Origin: an uncultured archaeon
GTDB lineage: Archaea; Thermoproteota; Nitrososphaeria; Nitrososphaerales; Gagatemarchaeaceae
Length of the DNA: 64,000 bases
Direction of reading: 5' to 3'
NCBI GenBank assembly: GCA_963817525.1
Contig: CAWFOU010000007.1
Location: forward strand, 416,001-480,000
Shown here one piece after another: positions 1 through 64,000 of this stretch (the stretch's first letter is position 1; every line of letters starts with the position of its first letter). The notes under the pieces are model-generated. The model made no database searches and was not told where the DNA came from. It saw nothing but the letters and a program-made list of their open reading frames with translations. The position numbers and the translations under genes are program-made.

Positions 1-316
1 CGACCACCATCCTCGCGATCCTGATCGTCAGCATCGACCCCCTCGCCCCCCAGCCGCCGTTTCCGGCCCCCCAGCCACCGGCCATCCTCTCCTCTCTGAC
101 CTGCTTCAGCTTGGCCTCGTCCAGGTAGTATTTCCCTCCGACCTCGACGAATATGCCTCTGGCGCCGAGGCGCCTCTTCATGGCCTCCTCGAATCTGGGC
201 GGGAGCCCCAGCTCCTGGGCGGTCATGGCCTTGTCGGGGCTGGTCGCGCCCTTCTCCCTGAACGCGTCGACGAGCCTACGAATCCAGCGCCCGCCTCCTC
301 TGCCAGGCCCCATCAT
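1..316 (-). CDS. Hypothetical protein, 3' end outside window
   Basis: Read manually: MMGPGRGGGRWIRRLVDAFREKGATSPDKAMTAQELGLPPRFEEAMKRRLG...; open to the window edge; AT-rich TATA-like stretch upstream (~342-347). Confidence 0.6.
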   Translation of the reverse strand, partial: MMGPGRGGGRWIRRLVDAFREKGATSPDKAMTAQELGLPPRFEEAMKRRLGARGIFVEVGGKYYLDEAKLKQVREERMAGGWGAGNGGWGARGSMLTIRIARMVV

Positions 317-399
317 GCCCGCGTCGTGAGGGGCCGCGCCCTTAATTCTTTCCTGCCCCGTCTCAAAGGATAAGACTCTCGCCGTTCCCACCCCCGCTC

Positions 400-1824
400 G
401 TGCGTAGGGGAGTAGTGCTTGCGGCGGCGGTCGCGGTCCTCCTGATAATCGCAGGGGCGATCTTCGTCGTCGGTCCCCCGCTACTGAAGGGCTCGTCGAG
501 CTCGACCGGGCCCGCCTCGACCCTGGGCGCCGGGAGCTCGACCAGTTCGCAGGGCTCGGCCGCAGGGGAGGACTGGACGACTTACCACGGGAACAACGCC
601 CGGACGGGATACGAGCAGGTCGCCAACTTCACCTCGGTGACGAGGGACTGGAACTCTACCCCCCTTGACGGTATCGTCTTCGCGGAGCCCTTGGTCTACG
701 CGGGCGAGGTCTTCGTCGCCACAGAGAACAATTCGGTCTACGCCCTGAGCGCGCAGACGGGCAACATTGTGTGGCATACCAACCTCGGCGAGCCGGTTAA
801 CTCAACCCCAGCGGCGGGGATACTGCCGTGCGGGGACATCTACCCCGTGTCCGGGATAACGGGGACGCCGGTAATCGACCCCTCGACGGGGATCCTCTAC
901 GTCGTCTCATACAGGGGGGTGACCGTCACGCATGTGCTCTCCGCGATCAACCTCACCACGGGCGCCGTCCTGTGGCAGCGGGGAGCCGACCCGCCTGGCT
1001 CGGTGGTCACGGCGCAGCAGGAGAGGTCGGCCCTCTCCCTCGCGAACGGGATGGTCTACGTCCCCTACGGTGGCCTGGCCGGCGACTGCGCCCAGTATTG
1101 GGGGTGGGTGGTGGGCATCCCCGCGAACGGGACGGGGAGCATGGTGGTCTACAAGGTCCCGACGACCAGGGAGGGAGGTATCTGGGCGCCGTCGGGGCTC
1201 GCGATAGACTCCTCGGGCAACGTCTACGCCGCGACGGGCAACGGGGCGTCCATCACGACCTACGACCACGGGGACAGCGTGATCAAGCTCTCGCCCACGC
1301 TCACGGAGGAGGGGTACTTCGCCCCCACGAACTGGTCGGTGCTGAACCAGAACGACGCCGACGTGGGCTCCCTCGGCCCGGCCATAGTCGGGCCGAACCT
1401 CCTATTCCAGATAGGGAAGGAGGGGGTGGGATACATCCTGAACGCCAGCCAGTTGGGCGGGATTGGGGGACAGATGTACTCGAGCAGCATATGCGACGAG
1501 AGCTTCGGGGGGACCGCGTTCTCTAGCCCGTTGATCTTCGTCCCCTGCATCAACGGCCTCGTCATCCTCCAGCTCGGGAACGCCAACTTCACGCAGAAGC
1601 TGCTGATTACCGGCCTCAACGCTGGGCCGCCCACGGTCACCGACGGGATAGTCTGGACGATAGACTCGAACACGGGGCTGCTCTACGGGTTCAGCACCAG
1701 CAACGGCCACCAGGACTACACGTTCTCGCTCGGCCCTGTCGAGCACTTCACCAGCTCCGCGGCGGGCGACGGGCGGCTCTTCGTGGCCGCCACCAACATA
1801 GTGGAGTCTTTCTCGCTCGGATAG
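400..1824 (+). CDS. Membrane-anchored PQQ-binding-like beta-propeller repeat protein
   Basis: N-terminal TM helix, S/T linker, DWTTYHGNNARTG, repeated 'YALSAQTGNIVW'/'AINLTTGAVLW' Trp-docking motifs. Confidence 0.8.
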   Translation: MRRGVVLAAAVAVLLIIAGAIFVVGPPLLKGSSSSTGPASTLGAGSSTSSQGSAAGEDWTTYHGNNARTGYEQVANFTSVTRDWNSTPLDGIVFAEPLVYAGEVFVATENNSVYALSAQTGNIVWHTNLGEPVNSTPAAGILPCGDIYPVSGITGTPVIDPSTGILYVVSYRGVTVTHVLSAINLTTGAVLWQRGADPPGSVVTAQQERSALSLANGMVYVPYGGLAGDCAQYWGWVVGIPANGTGSMVVYKVPTTREGGIWAPSGLAIDSSGNVYAATGNGASITTYDHGDSVIKLSPTLTEEGYFAPTNWSVLNQNDADVGSLGPAIVGPNLLFQIGKEGVGYILNASQLGGIGGQMYSSSICDESFGGTAFSSPLIFVPCINGLVILQLGNANFTQKLLITGLNAGPPTVTDGIVWTIDSNTGLLYGFSTSNGHQDYTFSLGPVEHFTSSAAGDGRLFVAATNIVESFSLG

Positions 1825-1833
1825 TCGGGCGCC

Positions 1834-2535
1834 CTACGAGGCATCGACGAGCTCGTTCAGGATTCTCTCGGGGTCCTTCGCCTTTGTAAAGGCCGAGGAG
1901 ACGCCCCAGCCGTCGGCCCCCAGCTCGATGGACTTTTTCACGTCGACCGCGCTGCTGATGCCCGCTCCGACGAGGCGCCTGACGGTCGGCTTCACCTTCT
2001 TGACAAAGTCCGTGATCTGGGAGGGCTTGGCCGTGGAGACGGATATGCCGGTGCCCACCAGCTCCGGGGGCTCGTAGGCTATCATGTCGGGGGCGAAGGC
2101 CTCTAGCTTCACGCTCTGCCTGATGCTGTCGGCGAAGACCAGCGTCATCAGGCCGTGGGCCTTCGCGGCCGCGACCCTCTTCCCGACCTCCACCGTCGAG
2201 AGGGGGCGCTCCGAGTGGTTGAGCAGCGTGCCGACCGCGCCTGCCTCCTTGACCGCGAGCGGGGAGACCGAGCCGGTGAACTTGCCTATCCCGTCGTCGA
2301 TGTGCTGGGCGAAGACGGGCGTGTAGGGGGAGGCCTCCTTCGCAATCCTGTAGATGTCGGTGAACTGCGGCGAGATGATTATGCGCTTCCTGTGCCTCAT
2401 GGCCACGCTCCTGCATATCCGGGCCAGCCTAAGCGCGTGGTCGCCGGTCGCCTCCTCGTAGGTCTTGAAGTTGATTATGATAATCGGGAGGTGCGCCAAC
2501 AGCAGGCGGTTGGAGTCGGGACTCTTGTCGCTCAT
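1834..2535 (-). CDS. tpiA: Triosephosphate isomerase (archaeal type)
   Basis: IINFKTY, FAQH, LLNHSE, AYEPPELVGTG and GAGI motifs; start probably 2535 or 2547 rather than 2601. Confidence 0.93.
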   Translation of the reverse strand: MSDKSPDSNRLLLAHLPIIIINFKTYEEATGDHALRLARICRSVAMRHRKRIIISPQFTDIYRIAKEASPYTPVFAQHIDDGIGKFTGSVSPLAVKEAGAVGTLLNHSERPLSTVEVGKRVAAAKAHGLMTLVFADSIRQSVKLEAFAPDMIAYEPPELVGTGISVSTAKPSQITDFVKKVKPTVRRLVGAGISSAVDVKKSIELGADGWGVSSAFTKAKDPERILNELVDAS

Positions 2536-2597
2536 TGTCTGGAGCATGGCCGCCGACACGCGGCTAAATCCATTTCCCAGCCCGCCGGGGCGCGGGG

Positions 2598-2852
2598 TCA
2601 CCTGCCGGGGTTCTGCTCGACCACCCTCGCGACGACGTACGTCCTGACGAGGGTGGTCCCGGCCGAGAGCATCACGAACCCGATGACCGCGGAGAGGAGG
2701 GCGGCCACGACAGCCTGGTCTGGGGGAGAGATGAGGGTGACGGCGGCGAGGAAGAAGTAGATGGACACCGCTATCAGGGCGATCCCGACCCAGAGCGAGG
2801 CCACAGCGAACCGCCTCGGAGTGCCAGCGCCCGTCCCGCTAGTCGCCATCAC
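2598..2852 (-). CDS. Small two-TM membrane protein (last gene of the MoxR cluster)
   Basis: Two hydrophobic helices; co-oriented with the DUF58/MoxR genes. Confidence 0.65.
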   Translation of the reverse strand: MMATSGTGAGTPRRFAVASLWVGIALIAVSIYFFLAAVTLISPPDQAVVAALLSAVIGFVMLSAGTTLVRTYVVARVVEQNPGR

Positions 2853-2911
2853 GCATCTCCCTCGGTTCTGATTTCGGGGCCTTTCAGGCTATAAAAAGTG
2901 GGCGCGGCCAA

Positions 2912-3970
2912 TCAACCCCAAAATATCTGGATGATCTCGCGGATATAGTCCTGCGACTGGGCGAAGAGGATGTCGACCTTCACCACGGCGCTCTGGGTGG
3001 CGGTCTGAAAGAGGGCCTCCGCCGGCGACGGGATGGGCGGCCTGAGGGTCAGCGCGCCGATGAGGTCACGGTAGAACTCCCCGCGCGGCAGGAAGAACGC
3101 GAGTGCCGCGGCGACCCCCCAGCAGTAAGCGATGGCAAGGATGGCCCAGCTGAGCCCCCGGGAGGGCCTGTATCGGGTGATCTTCCTGACGGACTTGGTC
3201 GTCGGCTCGATCTCTGAGAGGAGCTCCTTCCTCGCGTCGCCCGGGGTGAGCGTGAAGTGGAGTATCACGGGCTCGACGAACTGGCGCATCACCCAGATCG
3301 CGGCCCCCGCGACGAGGAGGGTCGTGAAGACGATGCCGATGCGGGTCTGAAGGTAGAGCGAGACGAGGCTCGATAGGGGCTCGGGGAGGAGGGAGGACTG
3401 CGCCTGGAAGTCTCTCACCACGGCCTCCACGAGGACCACGAGCCCGAGGGCGACGGCGAGCGGGACGGCGGACTCGAGCGCGACCCCGAAGGCGTTGTAG
3501 CCGAGGGGCCCAGAGGAGGTGATGTCGGGGCGGCGCCCGGAGAGGAGCTTGAGGCCGCGCGCGTAGTTGAACCCTGCGAGCGCGAGGAAGGTGGCCGCTA
3601 TCACGAGGACGACCGTCGCCCCGAGGTCGAGCTGGACGCCGGGTAGGCTGATGCCGTTCGCGACGGTCACGGCCACGAAGAAGGTGGCGATGAGGAGGGC
3701 GACGAGGAGCGAGGGCCGGAAGGAGAAGACGGCGTAGGCCGACCCCGCGAGGACGAAGAGCGGGAGGAGCCTGGCGAGGACGGAGACGGCGGGGCCGTAG
3801 GACGCGGACTGCGAGACGAGGTCCCCGGGGGTCGAGGCGATGGCGACCGAGAAGACGAGGGCCGCGACCACGGCGGGGAGGACTAGTACGTAGAAGACGG
3901 CGGCGTCCCTGCTCGCGTACCTGGCCGCGAGGGAGGGGGCGTCGGGCGCCTCGGGGGATGCTGGCGTCAA
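2912..3970 (-). CDS. Multi-pass membrane protein
   Basis: About 7 hydrophobic segments; 4-bp overlap with the DUF58 gene. Confidence 0.75.
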   Translation of the reverse strand: MTPASPEAPDAPSLAARYASRDAAVFYVLVLPAVVAALVFSVAIASTPGDLVSQSASYGPAVSVLARLLPLFVLAGSAYAVFSFRPSLLVALLIATFFVAVTVANGISLPGVQLDLGATVVLVIAATFLALAGFNYARGLKLLSGRRPDITSSGPLGYNAFGVALESAVPLAVALGLVVLVEAVVRDFQAQSSLLPEPLSSLVSLYLQTRIGIVFTTLLVAGAAIWVMRQFVEPVILHFTLTPGDARKELLSEIEPTTKSVRKITRYRPSRGLSWAILAIAYCWGVAAALAFFLPRGEFYRDLIGALTLRPPIPSPAEALFQTATQSAVVKVDILFAQSQDYIREIIQIFWG

Positions 3971-5304
3971 GAGCCCCCCTTCCTCCGCAGCTCCTCCACC
4001 TGCGTGACCAGCTTCGCGAAGAGGTCGTCCGGGCCGACGTCTATGACGGGGATGCCCAGCGCGAGGGCCTGGTGGAGGAGGCTCTTGCGGGTCCTCACCT
4101 CGTGCGTCGTCCTGATGGAGTAGACCGTCTTGTCGAGCCCCTCGAGGCCGTGGGCCTCGAAGAGGGGCGTGTAGGGCGAGACCACTATCACCTCGTGGTC
4201 GATCTCTAGGAGCTGCCTCAGCGGGTGGAGGTCGCGCTCAAAGTCGAGGTCGGTGATCACGAAGAAGAGGGTCTTCCCCTTCACCCCGCCCACCGCGAGG
4301 CACCTGCTCACCGCGCTCCGCAGGGCGTTGGCAGGGGAGACCTCGGGGCGCAGGCCGCCGAGCGCGGTGAGGAGCTTGTTTGCCTGGATGCCACCCCTGG
4401 CGAGCGGGATGACGGCGGCCGGCTTGTCGCCCTGCACTATGGTCATCCCGACAAAGTCCCCGCGCCTGGAGAGGTAGCTCACCAGCGAGGCCACGGCCCT
4501 CGCCGCGTAGTCGAGCTTCGTCCTCCCCGCCTCGCCGTAGGCCATGCTCTCCGTGGAGTCGAGTATCACCATCACGTTGAGCTGCGTCTCCGCGTTGAGC
4601 TCCCTCACCATGAGCCGGTTTGTCCTCGCGGTCGCGTGCCACTCTATCCGCTTGTAGGGGTCGCCCGGCTCGTAGCGCCTGATGTCCGCGAACTCGAGGC
4701 CCTCGCCCTTGCGTCTCGAGGTCAGGCTCCCGCCGTAGGTCGACATCGCCACCGCCGTGAGGACCCCCTTGGTGAGCTCCCTACCCCCGGGCGTGACCTC
4801 GACCACGTTCGGGACCGTCTCTGTGACGCTCCTCTCGTAGAAGAAGAGCCCCGCGATGTCCCGGGTGACGAGCCTCAGGGGCCCGAAGGCGTTGGACCCG
4901 ATCGACGTCGGCTTGATCTTGTAGCGGAGCTCCGCGAAGCCCTTGGCGGGGACGTTCACCATCGCCGCGTTGGCGCCCGACCTTATCCTGAAGAACGGCG
5001 GGTAGGAGTCCAGGAGCTCGAGGGGGAGCCTCACGAAGGTCCTGTTCACGAGCTCGAGCTCCACCGCAAGGGGGGAGCCCTCGTCGACCCTGGGGGAGAA
5101 CTTCCGCCGAATCTCCAGCGAGTCGAGGGCCTTCACCTTCAGTTGGAGGAGCAGTTTCGACGCGTAGTAGAATAGGAAGAGCGCGACGCCCGCGTACAGC
5201 AGGAAGGCCTGCGACTGGAGCGTCCCCACTATCCCGAGGGACACGAGCACAGCCGAGAGGAGGAGGACGGTGCTCCCCCTTGGGGACCTCCGGAAGACGG
5301 CCAA
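3967..5304 (-). CDS. DUF58 (vWA-like) protein
   Basis: GEGLEFADIRRYEPGDPYKRIEWHATAR and VILDSTESM motifs. Confidence 0.9.
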   Translation of the reverse strand: MAVFRRSPRGSTVLLLSAVLVSLGIVGTLQSQAFLLYAGVALFLFYYASKLLLQLKVKALDSLEIRRKFSPRVDEGSPLAVELELVNRTFVRLPLELLDSYPPFFRIRSGANAAMVNVPAKGFAELRYKIKPTSIGSNAFGPLRLVTRDIAGLFFYERSVTETVPNVVEVTPGGRELTKGVLTAVAMSTYGGSLTSRRKGEGLEFADIRRYEPGDPYKRIEWHATARTNRLMVRELNAETQLNVMVILDSTESMAYGEAGRTKLDYAARAVASLVSYLSRRGDFVGMTIVQGDKPAAVIPLARGGIQANKLLTALGGLRPEVSPANALRSAVSRCLAVGGVKGKTLFFVITDLDFERDLHPLRQLLEIDHEVIVVSPYTPLFEAHGLEGLDKTVYSIRTTHEVRTRKSLLHQALALGIPVIDVGPDDLFAKLVTQVEELRRKGGS

Positions 5305-5306
5305 CG

Positions 5307-6254
5307 CTAAGGGACCTTCGTGGACTGGAGGACCTGGGTCACAATCGTGGACTGCGTGACGCCGTCCAGGACGGCCTCCTGCCTGAGGACGAGCCTGTGC
5401 GCCAGGACGAACGGGGCGACCCGCTTCACGTCGTCGGGTATCACGTAGCTCCTGCCCTCGATCGCCGCGAGGCCTGACGACCCGACGAGGAGGGAGGTGG
5501 CGGCCCTCGGAGACCCTCCGAGCCTGACCGCGGGGTGCGACCTTGTCGCCTCCACGATGTCCGTGATGTAGCCCCGGATGGTGTCGTCGACGTTCTCGCT
5601 CCAGATGGCGGAGGGTATGAGGGCCTGGAGGGTCTTCTCGTCGGCGACGGGCATCACCTTGGTCTCGGTGATGCCTCTCAGGTTCTTCAGCATGAGCATG
5701 GTCTCCGCCCTGGTGGGGTAGCCTATCTGCACCCTCATCAGGAACCTGTCGATCTGCGCCTCGGGGAGCGGGTAGGTCCCCTCGAACTCGATGGGGTTCT
5801 GGGTGGCGAGGACCAGGAAGGGCGACGGGAGGGGGATGGTGGTGCCCTCGATGGTTACCTGCCGCTCCTGCATGGCCTCGAGGAGGGCGGACTGCGTCTT
5901 GGGGGAGGCTCGGTTTATCTCGTCGGCGAGGATGATGTTCCCGAAGACAGGCCCCTGCCTGATCCTAAAGTCGGAGACCTTCTGGTCGAAGACGTAGGTC
6001 CCGACGATGTCGGAGGGGAGGAGATCGGGCGTGAACTGGATTCGGTCGAACTTCAGGCCCAGGGAGCTCGCCAGGGCCTTCGCTATGGTGGTCTTGGCGA
6101 CGCCTGGGACGCCCTCGAGGAGGACGTGGCCCCCCGCGAAGAGGCAGGCCTCGATGAGCTTGAGCTCCTCCGTCTTCCCAACTATGACCTTGGAGACCTC
6201 CGCGAGGATCTTGTCGGAGAGGGCCTTCACCTGCGCGGCCGGGGTGGTGCTCAT
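5307..6254 (-). CDS. moxR: MoxR family AAA+ ATPase
   Basis: [53 protein letters not shown]. Confidence 0.95.
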
Positions 6255-6289
6255 CTAGTCGGCGCCCCGCCATGGACCCTGGTCGGCAG

Positions 6290-7753
6290 TTAAGCTCTCA
6301 CCTTCTCTCCCGCGAGCGCCTGCGGCTCCTCCTCCTCACCGGCGATGGACATCCCAAGCCTGTTGAGGAAGGCCTCGGCCTCCCCGGTGGTCCTCGCGGT
6401 CAGCGCGCGCCAGCGTAGGACGGGCGGGAAGAGGAACCTCGTCTCCCCCGTGGCGTAGTCGTGGAACTTCGAGAGCGTGAGGAAGAGCTCCTTCGCGCGC
6501 GCGGCCTCGTCCGCGCCCACCTTCGCGGCGAGGGCGCCCTCGTCCACCGAGGAGATCCCCGCCCCGAACTCGCCGAGGACGATGGAGTCCATGACATCGT
6601 AGAGCTGGCTGAGGGCGGCCACGTATCCCGCCTTTGAGCGGGACGTCTCGAGGAACTCCGCCCTCGCTTGTGACTCTGCGACTATCGTCCGCTCCACGCT
6701 GGGCTGGGGCTGGTCGTCCTTCCCTTTCTTCTCGGGGGCGAACCACCTCGTCACGGCCCCGTAGACCGAGAGCAGGATGATCAGCGCCACGATCGCGGTC
6801 GCGAGGCCCAGAGACACGTGAATCCCAAAGCCGCCGAGGAAGCCGCTCACCTGGGAGGGGAAGCTCGCGTAGTAGCCGTTGAGGCTCGTGAGGGACTGCT
6901 CTATCGCGTATACCACCAGCGGCCCCACGGGGAGGCCCATCTGGAAGCTCGGGGCCTTGGGCGGGTTGTAGTTCGAGGCGTCGAGGAGGATCGGTGCGGC
7001 CTTGCCGGGGTCGACGTAGCTCACCATGGCCGCCACGAAGGCCTTCTCGTCGATTCCCCCCTGAGTGTAGTTGAACAGGAAGTTCGTGAACGGGGCGGAG
7101 TCGGTGATGACGAGTGCCCGGGCGCCCGACTCCGTCGTCCCTGCGCCGATGACGGTCCTCGGGCCTGTGGTCGAGTTGTCCAAGGCGTAGGAGGACGGCG
7201 GGGTCACCGCCACGGGATGGAGGGGCGAGCCGGGTTCGATGAGCAGCGGTGCGGCGACATCGTCCACCCCCGTGACGGTGGTCGAGCCCAGCGCGAGGTT
7301 CACCGTGAACACCTGTTCGTCTTGGAAGGTTGAGGCCGGGTCCACTATGGCGCGCGGGCCAACCCGTGCCTCGAAGGTCGCGACCAGGGCTGCGTTGTGC
7401 GTGTCGTTCCCTTCCGCGATCAGCGCGGAGAACTCTCCGTTGTTGTAACCGAACTGGAAGGCCTGGAGCTCCTTGGTGGGGAGGGCGTTGTCTGCCCCGA
7501 TGAGGATGTACACGAGCTTCACGTGGTCTTGCAGGTTATTCTGGGCCTCTATCGACGTGTTCGCGACGATGACCTTGTACCCCGCCTGGTGGAGGTAGGC
7601 GAGGAACATCGACGTACCGGAGGCGGAGGTGTCGGTGGGGGCGGTCCCCCCGTCGCCGCCGGGTGAGGCCGAGAACCCTATCGTGGAGGGCGAGTAGATT
7701 ACCGCTACAAGGGCGACGACGCCCATTATCGAAAGGAATTGGCGGAGCTTCAA
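6290..7753 (-). CDS. DUF4350-like membrane protein
   Basis: Signal/TM helix, 'SGTSMFLAYLHQAGYKV', 'DSAPFTN', C-terminal TM; in-frame TTG start at 7753 overlaps the stop of the upstream gene; typical MoxR-cluster partner. Confidence 0.65.
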   Translation of the reverse strand: MKLRQFLSIMGVVALVAVIYSPSTIGFSASPGGDGGTAPTDTSASGTSMFLAYLHQAGYKVIVANTSIEAQNNLQDHVKLVYILIGADNALPTKELQAFQFGYNNGEFSALIAEGNDTHNAALVATFEARVGPRAIVDPASTFQDEQVFTVNLALGSTTVTGVDDVAAPLLIEPGSPLHPVAVTPPSSYALDNSTTGPRTVIGAGTTESGARALVITDSAPFTNFLFNYTQGGIDEKAFVAAMVSYVDPGKAAPILLDASNYNPPKAPSFQMGLPVGPLVVYAIEQSLTSLNGYYASFPSQVSGFLGGFGIHVSLGLATAIVALIILLSVYGAVTRWFAPEKKGKDDQPQPSVERTIVAESQARAEFLETSRSKAGYVAALSQLYDVMDSIVLGEFGAGISSVDEGALAAKVGADEAARAKELFLTLSKFHDYATGETRFLFPPVLRWRALTARTTGEAEAFLNRLGMSIAGEEEEPQALAGEKVRA

Positions 7754-8889
7754 TGCTCCTGCTTCTCCATCTCCGTGAAGGAGGACGCGGCCAGGCTCGC
7801 GTCGGCGCTCCCGACCTCCTGCCCGGAGAACTTCGCCTTCTCGTAGAGCGAGGAGATGGTGCCCACCTGCCGCCCCTCGGGCGCTTGCTCGCACTTGGAG
7901 GAGAACTCGCGGTGGGTCTCCGACTCGAGCTTCGCCACCCCCCTCCGCGACATCAGGCTCACGGCCCTCCCGAAGTAGTACTCGATCCTCGCGCGGGCGT
8001 CGGCGGGGACGGGCCCGGCCTCCTCGGCCTTGCTCGCCCTGAGGAGGGGGATCGCCGGGAGGCTCTGCGACCCGACGAGCCTGACTATCCTACCCCTGGA
8101 GAAGTAGAGGGCGACGACCGCCACGACGGCGGCCAGCGTCGCCGCGAGCGCGGCGAGGGGGATCGCCGGGACTCCGCCCGACGGGGTCCCCACGGAGAGG
8201 GAGGGCGTGCCGATGGAGGGCATCGAGAGGCCCGAGAACCCGGACACGCCAGGTAGGGCGATGGGGGCGGCCGCCGCGGACCCGCTGCTCCCCGCGAAGG
8301 CGTTCTGGCTCAGGAGGTCGGAGTTCTGGAGGAGCTGGCTCGCGAGGGTGGAGTTAGCGTACTGCATGAGGCTGGCAAGGCTCTGCATGTCCAGCGAGAG
8401 GTCCTGCTGGGACTTGGCGGAGGCGCCCGAGGCGGAGGTGTTGTTGAGGAGGCTCGCCAGGGTGTTGGCGTTGACCGTCGCGCCGCCCGGCCCCACGCTG
8501 AGGCTCTGGATGAGGGCGTTGAGCGCCGGCGAGACGTCGGGGTTGTTCTGGGAGAGGCCCTGGAGCTGGACCAGGGTCGAAGCCGCCCCGGAGTAGTCGC
8601 CGTTGTTGAGCTCCGACTGGAACTGGGAGAGGAGCTGCTGAATCTGCGAGTCGTTGTTCCCCTGCTCGAGGGTGCTCAGCGCCGAGCCCAGCTGCTGGGG
8701 GGTGACCGTCGGGACCTCCGTGAGCTGCCCCGCGTTGGAGTCGTCCGCGGCGTGGGCGGGGACGGCGAGGGCCCCGATGAAAGAGATTAGCAAGAAAGCG
8801 GCAAGGAGCGAGAAGGCGACTCTCCGGCCCCGTTGACCGATAGCCCTTGCTGAGGCTGACAAGGCGGACTTGCGGGACTCCGGATTCAT
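7750..8889 (-). CDS. DUF4129 domain membrane protein
   Basis: C-terminal 'ESETHREF...LYEKAKFS' motif after a TM helix. Confidence 0.8.
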   Translation of the reverse strand: MNPESRKSALSASARAIGQRGRRVAFSLLAAFLLISFIGALAVPAHAADDSNAGQLTEVPTVTPQQLGSALSTLEQGNNDSQIQQLLSQFQSELNNGDYSGAASTLVQLQGLSQNNPDVSPALNALIQSLSVGPGGATVNANTLASLLNNTSASGASAKSQQDLSLDMQSLASLMQYANSTLASQLLQNSDLLSQNAFAGSSGSAAAAPIALPGVSGFSGLSMPSIGTPSLSVGTPSGGVPAIPLAALAATLAAVVAVVALYFSRGRIVRLVGSQSLPAIPLLRASKAEEAGPVPADARARIEYYFGRAVSLMSRRGVAKLESETHREFSSKCEQAPEGRQVGTISSLYEKAKFSGQEVGSADASLAASSFTEMEKQEH

Positions 8890-8937
8890 ATAACCTTGAA
8901 GTATTGCTGGTCTACATTCCCAGAGCGGGGAGGTCGG

Positions 8938-10107
8938 CTAACCCAGCGCCTGCTCCAGGTCGGCGCGGAGGTCGTCCACGTCCTCGAGGCCCATAGCGAG
9001 CCTGAGGAGGTTCTCGGTTATCCCCAGCTCCTTCCTCACGGCGGGCGAGATCGTCTTCGAGGCGCTCGTGATCGGGTAGTTGAGGAGGGACTCGGTCCCG
9101 CCCAGGCTGGGGGAGGGCTTGATCAGCTTGATCTTCCTAAGGACCTCGATGGCCTTGGCCTTACCTCCCTTCACCTTGAAGCTCAGGACGCCGCCGTAGA
9201 CCCCCTTCTCGAGGAAGAGCCGCCCCGCGGTCTTGTGGTACGGGCTGTCCTTGAGGCCCGGGTAGTAGACCGCGTCCACCAGGGGGTGGTCCTCGAGGAA
9301 CTCCGCGAGGGCGAGCGCGCTCCTGCACTGGGCCTCGAAGCGCACCTTGAGGGTCGCGACTCCCCGGAGGGCGAGGAAGGCCTCGAAGGGGCCCATTATC
9401 GAGCCCAGCCTCCTCCTGAACTCCCAGAGCTCGACGAGGTCGAGCGGGTCGTCGAGGGCGACCGCGCCTCCGACGATGTCGTTGTGCCCCCCGATGTACT
9501 TGGTGACGCTGTGGACCGAGAGCCAGGCCCCTCGGTCGAGCGGCCGGTAGAGCAGGGGCGTGGCGAAGGTGTTGTCGACGACGAGCCTCGCGCCCACCTC
9601 CTTGCACCTCTTGGTGATCGCGGGGATGTCGACCACCCTCACGAGCGGGTTGGTGATCGTCTCGATGAGGACGAGCGAGACCCCCGGCTTGATCTTCTGG
9701 AGGAAGTCCTCCGTGTCGGGGCCCGCGAGGACGGTCTTCACCCCGAACTTGGCCAGGTTGAGCGCGAGGTCCTGGGTGGTCCCGTAGGACTCCTTGGTAA
9801 TCACGACCGTGTCTCCCTTGCTGAGGGTGGAGAGGTAGACCGCCGCTATCCCGCCCATCCCGCTGCTGAAGGCGAGGGACTCCTTTGCGTGCTCTAGCTT
9901 GGCGACGACCTTCTCGAAGCCCCGGACGGTGGGGTTCTCCTCCCTGGAGTACTTCTGCTCGAATCCCCTGTCGCTCTTCCTCGACTCCCCCGTCCTCCGG
10001 TCGGGGTGCTCGAAGACGGTCGAGAGGTAGAGCGGGACGCGAAAGGCCCCGGTCTCGACGTCGTAGTAGTCGTGGCCGTGGACGCTGTCGGTGGAGGGCT
10101 TAGGCAA
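8938..10107 (-). CDS. Cystathionine gamma-synthase/lyase family PLP enzyme
   Basis: YSREENPT, FSSGMGG, IETITNP, VVDNTFATP, HSVTKYIGGHND (PLP lysine), SLGGTESL; TTG start at ~10107. Confidence 0.9.
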   Translation of the reverse strand: MPKPSTDSVHGHDYYDVETGAFRVPLYLSTVFEHPDRRTGESRKSDRGFEQKYSREENPTVRGFEKVVAKLEHAKESLAFSSGMGGIAAVYLSTLSKGDTVVITKESYGTTQDLALNLAKFGVKTVLAGPDTEDFLQKIKPGVSLVLIETITNPLVRVVDIPAITKRCKEVGARLVVDNTFATPLLYRPLDRGAWLSVHSVTKYIGGHNDIVGGAVALDDPLDLVELWEFRRRLGSIMGPFEAFLALRGVATLKVRFEAQCRSALALAEFLEDHPLVDAVYYPGLKDSPYHKTAGRLFLEKGVYGGVLSFKVKGGKAKAIEVLRKIKLIKPSPSLGGTESLLNYPITSASKTISPAVRKELGITENLLRLAMGLEDVDDLRADLEQALG

Positions 10108-10204
10108 GGCTACTGACTGCCGATGCGTGCCGGAATCGGATTCATAAGCTTGCCGATGCGCAAAGTCAGATAGGAATAATCGGATGGGCCGTGCGGAAGG
10201 CGCA

Positions 10205-10232
10205 GTATACCGCATACGTATACGCTTAAGTA
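10205..10232 (+). promoter_or_regulatory. Probable vapBC promoter/operator
   Basis: Two GTATAC palindromes (10205-10210, 10218-10223) flank GCATAC, followed by TATA-like CTTAAGTA ~25 nt before the start. Confidence 0.4.
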
Positions 10233-10255
10233 TCATCCCGTGCTCTTAGTCCCGT

Positions 10256-10483
10256 TTGGCTAGGTCGAAGGTCACCGCGAAATATCAGGTTACGATACCG
10301 AGGGAGATCAGGGAGAAGATTGAGGTCAGACCTGGCGAGATCGTGACGGTCGAGGCAGTCTCGCGTGACGAAATCCTGCTCAGACGCTATTCGCGGACCA
10401 AGGATCCGCTGGCCACTCTGATCGGGAAGACAACACGCGGCACGGTGGCCATCGAGGAGCTCGAGAAGATGGAGTCCAGGTAG
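10256..10483 (+). CDS. vapB: AbrB/MazE/SpoVT family antitoxin
   Basis: SKVTAKYQVTIPREIREKIEVRPGE motif; directly upstream of a PIN gene. Confidence 0.88.
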   Translation: MARSKVTAKYQVTIPREIREKIEVRPGEIVTVEAVSRDEILLRRYSRTKDPLATLIGKTTRGTVAIEELEKMESR

Positions 10484-10486
10484 GAC

Positions 10487-10906
10487 TTGCCAAAGCGATA
10501 CGTGGACAGCAACGTCTTCTTCTATGCCAAGATCCAGGACGGGGTCTACGGAGAGTCGTGCTCGCAGGTGCTGCGAATGATCGCGTCTGACGAGCTTGAC
10601 GCGGCGACTTCCGTGCTCGTACCCATAGAAGTGGCAAACGCCATGCGCAAGTACGGTATGGCGGCGGAAGTCGCTGCCGAAATCCGCGCGATCTTCTCGT
10701 CGAGAATTGACGTATACAGCGTCGACGGGTCAGACGCTCAAGAGGCGGCAGAGATTTTCGGCGGAGCGAGGATAAACCCCTACGACTGCCTTCACGCTGC
10801 TGTGATGAAGAGGATGGGCTTGGACGAGATAATATCGGCTGACAAGGAGTTTGACAAGCTGCGCTGGATCACTCGCATCGACCCAAAGTCAATGAAAGAC
10901 GCGTGA
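10487..10906 (+). CDS. vapC: VapC PIN-domain toxin
   Basis: YVDSNVF, E..NA, YDCLHAA, ISADKEFD. Confidence 0.9.
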   Translation: MPKRYVDSNVFFYAKIQDGVYGESCSQVLRMIASDELDAATSVLVPIEVANAMRKYGMAAEVAAEIRAIFSSRIDVYSVDGSDAQEAAEIFGGARINPYDCLHAAVMKRMGLDEIISADKEFDKLRWITRIDPKSMKDA

Positions 10907-10983
10907 GGCATCCTCGAGGTTTGGACGCCGCCAAAAGCGGAGGGTTTGTCCGAAGGCGGCTGCCGCGTGTGCTGGGAACCCGA

Positions 10984-11982
10984 TCATGACTCGCGCTGGC
11001 TGGCCGGCGGCAAGAGCGGGCCGCCCTTCCTCCGCGCCTTGATGTCGTCGAAGCGGTCGGGGTCGAGGGCAAGCATGGAGACGAGGACCTTGACCCTGTT
11101 CCTGATCGTGACGTTGGTCACCCCCGCGACCATCGCGAGGTGGGTCTTGGTGCTCCGCTCCCCCTCGAGGACCGAGGCGATGTAGAGCGAGGCCGCCGCG
11201 GAGCCCATGGGGGAGTTGCCTGTGAGGGCGCCCTCCTTGTCGGCGGTCCTCAGGATCTCCAGGCCCTTCCTCTCGACCTTGGTGGAGAGCCCCGCGCCGT
11301 AGGCTATCCGCGAGACGCTCTTCCCCGGGTCGTCCACGGGCTGGGGCATGTCGTTCTCGGTGACGAGGAGGCGGTAACTCCTCGCGATGTCCAGCCTGTC
11401 CAAGTTGGCGGCCTCCCCGATGTCCTTGAGGGTGCGGGGCGTCCGGGTGCTCCTGCAGGCGGCGTAGAGCGAGGCCGCCACCAGGGTGGTGATCGACCTC
11501 CGGCGAGCTGAGATGAGCGGGATGGACTTCCTGTAGATGTAGGCCGCCTTCTCGACGACCGAGTCGGGGACCACCACCTTCTCCGAGAGTCTCTCGAGCT
11601 CCCCCATCGCGCGCTTTAGGTTTCGGTCGGCGCCGGTGTGGAGCTGGCTCCTGTGATCCCATAGCCTGAGCCTCTCGAGCGATGGCCGGATCCCCCCGGG
11701 GATGGCCCTGCCGGAGCCGTCCACGTTGAGGTGCCCTATCACGGTGGCGAGGCCCATGTCGGACTTAGTGATCGAGAACGCGGTGGGGTCGTCCCTCGCA
11801 TCGGAAGGGCCGGTCGAGCGGCCGAGCTCCTCGGTCTTGTCGGCGACGACGAGGCCGCAGCCGCCGCAAATGACCTGGCCGCCTATCCTGTCGGTGACGA
11901 AGTTGTTGCGCCTTCCGCACCATGGGCACTGGCGCCCGGCCTCGAGGACCGGGTTCAAGCGCCTCCCTCCGACGCTGGGCAC
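10984..11982 (-). CDS. tfb: Transcription initiation factor IIB (TFB paralogue)
   Basis: Zn ribbon CPWC...CGGCG, DMGLATVIG, two cyclin repeats (AASLYAACR; AAASLYIAS, GVTNVTIRNR). Confidence 0.93.
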   Translation of the reverse strand: MPSVGGRRLNPVLEAGRQCPWCGRRNNFVTDRIGGQVICGGCGLVVADKTEELGRSTGPSDARDDPTAFSITKSDMGLATVIGHLNVDGSGRAIPGGIRPSLERLRLWDHRSQLHTGADRNLKRAMGELERLSEKVVVPDSVVEKAAYIYRKSIPLISARRRSITTLVAASLYAACRSTRTPRTLKDIGEAANLDRLDIARSYRLLVTENDMPQPVDDPGKSVSRIAYGAGLSTKVERKGLEILRTADKEGALTGNSPMGSAAASLYIASVLEGERSTKTHLAMVAGVTNVTIRNRVKVLVSMLALDPDRFDDIKARRKGGPLLPPASQRES

Positions 11983-12077
11983 GTCCAGGAAGCAGATTGG
12001 CTCGATATTTGATGGAGTCTGTGCACTTTACCATGAATCGGTAGGGTTTATGTGCAACTGCCCACGCACGCGGGCAC

Positions 12078-12692
12078 ATGGCGAGGACGAACATATCTAT
12101 AGACGAGGAGGTAGCCGCCTCGCTCTCCGACGAGGCGACCAGGGAGAACAAGACGATGTACGCCCTCTCCAACGAGTCTCTGAAGGTCATGCTCCACATC
12201 TGCAGGAGCGGCGGGAGGCCGGAGGACGTCTATACCTCCTGGATGTTCACGCGCATCCTGAATGACCTCGACGCGGTCCCCACCCCGGGCGACCTGGTCG
12301 AGAAGCTCCTGAAGAAGCTCTACGAGGTGGACAAGGACTGGCTCCTGCGCACCTGGTTCGAAGAAGGCCAGAGGATAGGGTCGTACCTGCGCCTCTCCTC
12401 TCCGAGCATGCAAGACCTCTCCGACGAGGCGAAGAACATTTCTAAGCTCGGGCTCCTTCCGGTCAAGAGGCTGGAGCTGGAGAACGATGGCGAGACCGAG
12501 TTCACGATAAGGGTCGTGGGCGCGGGGCTCTCGGAGGAGTCGACGAGCTGCGCCGAGCAGCTCTTCAGGGGGATAATCTCCTCGTACTCACTCCACGTCA
12601 TCGGCAGCAAGATGTCGGAGGGCATCATCATGCTCCGGGTGTCCAACAAGGGAGAGCCGCTGCCCGTCCAGCACCCGCGGCCCCGACCCTGA
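12078..12692 (+). CDS. Putative regulator with N-terminal RHH-like and C-terminal V4R-like domains
   Basis: RTNISIDEEVAASL (RHH-like start); 'WFEEGQRIGSYL' and 'LFRGIISSY' are V4R-like. Confidence 0.55.
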   Translation: MARTNISIDEEVAASLSDEATRENKTMYALSNESLKVMLHICRSGGRPEDVYTSWMFTRILNDLDAVPTPGDLVEKLLKKLYEVDKDWLLRTWFEEGQRIGSYLRLSSPSMQDLSDEAKNISKLGLLPVKRLELENDGETEFTIRVVGAGLSEESTSCAEQLFRGIISSYSLHVIGSKMSEGIIMLRVSNKGEPLPVQHPRPRP

Positions 12693-12727
12693 CTTTCTGG
12701 ACGAGTGCCAGCTACTAGCCGTCGGCA

Positions 12728-13480
12728 TTAGATCGCAGACGGCCTTCTCGACCTGAGCCTAAGAGCCGTGATGGCGAAGACGCCGAACAGGAAGGCATAG
12801 ACCGATGCGGCGATGTACGGCCCCGCGTGCCACTCGAAGCTCTTCTCGGAGACGAGGTTCGGGTTCCCTCCCTTCAGCTCATAGCCCCACTGCGGAAACG
12901 TCGTCGGGGTCCCGAGCTCTGCAGTTAGGAGGGAGGAGTAAAACAGAGTGTAGGCCCAGTTCTCCTTGGAGATCTGCCAACCCCCATTCCCCCAATTCCA
13001 CTCTTGGCTGACCTCGATTGCGGCGTTGAGCACCCCTGCGACCGTGCTGTTTGCGTGCAAGGCGAGGTTGAAGGTCGTGTTCACGTTAGTGGGGCTGAAC
13101 ACGTCTTGTGCGTAGTTGCTCGCGTTCGCCTCCATCTGGGTCGTCTTGCCGACAGAGGCGCCGTAGAGCAGCCTGATGTTTTGGCTGCCGGAATATATCC
13201 CCTGCAGGCCGCCCAGCTCGCCCGACCAGTGGACGACGGAGTTTGAGTTGTAGAAGTTTACCAGACCATCGACGCTCCTGTTGTTTATGTCTTGGACGTA
13301 TTCGTCCACCGCGCCCTGGACTGGGGTCGGGGCCGAGGACGAGCCCAGAGCGGAGGTCGAGGGAGGAGACGTAGACCTGCTTGATAGGAAGACGTAAGCG
13401 CCGGCAGCGAGAATGATGACAATGAGCACGACCAATGGGGCTAACTTGGAGATTCCAGCCCTTGCACGCGTCCAGCGCAT
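12728..13480 (-). CDS. Membrane-anchored NTF2/SnoaL-like protein
   Basis: Signal peptide, 'FYNSNSVVHWSG..GIYSG', 'WQISKENW', C-terminal TM; paralogous to 24078 and 25340. Confidence 0.65.
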   Translation of the reverse strand: MRWTRARAGISKLAPLVVLIVIILAAGAYVFLSSRSTSPPSTSALGSSSAPTPVQGAVDEYVQDINNRSVDGLVNFYNSNSVVHWSGELGGLQGIYSGSQNIRLLYGASVGKTTQMEANASNYAQDVFSPTNVNTTFNLALHANSTVAGVLNAAIEVSQEWNWGNGGWQISKENWAYTLFYSSLLTAELGTPTTFPQWGYELKGGNPNLVSEKSFEWHAGPYIAASVYAFLFGVFAITALRLRSRRPSAI

Positions 13481-13526
13481 GATTGCGTTGTGCTTGCCGC
13501 TCGTATTTGAGGCTGCAGGGGCGCAG

Positions 13527-14969
13527 CTAGTAGGTCGGCAGCTCTGGGTGGACCTCGGAGACCCAGGCCCTAATACCGCCCTTCAGGTTCTTTGCTTTCT
13601 TGAAGCCCATGCTGTTGAGGAAGCGCGTGGCCTGGGTGGACCTCTGGCCCGAGAGGCAGTTGACCACGATGTCGTCGGCCGTGCTCAGCTCGTTGACCCT
13701 CTTCGGGAGCTCGTCGAGTGGGATGAGCCTGGCCCCCTCGATGTGGTTGATCTCGTACTCCCACGGCTCCCTGACGTCCACCACCACGACGCTCCTGCCT
13801 GCGGCCATCAGGGCGGCGAGCTGCTTGGGCGTCACCTCCAGGTCGGCGGTGAGCTTCTCCTCGACGCCGCAGAACGCCTCGTAGTCTATGAGCTCCTTCA
13901 CGGTCGGGTTGGGCCCGCAGATCGAGCAGTCGGGGTTCTTGCGCAGCTTCAGCTCCTTGAAGGTCATGTCTAGCGCGTCGAAGAGGAGGAGCCTCCCGAT
14001 GAGCGGCCGCCCCTTCCCCAGTATCAGGTCTATGGTCTCGGCCGCCTGGATGCTCCCCATTATCCCGGGGAGGACACCGAGCACCCCTCCCTCGGCGCAG
14101 GAGGGGACCAGTCCGGGCGGCGGGGGCTCCGGGTAGAGGCAGCGGTAGCACGGCCCCTCCCTCGCGTAGAAGACTGAGGCCTGCCCCTCGAACCTGAATA
14201 TGCTCGCGTAGACGTTGGGCTTGCCCAGGAGGACGCACGCGTCGTTGACCAGGTAGCGCGTCGGGAAGTTGTCGGTCCCGTCCAGGATTATGTCGTAGGC
14301 GCCGAATATCTCGAGTGCGTTGGAGGAGTCGAGCCTGACCTTGTGCACCTCCACGCTGACGTTCGGGTTTATCTCCAGGAGCCTCTTCCTCGCGACCTCG
14401 GCCTTGCTCTTGCCCACGTCGGCCTCCGAGTAGAGGACCTGCCTGTGGAGGTTGCTCTTCTCGATGACGTCATAGTCGAGTATCCCGATGCGCCCCACGC
14501 CCGCGGCGGCGAGGTAGGTCGCCGAGGGGGTGCCCAGGCCGCCTGCGCCCACTATCAGGACGCTCGCCTGCTTCAGCTTGCCCTGGCCCTCGAGCCCGAC
14601 CTCGGGCATGATCAGGTGGCGGCTGTAGCGCGCGAACTCGCCGCTGGAGAAGGACACCTTCTGGGTGCGGTCCTCGTCTTCCACCGAGTCGTGCGCCCCT
14701 CCCGCGATGGCGGGGACGATCATCAGCGTGTCCCCGTCCTTCAGCGCGGTGCCCTCGCCCTCCTTGTACCTGATGTCCTCCTCGTTGAGGTAGATGTTGA
14801 TGAAGTTCCTGAGGCGCCCGTTCTCCGAGTAGAGCTGCCTCCTCAGCTTGGGGAAGGCGGTCACTAGCTGCTTGAGGGCGTCGCTGACCGTCCTCGCGTT
14901 GAGCTTGAGCTCGTCCTCGTCGTCGGTGTGCTGCCTCAGCGCCGTCGGGATGATTATGGTGACCGTCAT
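13527..14969 (-). CDS. moeB: Ubl (ThiS/MoaD/CysO-like)-E1 (MoeB/ThiF)-rhodanese fusion
   Basis: Ubl ending IVPAIAGG (14697-14969); RYSRHL, GAGGLG, SNLHRQ, DGTDNF, CYRC, SCAEGG, CSICG; rhodanese with CLSGQRS. Confidence 0.92.
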   Translation of the reverse strand: MTVTIIIPTALRQHTDDEDELKLNARTVSDALKQLVTAFPKLRRQLYSENGRLRNFINIYLNEEDIRYKEGEGTALKDGDTLMIVPAIAGGAHDSVEDEDRTQKVSFSSGEFARYSRHLIMPEVGLEGQGKLKQASVLIVGAGGLGTPSATYLAAAGVGRIGILDYDVIEKSNLHRQVLYSEADVGKSKAEVARKRLLEINPNVSVEVHKVRLDSSNALEIFGAYDIILDGTDNFPTRYLVNDACVLLGKPNVYASIFRFEGQASVFYAREGPCYRCLYPEPPPPGLVPSCAEGGVLGVLPGIMGSIQAAETIDLILGKGRPLIGRLLLFDALDMTFKELKLRKNPDCSICGPNPTVKELIDYEAFCGVEEKLTADLEVTPKQLAALMAAGRSVVVVDVREPWEYEINHIEGARLIPLDELPKRVNELSTADDIVVNCLSGQRSTQATRFLNSMGFKKAKNLKGGIRAWVSEVHPELPTY

Positions 14970-15421
14970 GCCTTCTGGCCCGCCCCCTTCGCCTCGGCCG
15001 CGCCGTCGCGTATCTCTATCGTCTCCTCGGTGACCGAGCTGTGGTCCTGGCTCGGGAGCCATGACCTGGTGTCCCCCGCATCCCCCTTCGGGACGGAGAC
15101 CACGACGTAGGAGTACCAGGGGAAGGAGTGCTCGAGGTCGAACTTGGATAGCGTGGCGGGATAGTCCGGATGGGAGTGGTAGATCCCGGCGATTGCCAGG
15201 CCCTTCTTAGCGACCTCCCTGTCGGCCTTGAAGAGCTCCATGGGGTCGATGTGATACCTGTCGTGCTTCGGCCCCGAGAAGGAGTTCCTCATCTTGACGG
15301 ATTCCACGACGTCCTTGCTCCCCGACCTCGCGATGAGCAGGCCGCAGCACTCGTCGGGGTAGGTGGACTCGGCGTGAGAATGGATGTCCTCGAGCGTCCG
15401 CCTCTCCATCTTGATCACCAT
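14966..15421 (-). CDS. JAMM/Mov34 (M67, Mec-like) metalloprotease
   Basis: YPDECCGLL and GIYHSHPD...S..D JAMM motif; 4-bp overlap with the Ubl-E1 gene. Confidence 0.92.
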   Translation of the reverse strand: MVIKMERRTLEDIHSHAESTYPDECCGLLIARSGSKDVVESVKMRNSFSGPKHDRYHIDPMELFKADREVAKKGLAIAGIYHSHPDYPATLSKFDLEHSFPWYSYVVVSVPKGDAGDTRSWLPSQDHSSVTEETIEIRDGAAEAKGAGQKA

Positions 15422-15604
15422 GCCCCCTTCGTCATGCCTCCATCCGCGCCCGTGGCCGGTGCGCTGGCGCAAGAAAAACGCTCTGATAGGTGGCGCGCCG
15501 TCATCGCTACGACGCGGGCTTCGCCCGCTAGCCGGTTCATAAATGTGGCGGTCAGGTATTCCTATCAGAATTACCTTGGATAGGTGGTTTGGTACGGGTG
15601 GCCC

Positions 15605-17257
15605 TTACATTCCGGGCATGCCGCCCATTCCGCCCATCCCGCCCATGCCTCCGCCGCCCGCTCCGGGCGGTGGGGCCGACATCTTGCTGGACGCGATGAC
15701 GTCGTCGATCCTCAGGAGCATCGACGAGGCCTCGGTGGCGGCCTTTAGGATCTGGAGCTTGACCGCGAGGGGCTCGACCACGCCCTTCTGGAACATGTTC
15801 CCCACCTTGCCGTTGATGGCGTCGACTCCCGCCCACTTCTCGCCCTTGCCGTGCCTGGCCCTGAGCTCGACCTGCGTGTCGATTGGGTCCATGCCCGCGT
15901 TCTCCGCGAGGATGATGGGTATCACCTCGATGGCCTCGGCGAACTTCAGCGCCGCGAGCTGCTCGCGGCCGGTGAGCTTCTGCGCCCACTCCCTGACCTG
16001 GTAGGATACCTCGACCTCGGGCGCACCGCCTCCCGCCACGACGGCGGGGTTCTCGATGACGTCCTTGGTCACCATGATCGCGTCGTGCATCGACCGCTCG
16101 GCCTCGTCGACCACCCTCTGGGAGCCTCCGCGGACCAGGAGCGTCACTGCCTTCGGGTTCTTAGCGCCTTCGATGAAGACCCACTTGTCCTCCTCGACCT
16201 TCCTCTCCTCGGCGATCTTCGCGTGCCCAAGGTCCTTCGCAGAAAGGTCGTCAAGGTTGGTGACTATCCTCGCGCCGGTCGCCTTTGATATCTTGGTCAT
16301 GTCGCTCTCCTTCACGCGCCTCACGGCCAGGACCCCCGCCCTCGCGAGGTACTGCTGGGCGCTGTCGTCGATGCCCTTCTGGCAGACGAGCACGTTCGCC
16401 CCGGCGTCGACTATCTTCTGGACCATCCCCTTCAGGATGTTGCTCTCCTCGTCGAGGAACTCCTGCATCTGGCTTGGGTCGTTGATCCTGATCTCCGCAC
16501 TGAACTCGGTCTTCTCGATCTCGATGGGCGAGTTGATGAGTGCGATCTTCGCGCCTTCGATCTTCTTCGGCATCGCCGAGTGGACCACTTCCTTGTCGAG
16601 CGCGACTCCCGAGATGAGCTTGGTGTCCAGCATCGAGCCGCCGGGCTTCTTCTCTACCTTGATGTTGTCGATGTCCACCCTGTAGGTGCCGTCGGCCTGC
16701 TTCTCAGCGACCTGCGAGACCGCGTCTACGACGAGGCCCGCGAGGAACGGCGCGTCGTCAGAGACCAGCTTGGTCTGCATGCTGGTCGTCGCGACCTTGA
16801 TGAGGTCGGCGCGCGAGGTGGGGTCGATCTTCTCGGCGATCTTGTTGAGGACCTGCTCGGCCTTCTCGAGGGCCTTCATGTAGCCGTCCACTACCACGGT
16901 GGGGTGGACGTCCTGGTTGATGAGCTCCTCGGCCCTCTCGAGCAGGGAGCCGGCCAGGATGACACCGGAGGTGGTTCCGTCGCCCACTTCGTTATCGGTG
17001 GCCTTGCTAATCTCCACCATCATCTTGGCGGCGGGGTGCTGCACGTCGATCTCCTTGAGCATCGTCGCGCCGTCGTTGGTTATCGTGACGTCGCCGAGCG
17101 AGTCGACGAGCATCTTGTCCATGCCCCTTGGGCCTAAGGACGTCTTCACGAGCTCAGCAATGAGCTTCGCCGCCTGGATGTTGTTGCGCTGGGCGTCCCT
17201 TCCCTTGGACTCGGAGCTTCCTTCTTTTAGTATGATGTACTGAGGACCGTTCGACAT
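15605..17257 (-). CDS. ths: Thermosome (group II chaperonin) subunit
   Basis: SLGPRGMDKM, ITNDGATM, GDGTTS, LVRGG, GGGAPE; GGM-rich tail. Confidence 0.97.
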   Translation of the reverse strand: MSNGPQYIILKEGSSESKGRDAQRNNIQAAKLIAELVKTSLGPRGMDKMLVDSLGDVTITNDGATMLKEIDVQHPAAKMMVEISKATDNEVGDGTTSGVILAGSLLERAEELINQDVHPTVVVDGYMKALEKAEQVLNKIAEKIDPTSRADLIKVATTSMQTKLVSDDAPFLAGLVVDAVSQVAEKQADGTYRVDIDNIKVEKKPGGSMLDTKLISGVALDKEVVHSAMPKKIEGAKIALINSPIEIEKTEFSAEIRINDPSQMQEFLDEESNILKGMVQKIVDAGANVLVCQKGIDDSAQQYLARAGVLAVRRVKESDMTKISKATGARIVTNLDDLSAKDLGHAKIAEERKVEEDKWVFIEGAKNPKAVTLLVRGGSQRVVDEAERSMHDAIMVTKDVIENPAVVAGGGAPEVEVSYQVREWAQKLTGREQLAALKFAEAIEVIPIILAENAGMDPIDTQVELRARHGKGEKWAGVDAINGKVGNMFQKGVVEPLAVKLQILKAATEASSMLLRIDDVIASSKMSAPPPGAGGGGMGGMGGMGGMPGM

Positions 17258-17283
17258 CTAATAATTCACTGACGCTATACAAC

Positions 17284-17727
17284 TTGGCGTTGTATATAAT
17301 CGTTGTGCGGGAACACCGAGGCGGGCCTTTTGCTTATCAACGGCCTGATTCTCGGTGGACGACGTTGGGTCTCTCGATTCCGGGGCTGGTCGAGGTGCGG
17401 CCCTGCTCGCACGGGAGGGGACTCTTCGCCTGCAGGGATTTCGGGGCCGGCAGCGTGATACGCGACTTCGAGGACATCGTCCTGACCGCTCGGTCGGGGA
17501 GGTACGCCCTGCAAATAGGTGAAAACGAATACTGGGACGGGTTTCCAAGGGGGAGCCGGGACTATTGGTCGAACTTCATCGACCACAGCGACCAGCCCAA
17601 CGCAGCCTTCGTCTTCGACGAAGAGAAGACCAAGGCCTGGCTCAACGCGGTGCGCCGGATACGGAAGGGGAGTGAGATCTTCATCAATTACGGGGACTAT
17701 CATCGCACGAACCCTACCACCTTCTGA
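17284..17727 (+). CDS. SET-domain protein-lysine methyltransferase
   Basis: HGRGLFA, NFIDHSDQPN, IRKGSEIFINYG; real start probably TTG at ~17365. Confidence 0.85.
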   Translation: MALYIIVVREHRGGPFAYQRPDSRWTTLGLSIPGLVEVRPCSHGRGLFACRDFGAGSVIRDFEDIVLTARSGRYALQIGENEYWDGFPRGSRDYWSNFIDHSDQPNAAFVFDEEKTKAWLNAVRRIRKGSEIFINYGDYHRTNPTTF

Positions 17728-17738
17728 GAGTACCGTGC

Positions 17739-18206
17739 TCAGGTCTCGTCGGACTTGGACATGAACGCGACGAAGGTCATGATGTAGTTGAAGCAATACA
17801 GCGAGATGCAGACTACGCAGTACACCCCGCCCAGGAGCCGGATTTCGATGTCCCAGGGATACAGGGTGAATATGTTCCCGACCATGAGGAAGGGGACAAG
17901 GACAGACCCGCGGGGGTTCCCGTACTTGCGTATCGCCCAGATGCCCACCACGAGACAGAGGGGGAACCAGACGACCCCATAGACCCAGAAGCTTATGCCC
18001 TCGTGCAAGCCCGGAATCGAGCCGGCGGGGGGGAACGTCGTATAGCCGCTCGCGAAGACGCTCGTGCAACTGAATGTGTGGTTGAAGCTGCAACTTCTAA
18101 GGCCGTTGATCGAGAACGTTAGTTCCCCGTAGGCGTGGTAGAACGCCACGGCGATGCCCATGACGGACAGCGCGATGAAGGACCTGGAGCGCCAATCGTA
18201 GGCCAA
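17739..18206 (-). CDS. Vitamin K epoxide reductase (VKOR) family protein
   Basis: Loop cysteines CSFNHTFSCTSVFASGY, TM helices, CVVC redox motif. Confidence 0.88.
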   Translation of the reverse strand: MAYDWRSRSFIALSVMGIAVAFYHAYGELTFSINGLRSCSFNHTFSCTSVFASGYTTFPPAGSIPGLHEGISFWVYGVVWFPLCLVVGIWAIRKYGNPRGSVLVPFLMVGNIFTLYPWDIEIRLLGGVYCVVCISLYCFNYIMTFVAFMSKSDET

Positions 18207-18218
18207 CCTGGTAGTCGC

Positions 18219-19169
18219 CTACGTCCGCGTGTAGGGGTGGTCGGGGGCGAGCCTCGCCGTCTCTGGGGAGGCGGCGACGCCGAGGACCGAGTCCGAGGCG
18301 AGCTGGGAGGCGCCCGACGGCAAGGTCTTGGCGTAGCTCAAAGGGATGGCGGCAAAGCTCTGGGTGCACACGCTGGATGGCGCGCCGCCGTCAATCTTGC
18401 ATATGGCGCTGATAAAGTGGTTGGCGACCCCGTCGACGTTCTGGGCGATGACGCTGCTCTCGTTGTTGAGCTGGGAGGCTATCTGCGTCCAGTTGTAGGG
18501 AGCAGCGTCCTCGTTCTGATCGACCCTCAGGACCGCGGGGTTGTATGAGGCGCCGGATATGACGTAGGAGTTCCCAAAGTCTACGAACGGGATTCCCCCG
18601 GCGCTGTCGTAGGTGGTCAGCAGCGAAGTCTCCTGCGTGGTGGCCGTCTGCAGTGGGTTCTCGTTCCGGTCCTCCTGCTCGACCGTCACGAAGGCGATGT
18701 ACTTGCTCGTGTAGTTCGCGTTGACGAAGGTGAACGTCGGAGTGCTCGAGTAGACGTCAGTCGACGAGGACTGCATATACTCTATCCCGGTGAAGTTGCC
18801 GAACTTGTCCAGGGCGACTATCATCGCCCAGCGCTCCGCCCCGCAGTAGGGGCAGTATTCGGCCCCCATGTAGAGCACCTCGGGCTTGCCGTTGAGCGTG
18901 AGTTTCGTCCCGGCGGGGGTGATGGCCTTGGGCGGGGTAATAACCCCGGCTGGGCCCCCGCCGACCGCGTTGAGAGTGCTGGCGGACACTCCGGCCAGGT
19001 CGCTGAGCACGACCGGGGAGACCTGCGTGTTGTCCAGCGGGCTGCCAGCGGCCCCCACCGATTGGGTGAAAATGTAATACGCCACGACCGCGACGAGGAC
19101 CACGAGGGCTATGAATCCCCAGAGCCTGTAGTTCCGCTTGGAGCCGGGCCTCCTAGCCTTGCGACTCAT
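18219..19169 (-). CDS. DUF929 family membrane-anchored thioredoxin-like protein
   Basis: [29 protein letters not shown]. Confidence 0.85.
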
Positions 19170-19227
19170 CTTTCTACGCCACCTTCTCCACGGCGTAATA
19201 TAACTTGTGGACGGGTCGGCTATGACG

Positions 19228-19785
19228 CTAGCGTCGGCGCGAGGGGCCCTTCGCGACGAGCACGTCCGTGGACTTTACGATCGCCTCCACATCGTCGCCC
19301 TCCTTCAGCGAGAGGTCCTCGACGGCATCGTTGGTGATTATCGATGTCACCGTGTTGGCCGAGACCAGGCGCATCTTCACCTGGGACGTAACCGCGCCCT
19401 GCTTCACCTCCACGACCTTCGCCCGCAGCCTGTTTCGGGCGCTCAGCCTGTAGCCGACGTCCTCCCAGGCCTCCCTGTCGTCGAGGACATCGAAGAGGAG
19501 CTTCCTCGTCTTCCTGAACTCCTTCAACAGCCCGGTCCCTTCCGCGGTCAGGGTGGCGCCGCCGCCGGTCTTGCCCCCTACTTTGGTCTCAACGAGGCGC
19601 CGGTGCAGCTTCTCCTCCATCACCTTCACGCGGTCCCAGGCGTTCCTGTACGAGATGCCGACGGCCTTGGCCGCCTCCGTGAGGGAGTGCGTCTCGCCGA
19701 TCCTCCTGAGGAGGAAGGCGTCGGTCTGGTCGAACATCACCTCCTTCTTGTCGTCTTCCATCCAGAGGCGGAAGGCGGGCTTCAA
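19228..19785 (-). CDS. modE: ModE-type molybdate-responsive regulator (wHTH + TOBE)
   Basis: [39 protein letters not shown]. Confidence 0.9.
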
Positions 19786-19852
19786 GTCTCCGGCGCTACT
19801 CGGCGTGGCCCCGCACCATCGCTCACGAGACTGGCCGGCTCGGTATAAACCG

Positions 19853-20365
19853 TTACGGCGGACAGAAATCGCTCGGGAACTGGATGGCGACGTCTGTGCC
19901 GTCCATCGTGACCGCCCCCGAGGCGTTCGAGCCTCCGACTCCGGCCGGGATCATGGTGTAGTTGTAGACGCCATCGGTCAGCAGGAACGTAATCGTCGCC
20001 AAGCTCGCGTTGTAGGTTGTCCCCGCGTCCTCGCCGGGAGTCATCGATTCGATCTCGTGGAGGCCGTTCGGCGGCTCGACCTCAGTCTCGTTCCAAGTCT
20101 GATTCTGAACGGTCACCGCCCACGGCGACCGGACGAACCCGCACGGAATCTCCTCCTGATGAAATATGAGAAACGAGCTACCCGCGAGGGAGCTGCTCGA
20201 AGTAACCTCGACGGTCTTGGTCTCGGTGGGCGTCGAAGTCGAGGCCGGACGCGAGTTCAGACTCTGCGCTTGAGAGTATTCGAGGGCCGCAACCGCCGCG
20301 AGGACCAGCGCCAGGGCTGAAAGAGCGACGGTCTGTTTCGCTATAGCGCTCCTCCGAGTCCTCAT
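19853..20365 (-). CDS. Secreted/membrane-anchored hypothetical protein
   Basis: Basic N-terminus, hydrophobic helix, S/T linker, beta-rich domain. Confidence 0.6.
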   Translation of the reverse strand: MRTRRSAIAKQTVALSALALVLAAVAALEYSQAQSLNSRPASTSTPTETKTVEVTSSSSLAGSSFLIFHQEEIPCGFVRSPWAVTVQNQTWNETEVEPPNGLHEIESMTPGEDAGTTYNASLATITFLLTDGVYNYTMIPAGVGGSNASGAVTMDGTDVAIQFPSDFCPP

Positions 20366-20420
20366 TTTGCCTAGAGAATCGAGCGCTCGCTCGCGCCTAA
20401 TAATCCCAGCGAAAGGTCGG

Positions 20421-21194
20421 CTATCTCCTCCTGATGTAGTGCCCCGCGAGAGCGATGGGCAGGGAGACGAGGATCATCACTGCGGAGGCGGTGACGGCCG
20501 CGTCGAGGCCTCCGGGGACAGCCCCGCTGAAGAGGGCGTAGATGGTGACCGAGGCCGGGCTCACGCCGTAGAACGGGTATTGGAGCACGTAGTATGCGAT
20601 TATCGAGATGGAGCCGAACTCGCTGAGCGCCCTGCTCATAGCGATGAAGGACGCGCTCTCGACCCCGGGGGCGGAGCTGGGGAGGACGACCGAGAGGAGC
20701 GTCCGGAAGCGGGAGGCGCCCATGCCCATGGCAAAGTCCTCCGGCCCGGGGTCCTTCGCCTCGAAGTACGGCTGCATCGCCTTCACGTAGATGGGCGCGG
20801 ACATGATGACCAGCGCGACCACCAGCCCGAGGACGGTGTTGTAGAAGTCAATCCCGAGGGCGTTCAGGAAAACCCCGGTCGGGGTGCGCGGGCTGTCGAG
20901 GATGACCAGGGCTACCCCGACGATGGGGTGGGGGATGCTGACGGGGACGTCAACGAGGGTCTCGGCGAGCCTGTCTCGCCCCCGCGCGAGGTAGTAGGCG
21001 AGCGGGGTGAAGAGCACGACGTCCACCAGCGCCGCGGTGGCCGACGAGACGAGGGTGAGCGCTATCGAGCGCAGGACGGCGTCGCTGTATCCAGCGGGGC
21101 TCCGCAGCGGCCCGAGGCCGTAGTAGAGGAGCACCACGACCGGGATGAGGAGGAGGAAGAGGGACGCCAGGGAGACGGCCCTTAGCCAGTTCAT
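20421..21194 (-). CDS. wtpB: Molybdate/tungstate ABC permease
   Basis: DVPVSIPHPIVG, EAA-like loop, SRALSEFG. Confidence 0.85.
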   Translation of the reverse strand: MNWLRAVSLASLFLLLIPVVVLLYYGLGPLRSPAGYSDAVLRSIALTLVSSATAALVDVVLFTPLAYYLARGRDRLAETLVDVPVSIPHPIVGVALVILDSPRTPTGVFLNALGIDFYNTVLGLVVALVIMSAPIYVKAMQPYFEAKDPGPEDFAMGMGASRFRTLLSVVLPSSAPGVESASFIAMSRALSEFGSISIIAYYVLQYPFYGVSPASVTIYALFSGAVPGGLDAAVTASAVMILVSLPIALAGHYIRRR

Positions 21195-21230
21195 CGCGAG
21201 GTCTGTGGGAGTGCCCCACTAAAGCCTAGT

Positions 21231-22346
21231 CTACGGTAGCGTCCCGCCGCTGACCACCACCCCTTGCGTGACCAGCTGCTGGATCGCTGCCGGCGGCGAC
21301 GCGCTTTCGTAGATCACGCACGGGCTCAGAGGCACAACGCCGAAGGTTGAGAGCGACTTTGCGTTCTGGACCACGTACTGGACGAACTCAAGGGCCTCGG
21401 CCGTGTTGACCGCGCTCTTCGGGATGGTGACCGATATGACTATCGCCGCCCCCTTGGTCGTCCCCGCGGAGTCCGTGTAGGAGAACTTGGCGTAGAGAGG
21501 GGCGAGGCTGGCGGTGCCCAGGTTCACGTGCGGGTCCAGGGTGATGTAGGGCAGGTCGCTGGAGACGGCGGCGGACTTGTAGGTGAACAGGAACTGTATG
21601 TCCCCGGCCTGGAGGGGCGCGACGAGGTCGGCCGCGCTCGCCGCAGTGACGTTGTCATGGTCGCTCAGGAGGATGCTTGTGTAGGCGCTCGAGTTGCCTC
21701 CCGAGTACAGGGATCCCGCAAGCTCGAGGGCGAGCCAGCCGCGGAGTCCGCCAGGATCTTGGCTCGGGTCCGAGATGCCCACCTTGACCGTGCCGGAGAC
21801 CAGGGCCGTGTAGAAGCTATTCCAGTCCGAGGTCGCGTTGGACTTTTCCGCCGTGTTCCCCAGGCTGATAATGTTGTTCGTGGCCGCGGTCTGAGTTGTC
21901 GAGTTCGAGTATGCAACGACCATCTGGTCCGTCGCGAACCCTATCGTCCAGCCGGCCGTGAGGTTGCCGAGGTACGCGGAAGAGGTGGCTGCGAGCGAGG
22001 AGGAGACAAAGACGTCGTCCGGAGCCCCAGCCTCTATCGATGACGCGTCCGCCGTGGAGCCTCCCGACTTGAGGGGGGCGACCTGCACTCCCGTAGTAGA
22101 GCCAAAGCCGTTTAGAAGGGAAGTGACCTCGGGCGCGTAGGCGTCCGCTGACCAGCTAATCAGGGGCCCCTCTGTGCTCGTGGAGGACGACATCATGGTG
22201 GACGAGGCGGTTATGCTCGTGGACGTGCTCTTGGGCGAGGTCACCAGGACGACGGCCCCGATCGCAGCCACCACGATGGCCACGGCGACGCAGGCCACCG
22301 CGATGTTGGTCGTGGTGCTCGAGACTCCCCTTCTTTGCATCTTCAT
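21231..22346 (-). CDS. wtpA: Molybdate/tungstate ABC substrate-binding protein
   Basis: GGS, DVFVS, SDPSQDPGG, FTYKS motifs; class III-like signal RRG|VS. Confidence 0.8.
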   Translation of the reverse strand: MKMQRRGVSSTTTNIAVACVAVAIVVAAIGAVVLVTSPKSTSTSITASSTMMSSSTSTEGPLISWSADAYAPEVTSLLNGFGSTTGVQVAPLKSGGSTADASSIEAGAPDDVFVSSSLAATSSAYLGNLTAGWTIGFATDQMVVAYSNSTTQTAATNNIISLGNTAEKSNATSDWNSFYTALVSGTVKVGISDPSQDPGGLRGWLALELAGSLYSGGNSSAYTSILLSDHDNVTAASAADLVAPLQAGDIQFLFTYKSAAVSSDLPYITLDPHVNLGTASLAPLYAKFSYTDSAGTTKGAAIVISVTIPKSAVNTAEALEFVQYVVQNAKSLSTFGVVPLSPCVIYESASPPAAIQQLVTQGVVVSGGTLP

Positions 22347-22353
22347 GATGAAT

Positions 22354-22377
22354 CGATATGCACACCTTTGCATAACG
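22354..22377. promoter_or_regulatory. ModE-box-like inverted repeat
   Basis: CGATATGCA-N6-TGCATAACG between the divergent wtpA and ATPase genes; matches the CGnTAT..-N6-..ATAnCG ModE architecture; modE is nearby. Confidence 0.7.
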
Positions 22378-22411
22378 CTATTTATCCTTTGGGAGAGGTA
22401 GTGCCGGGAGC

Positions 22412-23017
22412 ATGATCGACGCCGCTGTCAGGAAGAGCTACGGCGACTTTTCGCTCGACGCGGCGTTGAGCGACGGCGGCTTCATCTGCCTCGCGGGGAG
22501 GAACGGGGCGGGCAAGACGACGCTCTTGAAGATCGTCGCGGGCCTGGCCAAGCCCGACGGCGGGCACGTCAAGGTCGGCGGGAGGGACGTCACGGGCTTG
22601 GCGGTGGAGGACAGGGGCGTCGTGATGGTGACGCCTGGGTCGTCGATCCCCAGCCTGACGGTGGACGACCACCTGCGGTGGGGCGCCAGGCTGAAGGGGA
22701 TGGAGATAGGGGAGGAGAGGCTGGACGAGGTCAAGCGGGCTCTAGGGATCGACTTCCAGGGTCGGGCGGACCAGCTGAGCCTCGGCATGCGCGAGCGCGT
22801 ATCCCTCTCGACTGCCCTGCTCTCGATGCCGGCGGCGATCCTGGTGGACGAGGCCTTCTCCAACCTGCACGAGCGGGAGGGGTTCGTCTCGGCCTATCGC
22901 GAGCTGGCCGCCGAGGCGGGGATAGACGTGGTCTTCTCCACGCAGGACGAGTCGGACGGGAAGCCGGCCCAGCACCTATACTGGCTGGAGGAGGGAAAGG
23001 CGACTAGGAGGTTCTGA
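22412..23017 (+). CDS. wtpC: ABC ATP-binding subunit (Mo/W transporter)
   Basis: GRNGAGKTT, LSLGMRERV, ILVDEAFS. Confidence 0.8.
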   Translation: MIDAAVRKSYGDFSLDAALSDGGFICLAGRNGAGKTTLLKIVAGLAKPDGGHVKVGGRDVTGLAVEDRGVVMVTPGSSIPSLTVDDHLRWGARLKGMEIGEERLDEVKRALGIDFQGRADQLSLGMRERVSLSTALLSMPAAILVDEAFSNLHEREGFVSAYRELAAEAGIDVVFSTQDESDGKPAQHLYWLEEGKATRRF

Positions 23018-23022
23018 GGCGC

Positions 23023-23220
23023 TCAGACCTTTTGGGTCTGGGGCCTGAACTCGAAGCCGCACCTTATGCAGACGCGCCTTCCCGGGGCGTCGGAGACTAT
23101 CTGCTTGGTACCGCACTTCGGGCACTCCATCGGCGTCTGTGCAGGGGCGATTGAGACGCTGTGCTGTTCTCGCACCTTGTCTATTGCCTTTGCGTAAGCA
23201 TCACGGTGAGACCTTGGCAT
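23023..23220 (-). CDS. Small zinc-ribbon protein
   Basis: CPKC...CIRCG. Confidence 0.6.
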   Translation of the reverse strand: MPRSHRDAYAKAIDKVREQHSVSIAPAQTPMECPKCGTKQIVSDAPGRRVCIRCGFEFRPQTQKV

Positions 23221-23294
23221 TCGATTACCTGAATCTGGCCCTTTTCCGCCCTGCTATAAGGCATCTGCATCGGCTCCGGTGGCCGCTGGTGGCT

Positions 23295-23984
23295 CTAGAT
23301 CCGGGCGAGCTCGGCGGGGGATATGTAGTCGAGCTCCCTCTCCCTCTGCTTGTAGTCGGGGCAGACCCTGGCGAGTTTCCTCTTGAATGCGGGCGAGTGG
23401 TTGAACTCCTCGAGGTGTGTCAGCTCGTGGAGGACGACGTACTCGCGCAGCCGCTCGGGGAGCGCGATCAGCTGCCAGCTGAAGGAAAGCCTACCACTCC
23501 TCGTGCAGTAGCCCCAGTTCTTGATCTCCCTGACGTCGGCCATCTTGTAGGCGGCGGGGAGTGTGGGGGCCAGCTCGGAGAGCTTCTTCATGACGTACCT
23601 GGAGGTCTCCCTCAGGAACCACCTCCTCACGAGCTCCCTCACCCTCGACCTCTCGCCTGCGCGGACCACTACCTTCCCTCCCTGCGTGTCGGGGAGTATC
23701 TCCTCCTTGTCGTACGCCTTCTCGTAGACTATCTCCAGGAACGCGCCTTCGAACATGACCCTTTGGTCGTCGAGGATCCTCTTCGTCTTCTGCATCTCCT
23801 CGTATTTCTTGAGAATCCAGTCCTGCCTCTGGCTTATCGCGGTGCTCGCGTCTCCCAGCCTCCCCCGCGGGAGGACGACCTCGAGGGTGAGGTCGGGCCT
23901 GAACCTGAAGTAGGTGTAGCGCCTGCTGGCGCCCCGCAGCACGAGGTACTCGATCCTCTTTCCGCCTATCTCCAGCGCCGGCAC
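23295..23984 (-). CDS. YgjP/DUF45 (M48/SprT-like) metallo-hydrolase
   Basis: WGYCT, YVVLHELTHLEEFNHSPAF. Confidence 0.88.
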   Translation of the reverse strand: MPALEIGGKRIEYLVLRGASRRYTYFRFRPDLTLEVVLPRGRLGDASTAISQRQDWILKKYEEMQKTKRILDDQRVMFEGAFLEIVYEKAYDKEEILPDTQGGKVVVRAGERSRVRELVRRWFLRETSRYVMKKLSELAPTLPAAYKMADVREIKNWGYCTRSGRLSFSWQLIALPERLREYVVLHELTHLEEFNHSPAFKRKLARVCPDYKQRERELDYISPAELARI

Positions 23985-24077
23985 GAAACCCTCGCAGTCG
24001 ACGGGGGAGTTTCATTTTAAGGCTGCGGCTCGGAATCCGTAAATCCAGGGCCGGGGCTCCAGACCGTCGGATTCTGA

Positions 24078-24671
24078 ATGAGTCCCAGGAGGGTCCTCCT
24101 CAGCATCGGTGTCGCCTGCCTCCTCGTGGGAGCGCTTGCGGGCTTTCTCTACGGCGTCGATTCGACGCCGACAAGGATTTCGACCTCGATCTCCACGACG
24201 AGGGTGACCGTGCCAGTGGTCCCGGACGCCTTTGGCCAAGTCGCCAGCAGCTACACAAACCATCTTCTCCTCCTCGACTCCAAGAACGCGTCGGCGCTCA
24301 CAGCGGGCTATGAGAGCAACGCGACAGTCGAGTGGAAGGGATATTCCGGTGGTTGCGATGGCAATTACACCGGACTGGAAGACGTTGATGGGTTGCTGGG
24401 CACGTTGGTTCGCGCAAACTATCTTCTCGTTTCTAACGAGACTCAGAACATAATGGCGGAAGGAAGCCATTGGGTCGTGACCTCAGAATTTGCCTTTGGC
24501 GGAAACGGTAGCGCGTCTGGCCCCTTTGAAGGAAACTTCCAAGGGACGATATCGGCGCAGGACTCTTACGTCCACGTGGGCAGCGTGTGGCTCATAGCAA
24601 GTGAAACATGGGATTTCACCTACTTCGTCTCTTCATTCATTGAGCAGGGAGGTTTCCCACCCGAATGCTAG
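24078..24671 (+). CDS. Membrane-anchored NTF2-like protein
   Basis: TM helix, 'YESNATVEWKG..GNYTG', 'SAQDSY', 'WLIASETWDF'. Confidence 0.7.
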   Translation: MSPRRVLLSIGVACLLVGALAGFLYGVDSTPTRISTSISTTRVTVPVVPDAFGQVASSYTNHLLLLDSKNASALTAGYESNATVEWKGYSGGCDGNYTGLEDVDGLLGTLVRANYLLVSNETQNIMAEGSHWVVTSEFAFGGNGSASGPFEGNFQGTISAQDSYVHVGSVWLIASETWDFTYFVSSFIEQGGFPPEC

Positions 24672-24826
24672 AGCCCACGAGCCTCGCGGAATCGAGCCGG
24701 ATTGAGACGGCCCACCGTGGCAAATCGGTGTGCATAACGCTACTAGGTGCGGTCTGTAAGACCTACTTGGTAAGTAAAAACTACTAGGTTTATATGCGGT
24801 ACTGGCACAGTAGTTGATGACAGAAA

Positions 24827-25243
24827 ATGACCGCAATCCTGGATCCTTTACTTCCGTACACCGGATACCTGGCACTGATACTGAGGGTGTGGGTCGGAGC
24901 GAACTTCGTCATCCACGCGCGCCCGAAGCTCAGTGGCATGCCGCAGACAATCCAGAGCATGAAGGGCCTCGGGGTTCCCGCCGGAGCGACATACGCCGCC
25001 ACCGCGCTGGAGCTCGTAGGAGGCGTGGCCCTCATCTTGGGGCTGCTGGTCCCCATAGTGGGCGGGCTCTTCGTCGTCTTCATGGTGGCGCTGTCCGTCA
25101 TGAAGAAGAGGAAGATGCACGCAGACTACATCGCCGTGGGAAAGCCGTCGTATGAGATCGACGCCCTCTACCTCGCCCTCGCTCTCGCCCTGGTGTTCCT
25201 CGGCGCCGGTGTGTTCTCCCTCGACGGGGCTCTTGGAATCTAA
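24827..25243 (+). CDS. DoxX family membrane protein
   Basis: LILRVWVG..F..H..PK, ELVGG..LILG, GAGVFSLD; TATA TTTATATG at 24789. Confidence 0.88.
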   Translation: MTAILDPLLPYTGYLALILRVWVGANFVIHARPKLSGMPQTIQSMKGLGVPAGATYAATALELVGGVALILGLLVPIVGGLFVVFMVALSVMKKRKMHADYIAVGKPSYEIDALYLALALALVFLGAGVFSLDGALGI

Positions 25244-25339
25244 GGCCGGGGTCTCCGGCCTTGGGCCTCGTCGAGGACCCATTTTTTTACAATCCGCGTG
25301 CTGCCGCGGGCATGTTTCGGCGTTCGATGCATCCGCTGT

Positions 25340-25960
25340 CTAGCCGCCGGTCGTTGGGGTCGGATACTGAAATTTGACGTTGAGGAAGTTCCACGTCTCC
25401 GTCGAGATTAGCCAAGCGCTCTGGGACACGGAATGTGTGTAGAAGTCCTGAGCGGAAACAGTGCCGTTGAAGCTGGTGGTGGGGTAATAACCAAAGTTGT
25501 ACATCAGTCCAGAGATTTCGAAGCTTGAATTAACTACTGCCGAATCAGCCGACACAACCACTACGGCGTTGGTTACGTTTCCGATGCTGAATGAGCCCGC
25601 TTGACCTATGAAGCTGGCATTAATCAGAAGGAAGATGACCCCTGTCCCATTGTAGAAGCCTTGAAGACCACCAATGTTTCCCGTCCATGTGACGGTCGCG
25701 TTTTCCTCATACTGGCTCACAATTGCGAAAGGGTTCCTCTCGGAGATGAGGAGCATGTGACTAGCAAAGCTGTTGGAGACTTGCTCGTAGGCATCAAGGG
25801 AGGTCGACGGCGCCGTGAGTGTGGAGGTGACAGTGGTTGTTGTTATTGACACTGCCGTCGTCTTCGTCGGCGTCGAATTGACTCCGTATAGGTATCCCAC
25901 CGCAGCCCCTGCCAACAATAAGAAGACGCAGGCGCTTAACAGAACCGCCCTAGAGTCCAT
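25340..25960 (-). CDS. Membrane-anchored NTF2-like protein
   Basis: Clear paralogue of 24078 (GYLYGVNSTPT, YEENATVTWTG, SAQDFY, WLISTETWNF). Confidence 0.7.
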   Translation of the reverse strand: MDSRAVLLSACVFLLLAGAAVGYLYGVNSTPTKTTAVSITTTTVTSTLTAPSTSLDAYEQVSNSFASHMLLISERNPFAIVSQYEENATVTWTGNIGGLQGFYNGTGVIFLLINASFIGQAGSFSIGNVTNAVVVVSADSAVVNSSFEISGLMYNFGYYPTTSFNGTVSAQDFYTHSVSQSAWLISTETWNFLNVKFQYPTPTTGG

Positions 25961-26311
25961 TTCGATGCTGACTTTTTTCGTGCCGCCAGATTTACGGCTT
26001 TTGCATTAAGAATGGGTTCCTGCTCCGTAAGCATGGGGATTCAATTCGCCGCTCCACTTGGGGGGATGGATACTAACCTGTGCCTTGACCATGCACCCAA
26101 GGGTGCAAAAGTATGAGAATGAACCCGGCATATGCCAATAACCCAATTGCAAGAATGAGGTAGCGCCTCTCCATGCGGATTCAAGCCGCCTACTTCCTTG
26201 GTCTGGCTTAAGGTGTTCGTCAGGAGCGCAAGCCACTTGTTTCCGCCTTCCTCGATTCGGATTCCCGCGAGGGGAGCGTAGCCGCGAATGCGAAGGAAGT
26301 ATTCGGATAGG

Positions 26312-27436
26312 CTAGTGCGAGAACTCCATGCGCTGCGGGATGGCTGGTTTGCTCGCCCTCGGGGTGGTCGGGTACGTCATCTCGATAATCCGATTCTTTA
26401 GCTGGCGCAGCCCGTCGCCCCTCACGGCGGAGATCTTCATGACGGAGAACCCGGCGAAGAGGTCGTCCTCCTCTACCTGGCGTAGGGCGGCGCCCTCGAG
26501 GCGGTCTATCTTGTTGAGGACCAGGATGACCTTCTTCGGGTCGACGCCAAGCTGGTCGAGGGTCTGGTCGCAGCTCCTGAGCTTGATCGTCATGCTCTCC
26601 CTCTCCTCGCTCGCGTCGACCATGAGGAGCACGAGGTCGGCATAGGTCAGCTCCTCTAGCGTCGACTTGAAGGACTCCACCATGTATGTGGGGATGCGCG
26701 AGATGAAGCCGACGGTGTCCGAGAGCATTATCCTCTTCCGCTCGTCGCCGAAGCTCACGGCCCGCATGGTGGTGGTGAGGGTCGTGAAGAGGTCCGGCGA
26801 CTCCTCCCTGGACTCGTCGGCGAGCTTGTTGAACAGCGTGGTCTTCCCGCTGCTCGTGTAGCCGGCGAGCGAGACGAAGGGCAGCCCAAGCTTCCTCCTC
26901 TCCGAACGGTGGAGGTTGCGGTTCGCCTGGGCCTTCTCCAGCCTCTGGTTGATGAAATTCATCCGCTTCTTCAAGGCCCTGAACTTGATGTCTACCATGG
27001 TCTCTCCCATCCCCATGAAGCCAGCCCTCTCACCGTTGACGGAGTAACGGACGGCGTCCCTCGCCCGGGGCATCTCGTACTTCAGCTCCGCGAGCTGGAC
27101 CTGGAGCTTAGCCTCGGTCGTGGTCGCCCTTCGAGCGAAGATGTTGAGGATGAGCCTGTCGCGGTCGACTATCTCGCAGCGTGTGACCGTCGCGAGCTTG
27201 TTCGCTTGCGACGAGGTGACCTCCTCGTCGATGATCAGGGTCTTCGAGCCGTTCTTGCCGACCATGTCGCGGAGCTCCTCGGCCTTGCCCACGCCGACTC
27301 CATACTGAGACTTTACCACGCGTTTTTGGGTGATCATGCCCACGACGGTGTAGCCGGCCCGCAGAGCCAGCTCCTTGATCTCCTCCTTGGAGAACTCGTC
27401 AGGGTAGGTCACTATGGTGGCCTTTTCAGCGGGCAT
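26312..27436 (-). CDS. hflX: GTPase HflX
   Basis: GKAEE, EAKLQVQLA, GYTSSGKTT, LFTTL, DTVGF, NKID, SA. Confidence 0.95.
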   Translation of the reverse strand: MPAEKATIVTYPDEFSKEEIKELALRAGYTVVGMITQKRVVKSQYGVGVGKAEELRDMVGKNGSKTLIIDEEVTSSQANKLATVTRCEIVDRDRLILNIFARRATTTEAKLQVQLAELKYEMPRARDAVRYSVNGERAGFMGMGETMVDIKFRALKKRMNFINQRLEKAQANRNLHRSERRKLGLPFVSLAGYTSSGKTTLFNKLADESREESPDLFTTLTTTMRAVSFGDERKRIMLSDTVGFISRIPTYMVESFKSTLEELTYADLVLLMVDASEERESMTIKLRSCDQTLDQLGVDPKKVILVLNKIDRLEGAALRQVEEDDLFAGFSVMKISAVRGDGLRQLKNRIIEMTYPTTPRASKPAIPQRMEFSH

Positions 27437-27480
27437 AGAGGTGGTCGTCCTCCTCGCGGGCTATAAAGGGTGGTGCAGGC

Positions 27481-28083
27481 TCACAGGACAGGGACGTCGG
27501 GGGGCGTGTCGGTGACCTGCTCCTTCCCCGCCATGATGCCGTTGTACCTCTTGATCACCCGGACGTTTCTTCCCACCAGCAGCCCCACTCCCAAACAGAG
27601 GAGGAGGTCGGTCGCGATTCCTGCGTCTATCGCAGTCGAGGACAGCGTGGGTTGCGCCCCGCCGAGAGAGAAGCTGAAGGCAGCAGGCCCGATGAAGACG
27701 AGGTCGATCGCTATCCTTGCGATGAGCCCCACGATGTAGATCAGGTAGACGACGATCGCCCCCTTGTACCAGATGGACCCGTCCGGGCCCTTCCAGAAGC
27801 CTATCCTCGAGTTGGAGACGACGTACGAGGCGTAGGCGCCTATCGCCCCGACCAGCGCGTAGAGTACCAGGTCGACGGCGCCTACGCCGCCCGAGATCAC
27901 GGAGACGGCGATGAGGAGGCCGGCGAACCCGAGATAGTAGACGGAGAAGAGCAGCGTCCTACCCAGGCTTACCTTGGACCCGCGCATGACCCTGGAGAAC
28001 CGCCGGATGACCAGGAGGATGAGGATGCCCAGGACGATGTAGATCGTGCTGCTGTTTCCCCCTGCCCCTGCGCCGGAACTCAT
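27481..28083 (-). CDS. Multi-pass membrane protein (CcdC/DUF1453-like)
   Basis: About five TM segments with an internal soluble loop 'GFWKGPDGSIWYKG'. Confidence 0.6.
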   Translation of the reverse strand: MSSGAGAGGNSSTIYIVLGILILLVIRRFSRVMRGSKVSLGRTLLFSVYYLGFAGLLIAVSVISGGVGAVDLVLYALVGAIGAYASYVVSNSRIGFWKGPDGSIWYKGAIVVYLIYIVGLIARIAIDLVFIGPAAFSFSLGGAQPTLSSTAIDAGIATDLLLCLGVGLLVGRNVRVIKRYNGIMAGKEQVTDTPPDVPVL

Positions 28084-28130
28084 CGGCGGCCCTAAGAAAG
28101 CAACAGAAATGAATCTTTTCGTCGGCAGGC

Positions 28131-28424
28131 CTAGGGGCCGAAGGCAGCGAGGAAGCCCTTCATCTTCCAGTAGGTGTCGAGGAACTCGAGCCCCCTCGGC
28201 GTGACGGCGTAATAGTAGACGCCCGCCTCGTCCCCTTCCTCGTCCCCTGCGGCTATCTTCCTCACCAGGCCGTTCGCGGAGAGGCCCTCGACCATGACCT
28301 TGAGCCGGTCGACGGGGACGCCGACCCCGTAGGATATCCTCGTGATCCTCCCGCCCTCCGGGTAGCGGCGGACGACCTCGAGGATGGTCGCGTAGAGGTC
28401 GACCTTGGACCTTTTCCCCTTCAT
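28131..28424 (-). CDS. Archaeal winged-helix DNA-binding protein
   Basis: KRSKVDLYATILE...ITRISYG...YAVTPRGLEFL; start MKGKRS at 28424. Confidence 0.85.
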   Translation of the reverse strand: MKGKRSKVDLYATILEVVRRYPEGGRITRISYGVGVPVDRLKVMVEGLSANGLVRKIAAGDEEGDEAGVYYYAVTPRGLEFLDTYWKMKGFLAAFGP

Positions 28425-28452
28425 TGCGCTCTCTCCATTCTCGCTTCCCACC

Positions 28453-29703
28453 TCAGAGCGGGAACGGCGGCAGGGCGTCCACCTTCTCTGGAGGACGGGT
28501 GAAGAAGGTGCGGCCGCTCGGTGCCCGGAACTCGTCTGTGTAGGAGACTTGCTCCGCGGTGCAGCCCTCCGAGACCTCCACCCTGTTGGCGAATATCCTC
28601 CCGCATCTGGAGTTCTTCCCCAGGACGACCTCCCGGCCGTAGATGTCCTCGGCATTCGTCATGCGTCCGATGGCCCTGATCCGCAGGGACTGCCCCGCCC
28701 AGGACGCGCCCCAGTTTGCGAAGCTTGACAGGCTCTTTCCCAGCTCTACGCGCTCCGCAACAATCGGGCCCCTGCACGTTGTGCCGCTCCCGACCGTCAC
28801 GGACTTGGCCTTCAGCCCCTGCTGCGTCTCGAGGAGCTCGCCGGCTATCTCCGCGCTATTGGTGAGGAGGATCTTCCTGGCCCTGAACCTCCCTCCCGTT
28901 CTCAGGTCTGCCCCCCTCACCTCGTCCCGGATTTCGCCTTGGCCGCTCGTTTCCAGGGCCCCCGAGACTGCGAGGGAGCCGTTGACCTTGAGCCACCCGT
29001 TCACCGCGATCTTTTCAGCGCTGAAGTCGCCTTGGACCTCCGTGAAGCCTTCCACCTTGACCTCCTCGCACGCAAGGGCTCCTGCGACAGAGAGCTTGCC
29101 GAAGGTGGACATCTTCTGCCCCTTGCAGCCAGCGGGGAGGGTGCACTTGCCGTAGACCTGCAGGTCTCCGAACTCCAGCGGCCTGCTGCTCGCGAAGACG
29201 CCCTTCACCCGGACGTGGCCAGAGATGCTCCCGCCGCCCACCTCCGCCTTCCCTCCGACGTCGAGGTCAGTGATCTTGACGACGCCGCGGACCGAGACCT
29301 TCCCACCCACGTCGACGGACGCGGCCTCGAGCGTGCCGGCGACCTCCACGATGCCCCCGACACGGACTGCGCCTCCGCAGGAGACCGAGCCCGCGAACAT
29401 CCTCCCGCCTACCTCTATGCTCTGTGCGCTGACCTTTCCCTCGACCCTCAGGGTGTGGGCGACGTCCGCCCCTCCGTTGACGATGAGGTCCCCGGTCGAC
29501 CTGAGCGTCCCGCGCTCCACGGTGAGGGAGTCGCACCGGAAGTCGCAGTCTATCTCAGCGTTGCTCTCGAAGTAGGCGCTCCCGCTGACCGTGACGATGC
29601 TCCCCTTCGCAGTGGTGATCCTGGCGTTGCTCGAGACCCTGAGGTCTCCCTCGACGCGGTCGAGCCTGGCGGTGCTGCCCTTCTCTACGCGGAGTTCGGA
29701 CAT
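28453..29703 (-). CDS. Bactofilin-like (polymer-forming) beta-helix protein
   Basis: V/G-rich repeats of ~17 aa (VEGKVSAQSIEVGG, VAGTLEAASVDVGG) across 416 aa; no signal peptide. Confidence 0.7.
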   Translation of the reverse strand: MSELRVEKGSTARLDRVEGDLRVSSNARITTAKGSIVTVSGSAYFESNAEIDCDFRCDSLTVERGTLRSTGDLIVNGGADVAHTLRVEGKVSAQSIEVGGRMFAGSVSCGGAVRVGGIVEVAGTLEAASVDVGGKVSVRGVVKITDLDVGGKAEVGGGSISGHVRVKGVFASSRPLEFGDLQVYGKCTLPAGCKGQKMSTFGKLSVAGALACEEVKVEGFTEVQGDFSAEKIAVNGWLKVNGSLAVSGALETSGQGEIRDEVRGADLRTGGRFRARKILLTNSAEIAGELLETQQGLKAKSVTVGSGTTCRGPIVAERVELGKSLSSFANWGASWAGQSLRIRAIGRMTNAEDIYGREVVLGKNSRCGRIFANRVEVSEGCTAEQVSYTDEFRAPSGRTFFTRPPEKVDALPPFPL

Positions 29704-29713
29704 TTCATCCGAC

Positions 29714-30580
29714 CTACTCGGGCCTCATCGCCCGGGTCGCGGCCAGGTACCCCAGGATGGTCATGGCGATGACGAACCCCACGAGGTAGAGCACGTCTCC
29801 CGTGAAGGTGCCCATCTGCCCGCTGGCCGCGGGGTTCCCGTTGATGATGAGGATCCTCGCGGCCTCGCACGCCTTGGAGATGGGGTTGACCCCTGAGATG
29901 GCCTTCAGCCAGCTCGGGAAGGAGGACGACGGGAAGAGGGCGTTGCTCATGAATATCAGGGGCAGGTTGATGAAGTTCACAATGGCCACGAGCGAGTCGA
30001 TGCTCCTCAGGATGAGGGCGAGGGCGGTGAAGACGCAGGAGAGCCCGAACCCCAGCATTGCGAAGATCGCGAACGCGCCGACGAACTCGAGCGGGCCGAA
30101 GCTCGAGGTCAGCTTCAGGCCGTCCGGCACCAAGAGGGCGACGATGAACGTGAGGACGGCCAGGAGCATGGCCTTGGCCAGGTTCTGCAGGACGCCCGAG
30201 AAGAAGATGGAGGCCCTGGGGATGGGGGAAGTCAGAAGGGTGTTGAAGTATCCCAGCTGCCTGTCGAGGACGATGTCTATCCCGCCGAAGGACATGTTGA
30301 AGACGACGATGAGGCAGATCACTCCCGCGGTCAGGTAGGTGATGTAGTTGGCGGCGCCCCCGAAGGTCGTCGCGAAGATTGCGGCCTTTATCTGGGCGAC
30401 TACGGCAGCAGGTATCGAGACGCCGCTGGAAGACGTGGGGATGAAGTTCGTCGGGTTGACGGAGTTCCCGAAGAGCGCGATGTAGAACGCGGCAGTGAAG
30501 AGGCCTGGGAGGACCGAGGCGGGGTTCCTGATCCACTTCTTCAGGGCCCTGTTGGTCAGCGCAAGGGTCTCGTCTATCAT
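29714..30580 (-). CDS. ABC-2 type exporter permease
   Basis: DRQLGYFNTLLTSPI, PLIFMSNALFP, NPIS. Confidence 0.88.
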   Translation of the reverse strand: MIDETLALTNRALKKWIRNPASVLPGLFTAAFYIALFGNSVNPTNFIPTSSSGVSIPAAVVAQIKAAIFATTFGGAANYITYLTAGVICLIVVFNMSFGGIDIVLDRQLGYFNTLLTSPIPRASIFFSGVLQNLAKAMLLAVLTFIVALLVPDGLKLTSSFGPLEFVGAFAIFAMLGFGLSCVFTALALILRSIDSLVAIVNFINLPLIFMSNALFPSSSFPSWLKAISGVNPISKACEAARILIINGNPAASGQMGTFTGDVLYLVGFVIAMTILGYLAATRAMRPE

Positions 30581-30581
30581 C

Positions 30582-31583
30582 TCAGTTCATCCTCTCCGCC
30601 ATGACGTTCTGGACCCACGACTCGCTCTCGCCGCTGTCCTCGTCGCGCATTGACTTGCCCGTCACGTCGAGGAAGACCTCGTCGAGCGTGGGCTTGGTGA
30701 AGGAGATCTCCTTGATCTCCAGGCCCTGCCTGCCCACCCCCTCCACTATCGCGGGGAGCGCCTTCTCGGCCCTCGGGAGCTTGATGCGGTAGACCTGGTC
30801 GTTCCTGGTCACGTCGGAGACGTCCGGGAGTCCCTTCAGGAAGGCCGTGATGTCGGGGCCCTGCGTCAGCTCCATGGTGAGGACGTCGCCCCCGACCCTC
30901 TGCTTCAGCTCGGCGGGGGAGCCTGAGACCTTGATGACGCCGTGGTCGATGATCGCCACCCTGTTGCAGAGGCCGTCCGCCTCCTCGAGGTAGTGGGTCG
31001 TCATGAAGATCGTCAGGCCGCTGTCCTTGTTGAGCTTGCCCATGTACTCCCACATCTTCGTCCTCGTCTGGATGTCCAGGCCCAGGGTGGGCTCGTCGAG
31101 GAAGAGTATCTTCGGGGTGTGGATGAGGCCGATGGCGAGCTGGAGGCGCCTCCGCATCCCTCCCGAGTAGGTCTTGACGCGCCGCTCGGCCGAGTTCTCG
31201 AGGTCGACGAGGGCGAGGAGCTCCTTAGCCCTCTTGCGTGCCTCGCCGCTCGGGACGTGGTGGAGCCTCGCGGAGAGCAGGAGGTTCTCGATGCCCTTCA
31301 GCTCGTCGTCAGCGGTGAGCTCCTGCGGGACGACCCCGATGACGTCCCGGACGGCCGCGGGATACTTGCTGACGTCCTTGCCGTCCACGACCGCCTTGCC
31401 CTCCGTGATGGAGGCGAGCGTGTTCAGCATCTTGATGGTGGTGCTCTTGCCGGCCCCGTTGGGGCCCAGGAACCCGTAGATCTCCCCCTCCTCGACGTAG
31501 AAGGAGATGTGGTCCACAGCCTTGACCTTGCCCTTGTAGACCTTGGTGAGGTTCTCGGCCTCGATGATCCTTGTCTTCGACAT
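30582..31583 (-). CDS. ABC exporter ATP-binding protein (DrrA-like)
   Basis: GPNGAGKST, YSGGMRRRL, LFLDEPT, TTHYLEEAD. Confidence 0.92.
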   Translation of the reverse strand: MSKTRIIEAENLTKVYKGKVKAVDHISFYVEEGEIYGFLGPNGAGKSTTIKMLNTLASITEGKAVVDGKDVSKYPAAVRDVIGVVPQELTADDELKGIENLLLSARLHHVPSGEARKRAKELLALVDLENSAERRVKTYSGGMRRRLQLAIGLIHTPKILFLDEPTLGLDIQTRTKMWEYMGKLNKDSGLTIFMTTHYLEEADGLCNRVAIIDHGVIKVSGSPAELKQRVGGDVLTMELTQGPDITAFLKGLPDVSDVTRNDQVYRIKLPRAEKALPAIVEGVGRQGLEIKEISFTKPTLDEVFLDVTGKSMRDEDSGESESWVQNVMAERMN

Positions 31584-31812
31584 CTTCCACTCTCACTCCG
31601 TGGCCCGTTCTTATCCTTGCACAGCTCGCTTGTCCCCGCTTGGGAACAGGCCCTTGCCGACGCACGCGTAGAGTGAGGTGCATGGTCTCTCGAATTTCTG
31701 GTCTTTCTGCGTTCTTCTTCCGGACATTTTGCTTCTAGGAGGGCCGAGGGCTCCTACCGCGTATATACTCGGCGCACTGGTTGTAATCACATTACGTTAG
31801 TGCCCGCTTGGG

Positions 31813-32151
31813 CTACGGCCGCTTGATGTTGGTGACCAAGAGCCTGAACTGCAGGGTCTTGCCCGCCATCTGGTGACTCCCGGTCTTCCCGTACGCTTTC
31901 TCCGGGGGTATGGTGACCTCCTTGGTCTCGTTCATCTTCATGCCCACGAGCGCCTCCTCGAAGCCCGGGATCACCTGGTGCGCCCCGAGGACGACCTGGA
32001 GTGGCTTGTAGTCGCGCGCCCTGTTGAAGATGCCCGCCTTCTCTGCCTCGGCCTTCATGCTGGTGTCGAAGACCTTCCCTCCCGGGAACTTCCCCAGGTA
32101 GTGGACCGAGATGGTGTCTCCGTTCTGGGCGGTCAGGTTGCTCGCTGACAT
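31813..32151 (-). CDS. FKBP-type peptidyl-prolyl isomerase
   Basis: GDTISVHYLG, VFDTS, VIPGFEEAL, IPPEKAYG; start at 32151. Confidence 0.9.
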   Translation of the reverse strand: MSASNLTAQNGDTISVHYLGKFPGGKVFDTSMKAEAEKAGIFNRARDYKPLQVVLGAHQVIPGFEEALVGMKMNETKEVTIPPEKAYGKTGSHQMAGKTLQFRLLVTNIKRP

Positions 32152-32275
32152 GGGAGGCGGACGACCCCGGGCCGAGCCTTTAACGATTTTGTTGCCGCAC
32201 GAGCTAGGGGGCAGTGGTCCTCTCACAGGCCTTAAAGCGCACCAGAATGGGTTGATCCTCGGAAGTGCCTGAAGA

Positions 32276-32854
32276 ATGAGCTCGCCCGCCAGCCCTCACG
32301 TCTCGACGCCCTACTCGAGCGTGGTCAAGCTGCTGCAGCTGTGCGAGCTCGTTCCCGACGACGTCCTCGTCGACCTCGGATCAGGGGAGGGCGCGATACC
32401 CGCGCTGGCGGCCCTCGTGTTCGGCGTGAGGAAAGCCGTGGGCGTCGAGCTCGACCCGGCCCTGGTCGGCAGGTCGAGGGAGACGGCGACCGCACTCAGG
32501 CTAGGCGCGGACAGGCTGGAGTTCGTCTTGGGTGACATGTTCTCGGTCGATTTGGGGAAGTTCGACGTAGTCACGATCTTTCAGTCGCAGGAGATTATCG
32601 GGAGGCTCCTCAGGAAGCTTTTCGCCGAGCTCGGCGACGGAGCCCGCGTCGTCTCGTATCTCCTGCCGTTGGGCACGATGTCCCCGCTGAAGCTGGTGAG
32701 GCCGGCGCGGATAGAGTATCCATTCTACCTCTACAAGGCGCCGCTGGAGTACCTCAGCGACGACGAGGCGGTCAGGCTGCTGCGGAAGATGGCCGGGTTC
32801 GCGGAGGGGGCCGAGAGGGAGTGGGCCCTGGTGGCTGCCTCAATCCGGGGGTGA
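32276..32854 (+). CDS. Class I SAM methyltransferase (Dot1/aKMT-like)
   Basis: DVLVDLGSGEG, AVGVELD, GARVVS. Confidence 0.75.
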   Translation: MSSPASPHVSTPYSSVVKLLQLCELVPDDVLVDLGSGEGAIPALAALVFGVRKAVGVELDPALVGRSRETATALRLGADRLEFVLGDMFSVDLGKFDVVTIFQSQEIIGRLLRKLFAELGDGARVVSYLLPLGTMSPLKLVRPARIEYPFYLYKAPLEYLSDDEAVRLLRKMAGFAEGAEREWALVAASIRG

Positions 32855-32865
32855 CGCCTCCGGCT

Positions 32866-33258
32866 TCAGGGGTTCTTCTGGAACTTCAAGGACGCAGAGT
32901 TGATGCAGTATCGCATGTTTGTGGGGGCGGGCCCATCGTCGAATAGGTGTCCCAGATGGCTACCACAGTTGTTGCAGTTCACTTCCACCCGGTGCATGTC
33001 GTAGCTGTAGTCGTCCTCCTGCTTGACGTTCTCCTTCTTTGCGGCCTGCCAGAAGCTAGGCCAGCCCGTGCCCGACTCGAACTTGGTCGCAGAGTCGAAT
33101 AGCTCGGCGCCGCAGACGACGCACCTGTAGACCCCCTTCTCGTGGTTGTCGACGTACTCTCCTGTGAACGGCATCTCGGTGCCCTTGCTGAAGCAGACGT
33201 CGGCCTGCTCGGGGGTGAGCTTCGCCCTCAGCTTCGCGACTTCCTCTTTCTTCAGCAC
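32866..33258 (-). CDS. msrB: Peptide-methionine (R)-S-oxide reductase
   Basis: GTEMPF, CVVC, GTGWPSF, CNNCGSHLGH.F.DGP, RYCINS. Confidence 0.95.
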   Translation of the reverse strand: MLKKEEVAKLRAKLTPEQADVCFSKGTEMPFTGEYVDNHEKGVYRCVVCGAELFDSATKFESGTGWPSFWQAAKKENVKQEDDYSYDMHRVEVNCNNCGSHLGHLFDDGPAPTNMRYCINSASLKFQKNP

Positions 33259-33412
33259 GAGAATGATTCAACGCCACGGGGGTATAAGCCTTGGGTCAGG
33301 GGGGACGACGGATGCGCCCTCGAAGGCCTCCACAGCAGACTCGTCCATAACAATTTTCCAAATGCAATAAGTATAAGCCACCTACTGCTCCTGAAGGTGA
33401 CTTTCGCCAATC

Positions 33413-33661
33413 TTGAACGACTTACCGCCAGCCAGGAAGGAGGGGCAAGACAATTACGAATACACAGTCACACCGGCCGCCGTCGAGACGTTCACGAATC
33501 TCATGCGCCGAGAGGGCATAATGACCGCGCGGGAGGGCGAACAGATTGTTTTCACCAGCAATAGGCTCTTGGACATGAGGCGATTGAAGAAGGCGGGCAT
33601 CATCAAATCCTACGTCATCGTGAAGCTGGAGCTGAACCGTCAGGTCGTTGAAAAGGATTAG
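33413..33661 (+). CDS. Hypothetical protein
   Basis: Plausible composition; TATA-like sequence upstream. Confidence 0.45.
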   Translation: MNDLPPARKEGQDNYEYTVTPAAVETFTNLMRREGIMTAREGEQIVFTSNRLLDMRRLKKAGIIKSYVIVKLELNRQVVEKD

Positions 33662-33776
33662 AGAGTGTGCGGGTCGGTGTGAATTCGTCGCTCTAACAAA
33701 CTTCTGAAATATGATTAGTAAGTTTTAGCGGTGAGTCGTAAGAACCGCATCGCTATCCAGCCGTGTGTGAGAGGGT

Positions 33777-34190
33777 TTGACGGGCTCTACCATCGGGTTG
33801 CTAGAAGGTTCCCACAGCATGCGGACTCTTATCTTCCTTCATCGTCAGCCAAGTCCTGTCATGACGAAGGACATCATGGAAGCGCTCGGGATAAGGAACT
33901 GGTCAACCGCGACCAGCATGCTGAGGAAGCTCGAGGTTGCAGGGCTAGTGAGCATGGAGGACGCTAAGGTCGGCCGCTACAGATCCGTGGCAAAGCTCTG
34001 GCGCATCGAGCCACAGTTCGGCGCAAAGGTTGCAGCGGCGCTGGAAGAAGCGGAGCGGGGCATCGAAGCGGCCGCAAGGGGAAGGTATCCATCGGCCGGA
34101 CGGCCGGGAATCATCGACGTCGAATCGTCGGGAGAGAGGCTGGTGATAATGGTCGAAAACGCCGTGAAGTCGGCGATTGGGAACGCATAG
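33777..34190 (+). CDS. Winged-helix (ArsR/MarR-like) protein
   Basis: KDIMEALGI..STATSMLRKLEVAGLV. Confidence 0.65.
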   Translation: MTGSTIGLLEGSHSMRTLIFLHRQPSPVMTKDIMEALGIRNWSTATSMLRKLEVAGLVSMEDAKVGRYRSVAKLWRIEPQFGAKVAAALEEAERGIEAAARGRYPSAGRPGIIDVESSGERLVIMVENAVKSAIGNA

Positions 34191-34296
34191 CAGCGGCGCG
34201 GACTTCTACCAGCGATAAGGAGGAAGACACGAGATGAGCTCCTCAATCCTGCCGTCTACCCGCTTCCGAGACTGGGACGACGGGGTCGACCTGAAG

Positions 34297-37200
34297 TCAG
34301 CCTGAAAGATACTTCCTAAGCGTCTCCTCGTTGTTCTCAGCGTGGAAGAAGACAGGGATGTTCTGGGTCGCGGTGGCCTTGAAGCTGGTGATGAGCCAGT
34401 CGCCGTTCGAGAAGGCCAACGTCCTGTCCACGAACGCATCCCCGATGGCGAAGGTGTCCGCGACTAGCTGCCTGTCGTATGGCCTGGGCATGGTCGAGAT
34501 GAAGTAGCTGTGGAGCTGCTGGAGGGCGTTGGTGTTGAGGTGGGCTATCCTCTGGGTGCTCACCCAGCAGAAGAGGTTGTACTTCCTCCCGTGCCTCAGC
34601 AGGCGCTCGACCGCCTTGCTGGACTCGTAGGCGTTGTCGCCCTTCCTCGCGTCCTGCGGGATGAACTCCTGGGCCTCGTCCACGATGAAGAGGACCTTCG
34701 GGGTGAGGCTGAAGCTCTTCTTCCTTTTGCGGAAGACCCTGCTGATGACGTCCGCGGTCTGTGCCCTGGCGTCCTCCGCCTCGGGCAGGTTGATGACGAA
34801 GACCCTTGGCGAGCCCTTCTCGGTGGAGAGGATCTCGTCGGGGAGGGTCTCCCAGGGGGACTTTTCGAGCTCGTCCTCTGGGACGGTGGCCTCGATCACC
34901 TTGGCGAGGGCGTCGAAGGACTTTTTCAGGGAGCTAGTGGCGGGGAGGTCGCCTATCAGCGACTGGATCTGGGTGATCAGCTTCGCGGTCTTGGCGTTGA
35001 ACCTGGTGTCGGCCGAGAACCCCTCGTCGTGCATGAACTGCTTGATCTGGGTGATCACCTGGGGGACGTAGATCTTCTGCTGGACGGCGCCGTACTTGTC
35101 GTTGAGCGTGTTCGTCAGGACCTCAATGAGCCCCCCGTAGGTGGTGAACCTCTCCACCTCCTCCGTCCCCTCCAGGGGGAGCTCGGCGAAGACTATCTTG
35201 CCGTCGTCGAAGAGCCTGGATATCTTCCTCTCGAACTCGGGCTGGAGGTCCGCGAGGGCCTCGGGGCAGACGTGCCGCTTGAAGTACTCGGCCGACTTGT
35301 TCTTCGAGCCGGCGAACGAGTCCGTGAAGAGGACCTTGCTCGGGTACTCGTTGAGGACGTCGAGGATGTGGATGCCATACTCCGAGGAGACGTCGAGTAT
35401 CACGACCTTCAGGTCGGGGATCACCTTGAGCGCCTTCCTGACTACAGTGGAGGTAAGATTGGACTTGCCGCTCCCCGTGTTGTGGCAGAAGACGCCGCCG
35501 AACCCTGCGAGGAAATTCTCTGCGCTGGGGACGGACACATCGTAGACGAACTGCGAGCTGGGGTTCACTTCATCTATCTTTTGCACTTCGTAGAAGCCCA
35601 GGAGCGATTGTTGGAGCGTCTTCACTTGTCGCATGTCATTCGAGGCCTGAAGCAGCTGCGGTGAAGCGTGAATGGTGTCCTGATTCCTAATCAAATACGT
35701 CCCCATCCCGGTCCTGTAAATGCCGTCGTGTCGTGCTTGATCCATGGGCTTCGCTGACGAGCCCTCGTAGGACATTAGTTTGCTCAGCCGAGTCTCCAAC
35801 TCTGAGAGCAGCGGCCCCCGCAATCGAGATCTTTGCTTCTTGACGTGAGATGGATGACTAAGAAGAGAGTAGAGCGAGCGAGGAAGTTCCGACGCAGGGT
35901 AGATGGGTTCTGCCCTTCTCCTGGTGGGGCGAATCACTCCCTTCATTTCTCTGCCTCGCGGGAATGAGAATTGGTATTTACCCCTGTTTCGAATTCGGCG
36001 ACCTTCGAGGAAAGTTGGTTTCGGGGCAATCCAATTCACAGCGCCCGCACAACGATCTAGTAAGAGCGTGTAGAGGAGGTCGTTCGTCAGCCTCCGCGAG
36101 GAACAGCTCGGATAATCGCCTTCTGCCCAGGCCCGGATGAACTCTTGCCTGACTGGCGAGGGTGAGTTAAGAATTAGCCTCGGGACAATTTTTCGTCTCG
36201 CCCCGGTTCCTGTGGATTGCATTAGGAAATGCGCGATGATTTTGTTGTTGAATGCGATTCGCACACCGTTCTCGCCGTGTCGATATTTTCTAATAGTTAT
36301 TCCAAATTTCTTCTTCAGAATCCGTTGTAGTTCATAGATTATCTTTTTGTCCTCTTTGCTGAGCCTGAAGACGGCAGAATATTGCACGCCCTTCTCGATG
36401 ATTGCATTTCCTTCAGCGGCAAAATACCCTAGCAGTCGGGCGATGTCCTTGTCGATTTCCAGAATTGGGCTTATTGTTGTCTTCGCTCCTTTGTAACCGA
36501 GTTTGACTGTCTCCTGCTCGGTTGCGGTCAATCGGTCCCAATATGTGAGAGGAAGCTTCGAGGACTGCCGCCATATGCACCACCTCCAACTCGGGACGCC
36601 GCCGTGCTCTAGCCTGTCAAATGCGGACTTGGGAACATCTGTAATAAAGACGCTCTCTGCAGCTTTTCCTTTGAATAAATCGCGAAGGTTCACGTTCAGA
36701 TTCGAATTGACGTAGTCGGGTATCTCCCTGGTCCCTACGACGAAGTCGCCCCTGACGATCTGAGACGCTGGTAGCGAGACAATCTTTCCTTTGCGGAGGA
36801 CGAAGAGAGAGTGACCCGGAGTGACTGAAACGTTGCGACCCGTCCGAAGCGTGAATTTCAGCAGCTTGTCGTTGTATCGATGCCTGAACACATACTGAAT
36901 TGGAGTCCATCTAACATCGAATGTCTTGGGATCGAATGATACGACTTCGACGGAGCTGGTGTATTTCCTGCCTTCTTCGCCGCGACCCCTGAAGAATGGG
37001 TCCACCAACTTGCCTATCTCGGTGATGTTGACTTGGCCATCTTGCCTGTAGATGATCGGCTCGTTGTAGTCAAGGCTGAAGGCGAAGACACCGCAATGGT
37101 AGTGGATGAGCTTCTCGATGTCCACGGTGAAGGGGATCTTCTCGTCGATGACCCCGAGGAGGTTCCCGAACCGGTAGTCCGCGGGGTCCTCGCCCTTCGG

Positions 37201-37713
37201 CACCCTGTAGCAGATGAGCTTCTCGACCGAGTCGCTGCTCAGGAGCCTGACGGAGCTCCCCGCGAGCGGGGCGTAGGGCTTCCTCTCGAAGGATATCGCG
37301 CCGCCCGCCGTCCTCATGACGTAACCGATGGGGGCGGCGACTATCTCTATCCAGGTGCTCTTGGAGCCCTTCTTCCACTCGCCCTCGATGAGCTCCATGA
37401 ACTCCTTCCGGATGGCGGCGGGCTGTGACCTGTCGAGGTTGGGCTGGGAGTAGTGCATGGGGAAGACGTCAGCGATCTCGTAGATCGAGAAGACGTCATC
37501 GGCCCCGAGGGTCTGGACGTTGGGTATCGCGAGGAGCTGCCCCGTGGCCAGCTTCTTGACCACGTTGGGGATGTAGTCGCACTCGATCACCGCCGTGCTG
37601 AAGGTGACGGTGGCGACTCCGTCCGCGGTCTGCCTCGTGGTGGAGACTATCTCCCTGAGCTTGCCGCTGAACTCCCCTCCGAGGTCGTCGAAGACCGGGG
37701 GCTGTCCGCTCAT
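34297..37713 (-). CDS. herA: HerA family ATPase containing an intein
   Basis: Spliced Walker A GVFAF/TGSGKS, ILDVSSEY, Walker B IVDEAQEF, RHGRKY, STQR; downstream of NurA. Confidence 0.88.
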   Translation of the reverse strand: MSGQPPVFDDLGGEFSGKLREIVSTTRQTADGVATVTFSTAVIECDYIPNVVKKLATGQLLAIPNVQTLGADDVFSIYEIADVFPMHYSQPNLDRSQPAAIRKEFMELIEGEWKKGSKSTWIEIVAAPIGYVMRTAGGAISFERKPYAPLAGSSVRLLSSDSVEKLICYRVPKGEDPADYRFGNLLGVIDEKIPFTVDIEKLIHYHCGVFAFSLDYNEPIIYRQDGQVNITEIGKLVDPFFRGRGEEGRKYTSSVEVVSFDPKTFDVRWTPIQYVFRHRYNDKLLKFTLRTGRNVSVTPGHSLFVLRKGKIVSLPASQIVRGDFVVGTREIPDYVNSNLNVNLRDLFKGKAAESVFITDVPKSAFDRLEHGGVPSWRWCIWRQSSKLPLTYWDRLTATEQETVKLGYKGAKTTISPILEIDKDIARLLGYFAAEGNAIIEKGVQYSAVFRLSKEDKKIIYELQRILKKKFGITIRKYRHGENGVRIAFNNKIIAHFLMQSTGTGARRKIVPRLILNSPSPVRQEFIRAWAEGDYPSCSSRRLTNDLLYTLLLDRCAGAVNWIAPKPTFLEGRRIRNRGKYQFSFPRGREMKGVIRPTRRRAEPIYPASELPRSLYSLLSHPSHVKKQRSRLRGPLLSELETRLSKLMSYEGSSAKPMDQARHDGIYRTGMGTYLIRNQDTIHASPQLLQASNDMRQVKTLQQSLLGFYEVQKIDEVNPSSQFVYDVSVPSAENFLAGFGGVFCHNTGSGKSNLTSTVVRKALKVIPDLKVVILDVSSEYGIHILDVLNEYPSKVLFTDSFAGSKNKSAEYFKRHVCPEALADLQPEFERKISRLFDDGKIVFAELPLEGTEEVERFTTYGGLIEVLTNTLNDKYGAVQQKIYVPQVITQIKQFMHDEGFSADTRFNAKTAKLITQIQSLIGDLPATSSLKKSFDALAKVIEATVPEDELEKSPWETLPDEILSTEKGSPRVFVINLPEAEDARAQTADVISRVFRKRKKSFSLTPKVLFIVDEAQEFIPQDARKGDNAYESSKAVERLLRHGRKYNLFCWVSTQRIAHLNTNALQQLHSYFISTMPRPYDRQLVADTFAIGDAFVDRTLAFSNGDWLITSFKATATQNIPVFFHAENNEETLRKYLSG
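35479..37077 (-). mobile_element. Intein (533 aa) with LAGLIDADG homing endonuclease, inserted in HerA Walker A
   Basis: Starts SLDYNEP; block B VTPGHSLF; LLGYFAAEG and FIRAWAEGD; block F VYDVSV; ends FCHN|T; visibly AT-richer than the exteins. Confidence 0.92.
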
Positions 37714-37714
37714 C

Positions 37715-39577
37715 TCAGCCGCCTCCCTTCCTCTTGGACTCCATCTGGCTGCGGTAGTCCCTGAACCTTTGCGAGAAGAGGACCTGCTGGTCGAGCTCTG
37801 ACTTTGCCATCTCTACCTGGACGGCGGCAAGGTAGGCGCTCTTGCTCTGCTTGAGGACGAACTTCGCCTTCTTGTCGGCGAGGAAGAGAGGGTAGTTGTG
37901 GCCGAGGGCCTCGGGGACCACCTCCCCGGACATCTTGAAGAGGAGGGACATCGCCAGGTTGGTCATCGCTGACTCCTCGCGGAGGTTGAGTATGGGGATT
38001 ATCCTCTCGTCTATCTCGTTGTCCCTGTTGTGGACGACGAGCGCGCCCCAGTGGTCGAAGCCCGCGTAGGCTGGCCTGTCGAAGGTGAAGACGTGCGACC
38101 TCACCGCGGGGTCGTTCCTGCTGCTCCACAGCTGCATGTAGGTCTTCACGAACGCCCTCTCTGGGTAGATGACGTTGCGGTGGGCGCCGCGCGCCCTCGC
38201 CTCGCCACTCGGGAGGGTCCCGTCCGGGACGGGCACCATCGTCCTGAACGCGGCGTCGATGTCGACCGTGTGCCAGGGGGTGGGGATGCTCGCGGCGTTC
38301 ACGACGCTGTCGGTCTGCAAGAGCATCTTATCGCTGTTGAAGTTGGGGAAGGGGTGCGCGAAGTCCTCCGCCTTGGAGTCGCGCAGGAGTGGGACGACGG
38401 CCTTGACCAGCTCGGCGGCCGCAGAGTCCTTGGTGAGGCCGATGGGCAGGACCCTCTCCGACCAGGCCCTGCGCGTCAGCTCGAGGACGAAGACAAGGAC
38501 GAGGTAGTCGAGGTCGTCGGCGGTTATCCACCTGTCCACGTGGCGGAGGCCGGCCTTGATCCTCAGGGGGTGCTCGGCCTTCGAGTTGAAGATGTGGTCG
38601 GCGACCGCGAGCGCGGCGCCCACGACCCGCTCCCGGTAGTCCTTGACCCCCGGCTTGAGCTTGAACTTCCTGTCTTCGCCGTCCGCGCCTTGCTCGAAGA
38701 TGTGGTAAGCGAAGTCGAGCTCCCGCAGGTCGTCACTGAGGACCGGGAGGTGGGAGCGGTCAGAGCCGACCTTCTCGAGGATCTGGAGGAGGGTGAGCTC
38801 CGAGCCGTCGAAGAGCGCGGTGACGGCCGCAAGCTTCAGGAGCTGGCTCCTGGGCGAGGGGATCTTGAGGTCTGGGTTGGCCACGAGGAGCCTCGCGAGC
38901 TCCAGGTCGAAGTTCGTAACCGCGCCGAAGGGCGTCTCCATCCCCTCGAGCACGGAGAGGCGGTCCTGGACGAGGTCCCGGGTGCTCCAGACGAGGTGGG
39001 CCACGTCCCCGGCGAGCGGCCTGTCAAGGAGGACGACCTTGAAGCCGCCCCCCGACGAGACGGCCTTGAGCGCGATGTAGTACTCGGCTAGGTGCATCAC
39101 CGCGTTGGGGAGGCGCTCGGACTCCACGTCGACCTCGACCCCCGACTCGGTCCTCTGCCCGAAGACCGTGGCGGCGTCCTCCTCCGAGAGTGGGATCGAA
39201 GCGGAGACCGCGGCCGAGGACTGGTTCATGGGGGAGGGGTCGCCGACCTCTATCTCGTCTGCCTCGAACCTCAAGGTCCCGGAGTAGCCAAAAGCGCCCA
39301 CGTAGAAGACGAGAAGGTCGAGGTGCTGGTCGACCGAGAAGGTCCCGTCGACCGCGACGTATCGCACTTGGTCAGCGCCGAAGAACCTCCTGCCCGTCGA
39401 GCTGGCGGCCTTGTGGTCCACGCCGAAGCGCATGAGCTTCTGGATGTCCGGCCCGGCGGTCGACTTTAGCTCGTCTATCTTGCCCTTGAACGACTTTAGG
39501 AGGAAGCGCGTGGAGCTCCTCACCTCCTGCATGGTCCTCGCCTCGAGCTCGGGGAGGTCTGCTGGTCCTGAGGACAT
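37715..39577 (-). CDS. nurA: NurA-like nuclease (long form, 620 aa)
   Basis: VAVDGT, VVLLDRPL, TKDS, GHNYPLFLADKKAK; start MSSGP at 39577. Confidence 0.8.
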   Translation of the reverse strand: MSSGPADLPELEARTMQEVRSSTRFLLKSFKGKIDELKSTAGPDIQKLMRFGVDHKAASSTGRRFFGADQVRYVAVDGTFSVDQHLDLLVFYVGAFGYSGTLRFEADEIEVGDPSPMNQSSAAVSASIPLSEEDAATVFGQRTESGVEVDVESERLPNAVMHLAEYYIALKAVSSGGGFKVVLLDRPLAGDVAHLVWSTRDLVQDRLSVLEGMETPFGAVTNFDLELARLLVANPDLKIPSPRSQLLKLAAVTALFDGSELTLLQILEKVGSDRSHLPVLSDDLRELDFAYHIFEQGADGEDRKFKLKPGVKDYRERVVGAALAVADHIFNSKAEHPLRIKAGLRHVDRWITADDLDYLVLVFVLELTRRAWSERVLPIGLTKDSAAAELVKAVVPLLRDSKAEDFAHPFPNFNSDKMLLQTDSVVNAASIPTPWHTVDIDAAFRTMVPVPDGTLPSGEARARGAHRNVIYPERAFVKTYMQLWSSRNDPAVRSHVFTFDRPAYAGFDHWGALVVHNRDNEIDERIIPILNLREESAMTNLAMSLLFKMSGEVVPEALGHNYPLFLADKKAKFVLKQSKSAYLAAVQVEMAKSELDQQVLFSQRFRDYRSQMESKRKGGG

Positions 39578-39594
39578 GAGCGGGCTACCCCGGT

Positions 39595-40125
39595 TTAGGC
39601 TTTGGCTCTCTTGCGAGTGACCTTCTTCTTCGTTGCAGCCTTCTTGGCAGCGGCCTTCCTGGGAGCGGCCTTCTTGGATTGGAAGATGAGCTTGAGAAGA
39701 GGCTCGGTTATGCCCATCGCGTCCTTCGTCGAGATTATGCCCACGGGGGTCCCGTCCTTCTCGATGACAGGGAGGTGCCTCACGTTCTCCCTCATCATCC
39801 TCTCCACCGCGGTGAGGACGCTCTCGTTGGGGATGGCCATGATGGACGTCTTCGACATTATGCCGGAGACCGGGACCTGGCGCCCGACCAGCGACTTGGT
39901 CACGGCGAAGATGATGTCGCTGGCAGTGATAATCCCGGCCATCTTCCCCTCCTTGTCGACCACGATGACGCTCCCGATCCTCTTCTCCCACATGACCGAG
40001 GCCGCCTCGTCGATGGTCGTCTCTTCGTTGACGACGATGGGGGGCGCCTCCATGAAGTCCTTGACCTTCGCGCTGAGGTGGTCGGGAGTCTTCGACAAGG
40101 GACTCGGCTGCGGATTCTGCCACAT
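39595..40125 (-). CDS. CBS-pair protein with Lys/Ala-rich C-terminal tail
   Basis: VKDFM...IGSVIVVD..GIIT..D; RHLPV..GIIS..D; tail KKAAPRKAAAKKAATKKK. Confidence 0.88.
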   Translation of the reverse strand: MWQNPQPSPLSKTPDHLSAKVKDFMEAPPIVVNEETTIDEAASVMWEKRIGSVIVVDKEGKMAGIITASDIIFAVTKSLVGRQVPVSGIMSKTSIMAIPNESVLTAVERMMRENVRHLPVIEKDGTPVGIISTKDAMGITEPLLKLIFQSKKAAPRKAAAKKAATKKKVTRKRAKA

Positions 40126-40188
40126 ATAACGCTTAGCGACGATTTTGCGCGACTTAATTAGCCGGTCCGGCCGCTCCCGGGCATCCAG

Positions 40189-40371
40189 ATGCGGTCCCAG
40201 ACCGTCCTAGGCCTCGTGCTCGTGCTGGTGGGCCTCGCGCTGCTCTACGTGCTCCGCGGGGTCTTCATCGACCTCATCGTGCTCGTCCTGGGCTTCGTCG
40301 GGGTGGTCATCGCGCTCGTCCTCATCTTCGGAGGGCTGGCGATGATCTTCTGGTCAGGGCGCCGCTGGTGA
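40189..40371 (+). CDS. Small two-TM membrane protein
   Basis: 60 aa, almost entirely hydrophobic. Confidence 0.6.
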   Translation: MRSQTVLGLVLVLVGLALLYVLRGVFIDLIVLVLGFVGVVIALVLIFGGLAMIFWSGRRW

Positions 40372-40374
40372 GGC

Positions 40375-41223
40375 CTACGTGACCCGCTTCGAGACGTCCA
40401 TCCTGCCAAAATACGTCAGCGCTATCAGGACCGCCGTGACCGCGTAGGCGGTTATCAGGAGGGCCGCGGCTGCGGCCGAGGTCTCCACAGGCGTCGCGAG
40501 AGGGCCGAGCCTGAAGATTATCGATGCCGTGCTGGGGATCTTGGGCTCGGCGAGGAGCAGGGCGAGGGAGTCCACCGGGGACGTGGGGAGGTAGCGGTTG
40601 GCCGTCACGTAGACGCCGCTCCCAGTGAGGTCGTAGAGGAAGTCCAGGATGCCCCCGATTATCTCGCTGGTGAAGAAGACCGAGGCGGCGATGATGTAGG
40701 AGAGGGAAGACCTCCTGATGAGCTCGCCGAACATGAACGCCACCGAGTAGAACACCGAAGCCGCGAAGACCTGCGCGACCACTATCATCGGGAGGATCCC
40801 CAGGTCGACCTGGGGGCCGAAGACGAAGGTGGCCGAGGTCACGGTCAGGGTCGCGTCCAGGACCAGTATCCCGAAGAGGAGGGTGTACCCGCCAAGGTAC
40901 TTGCCGAAGAAGTACTCGTCCCTCGAGACGGGCTTGGAGAGCAGGACCTCGGCGGTCCCCGACTCGTACTCCTCTGACATCGAGCCGGCGGCTATGAGGA
41001 GGGCGGTGAACTGGACGAAGAAGGCCTGCGGCAGGAAGGCCCCGATTATCCACATGTAGGGCTTGAGGGGCGGCGTGATCAGGGAGGTGTGGACCACCTC
41101 GAGGAGGTAGTATGGGGCGGTCCCGATGAGGATTGTCAGGGCGACCAGCGTCAGGACCTTCTTCCTCGCGATCGCGCGCCTAATTTCGTACCTGGCGAAG
41201 GTGAGGATCCTCGAGGGCCTCAA
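40375..41223 (-). CDS. ABC-2 family permease
   Basis: SEEYESGTAEVLLSKPVSR..YFFGKY. Confidence 0.88.
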   Translation of the reverse strand: MRPSRILTFARYEIRRAIARKKVLTLVALTILIGTAPYYLLEVVHTSLITPPLKPYMWIIGAFLPQAFFVQFTALLIAAGSMSEEYESGTAEVLLSKPVSRDEYFFGKYLGGYTLLFGILVLDATLTVTSATFVFGPQVDLGILPMIVVAQVFAASVFYSVAFMFGELIRRSSLSYIIAASVFFTSEIIGGILDFLYDLTGSGVYVTANRYLPTSPVDSLALLLAEPKIPSTASIIFRLGPLATPVETSAAAAALLITAYAVTAVLIALTYFGRMDVSKRVT

Positions 41224-42179
41224 CTCTTAGTCCCCCTCATCGCGTTGATGTACGCCTCGTCGAGCTCGCTCTCCGAGTACCTCAGGCCGAGCAGGCTGGC
41301 GCCGGACCCGACCACCGTCTTTGCTATCTCGGCCCTCGGGTCCGAGTCCTTCTCGGTCTCGACCAGAAGGCCCGCGGCGTTGGCACTGACGCGCCTTACC
41401 CCCTCGACGGAGGAGATGCGGGAGACCAGCAAGGCGTCGGCCATGGGCGGCCCGACCTCGACGACGATGAGCCTCGAACTGAGGCTCTGGCGGATGAACC
41501 CGTCGATGGGGCCGCGGAAGAGCATCTTCCCGGAGTGGATGACCGCGAGGCTGGTGCAGAGCGACTCGACCTCGGAGAGGATGTGGGAGGACATGATTAT
41601 CGTCCCGCCGTCCTTTGCAAAGTCCCGAAACATCGAGCGGAACTGTACCACGCCGGCCGGGTCGATGCCGATCATCGGCTCGTCGAGGATTAGGACCTTG
41701 GGTGACCCGACCATCGACTGGGCCACGCTGAGGCGCTGGACCATCCCCTTGCTGAGCTTGGCTATCTTGTAGTCCGCATACTGGATGAGCCCGACCCTCT
41801 CGAGCAGGGCCGGGACCTGGGCCCCCGCCTGGGCTCTGTCGAGCCCGAGCTCGCTCGCGGTGAGCTGGATGAGCTCCTTGGGCGAGAGGAACGACTGGAG
41901 GTTGGGCAGCTCGGGCGAGTACCCCACCCGCTCGAGGGCGCGGACATGGTCGCCGAGGGGGTCGCGCTCCATCAGCCTCACCACCCCCGAGGTCGGCCTG
42001 ATGAGCCCCAGGAGCATCCTGATGGTGGTCGACTTGCCTGAGCCGTTGGGGCCGAGGAACCCGACTATGTCCCCTTGACCCACCGAGAACGTGACCGGGC
42101 CTATCTCCTTGGGGCCATAGTCCTTGACGGCCTGGTCGAAGTTGATAACTGCGTCTGTCGTCGCTACGCTCACATCCAA
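41220..42179 (-). CDS. ABC ATP-binding protein
   Basis: GPNGSGKST, LSKGMVQR, LILDEP, SSHILSE. Confidence 0.92.
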   Translation of the reverse strand: MDVSVATTDAVINFDQAVKDYGPKEIGPVTFSVGQGDIVGFLGPNGSGKSTTIRMLLGLIRPTSGVVRLMERDPLGDHVRALERVGYSPELPNLQSFLSPKELIQLTASELGLDRAQAGAQVPALLERVGLIQYADYKIAKLSKGMVQRLSVAQSMVGSPKVLILDEPMIGIDPAGVVQFRSMFRDFAKDGGTIIMSSHILSEVESLCTSLAVIHSGKMLFRGPIDGFIRQSLSSRLIVVEVGPPMADALLVSRISSVEGVRRVSANAAGLLVETEKDSDPRAEIAKTVVGSGASLLGLRYSESELDEAYINAMRGTKS

Positions 42180-42216
42180 CCCGGTGGCATCCGTCAGTCG
42201 CGGGCAGTCTCGTCCG

Positions 42217-42930
42217 TCAATCTACCCAGTGGTCTGGGTTCGAAGGGGCGGCGGGCGCCTTCTTTCTCTTCATCCTAACCCCCAGCGAGAGCGCCACCGC
42301 GCCAACCGCGAGGGAGAGCTCGGCGCCCGCGGAGGCCGCCTGGAGCGCGGGAGCCGCGGCCGCGGTGGTGAGCGCGAGGGACGTCGCCGTCAGGGTCGCG
42401 GAGACGCTGGAGCCGTTGGACTGGGCGGTCGCGGAGTAGACCAGGTCCGACGGGAACGCGGAGATGGTGCCGGCTATGGTCTTGGACCCGTTGGACGAGG
42501 TGATGTCAGCGGAGAACGCGTAGTTAGTCAGGGTGTATGCCTTGCCCTGGAAGGTCGCCTGGGAGGTCCCCTGTTGCGAGATCTTCGCCGTCACCGTGTA
42601 GCCCTTGTCAGAGTAGGTGAAGTTCTGGCTGGATATCCCAGGCAGGAAGGGGAATATCGTCAAAGAGGAATTGACCACGCGGGAATAGGTGAAGTTGGTC
42701 TGGGTGCCCACTACGGCCAGGCCGATGATCGACTCGCCCGTCGTCGAGCTCGGGGTGACGGACTCGTTCACGGAGGCGGCGCGAGTGGTCCCGTTGTAGC
42801 TCGCCTGGACGTTGTATACGACGTAACCTGACGAAGCCGAGGAAGAGCTTGCCGTGGTAGACGCCTGAACAAGAGGCACCAGCGCCAGCAGGCAGATGGC
42901 CGCGAGCGGGAGTGCCAGGGTTAGCTTCAA
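42217..42930 (-). CDS. Secreted surface protein with C-terminal anchor
   Basis: Signal peptide, S/T-rich beta domain, C-terminal hydrophobic helix followed by basic residues. Confidence 0.7.
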   Translation of the reverse strand: MKLTLALPLAAICLLALVPLVQASTTASSSSASSGYVVYNVQASYNGTTRAASVNESVTPSSTTGESIIGLAVVGTQTNFTYSRVVNSSLTIFPFLPGISSQNFTYSDKGYTVTAKISQQGTSQATFQGKAYTLTNYAFSADITSSNGSKTIAGTISAFPSDLVYSATAQSNGSSVSATLTATSLALTTAAAAPALQAASAGAELSLAVGAVALSLGVRMKRKKAPAAPSNPDHWVD

Positions 42931-42991
42931 ACTAAGAAAAGACGCGTCTCGCTCCTTGATAAGGCTTGTTGAAGATCGAAAGGGCTCTTCG

Positions 42992-43234
42992 TTAGGTGGC
43001 GCTGACCTCCGTTTCGGTTTGGGTTGTCTTGGCCTTACGCAATGATAAGCTGATTATGAAGACCGAGTAGGCTAGAAGCCCCGCACCTGCCAAGAACAGA
43101 TAGAAGGATATGGGAGTCGGAGAACAGAACATACCTTTTGGACAATTTCTTGAGGGTAAAGAGACGCTCTCTTGACTCAAAGAGAGCAGAAGGCACCCCA
43201 TGACTATACCCACAGACGGCCAGACGCCCTTCAT
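42992..43234 (-). CDS. Small two-TM protein with Cys loop
   Basis: TM-CPKGMFC-TM; AT-richer patch. Confidence 0.5.
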   Translation of the reverse strand: MKGVWPSVGIVMGCLLLSLSQESVSLPSRNCPKGMFCSPTPISFYLFLAGAGLLAYSVFIISLSLRKAKTTQTETEVSAT

Positions 43235-43304
43235 GCTTCGACCACCATCTCTGTCGTCAGGGTCTTTCTTGAGCGATTCGAGCCCTTTTTTTCACGAGCC
43301 AGAA

Positions 43305-43814
43305 TTACTGGACTCCGGTGAACTGGCACACGCTGACGGGAGCTCCGGGTCGTCCCGTGTACGGATTACACGTGAGTCCGGACGACACGCCGCAGTCGAT
43401 TGGGCAGGTCCCGCAGGACTCGTTGGGGTCGCACACGCCGTTGCCGCACGACTGCTGGAAGACCTCGCATTGAGCGGCGTCCATTCCAGAGGGACAAGGA
43501 TAGACAGGCGTGGTGGGGAAGTGCGGCGCCAAGGTATATCCTGCCGGGATGTAGCCAAGGTAGTCCGCCCAGGCGCCCAGAGGCTGGAGGCATTAGCCTT
43601 GGGCGTTCATCGTGCAGGAGCCGCCAGGGCCGGATTCGGACTTTCCGCTCTGAGGGGTGCTGCTGGTGGCGTTGGCCGACGAGGAGGTGCTTTTGATGGC
43701 AGTGCTTCGGGCCGGGGCCGAAGTGTAGTAGTATATCCCGGCCGCACCGGCGATCAGCAGGACCGCCAACACGCCGACGGCAGTAGCCTTTGCGAGGGCC
43801 CTCCGCCTCACCAT
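43305..43814 (-). pseudogene. Cys-rich surface protein interrupted by an in-frame TAA
   Basis: A single frame reads ...MNAQG*CLQPLGAWADYLGY...CGNGVCDPNESCGTCPIDCG; stop at 43593-43595. Confidence 0.7.
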
Positions 43815-44057
43815 AGACCAGAAACCTCGACTATTTCAGAACCTCGGATTCATTTAAGGCCTTCATGACGACGAGGTTCCGAAATCGTCGTCATAAGAGC
43901 GAGGCGATGGTTAGGAAGAAAAGACGCGGTTGCTCGGCAACTCGATGTATGTTTGGCGGCCGCGTGCGTCTCGCGTTCGCAAGAACAAAGGTTGCCGCAA
44001 GGGGAACTTAATCTCAGCGTTTTTTCGACGCGCCGACGGTCGGAGCCTTAGAACCAG

Positions 44058-44723
44058 TTGTCGAAGGTCCCGATAAGCGCTAATAGTGCTTCGGGTGAAA
44101 GCGGGCGGCAGCCGTTGAAGAAGCCAGCCACCGTCAAGCGCAAGACGCCGAAGAAGAGCGAGCAGGAGTTCGTCAGGGAGGAGATATCGAAGGCGACAGG
44201 GGTGCAGTTCGAGGTCGTCCCGCCCCACCCGGCGTTCCCCCTCGCGGTCGACCGCCTCGACTGGTTCATGCGGTGCAGGAACAAGGAGGAGATAGCACAG
44301 TCGCCCTACCTCAACGCCGCGTGGAAGGAGAAGCGCGTGGGGATCTGGCTCGAGTCGCTAGCGGTGGGGGACACGATAGACTGGATCGAGATCGCGTACG
44401 GGGACGAGAAGGTCGGCGAGTCCTTGGATATCGACTACTCCCGTTTCGACGACCCGACGTTTCAAGAAGACTTTAGGCAGAGGTTCCCGATCGTGTGGGA
44501 GAGGATAAGGAAGTACGAGCGGGTCGTGGCGGACGTCTCGAAGAAGGAGAAGGTCAAGCTGCAGATTCGACGCGCGGGCTCGAGGGGGATGCTCGTCTTC
44601 ACTATCGCTGCACTCGTGGCGGTCCCCAAGAGCGCGTCCCAAGCCGCCCTGGGCTCCGCCATCAGGAAGAACGTTTCCGCCCTGAAGGAAGCCTACGGCG
44701 AGATCGAGATAGAGAAGCTCTGA
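44058..44723 (+). CDS. Hypothetical protein
   Basis: 221-aa ORF with host-like codon usage. Confidence 0.65.
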   Translation: MSKVPISANSASGESGRQPLKKPATVKRKTPKKSEQEFVREEISKATGVQFEVVPPHPAFPLAVDRLDWFMRCRNKEEIAQSPYLNAAWKEKRVGIWLESLAVGDTIDWIEIAYGDEKVGESLDIDYSRFDDPTFQEDFRQRFPIVWERIRKYERVVADVSKKEKVKLQIRRAGSRGMLVFTIAALVAVPKSASQAALGSAIRKNVSALKEAYGEIEIEKL

Positions 44724-45249
44724 TAGCCTTCGTCTTGCCGCGCTTGGGAGAGGCCTCCTCCGCCCTGCTCATCTCCGTCCACTTGGCCGCGAACTCGTCC
44801 CTCTTTGGGCGATAGAGTGAGGAGAAGAACTCCTCCCCCGAGAGCAGGGTCTCGCGGTCAAAGTGCCCGACGTAGTCGACCGCCTCCTCCCACGCGTCCT
44901 TGAACTTCCCCTGGAACCTCGACTCTATCTGCTTCTGGAAGTCCTCCTTCCCCTGAGTCTTCCCCCCTATCGTGAACAGGAGCTCCGAGCCCGGGGCCTT
45001 GTACGCCATCTCGTTGCCGACGTGATAGGTGTCTGGCTGCTGGTATCCCACGCCCTGGCCGGATGATCGGTGCTCGCCGGGGCCTTGACCCCCGCCGCCC
45101 TCGAAGCCGCGCTTCGCTGCGGCATAGAAGATCGCCCTGTTGAGGCCCCACGAATAGGCTGAGTCGAGGGGCAGGCCTAGGGCGTGCGCCCTGGCTGCCT
45201 GGAGCGTAGCCATCACTATGAATCGCGATATTGCCAACTCGGGATTCAA
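44662..45249 (-). CDS. Hypothetical protein
   Basis: Globular-looking ORF (ATLQAARAHALG...SWGLNRAIFYAAAKRGF); 3' overlap with the convergent gene. Confidence 0.65.
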   Translation of the reverse strand: MNPELAISRFIVMATLQAARAHALGLPLDSAYSWGLNRAIFYAAAKRGFEGGGGQGPGEHRSSGQGVGYQQPDTYHVGNEMAYKAPGSELLFTIGGKTQGKEDFQKQIESRFQGKFKDAWEEAVDYVGHFDRETLLSGEEFFSSLYRPKRDEFAAKWTEMSRAEEASPKRGKTKAIRASLSRSRRRLPSGRKRSS

Positions 45250-45334
45250 AACTTGCGGCGGATTCTTAATTGTTGTGCGCTACAGCAAGCCTCAGGACTA
45301 TAGACTAGAGATGCAGGATGAACGCACCGGACGG

Positions 45335-45664
45335 TCAACCGCAATGCAGAAGACTCGAATGCTCTAGAAACATGGCCAAGGATGAGAACTCCCCGTTATA
45401 GACGCCGGAGCCGCATATTATCCCGGGCGCAAGAATAATTTCGTAGAAGTTTGGATACTGGAAACGACCGCCGTACCCGGAAAAATATACTGCAGTGACC
45501 GAGCCGTATAACGGACACCCTGGCTGGGCACCATGAAGTGGGCACTCGAGCAGGCGCCCAGGGGGTACTAGGTAAAACGCGGGCATCGGGATAGGCACTA
45601 GAAACAGAAATAGGAAAACTACTGCTAGCCCGCATGTCGCGCCAATCGCGACGCGTCGCTTCAT
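45335..45664 (-). CDS. Small membrane-anchored Cys-loop protein
   Basis: TM-LVPIP...C..C..GSVT..YFSGYGG; similar to 51716. Confidence 0.55.
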   Translation of the reverse strand: MKRRVAIGATCGLAVVFLFLFLVPIPMPAFYLVPPGRLLECPLHGAQPGCPLYGSVTAVYFSGYGGRFQYPNFYEIILAPGIICGSGVYNGEFSSLAMFLEHSSLLHCG

Positions 45665-45748
45665 TATTACCCCTGATTATTTTGGTGCCCGGATATTTCT
45701 AAGGTTTACCCGTGCGACATGCCGTCCTGCGATTGTCGCCTACGCGAG

Positions 45749-46801
45749 CTAAATTGTCTTGGCCACTATCCTGTTCCTCAGGGTCCCCCCAATCCTCTTG
45801 GAGGAGACCTCCACCACGTCGCCGACCTTCAGGAACCTCCCGGGGAGGAAGTCTCCGTCCTTGTCCCTCTTGCTCGAGTCCGCGGCCGTCCCCGCGCACG
45901 TCCCGGACGCTATCACGTCCCCGGGGTTGAGCTGAATGTCCTCCGAGAGGAACTCCACCCACTCGGCGAACCCCCTGATCATGTCCTTCGTGTTGCCTCT
46001 CTGCCTGACCTCCCCGTTGACCGACGTGGAAAAGTCGATGTCCTGTGGGTCGGGCGCCTCGTCCTTGAGCGCCACAATAGGGCCTAGCGCGCCGGAGCCC
46101 TGGAAGTTCTTCACCCTCGCGAAGTTCAGCACCCCCTTGTCCATGTTGTCCCGCAGGGAAAAGTCGTCGAAGAGCGTGTAGCCGAAGACGTGGTCAAGCA
46201 ACTTGGAGCGCTTGATGTCCTTGCCCCCTTTGCCGATTATCATGGCGACCTCCCCCTCGTAGTCGAGCAGCCTCGTCCTTGAGGGGTACTGAACATCATC
46301 GCCCGGGTTGCTAACGTTGCTCCCCATCTTGTAGAAGCCCCACTGCGGGCTGGCGAGAGCCTGAGCCCTCGCCTCCTCCAGGGTCAGGACCTTCCTCTCC
46401 TTCCCCATCGAGGCGGGCGAGTTCCTCGAGAGCCCGACGAAGTGGTCGGCGAAGTTGGCGCCGATGCACATGATCTTGAACCTGAAGCTGTCAGTGACCG
46501 GCGCGAGAAGCCTCGCGGGGCCGAGCCGGAAGACGATCTTCTCTCCGCGCTGCCCTCTCAGGCCGTCGAGGTCCTCCTTCGCGAAGCGCAGCACCTGCCC
46601 CGCGGTCTTGAGCGCGCGGTCGCCGCCCTCGATGAAGGCCCTGAAGTCGTGCCCCACGAGCGCCTCGGCCTCGTCATGCGAGGAGAGGTGCGCCGCGGCG
46701 GCCTTCTGCAGGTCGACCACCTTGTCGCCCAGCACGAGCCCCAGGCGTTTCTCTGGGCCATAGACGGCTAGCTTCAAATGAGATGGACGTGTCCGCGCCA
46801 C
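45749..46801 (-). CDS. Fumarylacetoacetate hydrolase family protein
   Basis: KIMCIGANF.DH, LDYEGEVA, GYTLFDDFSLRD, LNPGDVIASGT. Confidence 0.9.
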   Translation of the reverse strand: MARTRPSHLKLAVYGPEKRLGLVLGDKVVDLQKAAAAHLSSHDEAEALVGHDFRAFIEGGDRALKTAGQVLRFAKEDLDGLRGQRGEKIVFRLGPARLLAPVTDSFRFKIMCIGANFADHFVGLSRNSPASMGKERKVLTLEEARAQALASPQWGFYKMGSNVSNPGDDVQYPSRTRLLDYEGEVAMIIGKGGKDIKRSKLLDHVFGYTLFDDFSLRDNMDKGVLNFARVKNFQGSGALGPIVALKDEAPDPQDIDFSTSVNGEVRQRGNTKDMIRGFAEWVEFLSEDIQLNPGDVIASGTCAGTAADSSKRDKDGDFLPGRFLKVGDVVEVSSKRIGGTLRNRIVAKTI

Positions 46802-46922
46802 CGTCGTCTAATGAGTTTTTCCTGGCGGGGCGGCGTAGGAATCCGCTCTCGCTCGGGCAATCACTAGTAAGAATGATTCTAAATTAACGCTTATATTGCC
46901 CTCGACTCGAGATTTTAGAGTC

Positions 46923-47915
46923 ATGATGTCGATTCATCCGGAGAAGGTGGAGGCGAAGAAGCACGGCAATGAGAACGAGCTTATCGTGTACGGTCCGTTC
47001 CACAAGACCTTCTTCGACTTCCTGACCCAGTTCCGCCACAGGTACTACGGTCTCGACATAGACCTCACCTACTATGCGGCCCACCCGGTGGAGGTCGTCC
47101 AGAAGGTGAGGGACGAGGTGAAGTACGGCATCCCGACGGCCGACGTGGTGATGCTCCCGCACTACACAACCTTGATGCTCAAGGAGTCGGGGCACCTCCG
47201 TGACTACCGCTCGCCCGAGCTGAAGGCCTTTGACCCCATGTTTAGGGACAAGGCAGGGATGTGGTCCGCCATCGCGGTGGAGCCCACGAACTTCATCTAC
47301 AACCGCCAGTTCCTCGACCAGAAGCTCGTCCCGAACAAGCTGTGGGACCTGACAAACCCGGGACTCAAGGGGCTGGTCTCGATGCAGTCTACCCAGGACT
47401 GGTCTGACGGCATGTACTCGTTCTTCTACTTCGCGACCCTGCTCGGCTTGATCGGGGAGAAGAAGTGGGACGAGTTCGTAAAGGCGTTCATCAAGAACAC
47501 AAACCCCGCGGTGTTCGCGTGCTACCACAACATGCAAAAGTACGTCTCGAGAGGAGACTATGCGATCGGGCTGCCTTTGCCCCTCATCAAGGTAGGCTGG
47601 GAGGTCGAGACGCTCAACCTGTCGGACGTCCCGAAGACGGCGAGCATGAGGAGCATCGGGATAGTTAAGGAAGCGGCGCACCAGAAGAACGCCGAGACGT
47701 TCGTCAACCACCTGCTGTCCGCCGAGTGGCAGAACCAGATGGGCAAGAACTATGAAGGATTAGTCCCCACAAGGCCGGGAGCGACCATGAAGTACAACGC
47801 CCCGTTCGTCAACCCGACGACCGCGTTCAAGTACTTCCCCGACGAGCACGGCGTGAAGGACGCGTTCTCGCCCAAGTCGCTCCTCGAGAAGTTCAAGTCC
47901 GTAGGCCTACCATAA
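46923..47915 (+). CDS. AfuA/FbpA-like solute-binding protein lacking a signal peptide
   Basis: ADVV, Y.SPE, FIYN, WDLTNP, A.H..NAETFVNHLLS.E.Q; no N-terminal hydrophobic helix. Confidence 0.75.
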   Translation: MMSIHPEKVEAKKHGNENELIVYGPFHKTFFDFLTQFRHRYYGLDIDLTYYAAHPVEVVQKVRDEVKYGIPTADVVMLPHYTTLMLKESGHLRDYRSPELKAFDPMFRDKAGMWSAIAVEPTNFIYNRQFLDQKLVPNKLWDLTNPGLKGLVSMQSTQDWSDGMYSFFYFATLLGLIGEKKWDEFVKAFIKNTNPAVFACYHNMQKYVSRGDYAIGLPLPLIKVGWEVETLNLSDVPKTASMRSIGIVKEAAHQKNAETFVNHLLSAEWQNQMGKNYEGLVPTRPGATMKYNAPFVNPTTAFKYFPDEHGVKDAFSPKSLLEKFKSVGLP

Positions 47916-47937
47916 TCTCGCCGAAAGCGGCGAATTA
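47913..47937. terminator. Hairpin between convergent SBP genes
   Basis: TCGCCG-AAAG-CGGCGA stem, extendable with TAAT/ATTA. Confidence 0.4.
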
Positions 47938-47958
47938 GCAGCCAGGTCAGCGTGAGCT

Positions 47959-48900
47959 CTAGTTCTTCGCGAAGAGCTTCGCGAGCGAGGAGATGGAGTC
48001 CGGGGCGGTCGGCATCATCTCGGCGTTGGGGAAGGGGACGAGCTTCTCCCCGTGGACGAGCTTGTCGAGCGAGTACGGGACTTCTATCCCGGTCCTGGAG
48101 GGTATCCTCAGGTAGGTGCTCCCCACCTTCTTCTGGCCTTCCTTCGAGAGGAGGAACTCCATCAGGAGCTCCGCGGCGGCGGGATGGCTCCCGGCGCGGG
48201 TCTTTGCGATCGCGTTGAAGGTCAGGAGCATCGGCACGTCCTTGAGCTTGAGGCGCTCGATGGACCGCTTCGCCTCCTTCGCCTTCACATAGTCGTGCAG
48301 GAGGACGGTGAGGCCAATCTTGCTCTCCCCGCTGGTCACAGAGTCCACGACGGGGTCGTAGAGGGGGGACATCTTGGGCTGGTTCTTGGCGAGACCCTCG
48401 GCGAACTTCTTCCACTTCTTCTCGCCGAAGATCGGCCTGAGCGAGGCTAGCCAGTAGGCCCCGAGGGTCCCCAGCGACAGGTCGTGCGAGATTATCGCCC
48501 CCTTCCACTCCGGGTCGGTCAGGTCCATGGCGGTCTTGGGGAGCTCCTTCTTGGCCACCACCTTGGGGTTGTAGACCTGAATCATTCCTATCGATACGAG
48601 GGGGAACCAGTAGCCCTCCGGCTCGAGGACGTCCTTGGGGTAGGCCTTCGTCTCCTTGAGCTTGGTCCTCGCGAGGAGGTCCAGGCCGCGAAACTGCATG
48701 AGTGGGGGGACTGCCACTATGACGGCGTCCGCTGTCTCCCTCCCCGCCTTGGCCTCCTCCATTATCTCCTTGGCCATGGGGGGCGGGGTCCCGGGGACGT
48801 ACTTCCTCCTGTACTCGACCTCGATGCCCGGATACTTCTTCTCGAACGCTTCCTTCCAGCCCGAGAACTCGTCCACCTCGACCGTGCCGTAGACCAGCAC
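47959..48900 (-). CDS. AfuA/FbpA-like solute-binding protein lacking a signal peptide
   Basis: FEKKYPGIEV, YNPKVV, DLTDPEWKG, HPAAAELLMEFLLSKEGQ; GTG start preceded by GAGGAGG. Confidence 0.8.
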   Translation of the reverse strand: MLVYGTVEVDEFSGWKEAFEKKYPGIEVEYRRKYVPGTPPPMAKEIMEEAKAGRETADAVIVAVPPLMQFRGLDLLARTKLKETKAYPKDVLEPEGYWFPLVSIGMIQVYNPKVVAKKELPKTAMDLTDPEWKGAIISHDLSLGTLGAYWLASLRPIFGEKKWKKFAEGLAKNQPKMSPLYDPVVDSVTSGESKIGLTVLLHDYVKAKEAKRSIERLKLKDVPMLLTFNAIAKTRAGSHPAAAELLMEFLLSKEGQKKVGSTYLRIPSRTGIEVPYSLDKLVHGEKLVPFPNAEMMPTAPDSISSLAKLFAKN

Positions 48901-48975
48901 CCTGCCCTCCTCGCTGGCCTTCTTGACCGCGGAGCTGGCTTGGCTCGTCTTGCGCGCCTCGGTTTCGTTTCGGCC

Positions 48976-50318
48976 TCAGGCTAGATATGTCTTGCCGGGA
49001 GGGAAGGGCCGGTTCTGGTGAGTCCTCGTTTGGTTGACTCTACTAGTCCTCTGTTGAATTCCGTTTGGTGAGCGCGGCTTGTCTCCACGATTGCAAGAGC
49101 GATGGGTCACTTCACCGTTTGAAATCTCGGTCTTTCCCCCGTCGGTATGACGGTCCCTGTGGTTTGGCTCATAGTCCTCAAAGTTCTCGACTCTCTTACC
49201 GCAAATCGCACACACCTTGGTCGTTGACAAGTCCCAGATTATCCGCTTTTCTTCATCGTTGAACTTTCTCTTGGGGTCTCTCGCAATCAAGAACGGTAGA
49301 ACCAATCTTCGGACTACTCCTGTTCGGTTGATTCTTGCCTCTTTGTCGGTCGTGTGGAGTTGAATTGATTCAAAGAACTTGTTCGTCAAGTCATCCAAGG
49401 GTAGAACTTCCCCTTTCTTCGCGAGAGTTGCTTTGTCTACCCTGTGCGATAGTCCCAACAGCGCGTCGCGTATTTGCTGGTATCGCTCTGTCGGAAACTG
49501 GTATTCCTTTGTCAGTTCCGCAATCGCGAGAAATAGGGAATAGTATTCGGCCTTGTTGTGCCACCGCGTAGCCCGCAAGTCGCCGATTATGTCTTCGATT
49601 AGCTGTCTGCTATGGTTGAATCTCTTGCGTATCTCGTCTTGGTCTGAGAAGACATCATCGTGAAGTCGATAGTAGGCATCGATTGAATCTTGGTCTTTCT
49701 TATCGATACCATGCATCATGGCGATCAATATCTCGCTGATGAACTCCGCGTCGAGCATTCGACGAACATCGTTTGGAGTCATCACCTTGTTCTCAGTCCA
49801 ATATTCGTCATCGGCCAGTTGGTAGACGAGAGCATGGAAGAGACCACTGTAAGTAGCATGGCGTAGCTCCTGAGAGTTCAGGGGAACAACGTTCTTGTTA
49901 AGGCGACGAAAGACCTCTTTGACATCATCGTCGTTTGGTGTCTTTAGTTCTCTGACAACTAGTTTGTAATCCCAGAACTCCTTCTTCACTCCGTCTGGAA
50001 GTTCGTTGAAGTATTTCCCTCCAAACTCTCGGTTGTCTTCTTCGAGAATTACGAAGTCTTTGTTCACGAATCCAAGAATGGCTCTTATTCGCTGTTGTCC
50101 ATCAACGACGACGTAACGGGTATTCCCTTGTCGGTCTTCACTTGGAGGTATATTTCGGGGATGGGGAAATGATTGATTATCGTATCTATCAGGTAGGACT
50201 TGTTAGAGGTATTCCAGACTGGCTTGCGCTGAAATGGAGGCGCGATTTCGAGCCTTCCCTCAGTTTGCCATCTGACAAACTCGGTTATCCGGTGCGCGGT
50301 TGGAGGCTCGTTGTCCAA
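48976..50318 (-). pseudogene. DUF262 (GmrSD/ParB-like) + HNH endonuclease, frameshifted near 50125
   Basis: PPFQRKPVW...LIDTII..FPIPEIYL in one frame continues as NTRYVVVDGQQR...VFRRLN in the -1 frame; C-terminal CAICG...NH...GG.T..SN...HRSCN. Confidence 0.82.
49011..49071 (+). repeat. Left TIR (49011-49035) and sub-terminal repeat (49051-49071)
   Basis: GGTTCTGGTGAGTCCTCGTTTGGTT; CTGTTGAATTCCGTTTGGTGA. Confidence 0.85.
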
Positions 50319-50324
50319 GCAAGG

Positions 50325-50456
50325 TCAACTCTTGAGTGCTTTCTTAATGAGTCTTACTACGGTCTCGTTGTTGTTCTTGAGGTCATACTCTATCTTGTAT
50401 CTTAGGACATCCTTCCACGTTGCGTCGTCGATATCCAGAATCAGTTTCTTCGGCAT
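50325..50456 (-). CDS. 43-aa ribbon-helix-helix-like protein (absent from the ORF track)
   Basis: MPKKLILDIDDATWKDVLRYKIEYDLKNNNETVVRLIKKALKS; stop 6 nt before the DUF262 start. Confidence 0.72.
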   Translation of the reverse strand: MPKKLILDIDDATWKDVLRYKIEYDLKNNNETVVRLIKKALKS

Positions 50457-50539
50457 TAGCGACCATTAACAACCATTAATCGACAGGTATTTATAGATAA
50501 CTCGCCTAGGGTATTAATGACCGTTAATGATTGTTAGTG
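50454..50539. promoter_or_regulatory. Divergent promoter with a symmetric 3+3 operator array
   Basis: CATTA(G/A) at 50454, 50464, 50474; inverted TTA(A/G)TG at 50514, 50524, 50534; central TTTATA at 50490. Confidence 0.7.
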
Positions 50540-51678
50540 GTTCGACGCGGGAAGAACGGGGACGCGCAATCTTCGAGAGGGGAACTGAGGTCTCAAGGAT
50601 GGATGAGAACAGCTATTGGGTCAGGTCTCAATCAAGAGATGTAAGATATGATGTCTTTTCTACTGAGGGCGGTTGGAATTGCTCTTGCCCCGACTTCACC
50701 TATCGCAGAATAGAGTGCAAGCACGTAGTGGCTGTTCGCCTTTCTCTTGGAATCAGAGAAGAGGTCAAAGCACAACAGGCCCAAGTCAGGCAAATTGAGC
50801 AGATAGAGGCGAAGGCTTGCCTCGCTTGCGGCTCATCCAACCTGATGAAGTGGGGGGTAAGACACAACAAGGCGGGCGACATTCAGAAGTTCAAGTGCCG
50901 CGAGTGTGGGAGATTCTTCACAGTCAATATCGGCTTCGAGCGCATGAAGCATAATCCCAGGGCGATCACTGCCGCGATGCAACTCTACTTCTCTGGGGAA
51001 TCGCTGAGAAACACCAAGAGGTCTCTGGAGCTTCTAGGCGTGAAGGTTGACCACACGACAGTTTACGCCTGGATTAAGAAATACGTCAACCTAATGCAGA
51101 GATATACCGACAATATTGCGCCGAATGTCTCCGACACTTGGAGAGCCGATGAACTCTTCTTGAAGGTCAAAGGCGATTTGAAGTATCTTTATGCTCTGAT
51201 GGATGATGAGACGCGCTACTGGATTGCTCAGGAGGTTGCAGAGACAAAATACACGCATGATGTCCGCAAACTCTTCCAAAGCGCGAAGGAGATTGCAGGT
51301 AAGATTCCTCAAACTTTCATCACCGATGGCGCGAGTAGCTTCCACGATGCCTACCGCAAGGAGTTCCTTTCGCCCTACGGTGAGACCCCGAGCGCGGTTC
51401 ACATTCGAGACATCAGGTTCGACGGCTCGGTTCACAACAACAAAATGGAGCGCCTGAACGGCGAAGTCAGAGACCGCGAAAAGACCATGCGGGGGCTGAA
51501 AAGAATGGATACGCCTATCCTCAAAGGGACTCAGATTTACCACAATTTCATCAAGCCACACGAGGGCCTTGGAGGGAAGACTCCCGCAGAGGCCGCAGGA
51601 ATCAAAGTCGAGGGCGAGAACCTTTGGTTAACGCTGATTCAGAATGCCGCCAAGAAGGATTCTCGGAAGGAAGATTAA
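50527..51678 (+). CDS. IS6-related DDE transposase with N-terminal SWIM and Zn-ribbon domains
   Basis: WNCSCPDF..ECKH (SWIM), CLACG..FKCRECG, HTH (GVKVDHTTVYAWI), WRADE / ITDG / NNKMERLNG. Confidence 0.9.
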   Translation: MIVSGSTREERGRAIFERGTEVSRMDENSYWVRSQSRDVRYDVFSTEGGWNCSCPDFTYRRIECKHVVAVRLSLGIREEVKAQQAQVRQIEQIEAKACLACGSSNLMKWGVRHNKAGDIQKFKCRECGRFFTVNIGFERMKHNPRAITAAMQLYFSGESLRNTKRSLELLGVKVDHTTVYAWIKKYVNLMQRYTDNIAPNVSDTWRADELFLKVKGDLKYLYALMDDETRYWIAQEVAETKYTHDVRKLFQSAKEIAGKIPQTFITDGASSFHDAYRKEFLSPYGETPSAVHIRDIRFDGSVHNNKMERLNGEVRDREKTMRGLKRMDTPILKGTQIYHNFIKPHEGLGGKTPAEAAGIKVEGENLWLTLIQNAAKKDSRKED

Positions 51679-51715
51679 CAAGCCTTAAAGGCAACGGAAC
51701 ACTCTTCGGAATCTC

Positions 51716-51979
51716 ATGCGACCCTTGAAGGCAGGCGTTCTAGTGATTCTCGCCCTGTTTTCAATCGGTGCTTTTGCGCTACTTGTCCCGGTAATCCCAA
51801 CAACCGTCGGCTCTAACTTCCATTGCACTCCCCAACAATCAAACGACCTCGACTTTTCTTGGGGTCATGGAGGATGCTATTCTCAAGGCATGGCCTCATT
51901 GACTTGGTATGCGTTTGGGTATGGCGCTTACTTCACTCTCGGGTCGTATGTCCCGCCAATCCAAAGAGGCCAGCAGTAG
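51716..51979 (+). CDS. Small membrane-anchored passenger protein
   Basis: TM-LVPVIP..C...C..SLTWYAFGYGAYF; inside the transposon, with its own TATA-like CTTAAA at ~51685. Confidence 0.6.
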   Translation: MRPLKAGVLVILALFSIGAFALLVPVIPTTVGSNFHCTPQQSNDLDFSWGHGGCYSQGMASLTWYAFGYGAYFTLGSYVPPIQRGQQ

Positions 51980-52040
51980 ACCCATTACCGCTTACAGTTA
52001 ACGCCCTAACCCAGATGCCGAGGAGTTAAGAGAACACCAG

Positions 52041-52102
52041 TCGCCAAACGAAAATCAACAGTCACAGTCAGGAAGAAAACCAAACATAGACCCAACAGAA
52101 CC
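52041..52102 (-). repeat. Right sub-terminal repeat (52041-52061) and TIR (52078-52102)
   Basis: Reverse complements GGTTCTGTTGGGTCTATGTTTGGTT and CTGTTGATTTTCGTTTGGCGA. Confidence 0.85.
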
Positions 52103-52192
52103 GAAGGGCCCGCGCCGGAAGCGGGCCATTTTCTTCGTTAGAATTAACCTAACCAAATGCTTATACCCGCTCCTCTCGCATTTGCAGAGCTA

Positions 52193-53383
52193 ATGCAGTA
52201 CACGAGGGGGATTTCGACAGGGGCCGCTGCTGCGGCAATCATAGTGGTGGCCATTCTGGTGGGGGGAGGAGTGTACGCCGCCACTTCAAGCTCAGCAAAG
52301 ACCGTCACTTCGACGGAGACGATGTCGTCCTCCGGCGCGATGGCAACCACCACCGTGACGAGCACGATGATGGAGAGCGCGTCGGGAAGCTCCTCCGCAA
52401 TTCCTGAAGACCTCGTCGCCGCGTGCGCCGCCGAAGGCAACACTGTTACTCTTTACGACTCGTTCACCACCACGGCGAACGCGATAGTGGTGAAGGACTG
52501 GAACGCGGAGTTCCCGCAGATCACTCTGACCGCCACGCCCGGCCTGACCGCGGCCTCCGTCAACCAGATGGCGCTCACTCAGTATCAGGCGGGCAAGGTG
52601 CAGGCGGACGTCATCAGCAACGCGCTCGCCTCCCTGATGGCGCTGAACGGCTCGGGGGTGCTCGCGCCGTTCAACAACGTCGACGAGCAGCTCGAAGGGT
52701 ACACCCCTGGGTACACGATCGCGCCCGGCCTGATACACCCCTCGACCGAAGACATCGACCTGTTGGCCTACAACACTAAGCTGATTACCAGCACCGCGAG
52801 CCTGCCGACCACCATACAGGGCCTGGAGCAGTCCCAGTGGAGCGGCAAGATTGCCATCGATAACCCCTCGACCGGCAGCGTGGCGCCGGAGTACTTTGCG
52901 AGCTTCGAGCCCTCGTTGGGCAACGCCTCGTGGACTGCGGTCATGAAGGGGATAGCGGCGAACGACCCGATACTCACGACCGCAGGCTCGGCGTCGCTCT
53001 CTGACTTGGAGAGCGGTCAGGCGGAGCTCGCGGTGGTCTTGCTGAGCGCGTACAACACCGCGGTGGCCGCCGGGGACCCTGTAGCCGTGGTCCCAGGCTT
53101 CTACGGTCAGGCTCATGTGACCGGGATTTCGCTTGCCACGGACGCGCCCCAGCCGGCCTGCGGGCAGCTGCTCGTCGAGTGGTGGGCCTCCTACTCCGGG
53201 CAGGAGATGATAGTCCAGAGCGGCAGGGGAGCGCAGCTGCCCAGTGTGAGGGCCATCAACGCGACTCAAATCATAGGGTCACTCCCGTCTTCGACGACGG
53301 TCGAGCCGCCCTCCAACGTCCCCACCAGCTACTACACCGACAATCCCGGATGGCAAAGCTACTACGCGACCATATTCGGATAA
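52193..53383 (+). CDS. ABC substrate-binding protein (FbpA/AfuA-like) with class III signal peptide
   Basis: TRG|IS plus hydrophobic helix, S/T linker, AEG.VTLY, ADVI, AYNT, WSGKIAIDNP. Confidence 0.85.
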   Translation: MQYTRGISTGAAAAAIIVVAILVGGGVYAATSSSAKTVTSTETMSSSGAMATTTVTSTMMESASGSSSAIPEDLVAACAAEGNTVTLYDSFTTTANAIVVKDWNAEFPQITLTATPGLTAASVNQMALTQYQAGKVQADVISNALASLMALNGSGVLAPFNNVDEQLEGYTPGYTIAPGLIHPSTEDIDLLAYNTKLITSTASLPTTIQGLEQSQWSGKIAIDNPSTGSVAPEYFASFEPSLGNASWTAVMKGIAANDPILTTAGSASLSDLESGQAELAVVLLSAYNTAVAAGDPVAVVPGFYGQAHVTGISLATDAPQPACGQLLVEWWASYSGQEMIVQSGRGAQLPSVRAINATQIIGSLPSSTTVEPPSNVPTSYYTDNPGWQSYYATIFG

Positions 53384-53422
53384 GGTCAAAGGTCATAACG
53401 CGGTCGGGGTAGCTTAGACCGC

Positions 53423-55105
53423 TTGGCCAGAGCGCCCGTCATAATTTTTGTCGCGTTCTCGGTCTTCTTCGTCATCCCCCTCGTCTTCGTGGTCTGGGGG
53501 GCCTTCGTGCCCTCCTTCCTGTCGAAGAACGTCACCCTGAAGTTCGTTGAGCTCGCCTTCACCTCGGCGAAGACCGTGGTGGTCCTCCGCAACTCGCTGG
53601 AGCTCGCGGTGGGGAGCAGCGTCCTCGCGTTGACGATAGGGACGGTCTACGCAGGGCTGGTCGCCAGGACCGACATCCCCGGGAAGCTGTTCTTCACGTC
53701 GGCCACGACCGGCCGGCTCATCATCCCGATCCTCGGGGAGGCCTTCTCGTGGATACTCCTCCTCAGCCCTAGCATAGGGCTCATCAACGTGGGCGCCGAG
53801 GACCTCCTCGGGACGACCCATCCCATATTCAACATCTTCTCGATGGGGGGCCTCATCCTCGCGGGAGGGATAGGGGCGACCCCCTTCGCGTTCCTGGTCC
53901 TCGAGCCGGCCTTCCTAGCCATGAACAGCGCCTACGAAGAGTCCTCACGGGTCGCCGGCGTCGGCAGGCTACGGACGGCGCTGGGCGTGACGCTGCCCCT
54001 GGCCACGCCGGCCTTGGTCTCGGCCTTCCTCATCTCGTTCATCGGCTCGCTTGAGACCCTGGAGTACCCCCTCATCATCGGGACCAACGCGAGGATAACC
54101 ACCCTCTCGACCGAGGTCTACAACCTGGCGAACGCGAGCCAGTACTCGCTCGCCGCGGCCTACGGCCTGTTCTTCATCCTCGTGATCGTGATACTCCTGG
54201 CTGCATACCTCTGGGCAACGCGGAGGGCCTACCGCTTCCAGACAGTGGGGGGCCGCGGCTCGCAGCACACCGTGCTCGAGCTGGGGAGGTGGAGGTGGCC
54301 GGCGTTCTTCCTGCTGCTCATTCCCGTCATAATGTTCCTGTTCATGTCGCTTACCGTCCTGACGCTGGTCTCGCTCGTGAAGGTCTATACGGTGGTCGGC
54401 CACGCTAACCCCTTCACCTCGTTCACGCTCGCTAACTACGAGGCGGTGGTCAAGATCCCGCTCTTCTGGGAGGCGTTCAAGAACAGCATCATCCTGTCGT
54501 TCGGCGCGGGGGCCCTCACCACAATCCTCGGGGCGGTGATGTCTTACGTTCTGGTGAAGGGCAAGACGAGGGGGAGGAACATCCTGTATTTCATCAGCAA
54601 CCTGCCGCTCGCCTTCCCGGGCGTCGTCTACTCCATCGCCCTGCTCTGGACCTTCCTCCTCATACCCCTGGTCAACGAGTACGTCTACGGGACCATCTGG
54701 GTCATGCTCGTGGGCCTGGTGGTCATCTTCTCGCCCTTCGCCATCCGGCTCATCTCGCCGGGCCTCGCCCAGCTTTCGGACGAGCTCGAGGAGGCGGCCG
54801 CAGTCGCGGGGTCGTCCTGGTGGAGGAGGTTCAGGAGCGTGACCCTGCCGCTGCTGAGGGCCAGCCTGGTCAACTCGTTCGCCTACGTGATGCTCAACGC
54901 GTTCCGAGAGCTCGGGGCGGTGGCCCTCCTTTACAACGCGTCCTCGATACTCATTATAATCATCGCCCTCAGCTCGTACGACAACAGCGGGTCACTGCCT
55001 CAGACCGCGGCCATCTTCGTGATGATGATGCTATTCTCCGCCGCGGTCCTGGTGGTCACGCGGGTGATGTCGAGGCAGACCTTTAGGATGCAGACGCCGG
55101 TCTAG
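53423..55105 (+). CDS. FbpB-type fused ABC permease
   Basis: Two EAA loops (YEESSRVAG; LEEAAAVAG), ~12 TM segments. Confidence 0.9.
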   Translation: MARAPVIIFVAFSVFFVIPLVFVVWGAFVPSFLSKNVTLKFVELAFTSAKTVVVLRNSLELAVGSSVLALTIGTVYAGLVARTDIPGKLFFTSATTGRLIIPILGEAFSWILLLSPSIGLINVGAEDLLGTTHPIFNIFSMGGLILAGGIGATPFAFLVLEPAFLAMNSAYEESSRVAGVGRLRTALGVTLPLATPALVSAFLISFIGSLETLEYPLIIGTNARITTLSTEVYNLANASQYSLAAAYGLFFILVIVILLAAYLWATRRAYRFQTVGGRGSQHTVLELGRWRWPAFFLLLIPVIMFLFMSLTVLTLVSLVKVYTVVGHANPFTSFTLANYEAVVKIPLFWEAFKNSIILSFGAGALTTILGAVMSYVLVKGKTRGRNILYFISNLPLAFPGVVYSIALLWTFLLIPLVNEYVYGTIWVMLVGLVVIFSPFAIRLISPGLAQLSDELEEAAAVAGSSWWRRFRSVTLPLLRASLVNSFAYVMLNAFRELGAVALLYNASSILIIIIALSSYDNSGSLPQTAAIFVMMMLFSAAVLVVTRVMSRQTFRMQTPV

Positions 55106-55167
55106 GGTGCGCGCGACTGGCCGTTTCCGGGGCGCTCGCTCAAAATATATACCTCCGCGCGCCCGAT

Positions 55168-56280
55168 TTGCGCGTGTCCCTGAACGGGGCTGCGAAGATA
55201 CAGGTGGAGGACGTCGTCAAGCTCTACGGGAAGGTCGAGGCGGTCAAGGGGGTCTCGTTCACCGCCTCCGAGGGCGAGATCCTCGGGCTCCTCGGGCCTA
55301 GCGGGTGCGGGAAGACCACGCTCCTCAGGTGCATCGCGGGCCTGGAGCAGATCGACGGCGGGAAGATAATCCTCGAGGGGAAGGTCGTCACCTCGCCCGC
55401 CGACAAGATATTCGTCCCCCCTGAGAAGCGCCGCCTCGGGTTCGTATTCCAGAGCTACGCCCTCTGGCCCCACATGACGGTGAGGCAGAACATCGCCTAC
55501 GTCCTGACGGGCCTCTCGAAGGATCAGAAGAGCGAGAGGATCGCGGGTTCCCTAGAGCTCGTTGGGCTCCCCGACATCGGCGACCGCTACCCGTCCCAGC
55601 TCAGCGGGGGGCAGCAGCAGAGGGTGGCCCTCGCGAGGAGCGTCTCGTATCAGCCCAAGCTGCTGCTGCTAGACGAGCCCCTGAGCAACCTCGACCAGAA
55701 GGAGCGCGAGAGGGTCAGGGGGGAGCTCAGGACGCTCCTCAAGCGGATAGGGATAACGACCATCTTCGTCACCCACGACCAAGAAGAGTCCTTCGTCATC
55801 TGCGATAGGGTCATCCTCATGAACCTGGGAAAGATCGAACAGGAGGGCACGCCGGACGAACTCTACGCCTCGCCGGCTGACCTCTTCGTCGCCGAGTTCA
55901 TCGGCAGGGGGAACATACTGGGGGCCGAGGTCAAGGAGGTGGACGCGGCGACCCACACGGCGACCCTGAGAGTCCAGGACGTGGGCGCTGATCTCTCCTG
56001 TGAGTATGACGGGGATTTCCCCGCCAAGGTCTCTTCCATCGTGATAAGGCGCAACGAGATAAACCTCAGCAAGGCCAAGCCGAGCTTCAACGAGAACGTG
56101 CTGAGCGGGAAGGTGGTGTCAAGGGAGTACAGGGGGGCAGTCACGGACATCAAGATCCGCGTCGGAAGCGCCGACATCGTCGTGACGAAGCACAAGTTCG
56201 AGCCCGATTCGGACACCATCGACGGAGAGGCGATCTATCTCTATGTGCCTCCGCGGGCGATCAAGCCTGTGGCGGGCTGA
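55168..56280 (+). CDS. ABC ATP-binding protein (FbpC/PotA-like)
   Basis: GPSGCGKTT, LSGGQQQRVALAR, LLLDEPLSNLD, TOBE tail. Confidence 0.93.
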   Translation: MRVSLNGAAKIQVEDVVKLYGKVEAVKGVSFTASEGEILGLLGPSGCGKTTLLRCIAGLEQIDGGKIILEGKVVTSPADKIFVPPEKRRLGFVFQSYALWPHMTVRQNIAYVLTGLSKDQKSERIAGSLELVGLPDIGDRYPSQLSGGQQQRVALARSVSYQPKLLLLDEPLSNLDQKERERVRGELRTLLKRIGITTIFVTHDQEESFVICDRVILMNLGKIEQEGTPDELYASPADLFVAEFIGRGNILGAEVKEVDAATHTATLRVQDVGADLSCEYDGDFPAKVSSIVIRRNEINLSKAKPSFNENVLSGKVVSREYRGAVTDIKIRVGSADIVVTKHKFEPDSDTIDGEAIYLYVPPRAIKPVAG

Positions 56281-56286
56281 GCTCGG

Positions 56287-58695
56287 CTACCCCTTCGCGC
56301 GGCTCGCCCTGATCAGGGACCAGAGCTTGTACTGGGTGAGGGGGAGGTCGGTTATCTTCACGCGGTAGTCGGAGAGGGCGTCCTCCACCGCGCTCGCGAT
56401 GGCGGGGAAGACTGGGATGGTTGGCCCCTCTCCGACCGCCTTGCTCCCGGTCGCGGTGAAGGGCGAGGGGTACTCCAGGTGCCCCACCTCGACGTCCGGG
56501 GTGTCGGCGGCGGTGTTCTTCAGGTAGTCCGCGAAGGTGGACGTAAGCATCTGCCCGTCGTCGTCCCAGAGCATCTCCTCCCTCAGGGCGGCCGAGACGA
56601 TGTGGGCGACGTGGCCGTGTATCTGCCCCTCGACCACCGCTGGGTTGATGAGGACGCCCGCGTCGTGGGTGACCACGTACTTCAGCACGGAGGCCTTCCC
56701 CGTCTCCTCGTCCACCTCGACGACGGCGACGTGCACCTGGCTCCCGTAGTTGTTGTGGCCCATCACTCGCCTTTCCTTGTCGGGCAGGTCCGCGTAGGGG
56801 TAGAAGTAGTAGGCCGTCTCGTGGAGGCCCGGCTCGACCCCGGGCGGGAGGTTCTCTGCCCTCACCCTGTCGTAGGCGGCCTGGGCGACCTCTGCGATGG
56901 GGACGGCCCTCGCGCTGTCCCTGACGAATGCCCTGCCCTCGTCCAGCTCTATGTCGTCTGGCTGGGCGTCGAGGAGGTGCGCGGCGAACTTCTGAATCTT
57001 CGCCCTGACCTTCCTGGACGCCGCGACGATCGCCCCCATGTCTATGCTGGTGAACGAGTCGGCGCCAGTGCCCGAGGTGCTCGACCAAGGGTTGCTGATG
57101 CTGTCGAAGACGGAGGAGACCTCGATGTCGTCGGGCGAGATGCCCAGCTCGTCCGCCACGACCTGGGAGGTGGTGGTCTCGTGGCTCTGGCCCCAGTTGG
57201 TCGCCCCTATCTGGACGGTGACCTTCCCCAAAGGGTTCATCCTCACGGTGGCGCCGGCGAGCCTCTGGCCGGGGAGGTTGGGGCCGCCCCTCACCATCTG
57301 CTCCCTCCCGGGGTTCGCGCCTCCGGGGTCGACGTTGCAGGCTATCCCTATCCCGACGCGCCTCCCCTCAGCCCTCAGCCTCTTCTGCTCCTCCCTCCAG
57401 CGCTCGTAGCCGACCATCTCGAGGGCCTTGTCGAGGAGCTCGCCAAAGTTCCCGGCGTCTATCACGTTCCCGCTGGGCGTGCGGTAGGGTAGCTCGTCAG
57501 TGGGGACGAAGTTCCTGCGCCTTATCTCCGCGGGGTCGAGGCCGAGCTCCTTCGCCGCGAAGTCGACCATCCGCTCGAGGATGAAGCCCATGTGCGGCTT
57601 GCTCAGGCCCCTGTTCGAGCCGCCCGGCCCCTTGTTGGTGGCGACCGAGTAGGCCTCGAGGGAGACGCTCTTCATCTTGTAGAGGCCCGTGATGTTCGTG
57701 AGCTTGACGGTGTTGTAGTAGCCCGCGTAGTACGCGGAGCCCCCCTCGTTGGTGATGTCCTTGAGCCTGTGGCCGAGGATCGTGCCGTCCTTCTTCACGG
57801 CCAGCTCCATGTAGTAGACCGCGTCCCTAGCCCCGTTCGTCCCCGCCATCAGCATCTCCCTCCTGTCCTTGACGTACTTCACGGGCCTCCCGGCCTTCCA
57901 GGAGAGGAGCGAGGCGATCGTCATGTCCATGAGCGAGACGCTCCACCTCTCCCCAAAGGTCCCCCCGGTGTCGGGGATGACGAACCTGACCTTGACGTCC
58001 TTGACGGGGAAGCCTGTGGTCCGGGCCCTCAGCGACCCCGAGCCCGTCGCGTTGCAGTAGAAGGTGAGGGTGTTCTGGGCCTGGTCGTAGTGCGCCGTGA
58101 CCGTGTCGGGCTCGAGGGGGGTCGAGCTGTAGCGGTGGACGGAGAAGCGCTCCTTCAGGACGAGGTCGGCGTCCCTGAAGGCCGAGGCCACGTCGCCGTA
58201 CTCCAGGTTGATGGAGGAGAATGTGTTGTTCTCCACGTCCTTGAATATCCTGGGCGACCCGGGCTTCATCGCCTCCTCGGGGTCGACGACCGCGGGGAGC
58301 TGCTCGTACTCGACCTGGATGAGGTCGAGGGCGTCCTCAGCGAGCCCCCTGGTCTCGGCGGCAACGGCGGCCACACCCTGCCCCGCGTAGACGGCCTTCT
58401 CCACGGCCAGGGCGTACTCCTTGATGGGGTAGCCCGTCCTGCTGGTCATGGGGTTGGTGAGGGAGGGCAGCTCAGGCCCCGTGAGGGTGGCGACGACGCC
58501 CTTGAGCTTCAGGGCCTTCGAGACGTCTATGCTCTTGATTCTGGCGTGGGCGTGGGGGCTCCTCAGCACTGCGGCGTAGAGCGTCTGCTTCAGCTGGATG
58601 TCGTCGGAGTAGAGGCCCTTCCCTTGGACGAACCTGCGGTCTTCCTTGACCCTGATCGACTTGCCGACCCATCGCCGGACGGCAGGCCGGCTCAT
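56287..58695 (-). CDS. Xanthine dehydrogenase family molybdopterin-binding large subunit
   Basis: RVKEDRRFVQGKG.Y.DD, RSPHAHA, GGTFG, WGQSHET, VEGQIHG, KAVGE. Confidence 0.92.
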   Translation of the reverse strand: MSRPAVRRWVGKSIRVKEDRRFVQGKGLYSDDIQLKQTLYAAVLRSPHAHARIKSIDVSKALKLKGVVATLTGPELPSLTNPMTSRTGYPIKEYALAVEKAVYAGQGVAAVAAETRGLAEDALDLIQVEYEQLPAVVDPEEAMKPGSPRIFKDVENNTFSSINLEYGDVASAFRDADLVLKERFSVHRYSSTPLEPDTVTAHYDQAQNTLTFYCNATGSGSLRARTTGFPVKDVKVRFVIPDTGGTFGERWSVSLMDMTIASLLSWKAGRPVKYVKDRREMLMAGTNGARDAVYYMELAVKKDGTILGHRLKDITNEGGSAYYAGYYNTVKLTNITGLYKMKSVSLEAYSVATNKGPGGSNRGLSKPHMGFILERMVDFAAKELGLDPAEIRRRNFVPTDELPYRTPSGNVIDAGNFGELLDKALEMVGYERWREEQKRLRAEGRRVGIGIACNVDPGGANPGREQMVRGGPNLPGQRLAGATVRMNPLGKVTVQIGATNWGQSHETTTSQVVADELGISPDDIEVSSVFDSISNPWSSTSGTGADSFTSIDMGAIVAASRKVRAKIQKFAAHLLDAQPDDIELDEGRAFVRDSARAVPIAEVAQAAYDRVRAENLPPGVEPGLHETAYYFYPYADLPDKERRVMGHNNYGSQVHVAVVEVDEETGKASVLKYVVTHDAGVLINPAVVEGQIHGHVAHIVSAALREEMLWDDDGQMLTSTFADYLKNTAADTPDVEVGHLEYPSPFTATGSKAVGEGPTIPVFPAIASAVEDALSDYRVKITDLPLTQYKLWSLIRASRAKG

Positions 58696-58786
58696 CGTCG
58701 GGCCTCATCCCTCGTCAACGGGTCGCCTCCGGCGCCTTCAGGTCTCGTGTGGATTCTGAGGCCGCGAGAGTATTTACTCTTTGCAG

Positions 58787-59191
58787 TCAAGGAAGGAACG
58801 TGCACTTCATCACGGTCCATGCGCTGCCGGGTTGAACGGCAAAATCCGTCGAGATGCTCGTGACAACGTACCCGACGGAATTTGTTGTGTTGGTTTCGCT
58901 TGCAACGAGGTACGGGGGGTGAATGTTAGCTGCAGGACCAGGCCCTCCCTGATAGCCGACGTCGCCCACGGAATAATAACTCGTCTCCGCGCAGAGCACC
59001 TCCTGCAAGCCTGTTCCTGAAATCACGGTGACGTGCCCGAGGATAGTCGTCGTTGTTTGGCGGCCGGAGACGGTCAAGGTCAAAACTGTGGTGGGGGGAG
59101 GGGATGTGAGCAAGAATGCAAGAAGGACGCCGACCACAAGAAATGCGGCAAGGACAGCGGGCACGATGCGCCTTGTTTTCATCATCTTCAT
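58787..59191 (-). CDS. Membrane-anchored hypothetical protein
   Basis: Basic N-terminus, TM helix, T-rich domain; AT-richer patch. Confidence 0.55.
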   Translation of the reverse strand: MKMMKTRRIVPAVLAAFLVVGVLLAFLLTSPPPTTVLTLTVSGRQTTTTILGHVTVISGTGLQEVLCAETSYYSVGDVGYQGGPGPAANIHPPYLVASETNTTNSVGYVVTSISTDFAVQPGSAWTVMKCTFLP

Positions 59192-59278
59192 CAGGCGCTC
59201 CCGCGGTTTAACTTTTCTAGGATAGGGCTCGCGAAGTCCGAGGTACGCTTATATCGCCACGCGGGCCGAAAATCCGAC

Positions 59279-60631
59279 GTGCCAAAGGTCGCCGTGATAG
59301 GGGCCGGCTTCGCGGGAGTTAGCGCGGCCGCCTGCGCGCGCAACGCGGGGGCCGAGGTAACCCTGGTGGAGCGGACCGACGAGCTCCTCGGCGCCGGGCG
59401 AAACTCCGGCATATTCTACAACGACGGCAGGCAGGCGGGGAGCGAGGAGCTAAAGGCGCTGGGAGGGGGTTACATCCTCGACATCATCGAGAACCCTCCT
59501 GTCCTGACGCACCCCCGCACCGACATGAACTGGAACGCCGTGGACGACCTGAAGCAGCAGATACACACGCAGGCGATCTTCCACTGCATGAGGGCGGAGA
59601 CCCACATCAGGAAGTACCTCAAGGACATCGGGGTGGAGCTGATATTCGCGAACAAGGCGGTCGACGTCGAGCTGGGGAGGTCCCAGCAGTCCAAGGGGGA
59701 CGTCGTCCTCAAGGTCGTCCTTGAGAAGGGCCAGAGGCTCGAGTGCGACGCCTTCGTCGATACGTCAGGCGGGGCGGGCGGGATCCAGGTCTGCGAGCAG
59801 TACGGCTACGGTTGCGTAGAGTGCATTTACCGCTGCAACACCTTCGGGGACAGGGTCAGCATAGCCACGAAGGCGGGCGCGCCCGAGCTGAGAAAGCTAC
59901 GCGACTCGAAGCATGGCGGAGGCTTCGGAGGGCTGACCTCGGCCTGCGCTTTCCACGACGACTCGATAGACCCCGAGCTCCTGGCCAACGTGAAGAGGGA
60001 GGGGAGCTGGAAGGTGCAGGTCCCCGAGGAGGTCCAGCAGATGACCAAGATAGGCCTGAGCACCAACCTTCCCTACGACCCGTCGCACGTGACCTCGATG
60101 AAGGTGGCGTACCCGGGCTTCTTCAAGGCCAACGGGATGGTCTTCATGCCCCTCGAGGACGTCAGGAAGATACCCGGCTTCAAGGACGCGAGGTACTCAG
60201 ACCCGCTCGGCGGGGGGAAGGGGAACGCGGTCCGCTTCATGTCCATGGCCCCGAGGGATAACACCCTGAGGGTGCAGGGCTTCAGGAACCTCTTCGTGGG
60301 AGGGGAGAAGGGCGGCCCGACCGTGGGGATACAGGAGTGCATGATCACAGGCGCCCTTGCGGGGCACAACGCCGCGCGGGTGGCCTTCGGCAAGGAGCCG
60401 CTGGGCCTCCCCAGGGAGACCTTGATCGGCGACTTTGTGGCCTATGTGGGGGAGATGATGACCGGCGAGGAGGGCCTGAAGCAGACCTACTCCCTGACCA
60501 AGCCCCCTTATAGGAAGAGGATGGCCGAGAGGGGCTGGTGGTCCAGGACCGTGCCCCAGGCCGTCGAGGAGTCGAAGCGCAGGATAGAGGCCGCCGGCCT
60601 AACTGGCGTGATGGCGCAGAAGCTTGGCTAG
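59279..60631 (+). CDS. GidA/TrmFO-like FAD-dependent oxidoreductase with a Cys cluster
   Basis: KVAVIGAGFAG, CEQYGYGCVECIYRC, NLFVGGEK.G...G.LAGHNAA; GTG start at 59279 after TATA CTTATAT. Confidence 0.82.
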   Translation: MPKVAVIGAGFAGVSAAACARNAGAEVTLVERTDELLGAGRNSGIFYNDGRQAGSEELKALGGGYILDIIENPPVLTHPRTDMNWNAVDDLKQQIHTQAIFHCMRAETHIRKYLKDIGVELIFANKAVDVELGRSQQSKGDVVLKVVLEKGQRLECDAFVDTSGGAGGIQVCEQYGYGCVECIYRCNTFGDRVSIATKAGAPELRKLRDSKHGGGFGGLTSACAFHDDSIDPELLANVKREGSWKVQVPEEVQQMTKIGLSTNLPYDPSHVTSMKVAYPGFFKANGMVFMPLEDVRKIPGFKDARYSDPLGGGKGNAVRFMSMAPRDNTLRVQGFRNLFVGGEKGGPTVGIQECMITGALAGHNAARVAFGKEPLGLPRETLIGDFVAYVGEMMTGEEGLKQTYSLTKPPYRKRMAERGWWSRTVPQAVEESKRRIEAAGLTGVMAQKLG

Positions 60632-60715
60632 GACGCCGGGCAAGCAAGCTCCGATAGAAGAGCGCTAGCATAATCAGAAATAGCCCTGCAATGTCTTTTT
60701 GCAAGGTGAATTACG

Positions 60716-61852
60716 ATGACCCGAGCCGCGAAGGCAATTTCCTCGAGGATTGTGACCATCGTAGTAATTGCAATGTTAATCGTTGTTGGCCTCGCCGTGG
60801 TTTCCAGCGGCGTCCTGAACTCAACTAGCTCTACCACAACATCGACCAGCGGGTCGACCAGCGCCACGACCGGCAGCTCGACCACCTCCAGTTCCTCGGT
60901 GACGCTTTCGTCGTCAATCGTTCGCAACCAAACCGTTGAGACAAGCAATTCCACGCTAGGCCTCGAGCTTGTCTTGTCCGTCAACTCGACAACTATTCCG
61001 AGCGAAGACTCGATCGACATAGCGAGCTCAGTTGTGAATCTGCGATCAACCGTGAACAACCTGACCGCGTCAAACGATTGGCCAGTTCAGGGACTGACAT
61101 CAGGGTATTGCAATTCTGGTCCTCCCATTCTTCCAACTGGCATAGCCGTTTTCCGTGGATTCTATGGGATGGATAACTTGTCCAGCGCGAAGCCGCTCTA
61201 CTTTTGGCCAGACCTAGCCTGCCCCGCCACTGTAGAGCTCAATGTCACAAGCTATTCGTTTCTACCAAAGGAGGATGTCGCGAACTACTCGGGATATTCT
61301 GTGAACCCGCCTCAATCTTCACCCTCGAAGCAAGAATCCTACACGCGAATTGCCTTTGGCACATGGATCTACGCTTCAAACGACACCGGATTTTACACCT
61401 CGCTTGGCTCGGCGCTTCCTTCCACTTACACCGTGGTGGCGGGCGACGAGTGGGGTCAGGTAGTGCTGATGCACTTCGAGGTCACCGCGTCCGACAACCT
61501 TCCCACGGTGGGAAACTTCTTGTCTTCTGGCCCCGGCTGCTCGCCAGGCCCTTGCATCAGCCAAAGATTTTCTCAAGCGCTCATATTCAACTGCGCTGAG
61601 GAGGCGGCAACGTCCGCCGGCTGCGCAACAATATACAACGAAGGAGTGAGGTATTCGGCTGCCCCACCAGTCAGCTACACCGTTACTGCTTGGTTTCCGT
61701 CTTACGACCAGCCCAACGAGCCCACGTCGGCAAACTGCATGTATACCTCGTGGCCCGTAGGCGCGCTTGGAGCGCCTACCACGCCACCCGGGTTCGGATA
61801 CTGCCTAGTGGTCAACTCTACGGCGTTCGTCGTCAGTCTGCCCCAGTTTTGA
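60716..61852 (+). CDS. Secreted S/T-rich surface protein
   Basis: AKA|IS class III-like signal, S/T linker, 'YTVVAGDEWGQ' domain, Cys pairs; AT-richer. Confidence 0.72.
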   Translation: MTRAAKAISSRIVTIVVIAMLIVVGLAVVSSGVLNSTSSTTTSTSGSTSATTGSSTTSSSSVTLSSSIVRNQTVETSNSTLGLELVLSVNSTTIPSEDSIDIASSVVNLRSTVNNLTASNDWPVQGLTSGYCNSGPPILPTGIAVFRGFYGMDNLSSAKPLYFWPDLACPATVELNVTSYSFLPKEDVANYSGYSVNPPQSSPSKQESYTRIAFGTWIYASNDTGFYTSLGSALPSTYTVVAGDEWGQVVLMHFEVTASDNLPTVGNFLSSGPGCSPGPCISQRFSQALIFNCAEEAATSAGCATIYNEGVRYSAAPPVSYTVTAWFPSYDQPNEPTSANCMYTSWPVGALGAPTTPPGFGYCLVVNSTAFVVSLPQF

Positions 61853-62341
61853 CCTCTTTGGACTGGGTCTCATCTTCTCCGCTGCGGCCTTGACGGCCTT
61901 CACGATGTTGACATAGCCCGTGCACATGCATAGGTTCCCGGATATCCCATCCCTGATCTCCTTCTCAGTGGGGTTGGGGTTCCTCTGCAGGAGGTCGTAG
62001 GCGGCGAGGAGCATTCCGGGGGTGCAGTAGCCGCACTGCAGGCCGTGGTGCTCCCAGAAGGCCTCCTGAATCGGGTGCAGCTCAGAGCCCTTTGCCAGAC
62101 CCTCGACGGTCATTATCTCGGCGCCTTCGGCCTGCTGGGCGAAGAGCAGGCAGGACTTCACCAGCTTCCCGTCCATGATTATCGAGCACGCGCCGCACTT
62201 GCCGACTATGCAGCCGACGTGCGTCCCCGTCAGCCCGAGCTCCTCCCTGAGGAAGAAGGTGAGGAGGTCCCTGGGCTCGGCGCGTCCCGAGTACTTTTTC
62301 CCGTTGACCGTCAAGTCGACCTGCTTCAGCGAGCCTGGCAC
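61805..62341 (-). CDS. (2Fe-2S) small subunit of Mo-hydroxylase (CoxS/CutS-like)
   Basis: GCIVGKCGAC, SC, QCGYCTPG, GNLCMCTGY. Confidence 0.93.
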   Translation of the reverse strand: MPGSLKQVDLTVNGKKYSGRAEPRDLLTFFLREELGLTGTHVGCIVGKCGACSIIMDGKLVKSCLLFAQQAEGAEIMTVEGLAKGSELHPIQEAFWEHHGLQCGYCTPGMLLAAYDLLQRNPNPTEKEIRDGISGNLCMCTGYVNIVKAVKAAAEKMRPSPKRSKLGQTDDERRRVDH

Positions 62342-62356
62342 ACGATCATCTACCTT

Positions 62357-63223
62357 TCAGATTCGGCCCAGGCTCTGCTTCACGGCCCTCTTCACGTAGA
62401 CGCTCACCATCTCTCGCTTGTAGTCCGCACTCCCTCTTATGTCGGAGGTGGGTCTCGACGTCTCGGCTGCCCTCTCGGCGGCCTCCTCCACGACGTCGTC
62501 GGTGGGCTTGCGCCCCTCCAGCGCCTCTTCGGCCTTTGTGGCCCGGAGCGGGGTCGAGCCCACCCCGGCGAGGCCCAGCCTCGCTTCCTTGCACGCCCCC
62601 GCGCTGTCCAGCGTAACGACCGAGGCCACGCCCACTGTGGCGAGGTCGCTCGCGCCCCTCGTCAGCTTCAGGTACGCGCCCCCGCTCCTCGGCGGCAGGA
62701 CGGGGACCCTCACCTCCACGAGGATCTCGCTCCGGCGAAGGCTGGTGGTCAGGACGTCCCTGAAAAAATCCGCGGCTCGGATTACGCGCTTCCCCGTCGG
62801 GCCTGCGACCTTGAGCTCCGCGTCCAAGGCCATCGCGGCGGCGGGGACGTCGCCCCCGGGGTCGGCCTGGCAGATCGTGCCCCCGATGGTCCCCCTGTTT
62901 CTGACTTGGTAGTCGCCGATGTTGCCCGCTGCCTCGGAGAGGGTCCTGCACTTTGCGTTGATGAGCGAAGACGAGGCGACGTCGTTGTGCGTCGTCATCG
63001 AACCGATGAGCAGTCGGCTGCCGTCCCTCTTGACGTAGCAGAGTCCGGGTATCCTCCCGAGGTCGACCAGGTTGGCCGGGCTCACGAGCCTCAGCTTCAT
63101 CAGGGGGACGAGGCTCTGTCCGCCCGCCAGGACCTTCGAGTCTCTGGTGCTCTTGAGCAGCGAAATCGCGTCAGAAACGGTGGAGGGCGAGTGCAGCTCG
63201 AAGGGGCGCGGGATCATGCCCAT
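62357..63223 (-). CDS. FAD-binding medium subunit of Mo-hydroxylase (CoxM/CutM-like)
   Basis: LAGGQSL, QVRNRGTIGG, ADP.GD, DIRGSADYK. Confidence 0.93.
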   Translation of the reverse strand: MGMIPRPFELHSPSTVSDAISLLKSTRDSKVLAGGQSLVPLMKLRLVSPANLVDLGRIPGLCYVKRDGSRLLIGSMTTHNDVASSSLINAKCRTLSEAAGNIGDYQVRNRGTIGGTICQADPGGDVPAAAMALDAELKVAGPTGKRVIRAADFFRDVLTTSLRRSEILVEVRVPVLPPRSGGAYLKLTRGASDLATVGVASVVTLDSAGACKEARLGLAGVGSTPLRATKAEEALEGRKPTDDVVEEAAERAAETSRPTSDIRGSADYKREMVSVYVKRAVKQSLGRI

Positions 63224-63316
63224 CCTTCAGGCCTGTGAAAACTAGATATGTCTTTGTGGTTTGCGCATGAAAATCGAGTAGCCAGGCGCCCTTGGTAGAG
63301 CGCCCGACTCTGTCCC

Positions 63317-63688
63317 CTAGTTCTGCCTTGGAGTGGTCGCGAACGCGACGGCCTTTTCGTCGACTGCCTTTGAGCCGATGTCCAAGACCTCGTCGACCGA
63401 GGAGACGAAGATCTTTCCGTCTCCAACGGACTGCGTCGAGGCGCTCGCCATGATGGCGTCGATGACGCTCTGCGCGTTGCTGTCCTGCACAAGGATCTCC
63501 AGCTTCAGGTGCTTGATGTACTCCTCTTCGTAGCTCCATGTGCCCCTGGCCTGGATGGTCGTCGTGTGCCTCGCGCGACCTCTGCCCGCCACTTCCTCAA
63601 CGGTCAGACCGCCGACCCCGAGACTCTTCAGCGCGGCGTCGACTTGCGGGAACTTTTCCTTTCTGATTATAGCTTCAATCTTCTTCAA
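63317..63688 (-). CDS. glnB: P-II family nitrogen regulatory protein
   Basis: MKKIEAIIR, GLTV.EV.GRG, KLEI, GDGKIFVS. Confidence 0.9.
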   Translation of the reverse strand: MKKIEAIIRKEKFPQVDAALKSLGVGGLTVEEVAGRGRARHTTTIQARGTWSYEEEYIKHLKLEILVQDSNAQSVIDAIMASASTQSVGDGKIFVSSVDEVLDIGSKAVDEKAVAFATTPRQN

Positions 63689-63885
63689 GACTGGTTTCGC
63701 CTAAAATCGTCAAACGCCGTGGTTTTACTTAAAGGTTGCGTGTCTGCCTTACATTCGTCTCCGGACTATAAATAGTCACCAAACGTTTGAGTTTAGCCCT
63801 TCGGGAGCACAATTGCAATCGTTCCCAGCCTATTTATAGCGCTCGCACACATGTCCATTCGAGGCCCCGCATACATTCGGCAAGG

Positions 63886-64000
63886 CTAGGCTTCCGGGGG
63901 CTCGACCTCCTCCACTTCGCCGCGATGTGGCGACGGGCCCCTGAGGACGGAGGGTATGATCCCGACGAGGAGGAAGGCCGTTGACAGGTAGTAGACCTCG
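63886..64000 (-). CDS. C-terminal fragment of a membrane protein (possibly MFS)
   Basis: ...EVYYLSTAFLLVGIIPSVLRGPSPHRGEVEEVEPPEA*; start outside window. Confidence 0.5.
   Translation of the reverse strand, partial: EVYYLSTAFLLVGIIPSVLRGPSPHRGEVEEVEPPEA

Follow-up and report, generated by a model that had tools for sequence, protein, structure and literature searches.

A cargo-carrying IS6 relative from an apparently undescribed group of archaeal transposons

The 64,000-nt stretch of archaeal DNA analyzed here (the window) contains a real mobile element. Positions 49011–52102 (3092 bp, with a transposase gene and three to four other ORFs) very probably represent a single insertion of an IS6 relative that carries cargo, bounded by inverted ends and an 8-bp duplication. 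The host is a soil archaeon resembling Nitrososphaerota: a thermosome scores 793 bits, and the named homologues, 74–78% identical, all come from Thaumarchaeota/Nitrososphaerota MAGs. The group to which its transposase belongs is apparently a very large archaeal branch of IS6, undescribed in the papers searched. The original prediction of an atypical, possibly undescribed archaeal IS6 family with cargo is supported, and this organization was not found in those papers.

The predicted 8-bp target duplication, GAAGGGCC, was read directly at both places (Table 1). The element tips just inside it read GGTTCTGG.. and GGTTCTGT.., with the GG tip and cTGTt motif characteristic of the IS6 family. Terminal inverted repeats of 25 bp starting with GGTTCTG had been proposed, and both the tips and the agreement between the ends (20/25; 26 nt at 81% in a repeat search, once an ambiguous flanking C/G is counted) bear this out. 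However, a second, subterminal inverted repeat (21 nt, 86%) indicates that each end is in two parts and spans ∼60 bp, not 25 bp. The 64-kb window holds 18,694 exact 8-mer pairs lying 1–9 kb apart, and the sole pair whose enclosed inverted repeat reaches 18/25 or more is that of the element. In 50 block-shuffled windows, two pairs in total reached at least 18/25, the best of them 19/25, and no window (0/50) reached 20/25. GC content falls from ∼0.63–0.65 in the flanks to 0.46–0.51 inside the element (0.63 versus 0.49 overall), which is 12–15 points under the host, and the step coincides exactly with the element's repeats. In base composition, then, the element is foreign. It is also single-copy, with one full match in its own genome; the remaining matches there are 66–83% identical, no longer than ∼700 nt, and mostly confined to the transposase gene.

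Table 1. Features of the element and its boundaries (positions in the window)
Feature	Position	Strand	Basis
Left 8-bp target-site duplication copy	49003..49010		Read directly; chance test
Right 8-bp target-site duplication copy, exact	52103..52110		Read directly; chance test
Left terminal inverted repeat, tip GGTTCTG	49011..49035	+	20/25 versus right end
Right terminal inverted repeat, tip GGTTCTG (reverse complement)	52078..52102	-	20/25 versus left end
Left subterminal repeat (CTG..CGTTTGG pattern of the tip repeated)	49051..49071	+	Inverted-repeat search
Right subterminal repeat	52041..52061	-	Inverted-repeat search; family-wide comparison
DUF262/GmrSD_N + HNH nuclease passenger, C-terminal piece, 363 aa	48976..50067	-	Pfam, PADLOC, comparison with L066
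Same nuclease gene, N-terminal piece, 77 aa, other frame	50085..50318	-	Matches start of GmrSD_N
43-aa ribbon-helix-helix-like protein, first gene of passenger operon	50325..50456	-	Homologues, AF2, fold search
Divergent promoter region, operator-like inverted arms	50454..50539		Repeat search
Transposase, 383 aa: SWIM + zinc ribbon + HTH + DDE	50527..51678	+	Profile matches, invariant columns
87-aa ORF, single N-terminal hydrophobic segment	51716..51979	+	ORF and hydropathy

Profile matches agree with the description of the 383-aa protein as a DDE transposase extended by SWIM and zinc-ribbon domains. It scored 50.7 bits against Pfam DDE_Tnp_IS240 (cut-off 27) and 26.7 bits against Pfam SWIM (PF04434, cut-off 19.6) at residues 49–70, where the CxC..CxH signature lies, and the NCBIfam IS1/IS1595 zinc domain matches residues 98–132, with the zinc ribbon formed by C98/C101/C124/C127. 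The SWIM residues C52, C54, C64 and H66 are invariant in all four in-genome paralogues, as are the DDE residues D208, D267 and E308 and also R315, which fits the K/R found seven residues after E in IS6 enzymes. NCBIfam IS6 model NF033587 is matched end to end (1–202 of 202) with 114.8 bits, missing the curated cut-off of 125; it is nonetheless by far the best match, compared to 49.4 bits for the IS1 profile. The best 25 matches listed among 392 plasmid records all carry an IS6-family transposase annotation, with 23–29% identity, and tblastn matches to the zinc-finger-bearing ISCpe7 type begin at residue 98, at the zinc ribbon. A Tn3-type unit transposon was considered and rejected, as no ORF of the element contains a resolvase or Tn3-type transposase domain.

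Canonical IS6 elements (IS26, IS257, IS6100, IS240) are described in the available part of a 2021 review as 0.7–0.9 kb long, with one gene of 213–254 aa, moving cargo only as pairs; their ends carry GG at the tip and a CTGT motif, and the target is duplicated over 8 bp (Varani et al. 2021, PMC7986276). The element resembles them in its best profile match, its tips and its target duplication. Its group differs in size (2–8 kb), in the ∼370–395-aa transposase with SWIM and zinc ribbon, in the two-part ends, divergent small regulator and internal passengers, and in the low identity noted above among the matches listed. Neither the element nor its relatives show the simple organization of a single gene filling ∼0.8 kb. 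An N-terminal CxxC zinc ribbon ahead of HTH and DDE is shared with the zinc-finger-extended clades h and i (ISCpe7; Firmicutes, Halanaerobia, Thermoanaerobacter); as the same part of the review presents them, these are bacterial, 1.2–1.8 kb long and without reported passengers (PMC7986276). The SWIM domain is a likely further difference from both clades, the term having no occurrence in that part of the review, whose ISfinder set includes no zinc-finger member from archaea. The sole IS6 member listed there with a passenger gene is ISDsp3 of Dehalococcoides sp. BAV1. Compared by description, it too carries a non-transposase gene inside its ends ('tIS'), but it is an isolated bacterial case whose one passenger is hypothetical (PMC7986276).

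We then consider the family at large. At E ≤ 1e-3, 5094 of 8000 scored proteins fall into the transposase group, and species-representative genomes contain 543 confirmed stretches; the transposase tree is a quick one with SH-aLRT support only. Related loci numbered 78, from Bathyarchaeia, Nitrososphaerota, Methanoperedens and one Asgard genome. GG-tipped inverted ends (threshold at least 14/20) together with an exact 8-bp duplication were found in 56 of the 78, compared to 1/78 in a control in which the left flank of one locus was paired with the right flank of another. Among these 56 relatives, 62 of 112 ends have the tip GGTTCTG and 21 of 112 have GGTAACG, and members with intact duplications usually show end agreement of 14–20 of 20. 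Subterminal repeats are present in 45/59 elements versus 2/59 in the control. In the window's own genome, all five SWIM-type copies (5/5) have exact 8-bp duplications. A search of 40 related genomes turned up no copy of the element nearer than 66–71% identity. The confirmed relatives are 1983–8093 bp long; none is a bare IS, and all contain non-transposase genes. Simple insertions with duplications were the only kind seen; in 16 of the 56, the element lies precisely 8 bp away from the tip of a relative already in place.

Members of the family transpose as whole units and swap cargo and regulator modules. L076 and L077 are identical at 2748/2748 positions and occupy two sites of one genome, with different flanks and duplications; L103 and L106 match at 2644/2644 positions. 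The identical 2748-bp copies at different sites indicate that passengers travel with the element. By this measure the family consists of transporter IS (tIS), and for the window's single copy we infer the same from its boundaries. In the pair L084/L092, the transposases share 92.7% identity and the ends 93%, with nothing similar between. Conserved ends and 8-bp duplications around variable cargo, as anticipated for the homologues, are therefore borne out by the 56 of 78 loci and by cargo that differs at 92.7% transposase identity. Restriction or modification genes occur in 8/54 elements, and Pfam matches are lacking for 96 of 131 cargo ORFs.

The gene for the 43-aa protein is divergent from that for the transposase. 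No Pfam or NCBIfam match was found for this protein; its family comprises 44 aligned representatives at E ≤ 1e-3. An AF2 model (pLDDT 93.7) places two helices after an extended N-terminus, and NikR RHH domain/CopG structures hold the top Foldseek ranks (TM ∼0.8, rmsd 1.6 Å), although with E > 0.001. As a homodimer, the model scores 0.72 versus 0.02 for the best control, a pass that a resemblance to known RHH dimer structures may explain; this mark is reached by 20/30 proteins solved as one-chain pairs and by 1/23 solved as single chains. The modelled dimer is symmetric, via the N-terminal strand and helix 2, and its runs have at least 72% of contacts in common with pLDDT of at least 88. By its models, the protein may be ribbon-helix-helix-like. 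It resembles CopG/Arc-type repressors in its size, predicted strand-helix-helix, dimer model and promoter-flanking repeats, and differs in the lack of a sequence-profile match and of a significant Foldseek hit (E > 0.001).

The promoter between the two genes consists of two inverted arms, with four copies of a repeat of the type ATTAA-N-ACC-ATTAA, flanking a TATA-like box, TTTATAGATAA. These operator-like arms overlap the start codons of both the transposase and the small-protein genes. In L066, which has a homologous small protein, the promoter layout is the same. Across the family, the operator-like repeats around the common promoter vary with regulator type and occur on either flank of the TATA boxes. 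This comparison across regulator types suggests that the elements may regulate themselves through a small repressor.

Behind its homologous small protein, L066 encodes an intact 408-aa GmrSD_N-HNH protein (GmrSD_N 85.9 bits, HNH 41.2 bits), with nuclease, small protein and transposase in the same order as in the window. The window's nuclease gene, on the other hand, is split. Its C-terminal piece (GmrSD_N 23.3 bits, below cut-off and at the end of the domain; HNH 21.9 bits) is 46% identical to the L066 protein over 330 aa, and its N-terminal piece is 66% identical to residues 1–64. PADLOC NsnA scores 72.8 bits on the C-terminal piece, 41 bits on the other and 142 bits on the intact L066 protein. 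The frame switches at about 50116–50127, and the same letters are present without gaps in a short-read contig (X2 record 12, 50064–50224). The C-terminal frame also crosses the left end of the element, with its stop codon 35 bp outside. Both the frameshift and the frame run-out were missed in the first reading, as were the two-part ends. The passenger resembles GmrSD-type (DUF262) type IV restriction enzymes in its DUF262/GmrSD_N domain with DGQQR motif and in its matches to the PADLOC models NsnA and PD-T4-2_A. GmrSD carries a DUF1524 domain, whereas the C-terminal nuclease of the passenger is a classical HNH (PF01844), and in this copy DUF262 and nuclease, though recognizable, do not lie in one intact polypeptide. 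Because the gene is frameshifted, 'complete' is too strong a word for this copy, even though both domains of the predicted DUF262-HNH operon are there.

Further cargo is represented by the 87-aa ORF, in which residues 1–19 form one hydrophobic stretch (Kyte-Doolittle 1.64). We found neither a family match nor a relative of it among the other elements compared. A small membrane protein had been proposed inside the element; the suggestion that 'surface genes' may be among the cargo of the family is based on crude counts of hydrophobicity.

Two solute-binding-protein genes flank the element, which lies in the divergent promoter region between them, and its outward-facing genes share orientation with these neighbors. 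The proposed check, a search for an empty site with a single GAAGGGCC, gave no such site in either set examined. In 8/8 same-genus loci sharing the left flank, the element is missing at the matching position, but no empty site was found and the right side differs anyway; contigs of four soil runs likewise yielded none. Since no empty site was found, we infer the insertion event from the duplication alone. Contigs of one soil run bridge both junctions without difference (X1 records 2 and 7), although the four runs belong to one study, may include the sample behind the genome assembly, and are hence not independent. None of the RNA runs contains the element stretch.

Several alternatives merit consideration. 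The RHH-like protein could be the controller or antitoxin of a passenger cassette (compare the C proteins of restriction-modification systems and RHH/AbrB antitoxins), acting on its own operon only, with the left module being an addiction or defence cassette that merely adjoins the transposase. The small gene always comes first in the leftward operon, before a nuclease, a methylase pair or an unknown protein of 130–190 aa; Pfam matches of the family's small proteins are antitoxin-type (MazE_antitoxin, RHH_1, VapB, HicB); and the whole left module is swapped along with its operator. Yet a small DNA-binding gene is recognizable at this position in 35/59 elements whatever the cargo, and the repeats flank the TATA box on both sides and overlap the transposase start too, so we regard a role confined to the cassette as rather unlikely. 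The roles of cassette controller and transposase regulator are, in any case, mutually compatible. Somewhat easier to entertain, if still short of an even chance, is that this copy is a dead relic, once mobile and now decaying in place. It is single-copy, its ends agree at just 20/25, its passenger is broken, and these facts together mean that nothing shows it to be still mobile; the distance to the closest copies in the 40 related genomes fits as well. On the other hand, the transposase gene has an uninterrupted reading frame of 383 aa with all paralogue-invariant catalytic and zinc residues present, and the end agreement is in the usual range for members with intact duplications. The low GC content retained and the exact duplication point to recent arrival.

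The group might also be a separate family that has only a distant DDE core in common with IS6 and IS1. The missed IS6 equivalog cut-off, the IS1 score and the low identity to named IS6 transposases among the matches listed speak for this, together with the extra SWIM domain, the two-part ends, the constant presence of non-transposase genes and the absence of an archaeal zinc-finger member from the ISfinder set in the available part of the 2021 review (PMC7986276). We find it distinctly unlikely, given that the match to the IS6 profile spans the full profile and is by far the top hit, and that DDE_Tnp_IS240 exceeds its cut-off. Moreover, GG tips with CTGT and 8-bp duplications are IS6 hallmarks, and the family already admits zinc-finger-extended clades, according to the same part of the review (PMC7986276). 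It is scarcely credible, finally, that the repeats arose by chance or that a small IS and neighboring host genes came together as a unit by accident. Imperfect ends and single-copy status are all that favors such a view. The shuffle test, the GC step exactly at the repeats, the same architecture in 56/78 relatives versus 1/78 controls, the identical whole-unit copies elsewhere and the gene order kept in L066 argue against it.

As a member of a cargo-carrying branch of IS6, the element could operate as follows. The SWIM/zinc-ribbon/HTH N-terminus of the transposase would bind tip and subterminal repeats at both ends, and the enzyme would make an 8-bp staggered target cut, as IS6-family enzymes do; transposition might proceed by copy-in and a cointegrate that host recombination then resolves, or by a different route. 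A dimer of the 43-aa RHH-like protein would bind the repeats on both sides of the common TATA box, thereby repressing its own operon as well as the transposase gene. The passenger was presumably once a restriction-type defence enzyme, a DUF262-HNH nuclease similar to GmrSD; here it is broken by the frameshift and the lost stop codon.

With the element in this window being one copy, apparently decaying, its local biological effect is probably small. For the family, we lean slightly towards a broader reading: a major unnamed archaeal transposon family derived from IS6 stock, with a SWIM/zinc-ribbon transposase, two-part ends, a swappable repressor-operator cassette, tip-adjacent landing and an open cargo bay, may be a main vehicle by which restriction-modification and other defence genes travel between archaea of soil and sediment (Bathyarchaeia, Nitrososphaerota, Methanoperedens, Asgard), along with many small membrane and orphan proteins. 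IS6/IS26 is the textbook 'minimal' IS, and a very large archaeal branch whose confirmed members all carry cargo as self-contained units alters that picture. Archaea would also gain a passenger-carrying class of DNA transposon that the available part of a survey of thaumarchaeal mobile elements lists as 'not detected in archaea' (Krupovic et al. 2019, PMC6563490). Swappable repressor-operator cassettes and tip-adjacent insertions provide concrete features of self-control and target choice, and the cargo, rich in restriction-modification genes and family-less proteins, offers a ready set of candidates for defence and accessory genes of archaea.

The element (49011–52102) is, as the original prediction had stated, bounded by two copies of the octamer GAAGGGCC, read directly, and by terminal 25-base repeats that start with GGTTCTG inside each copy; these match as an inverted repeat at 20/25 positions (26 nt at 81% in a repeat search). 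Of 18,694 exact 8-mer pairs lying 1–9 kb apart in the window, only the GAAGGGCC pair encloses an inverted repeat of ≥18/25; across 50 block-shuffled windows, such pairs turned up just twice, the best at 19/25. GC content drops from 0.63–0.65 in the flanks to 0.46–0.51 inside the element, and the steps coincide with the repeats. A second inverted repeat lies ∼40 bp inside each tip and echoes, within each end, the tip's CTG...CGTTTGG pattern. Hence, the predicted 25-bp terminal repeats are real, but the ends are in fact two-part and ∼60 bp long. Public soil-run contigs span both junctions with zero differences. Because the four runs holding the stretch all come from one study, with the source sample possibly among them, these contigs confirm the assembly and are not independent evidence. 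The element is genuine and correctly delimited. A search of the genome with either 25-nt end, at up to 8 mismatches, recovered the ends of the element itself (0 or 5 mismatches) and otherwise nothing but scattered matches with 7–8 mismatches, which we take to be chance; the element is single-copy in this 2.8-Mb genome. No tRNA and no Rfam family was found anywhere in the window.

Coordinates of the element's parts, neighbouring features and same-genome relatives (window positions, except for entries on contigs C1, C2 and C7 of G000, the window's own genome)
Feature	Position	Strand	Description
Solute-binding-protein gene, left	47959-48900	-	flanks element
GCTAGATATGTCTTG motif	48980-48994		upstream of left solute-binding-protein gene
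Target duplication, left	49003-49010		GAAGGGCC
Target duplication, right	52103-52110		GAAGGGCC
Subterminal inverted repeat	49051-49071 / 52041-52061		21 nt, 86%
DUF262(GmrSD_N)-HNH nuclease, C-terminal piece	48976-50067	-	363 aa, other frame
DUF262(GmrSD_N)-HNH nuclease, N-terminal piece	50085-50318	-	77 aa, own frame
Small protein	50325-50456	-	43 aa
Inverted arms flanking TTTATAGATAA	50454-50480 and 50513-50539		four ATTAA-N-ACC-ATTAA type repeat copies
Transposase	50527-51678	+	383 aa
Small ORF	51716-51979	+	87 aa
Solute-binding-protein gene, right	52157-53383	+	flanks element
ORF with ubiquitin-like N-terminus	13527-15062	-	511 aa
ORF with intein region	34297-37713	-	1138 aa
Next ORF	37715-40123	-	802 aa
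Further family member	G000 C1:352102-354434		
Further family member	G000 C7:735011-737128		
Further family member	G000 C1:1001517-1003899		
Further family member	G000 C2:11656-14025		
Sixth relative	G000 C7 ~988560-991830		3.2-kb unit, long perfect inverted repeats

The transposase, described from the sequence as a DDE enzyme with SWIM and zinc-ribbon extensions, bears out that description: it exceeds the cut-offs for Pfam DDE_Tnp_IS240 and SWIM, and the NCBIfam IS1/IS1595 zinc-binding domain is recognised at residues 98–132. Against the NCBIfam IS6 model, the match runs end to end and scores 114.8 bits, slightly short of the curated 125. When the transposase is aligned with three full-length paralogues encoded elsewhere in this genome, SWIM residues C52, C54, C64 and H66, ribbon cysteines C98, C101, C124 and C127, and D208, D267, E308 and R315 are all invariant. 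No PDB sequence matches the protein. A tblastn search of plasmids returned 392 records, of which the 25 listed best are annotated IS6-family genes with 23–29% identity; none of these 25 covers the SWIM part.

Relatives of the transposase are numerous. At E ≤ 1e-3 there are 5094 among 8000 candidates scored (the best 120 being 354–396 aa long), and species-representative genomes yielded 613 candidate stretches, 543 of which were confirmed. The best 78 loci were found in Bathyarchaeia, Nitrososphaerota (with the Ca. Nitrosotalea devanaterra chromosome among them), Methanoperedens, a Methanotrichaceae MAG and the Asgard Ca. Atabeyarchaeum. Three typical members (L037, L067 and L070; L handles denote related loci in other genomes) sit on contigs of only 4–17 kb binned as bacteria (Pirellulales, Saccharibacteria, Limnocylindrales), a placement that seems likelier to stem from mis-binning than from transfer to bacteria.

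To delimit elements, we required, at each locus, a GG-tipped inverted repeat (≥14/20) around the gene together with an exact 8-bp duplication. Both were present at 56/78 loci, compared to 1/78 when the left side of one locus was combined with the right side of another, so that conserved ends and duplications, proposed as a check on the prediction, do recur among homologues. The delimited elements measure 1983–8093 bp (median 3304), with tips GGTTCTG in 62 and GGTAACG in 21 of 112 ends. The transposase never starts less than ∼730 bp from the left end, except in L049, L057 and L089, which have a different layout. Family ends are two-part: agreement between left and right ends is 0.76–0.94 at positions 1–25, 0.39–0.42 at 26–35, 0.52–0.67 at 36–60 and ∼0.27 beyond, and a subterminal 16-mer is common to both ends in 45/59 elements, versus 2/59 when the ends of different elements are compared.

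The window's own genome has four further members of 2118–2383 bp. All four show an exact 8-bp duplication, and their transposases are 35–60% identical to that of the window. Small membrane-like ORFs lie at one or both ends of these members, and in C1:352102-354434 the transposase gene is broken into two pieces, one of 82 aa with SWIM and one of 295 aa. The sixth relative encodes a 292-aa IS6-like transposase with a zinc ribbon and without a SWIM domain, next to ORFs of 308, 182 and 162 aa. No 8-bp duplication was found at this unit, which was excluded from the family counts.

The 43-aa protein, predicted to be a ribbon-helix-helix (RHH) regulator, has no profile match in Pfam or NCBIfam. A search without a word index retrieved 44 representatives at E ≤ 1e-3, ∼40 of them 42–88-aa proteins aligning end to end, which indicates that it belongs to a genuine protein family. 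An AlphaFold model built on the family alignment (pLDDT 93.7) has an extended N-terminus and helices at 11–23 and 29–42. Foldseek gave no match to this model at E ≤ 0.001; top-ranked beyond that threshold were the NikR ribbon-helix-helix domain, then CopG (TM 0.81, rmsd 1.6 Å), MatP and RHH antitoxins. In a homodimer test the protein scored 0.72 (best control, 0.02), a mark attained by 20/30 proteins solved as pairs of the same chain and 1/23 solved as single chains. The runs had ≥72% of contacts in common and pLDDT ≥88, with an interface of N-terminal strand and helix 2. One caveat here is that the predicted dimer may stem from likeness to solved RHH dimers.

The 70 bp between the two divergent start codons contain the TATA-like TTTATAGATAA, and the inverted arms around it overlap both start codons. 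The same promoter layout and kind of repeat are seen in L066, a relative with an intact nuclease, whose small protein is 60% identical to the window's. By eye, 35/59 elements could be sorted into eight regulator groups, each with its own repeat flanking TATA boxes. These include an AbrB/MazE-like set with the repeat ATCTACCTAC / GTAGGTAGAT, a second AbrB/MazE-like set with AGGTAA-type repeats, an RHH set with GTAGTA / TACTAC, and a 63-aa family with two GCAGTAATATTGC-like palindromes. (Automated selection of the small divergent gene, which yielded one in 57/59 elements, was not used, given evident mis-picks in the window's element, p2–p5, L035, L065, L073 and others.) Only 4/40 small proteins scanned reach the curated Pfam cut-off (MazE_antitoxin twice, RHH_1, RHH_5), and many more of the 40 score just under it. 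Because the repeats differ by protein type, the comparison supports putative binding of the small protein at the promoter repeats. Judging from promoter geometry, the small protein would repress both the transposase and its own operon.

The divergent operon of RHH and DUF262-HNH genes stands in part. Both genes are recognisable, with the nuclease downstream of the small-protein gene on the same strand, but the nuclease is split in two frames and has lost its stop. Its pieces are 66% and 46% identical to the intact 408-aa L066 protein and jointly span residues 1–402 of it, the frame switching at ∼50116–50127, between a conserved KTDK and a DGQQR motif. A short-read contig over 50064–50224 shows no gap and no difference; thus, the frameshift does not resemble a long-read homopolymer error. 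Lacking the stop present in the L066 gene, the C-terminal piece extends 37 codons through the left end, to a stop 35 bp outside the element. The 87-aa ORF, predicted to be a small membrane protein, has a single hydrophobic N-terminal segment; none of the other elements examined carries a relative of it.

Do passengers move with the transposase? Two elements of one genome, L076 and L077, are identical at 2748/2748 positions while their flanks and duplications differ; L103 and L106, too, match at 2644/2644. From these copies it follows that the whole unit transposes, passengers included. Cargo also varies, as foreseen: between L084 and L092, transposase identity is 92.7% (87.6% for DNA) and the first 61 bases are 93% alike; no likeness is detectable in the 0.8–1 kb on the left side of the gene, nor over most of the right-hand portion, and the small regulators are of different types. 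On a quick transposase tree (SH-aLRT support only), regulator types are intermixed among sister transposases; the window's transposase clusters with L033, L035 and L036 (support 93), L066, with which it has the nuclease and small protein in common, clusters with L040 (support 99), and the GGTAACG tip type is confined to one clade.

We searched 131 cargo ORFs of ≥95 aa, from 54 distinct related elements, against Pfam (E ≤ 1e-3) and found a family for 35 and none for 96. Restriction or modification genes occur in 8/54 elements, in agreement with PADLOC: a Tsp45I enzyme plus methylase (L035), a BsaWI-like enzyme plus methylase (L047), a methylase (L033), an N6 methylase plus specificity subunit (L054), HSDR_N-methylase fusions of 840 and 891 aa (L067, L087), a methylase-Mrr fusion (L088) and GmrSD_N-HNH (L066). 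Further families include NYN, Fic, SocA/Panacea, proteasome-like, aspartyl-protease-like, glyoxalase, GNAT, ParB_N and HTH regulators. Judged by a crude rule on hydrophobicity, a membrane-like segment is present in one or more non-transposase ORFs of 40/59 elements, although some of these ORFs are probably spurious.

The window's thermosome subunit (793 bits) has named homologues 74–78% identical, all from Thaumarchaeota/Nitrososphaerota MAGs, which places the host among archaea of this type. Two divergent solute-binding-protein genes flank the element. The element's two outward-facing transcription units run in the same direction as the adjoining genes, and the nuclease frame exits leftward; this arrangement makes transcriptional read-through into the neighbours possible. 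None of the RNA runs contained the stretch. The element lies 9–16 bp past the GCTAGATATGTCTTG motif, which is probably part of the left gene's promoter; the motif is kept in the same-genus loci L023–L030, where all beyond it differs. Elsewhere in the window, an intein N-terminal splicing region occupies residues 214–305 of the 1138-aa ORF, which also weakly matches an anti-phage-associated HerA helicase model. The 802-aa ORF after it has no NCBIfam match; the 1138-aa product is possibly the intein-bearing ATPase in a defence or repair pair. The 511-aa ORF encodes three parts in a single frame: a SAMP1-type ubiquitin-like N-terminus (residues 55–122), an E1 adenylyltransferase of MoeB/UbaA type and a rhodanese domain at the C-terminus.

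To look for the empty site, we compared window 47000–54200 with 40 related genomes and the genome itself. The left flank is common to nine relatives, of which eight loci were read. In all eight, likeness to the window ends between 48911 and 49002, just short of the duplication, and what comes next matches neither the element nor the right flank of the window; hence, the element is absent from these loci. The anticipated single GAAGGGCC between the two solute-binding-protein genes was not found in them, and there is no clean empty site in these relatives because their right-hand neighbourhood differs. Contigs from the four soil runs of one study contain no joint across the element, which carries no weight either way, as such contigs drop rare variants and leave several bins uncovered.

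A second family-type tip (≥9/12 bases like the element's own) lies directly outside the 8-bp duplication in 16/56 delimited elements (L039, L040, L041, L046, L047, L049, L064, L067, L069, L076, L088, L091, L099, L102, L103 and L106), although none neighbours the window's own element. A tip in this position means that insertion took place exactly 8 bp from the end of a resident relative, recalling the targeted insertion of IS26 beside another IS26. The palindromic 8-mer TTACGTAA is the site of 5/11 GGTAACG-tip elements (L039, L069, L076, L103, L106), and two more (L064, L062) lie in one- or two-base variants of it. This recurrence may reflect a target preference or may be a by-product of landing beside resident tips.

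The portion of the IS6 review consulted here (Varani et al. 2021, PMC7986276) describes the family as 700–890 bp long, making 8-bp duplications and ending in GG tips with cTGTt; larger are the seven members of clade h (1230–1460 bp, Firmicutes, N-terminal zinc finger) and the three of clade i (1710–1760 bp, Halanaerobia and Thermoanaerobacter). In that portion, the archaeal clades are all small and ISDsp3 is the sole member with a passenger gene. The word SWIM is absent from the review. According to the corresponding portion of Krupovic et al. 2019 (PMC6563490), thaumarchaeal IS-like transposons have one or two genes, and passenger-carrying DNA transposons are among the classes undetected in archaea; 'IS6' as a whole word is absent from its main text. 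The consulted part of the Atabeyarchaeia paper (PMC11529989) lists 'IS-like transposons' and names no type like the window's element. Aloposons, as described in part of PMC8813620, are unrelated, being tRNA-integrating elements with giant genes. In the papers searched, we found no account of an archaeal IS6 group that bears SWIM or carries cargo.

The element is related to the IS6 family by its transposase core, tips and duplication, but falls outside the family's 'simple organisation' and below the NCBI equivalog cut-off. Its low GC and exact duplication make the window's copy look like a fairly recent arrival, the nuclease passenger of which appears to have been broken since. Based on these comparisons, we assign it to a large archaeal branch of IS6-like transposons that carry cargo and are probably self-regulated.
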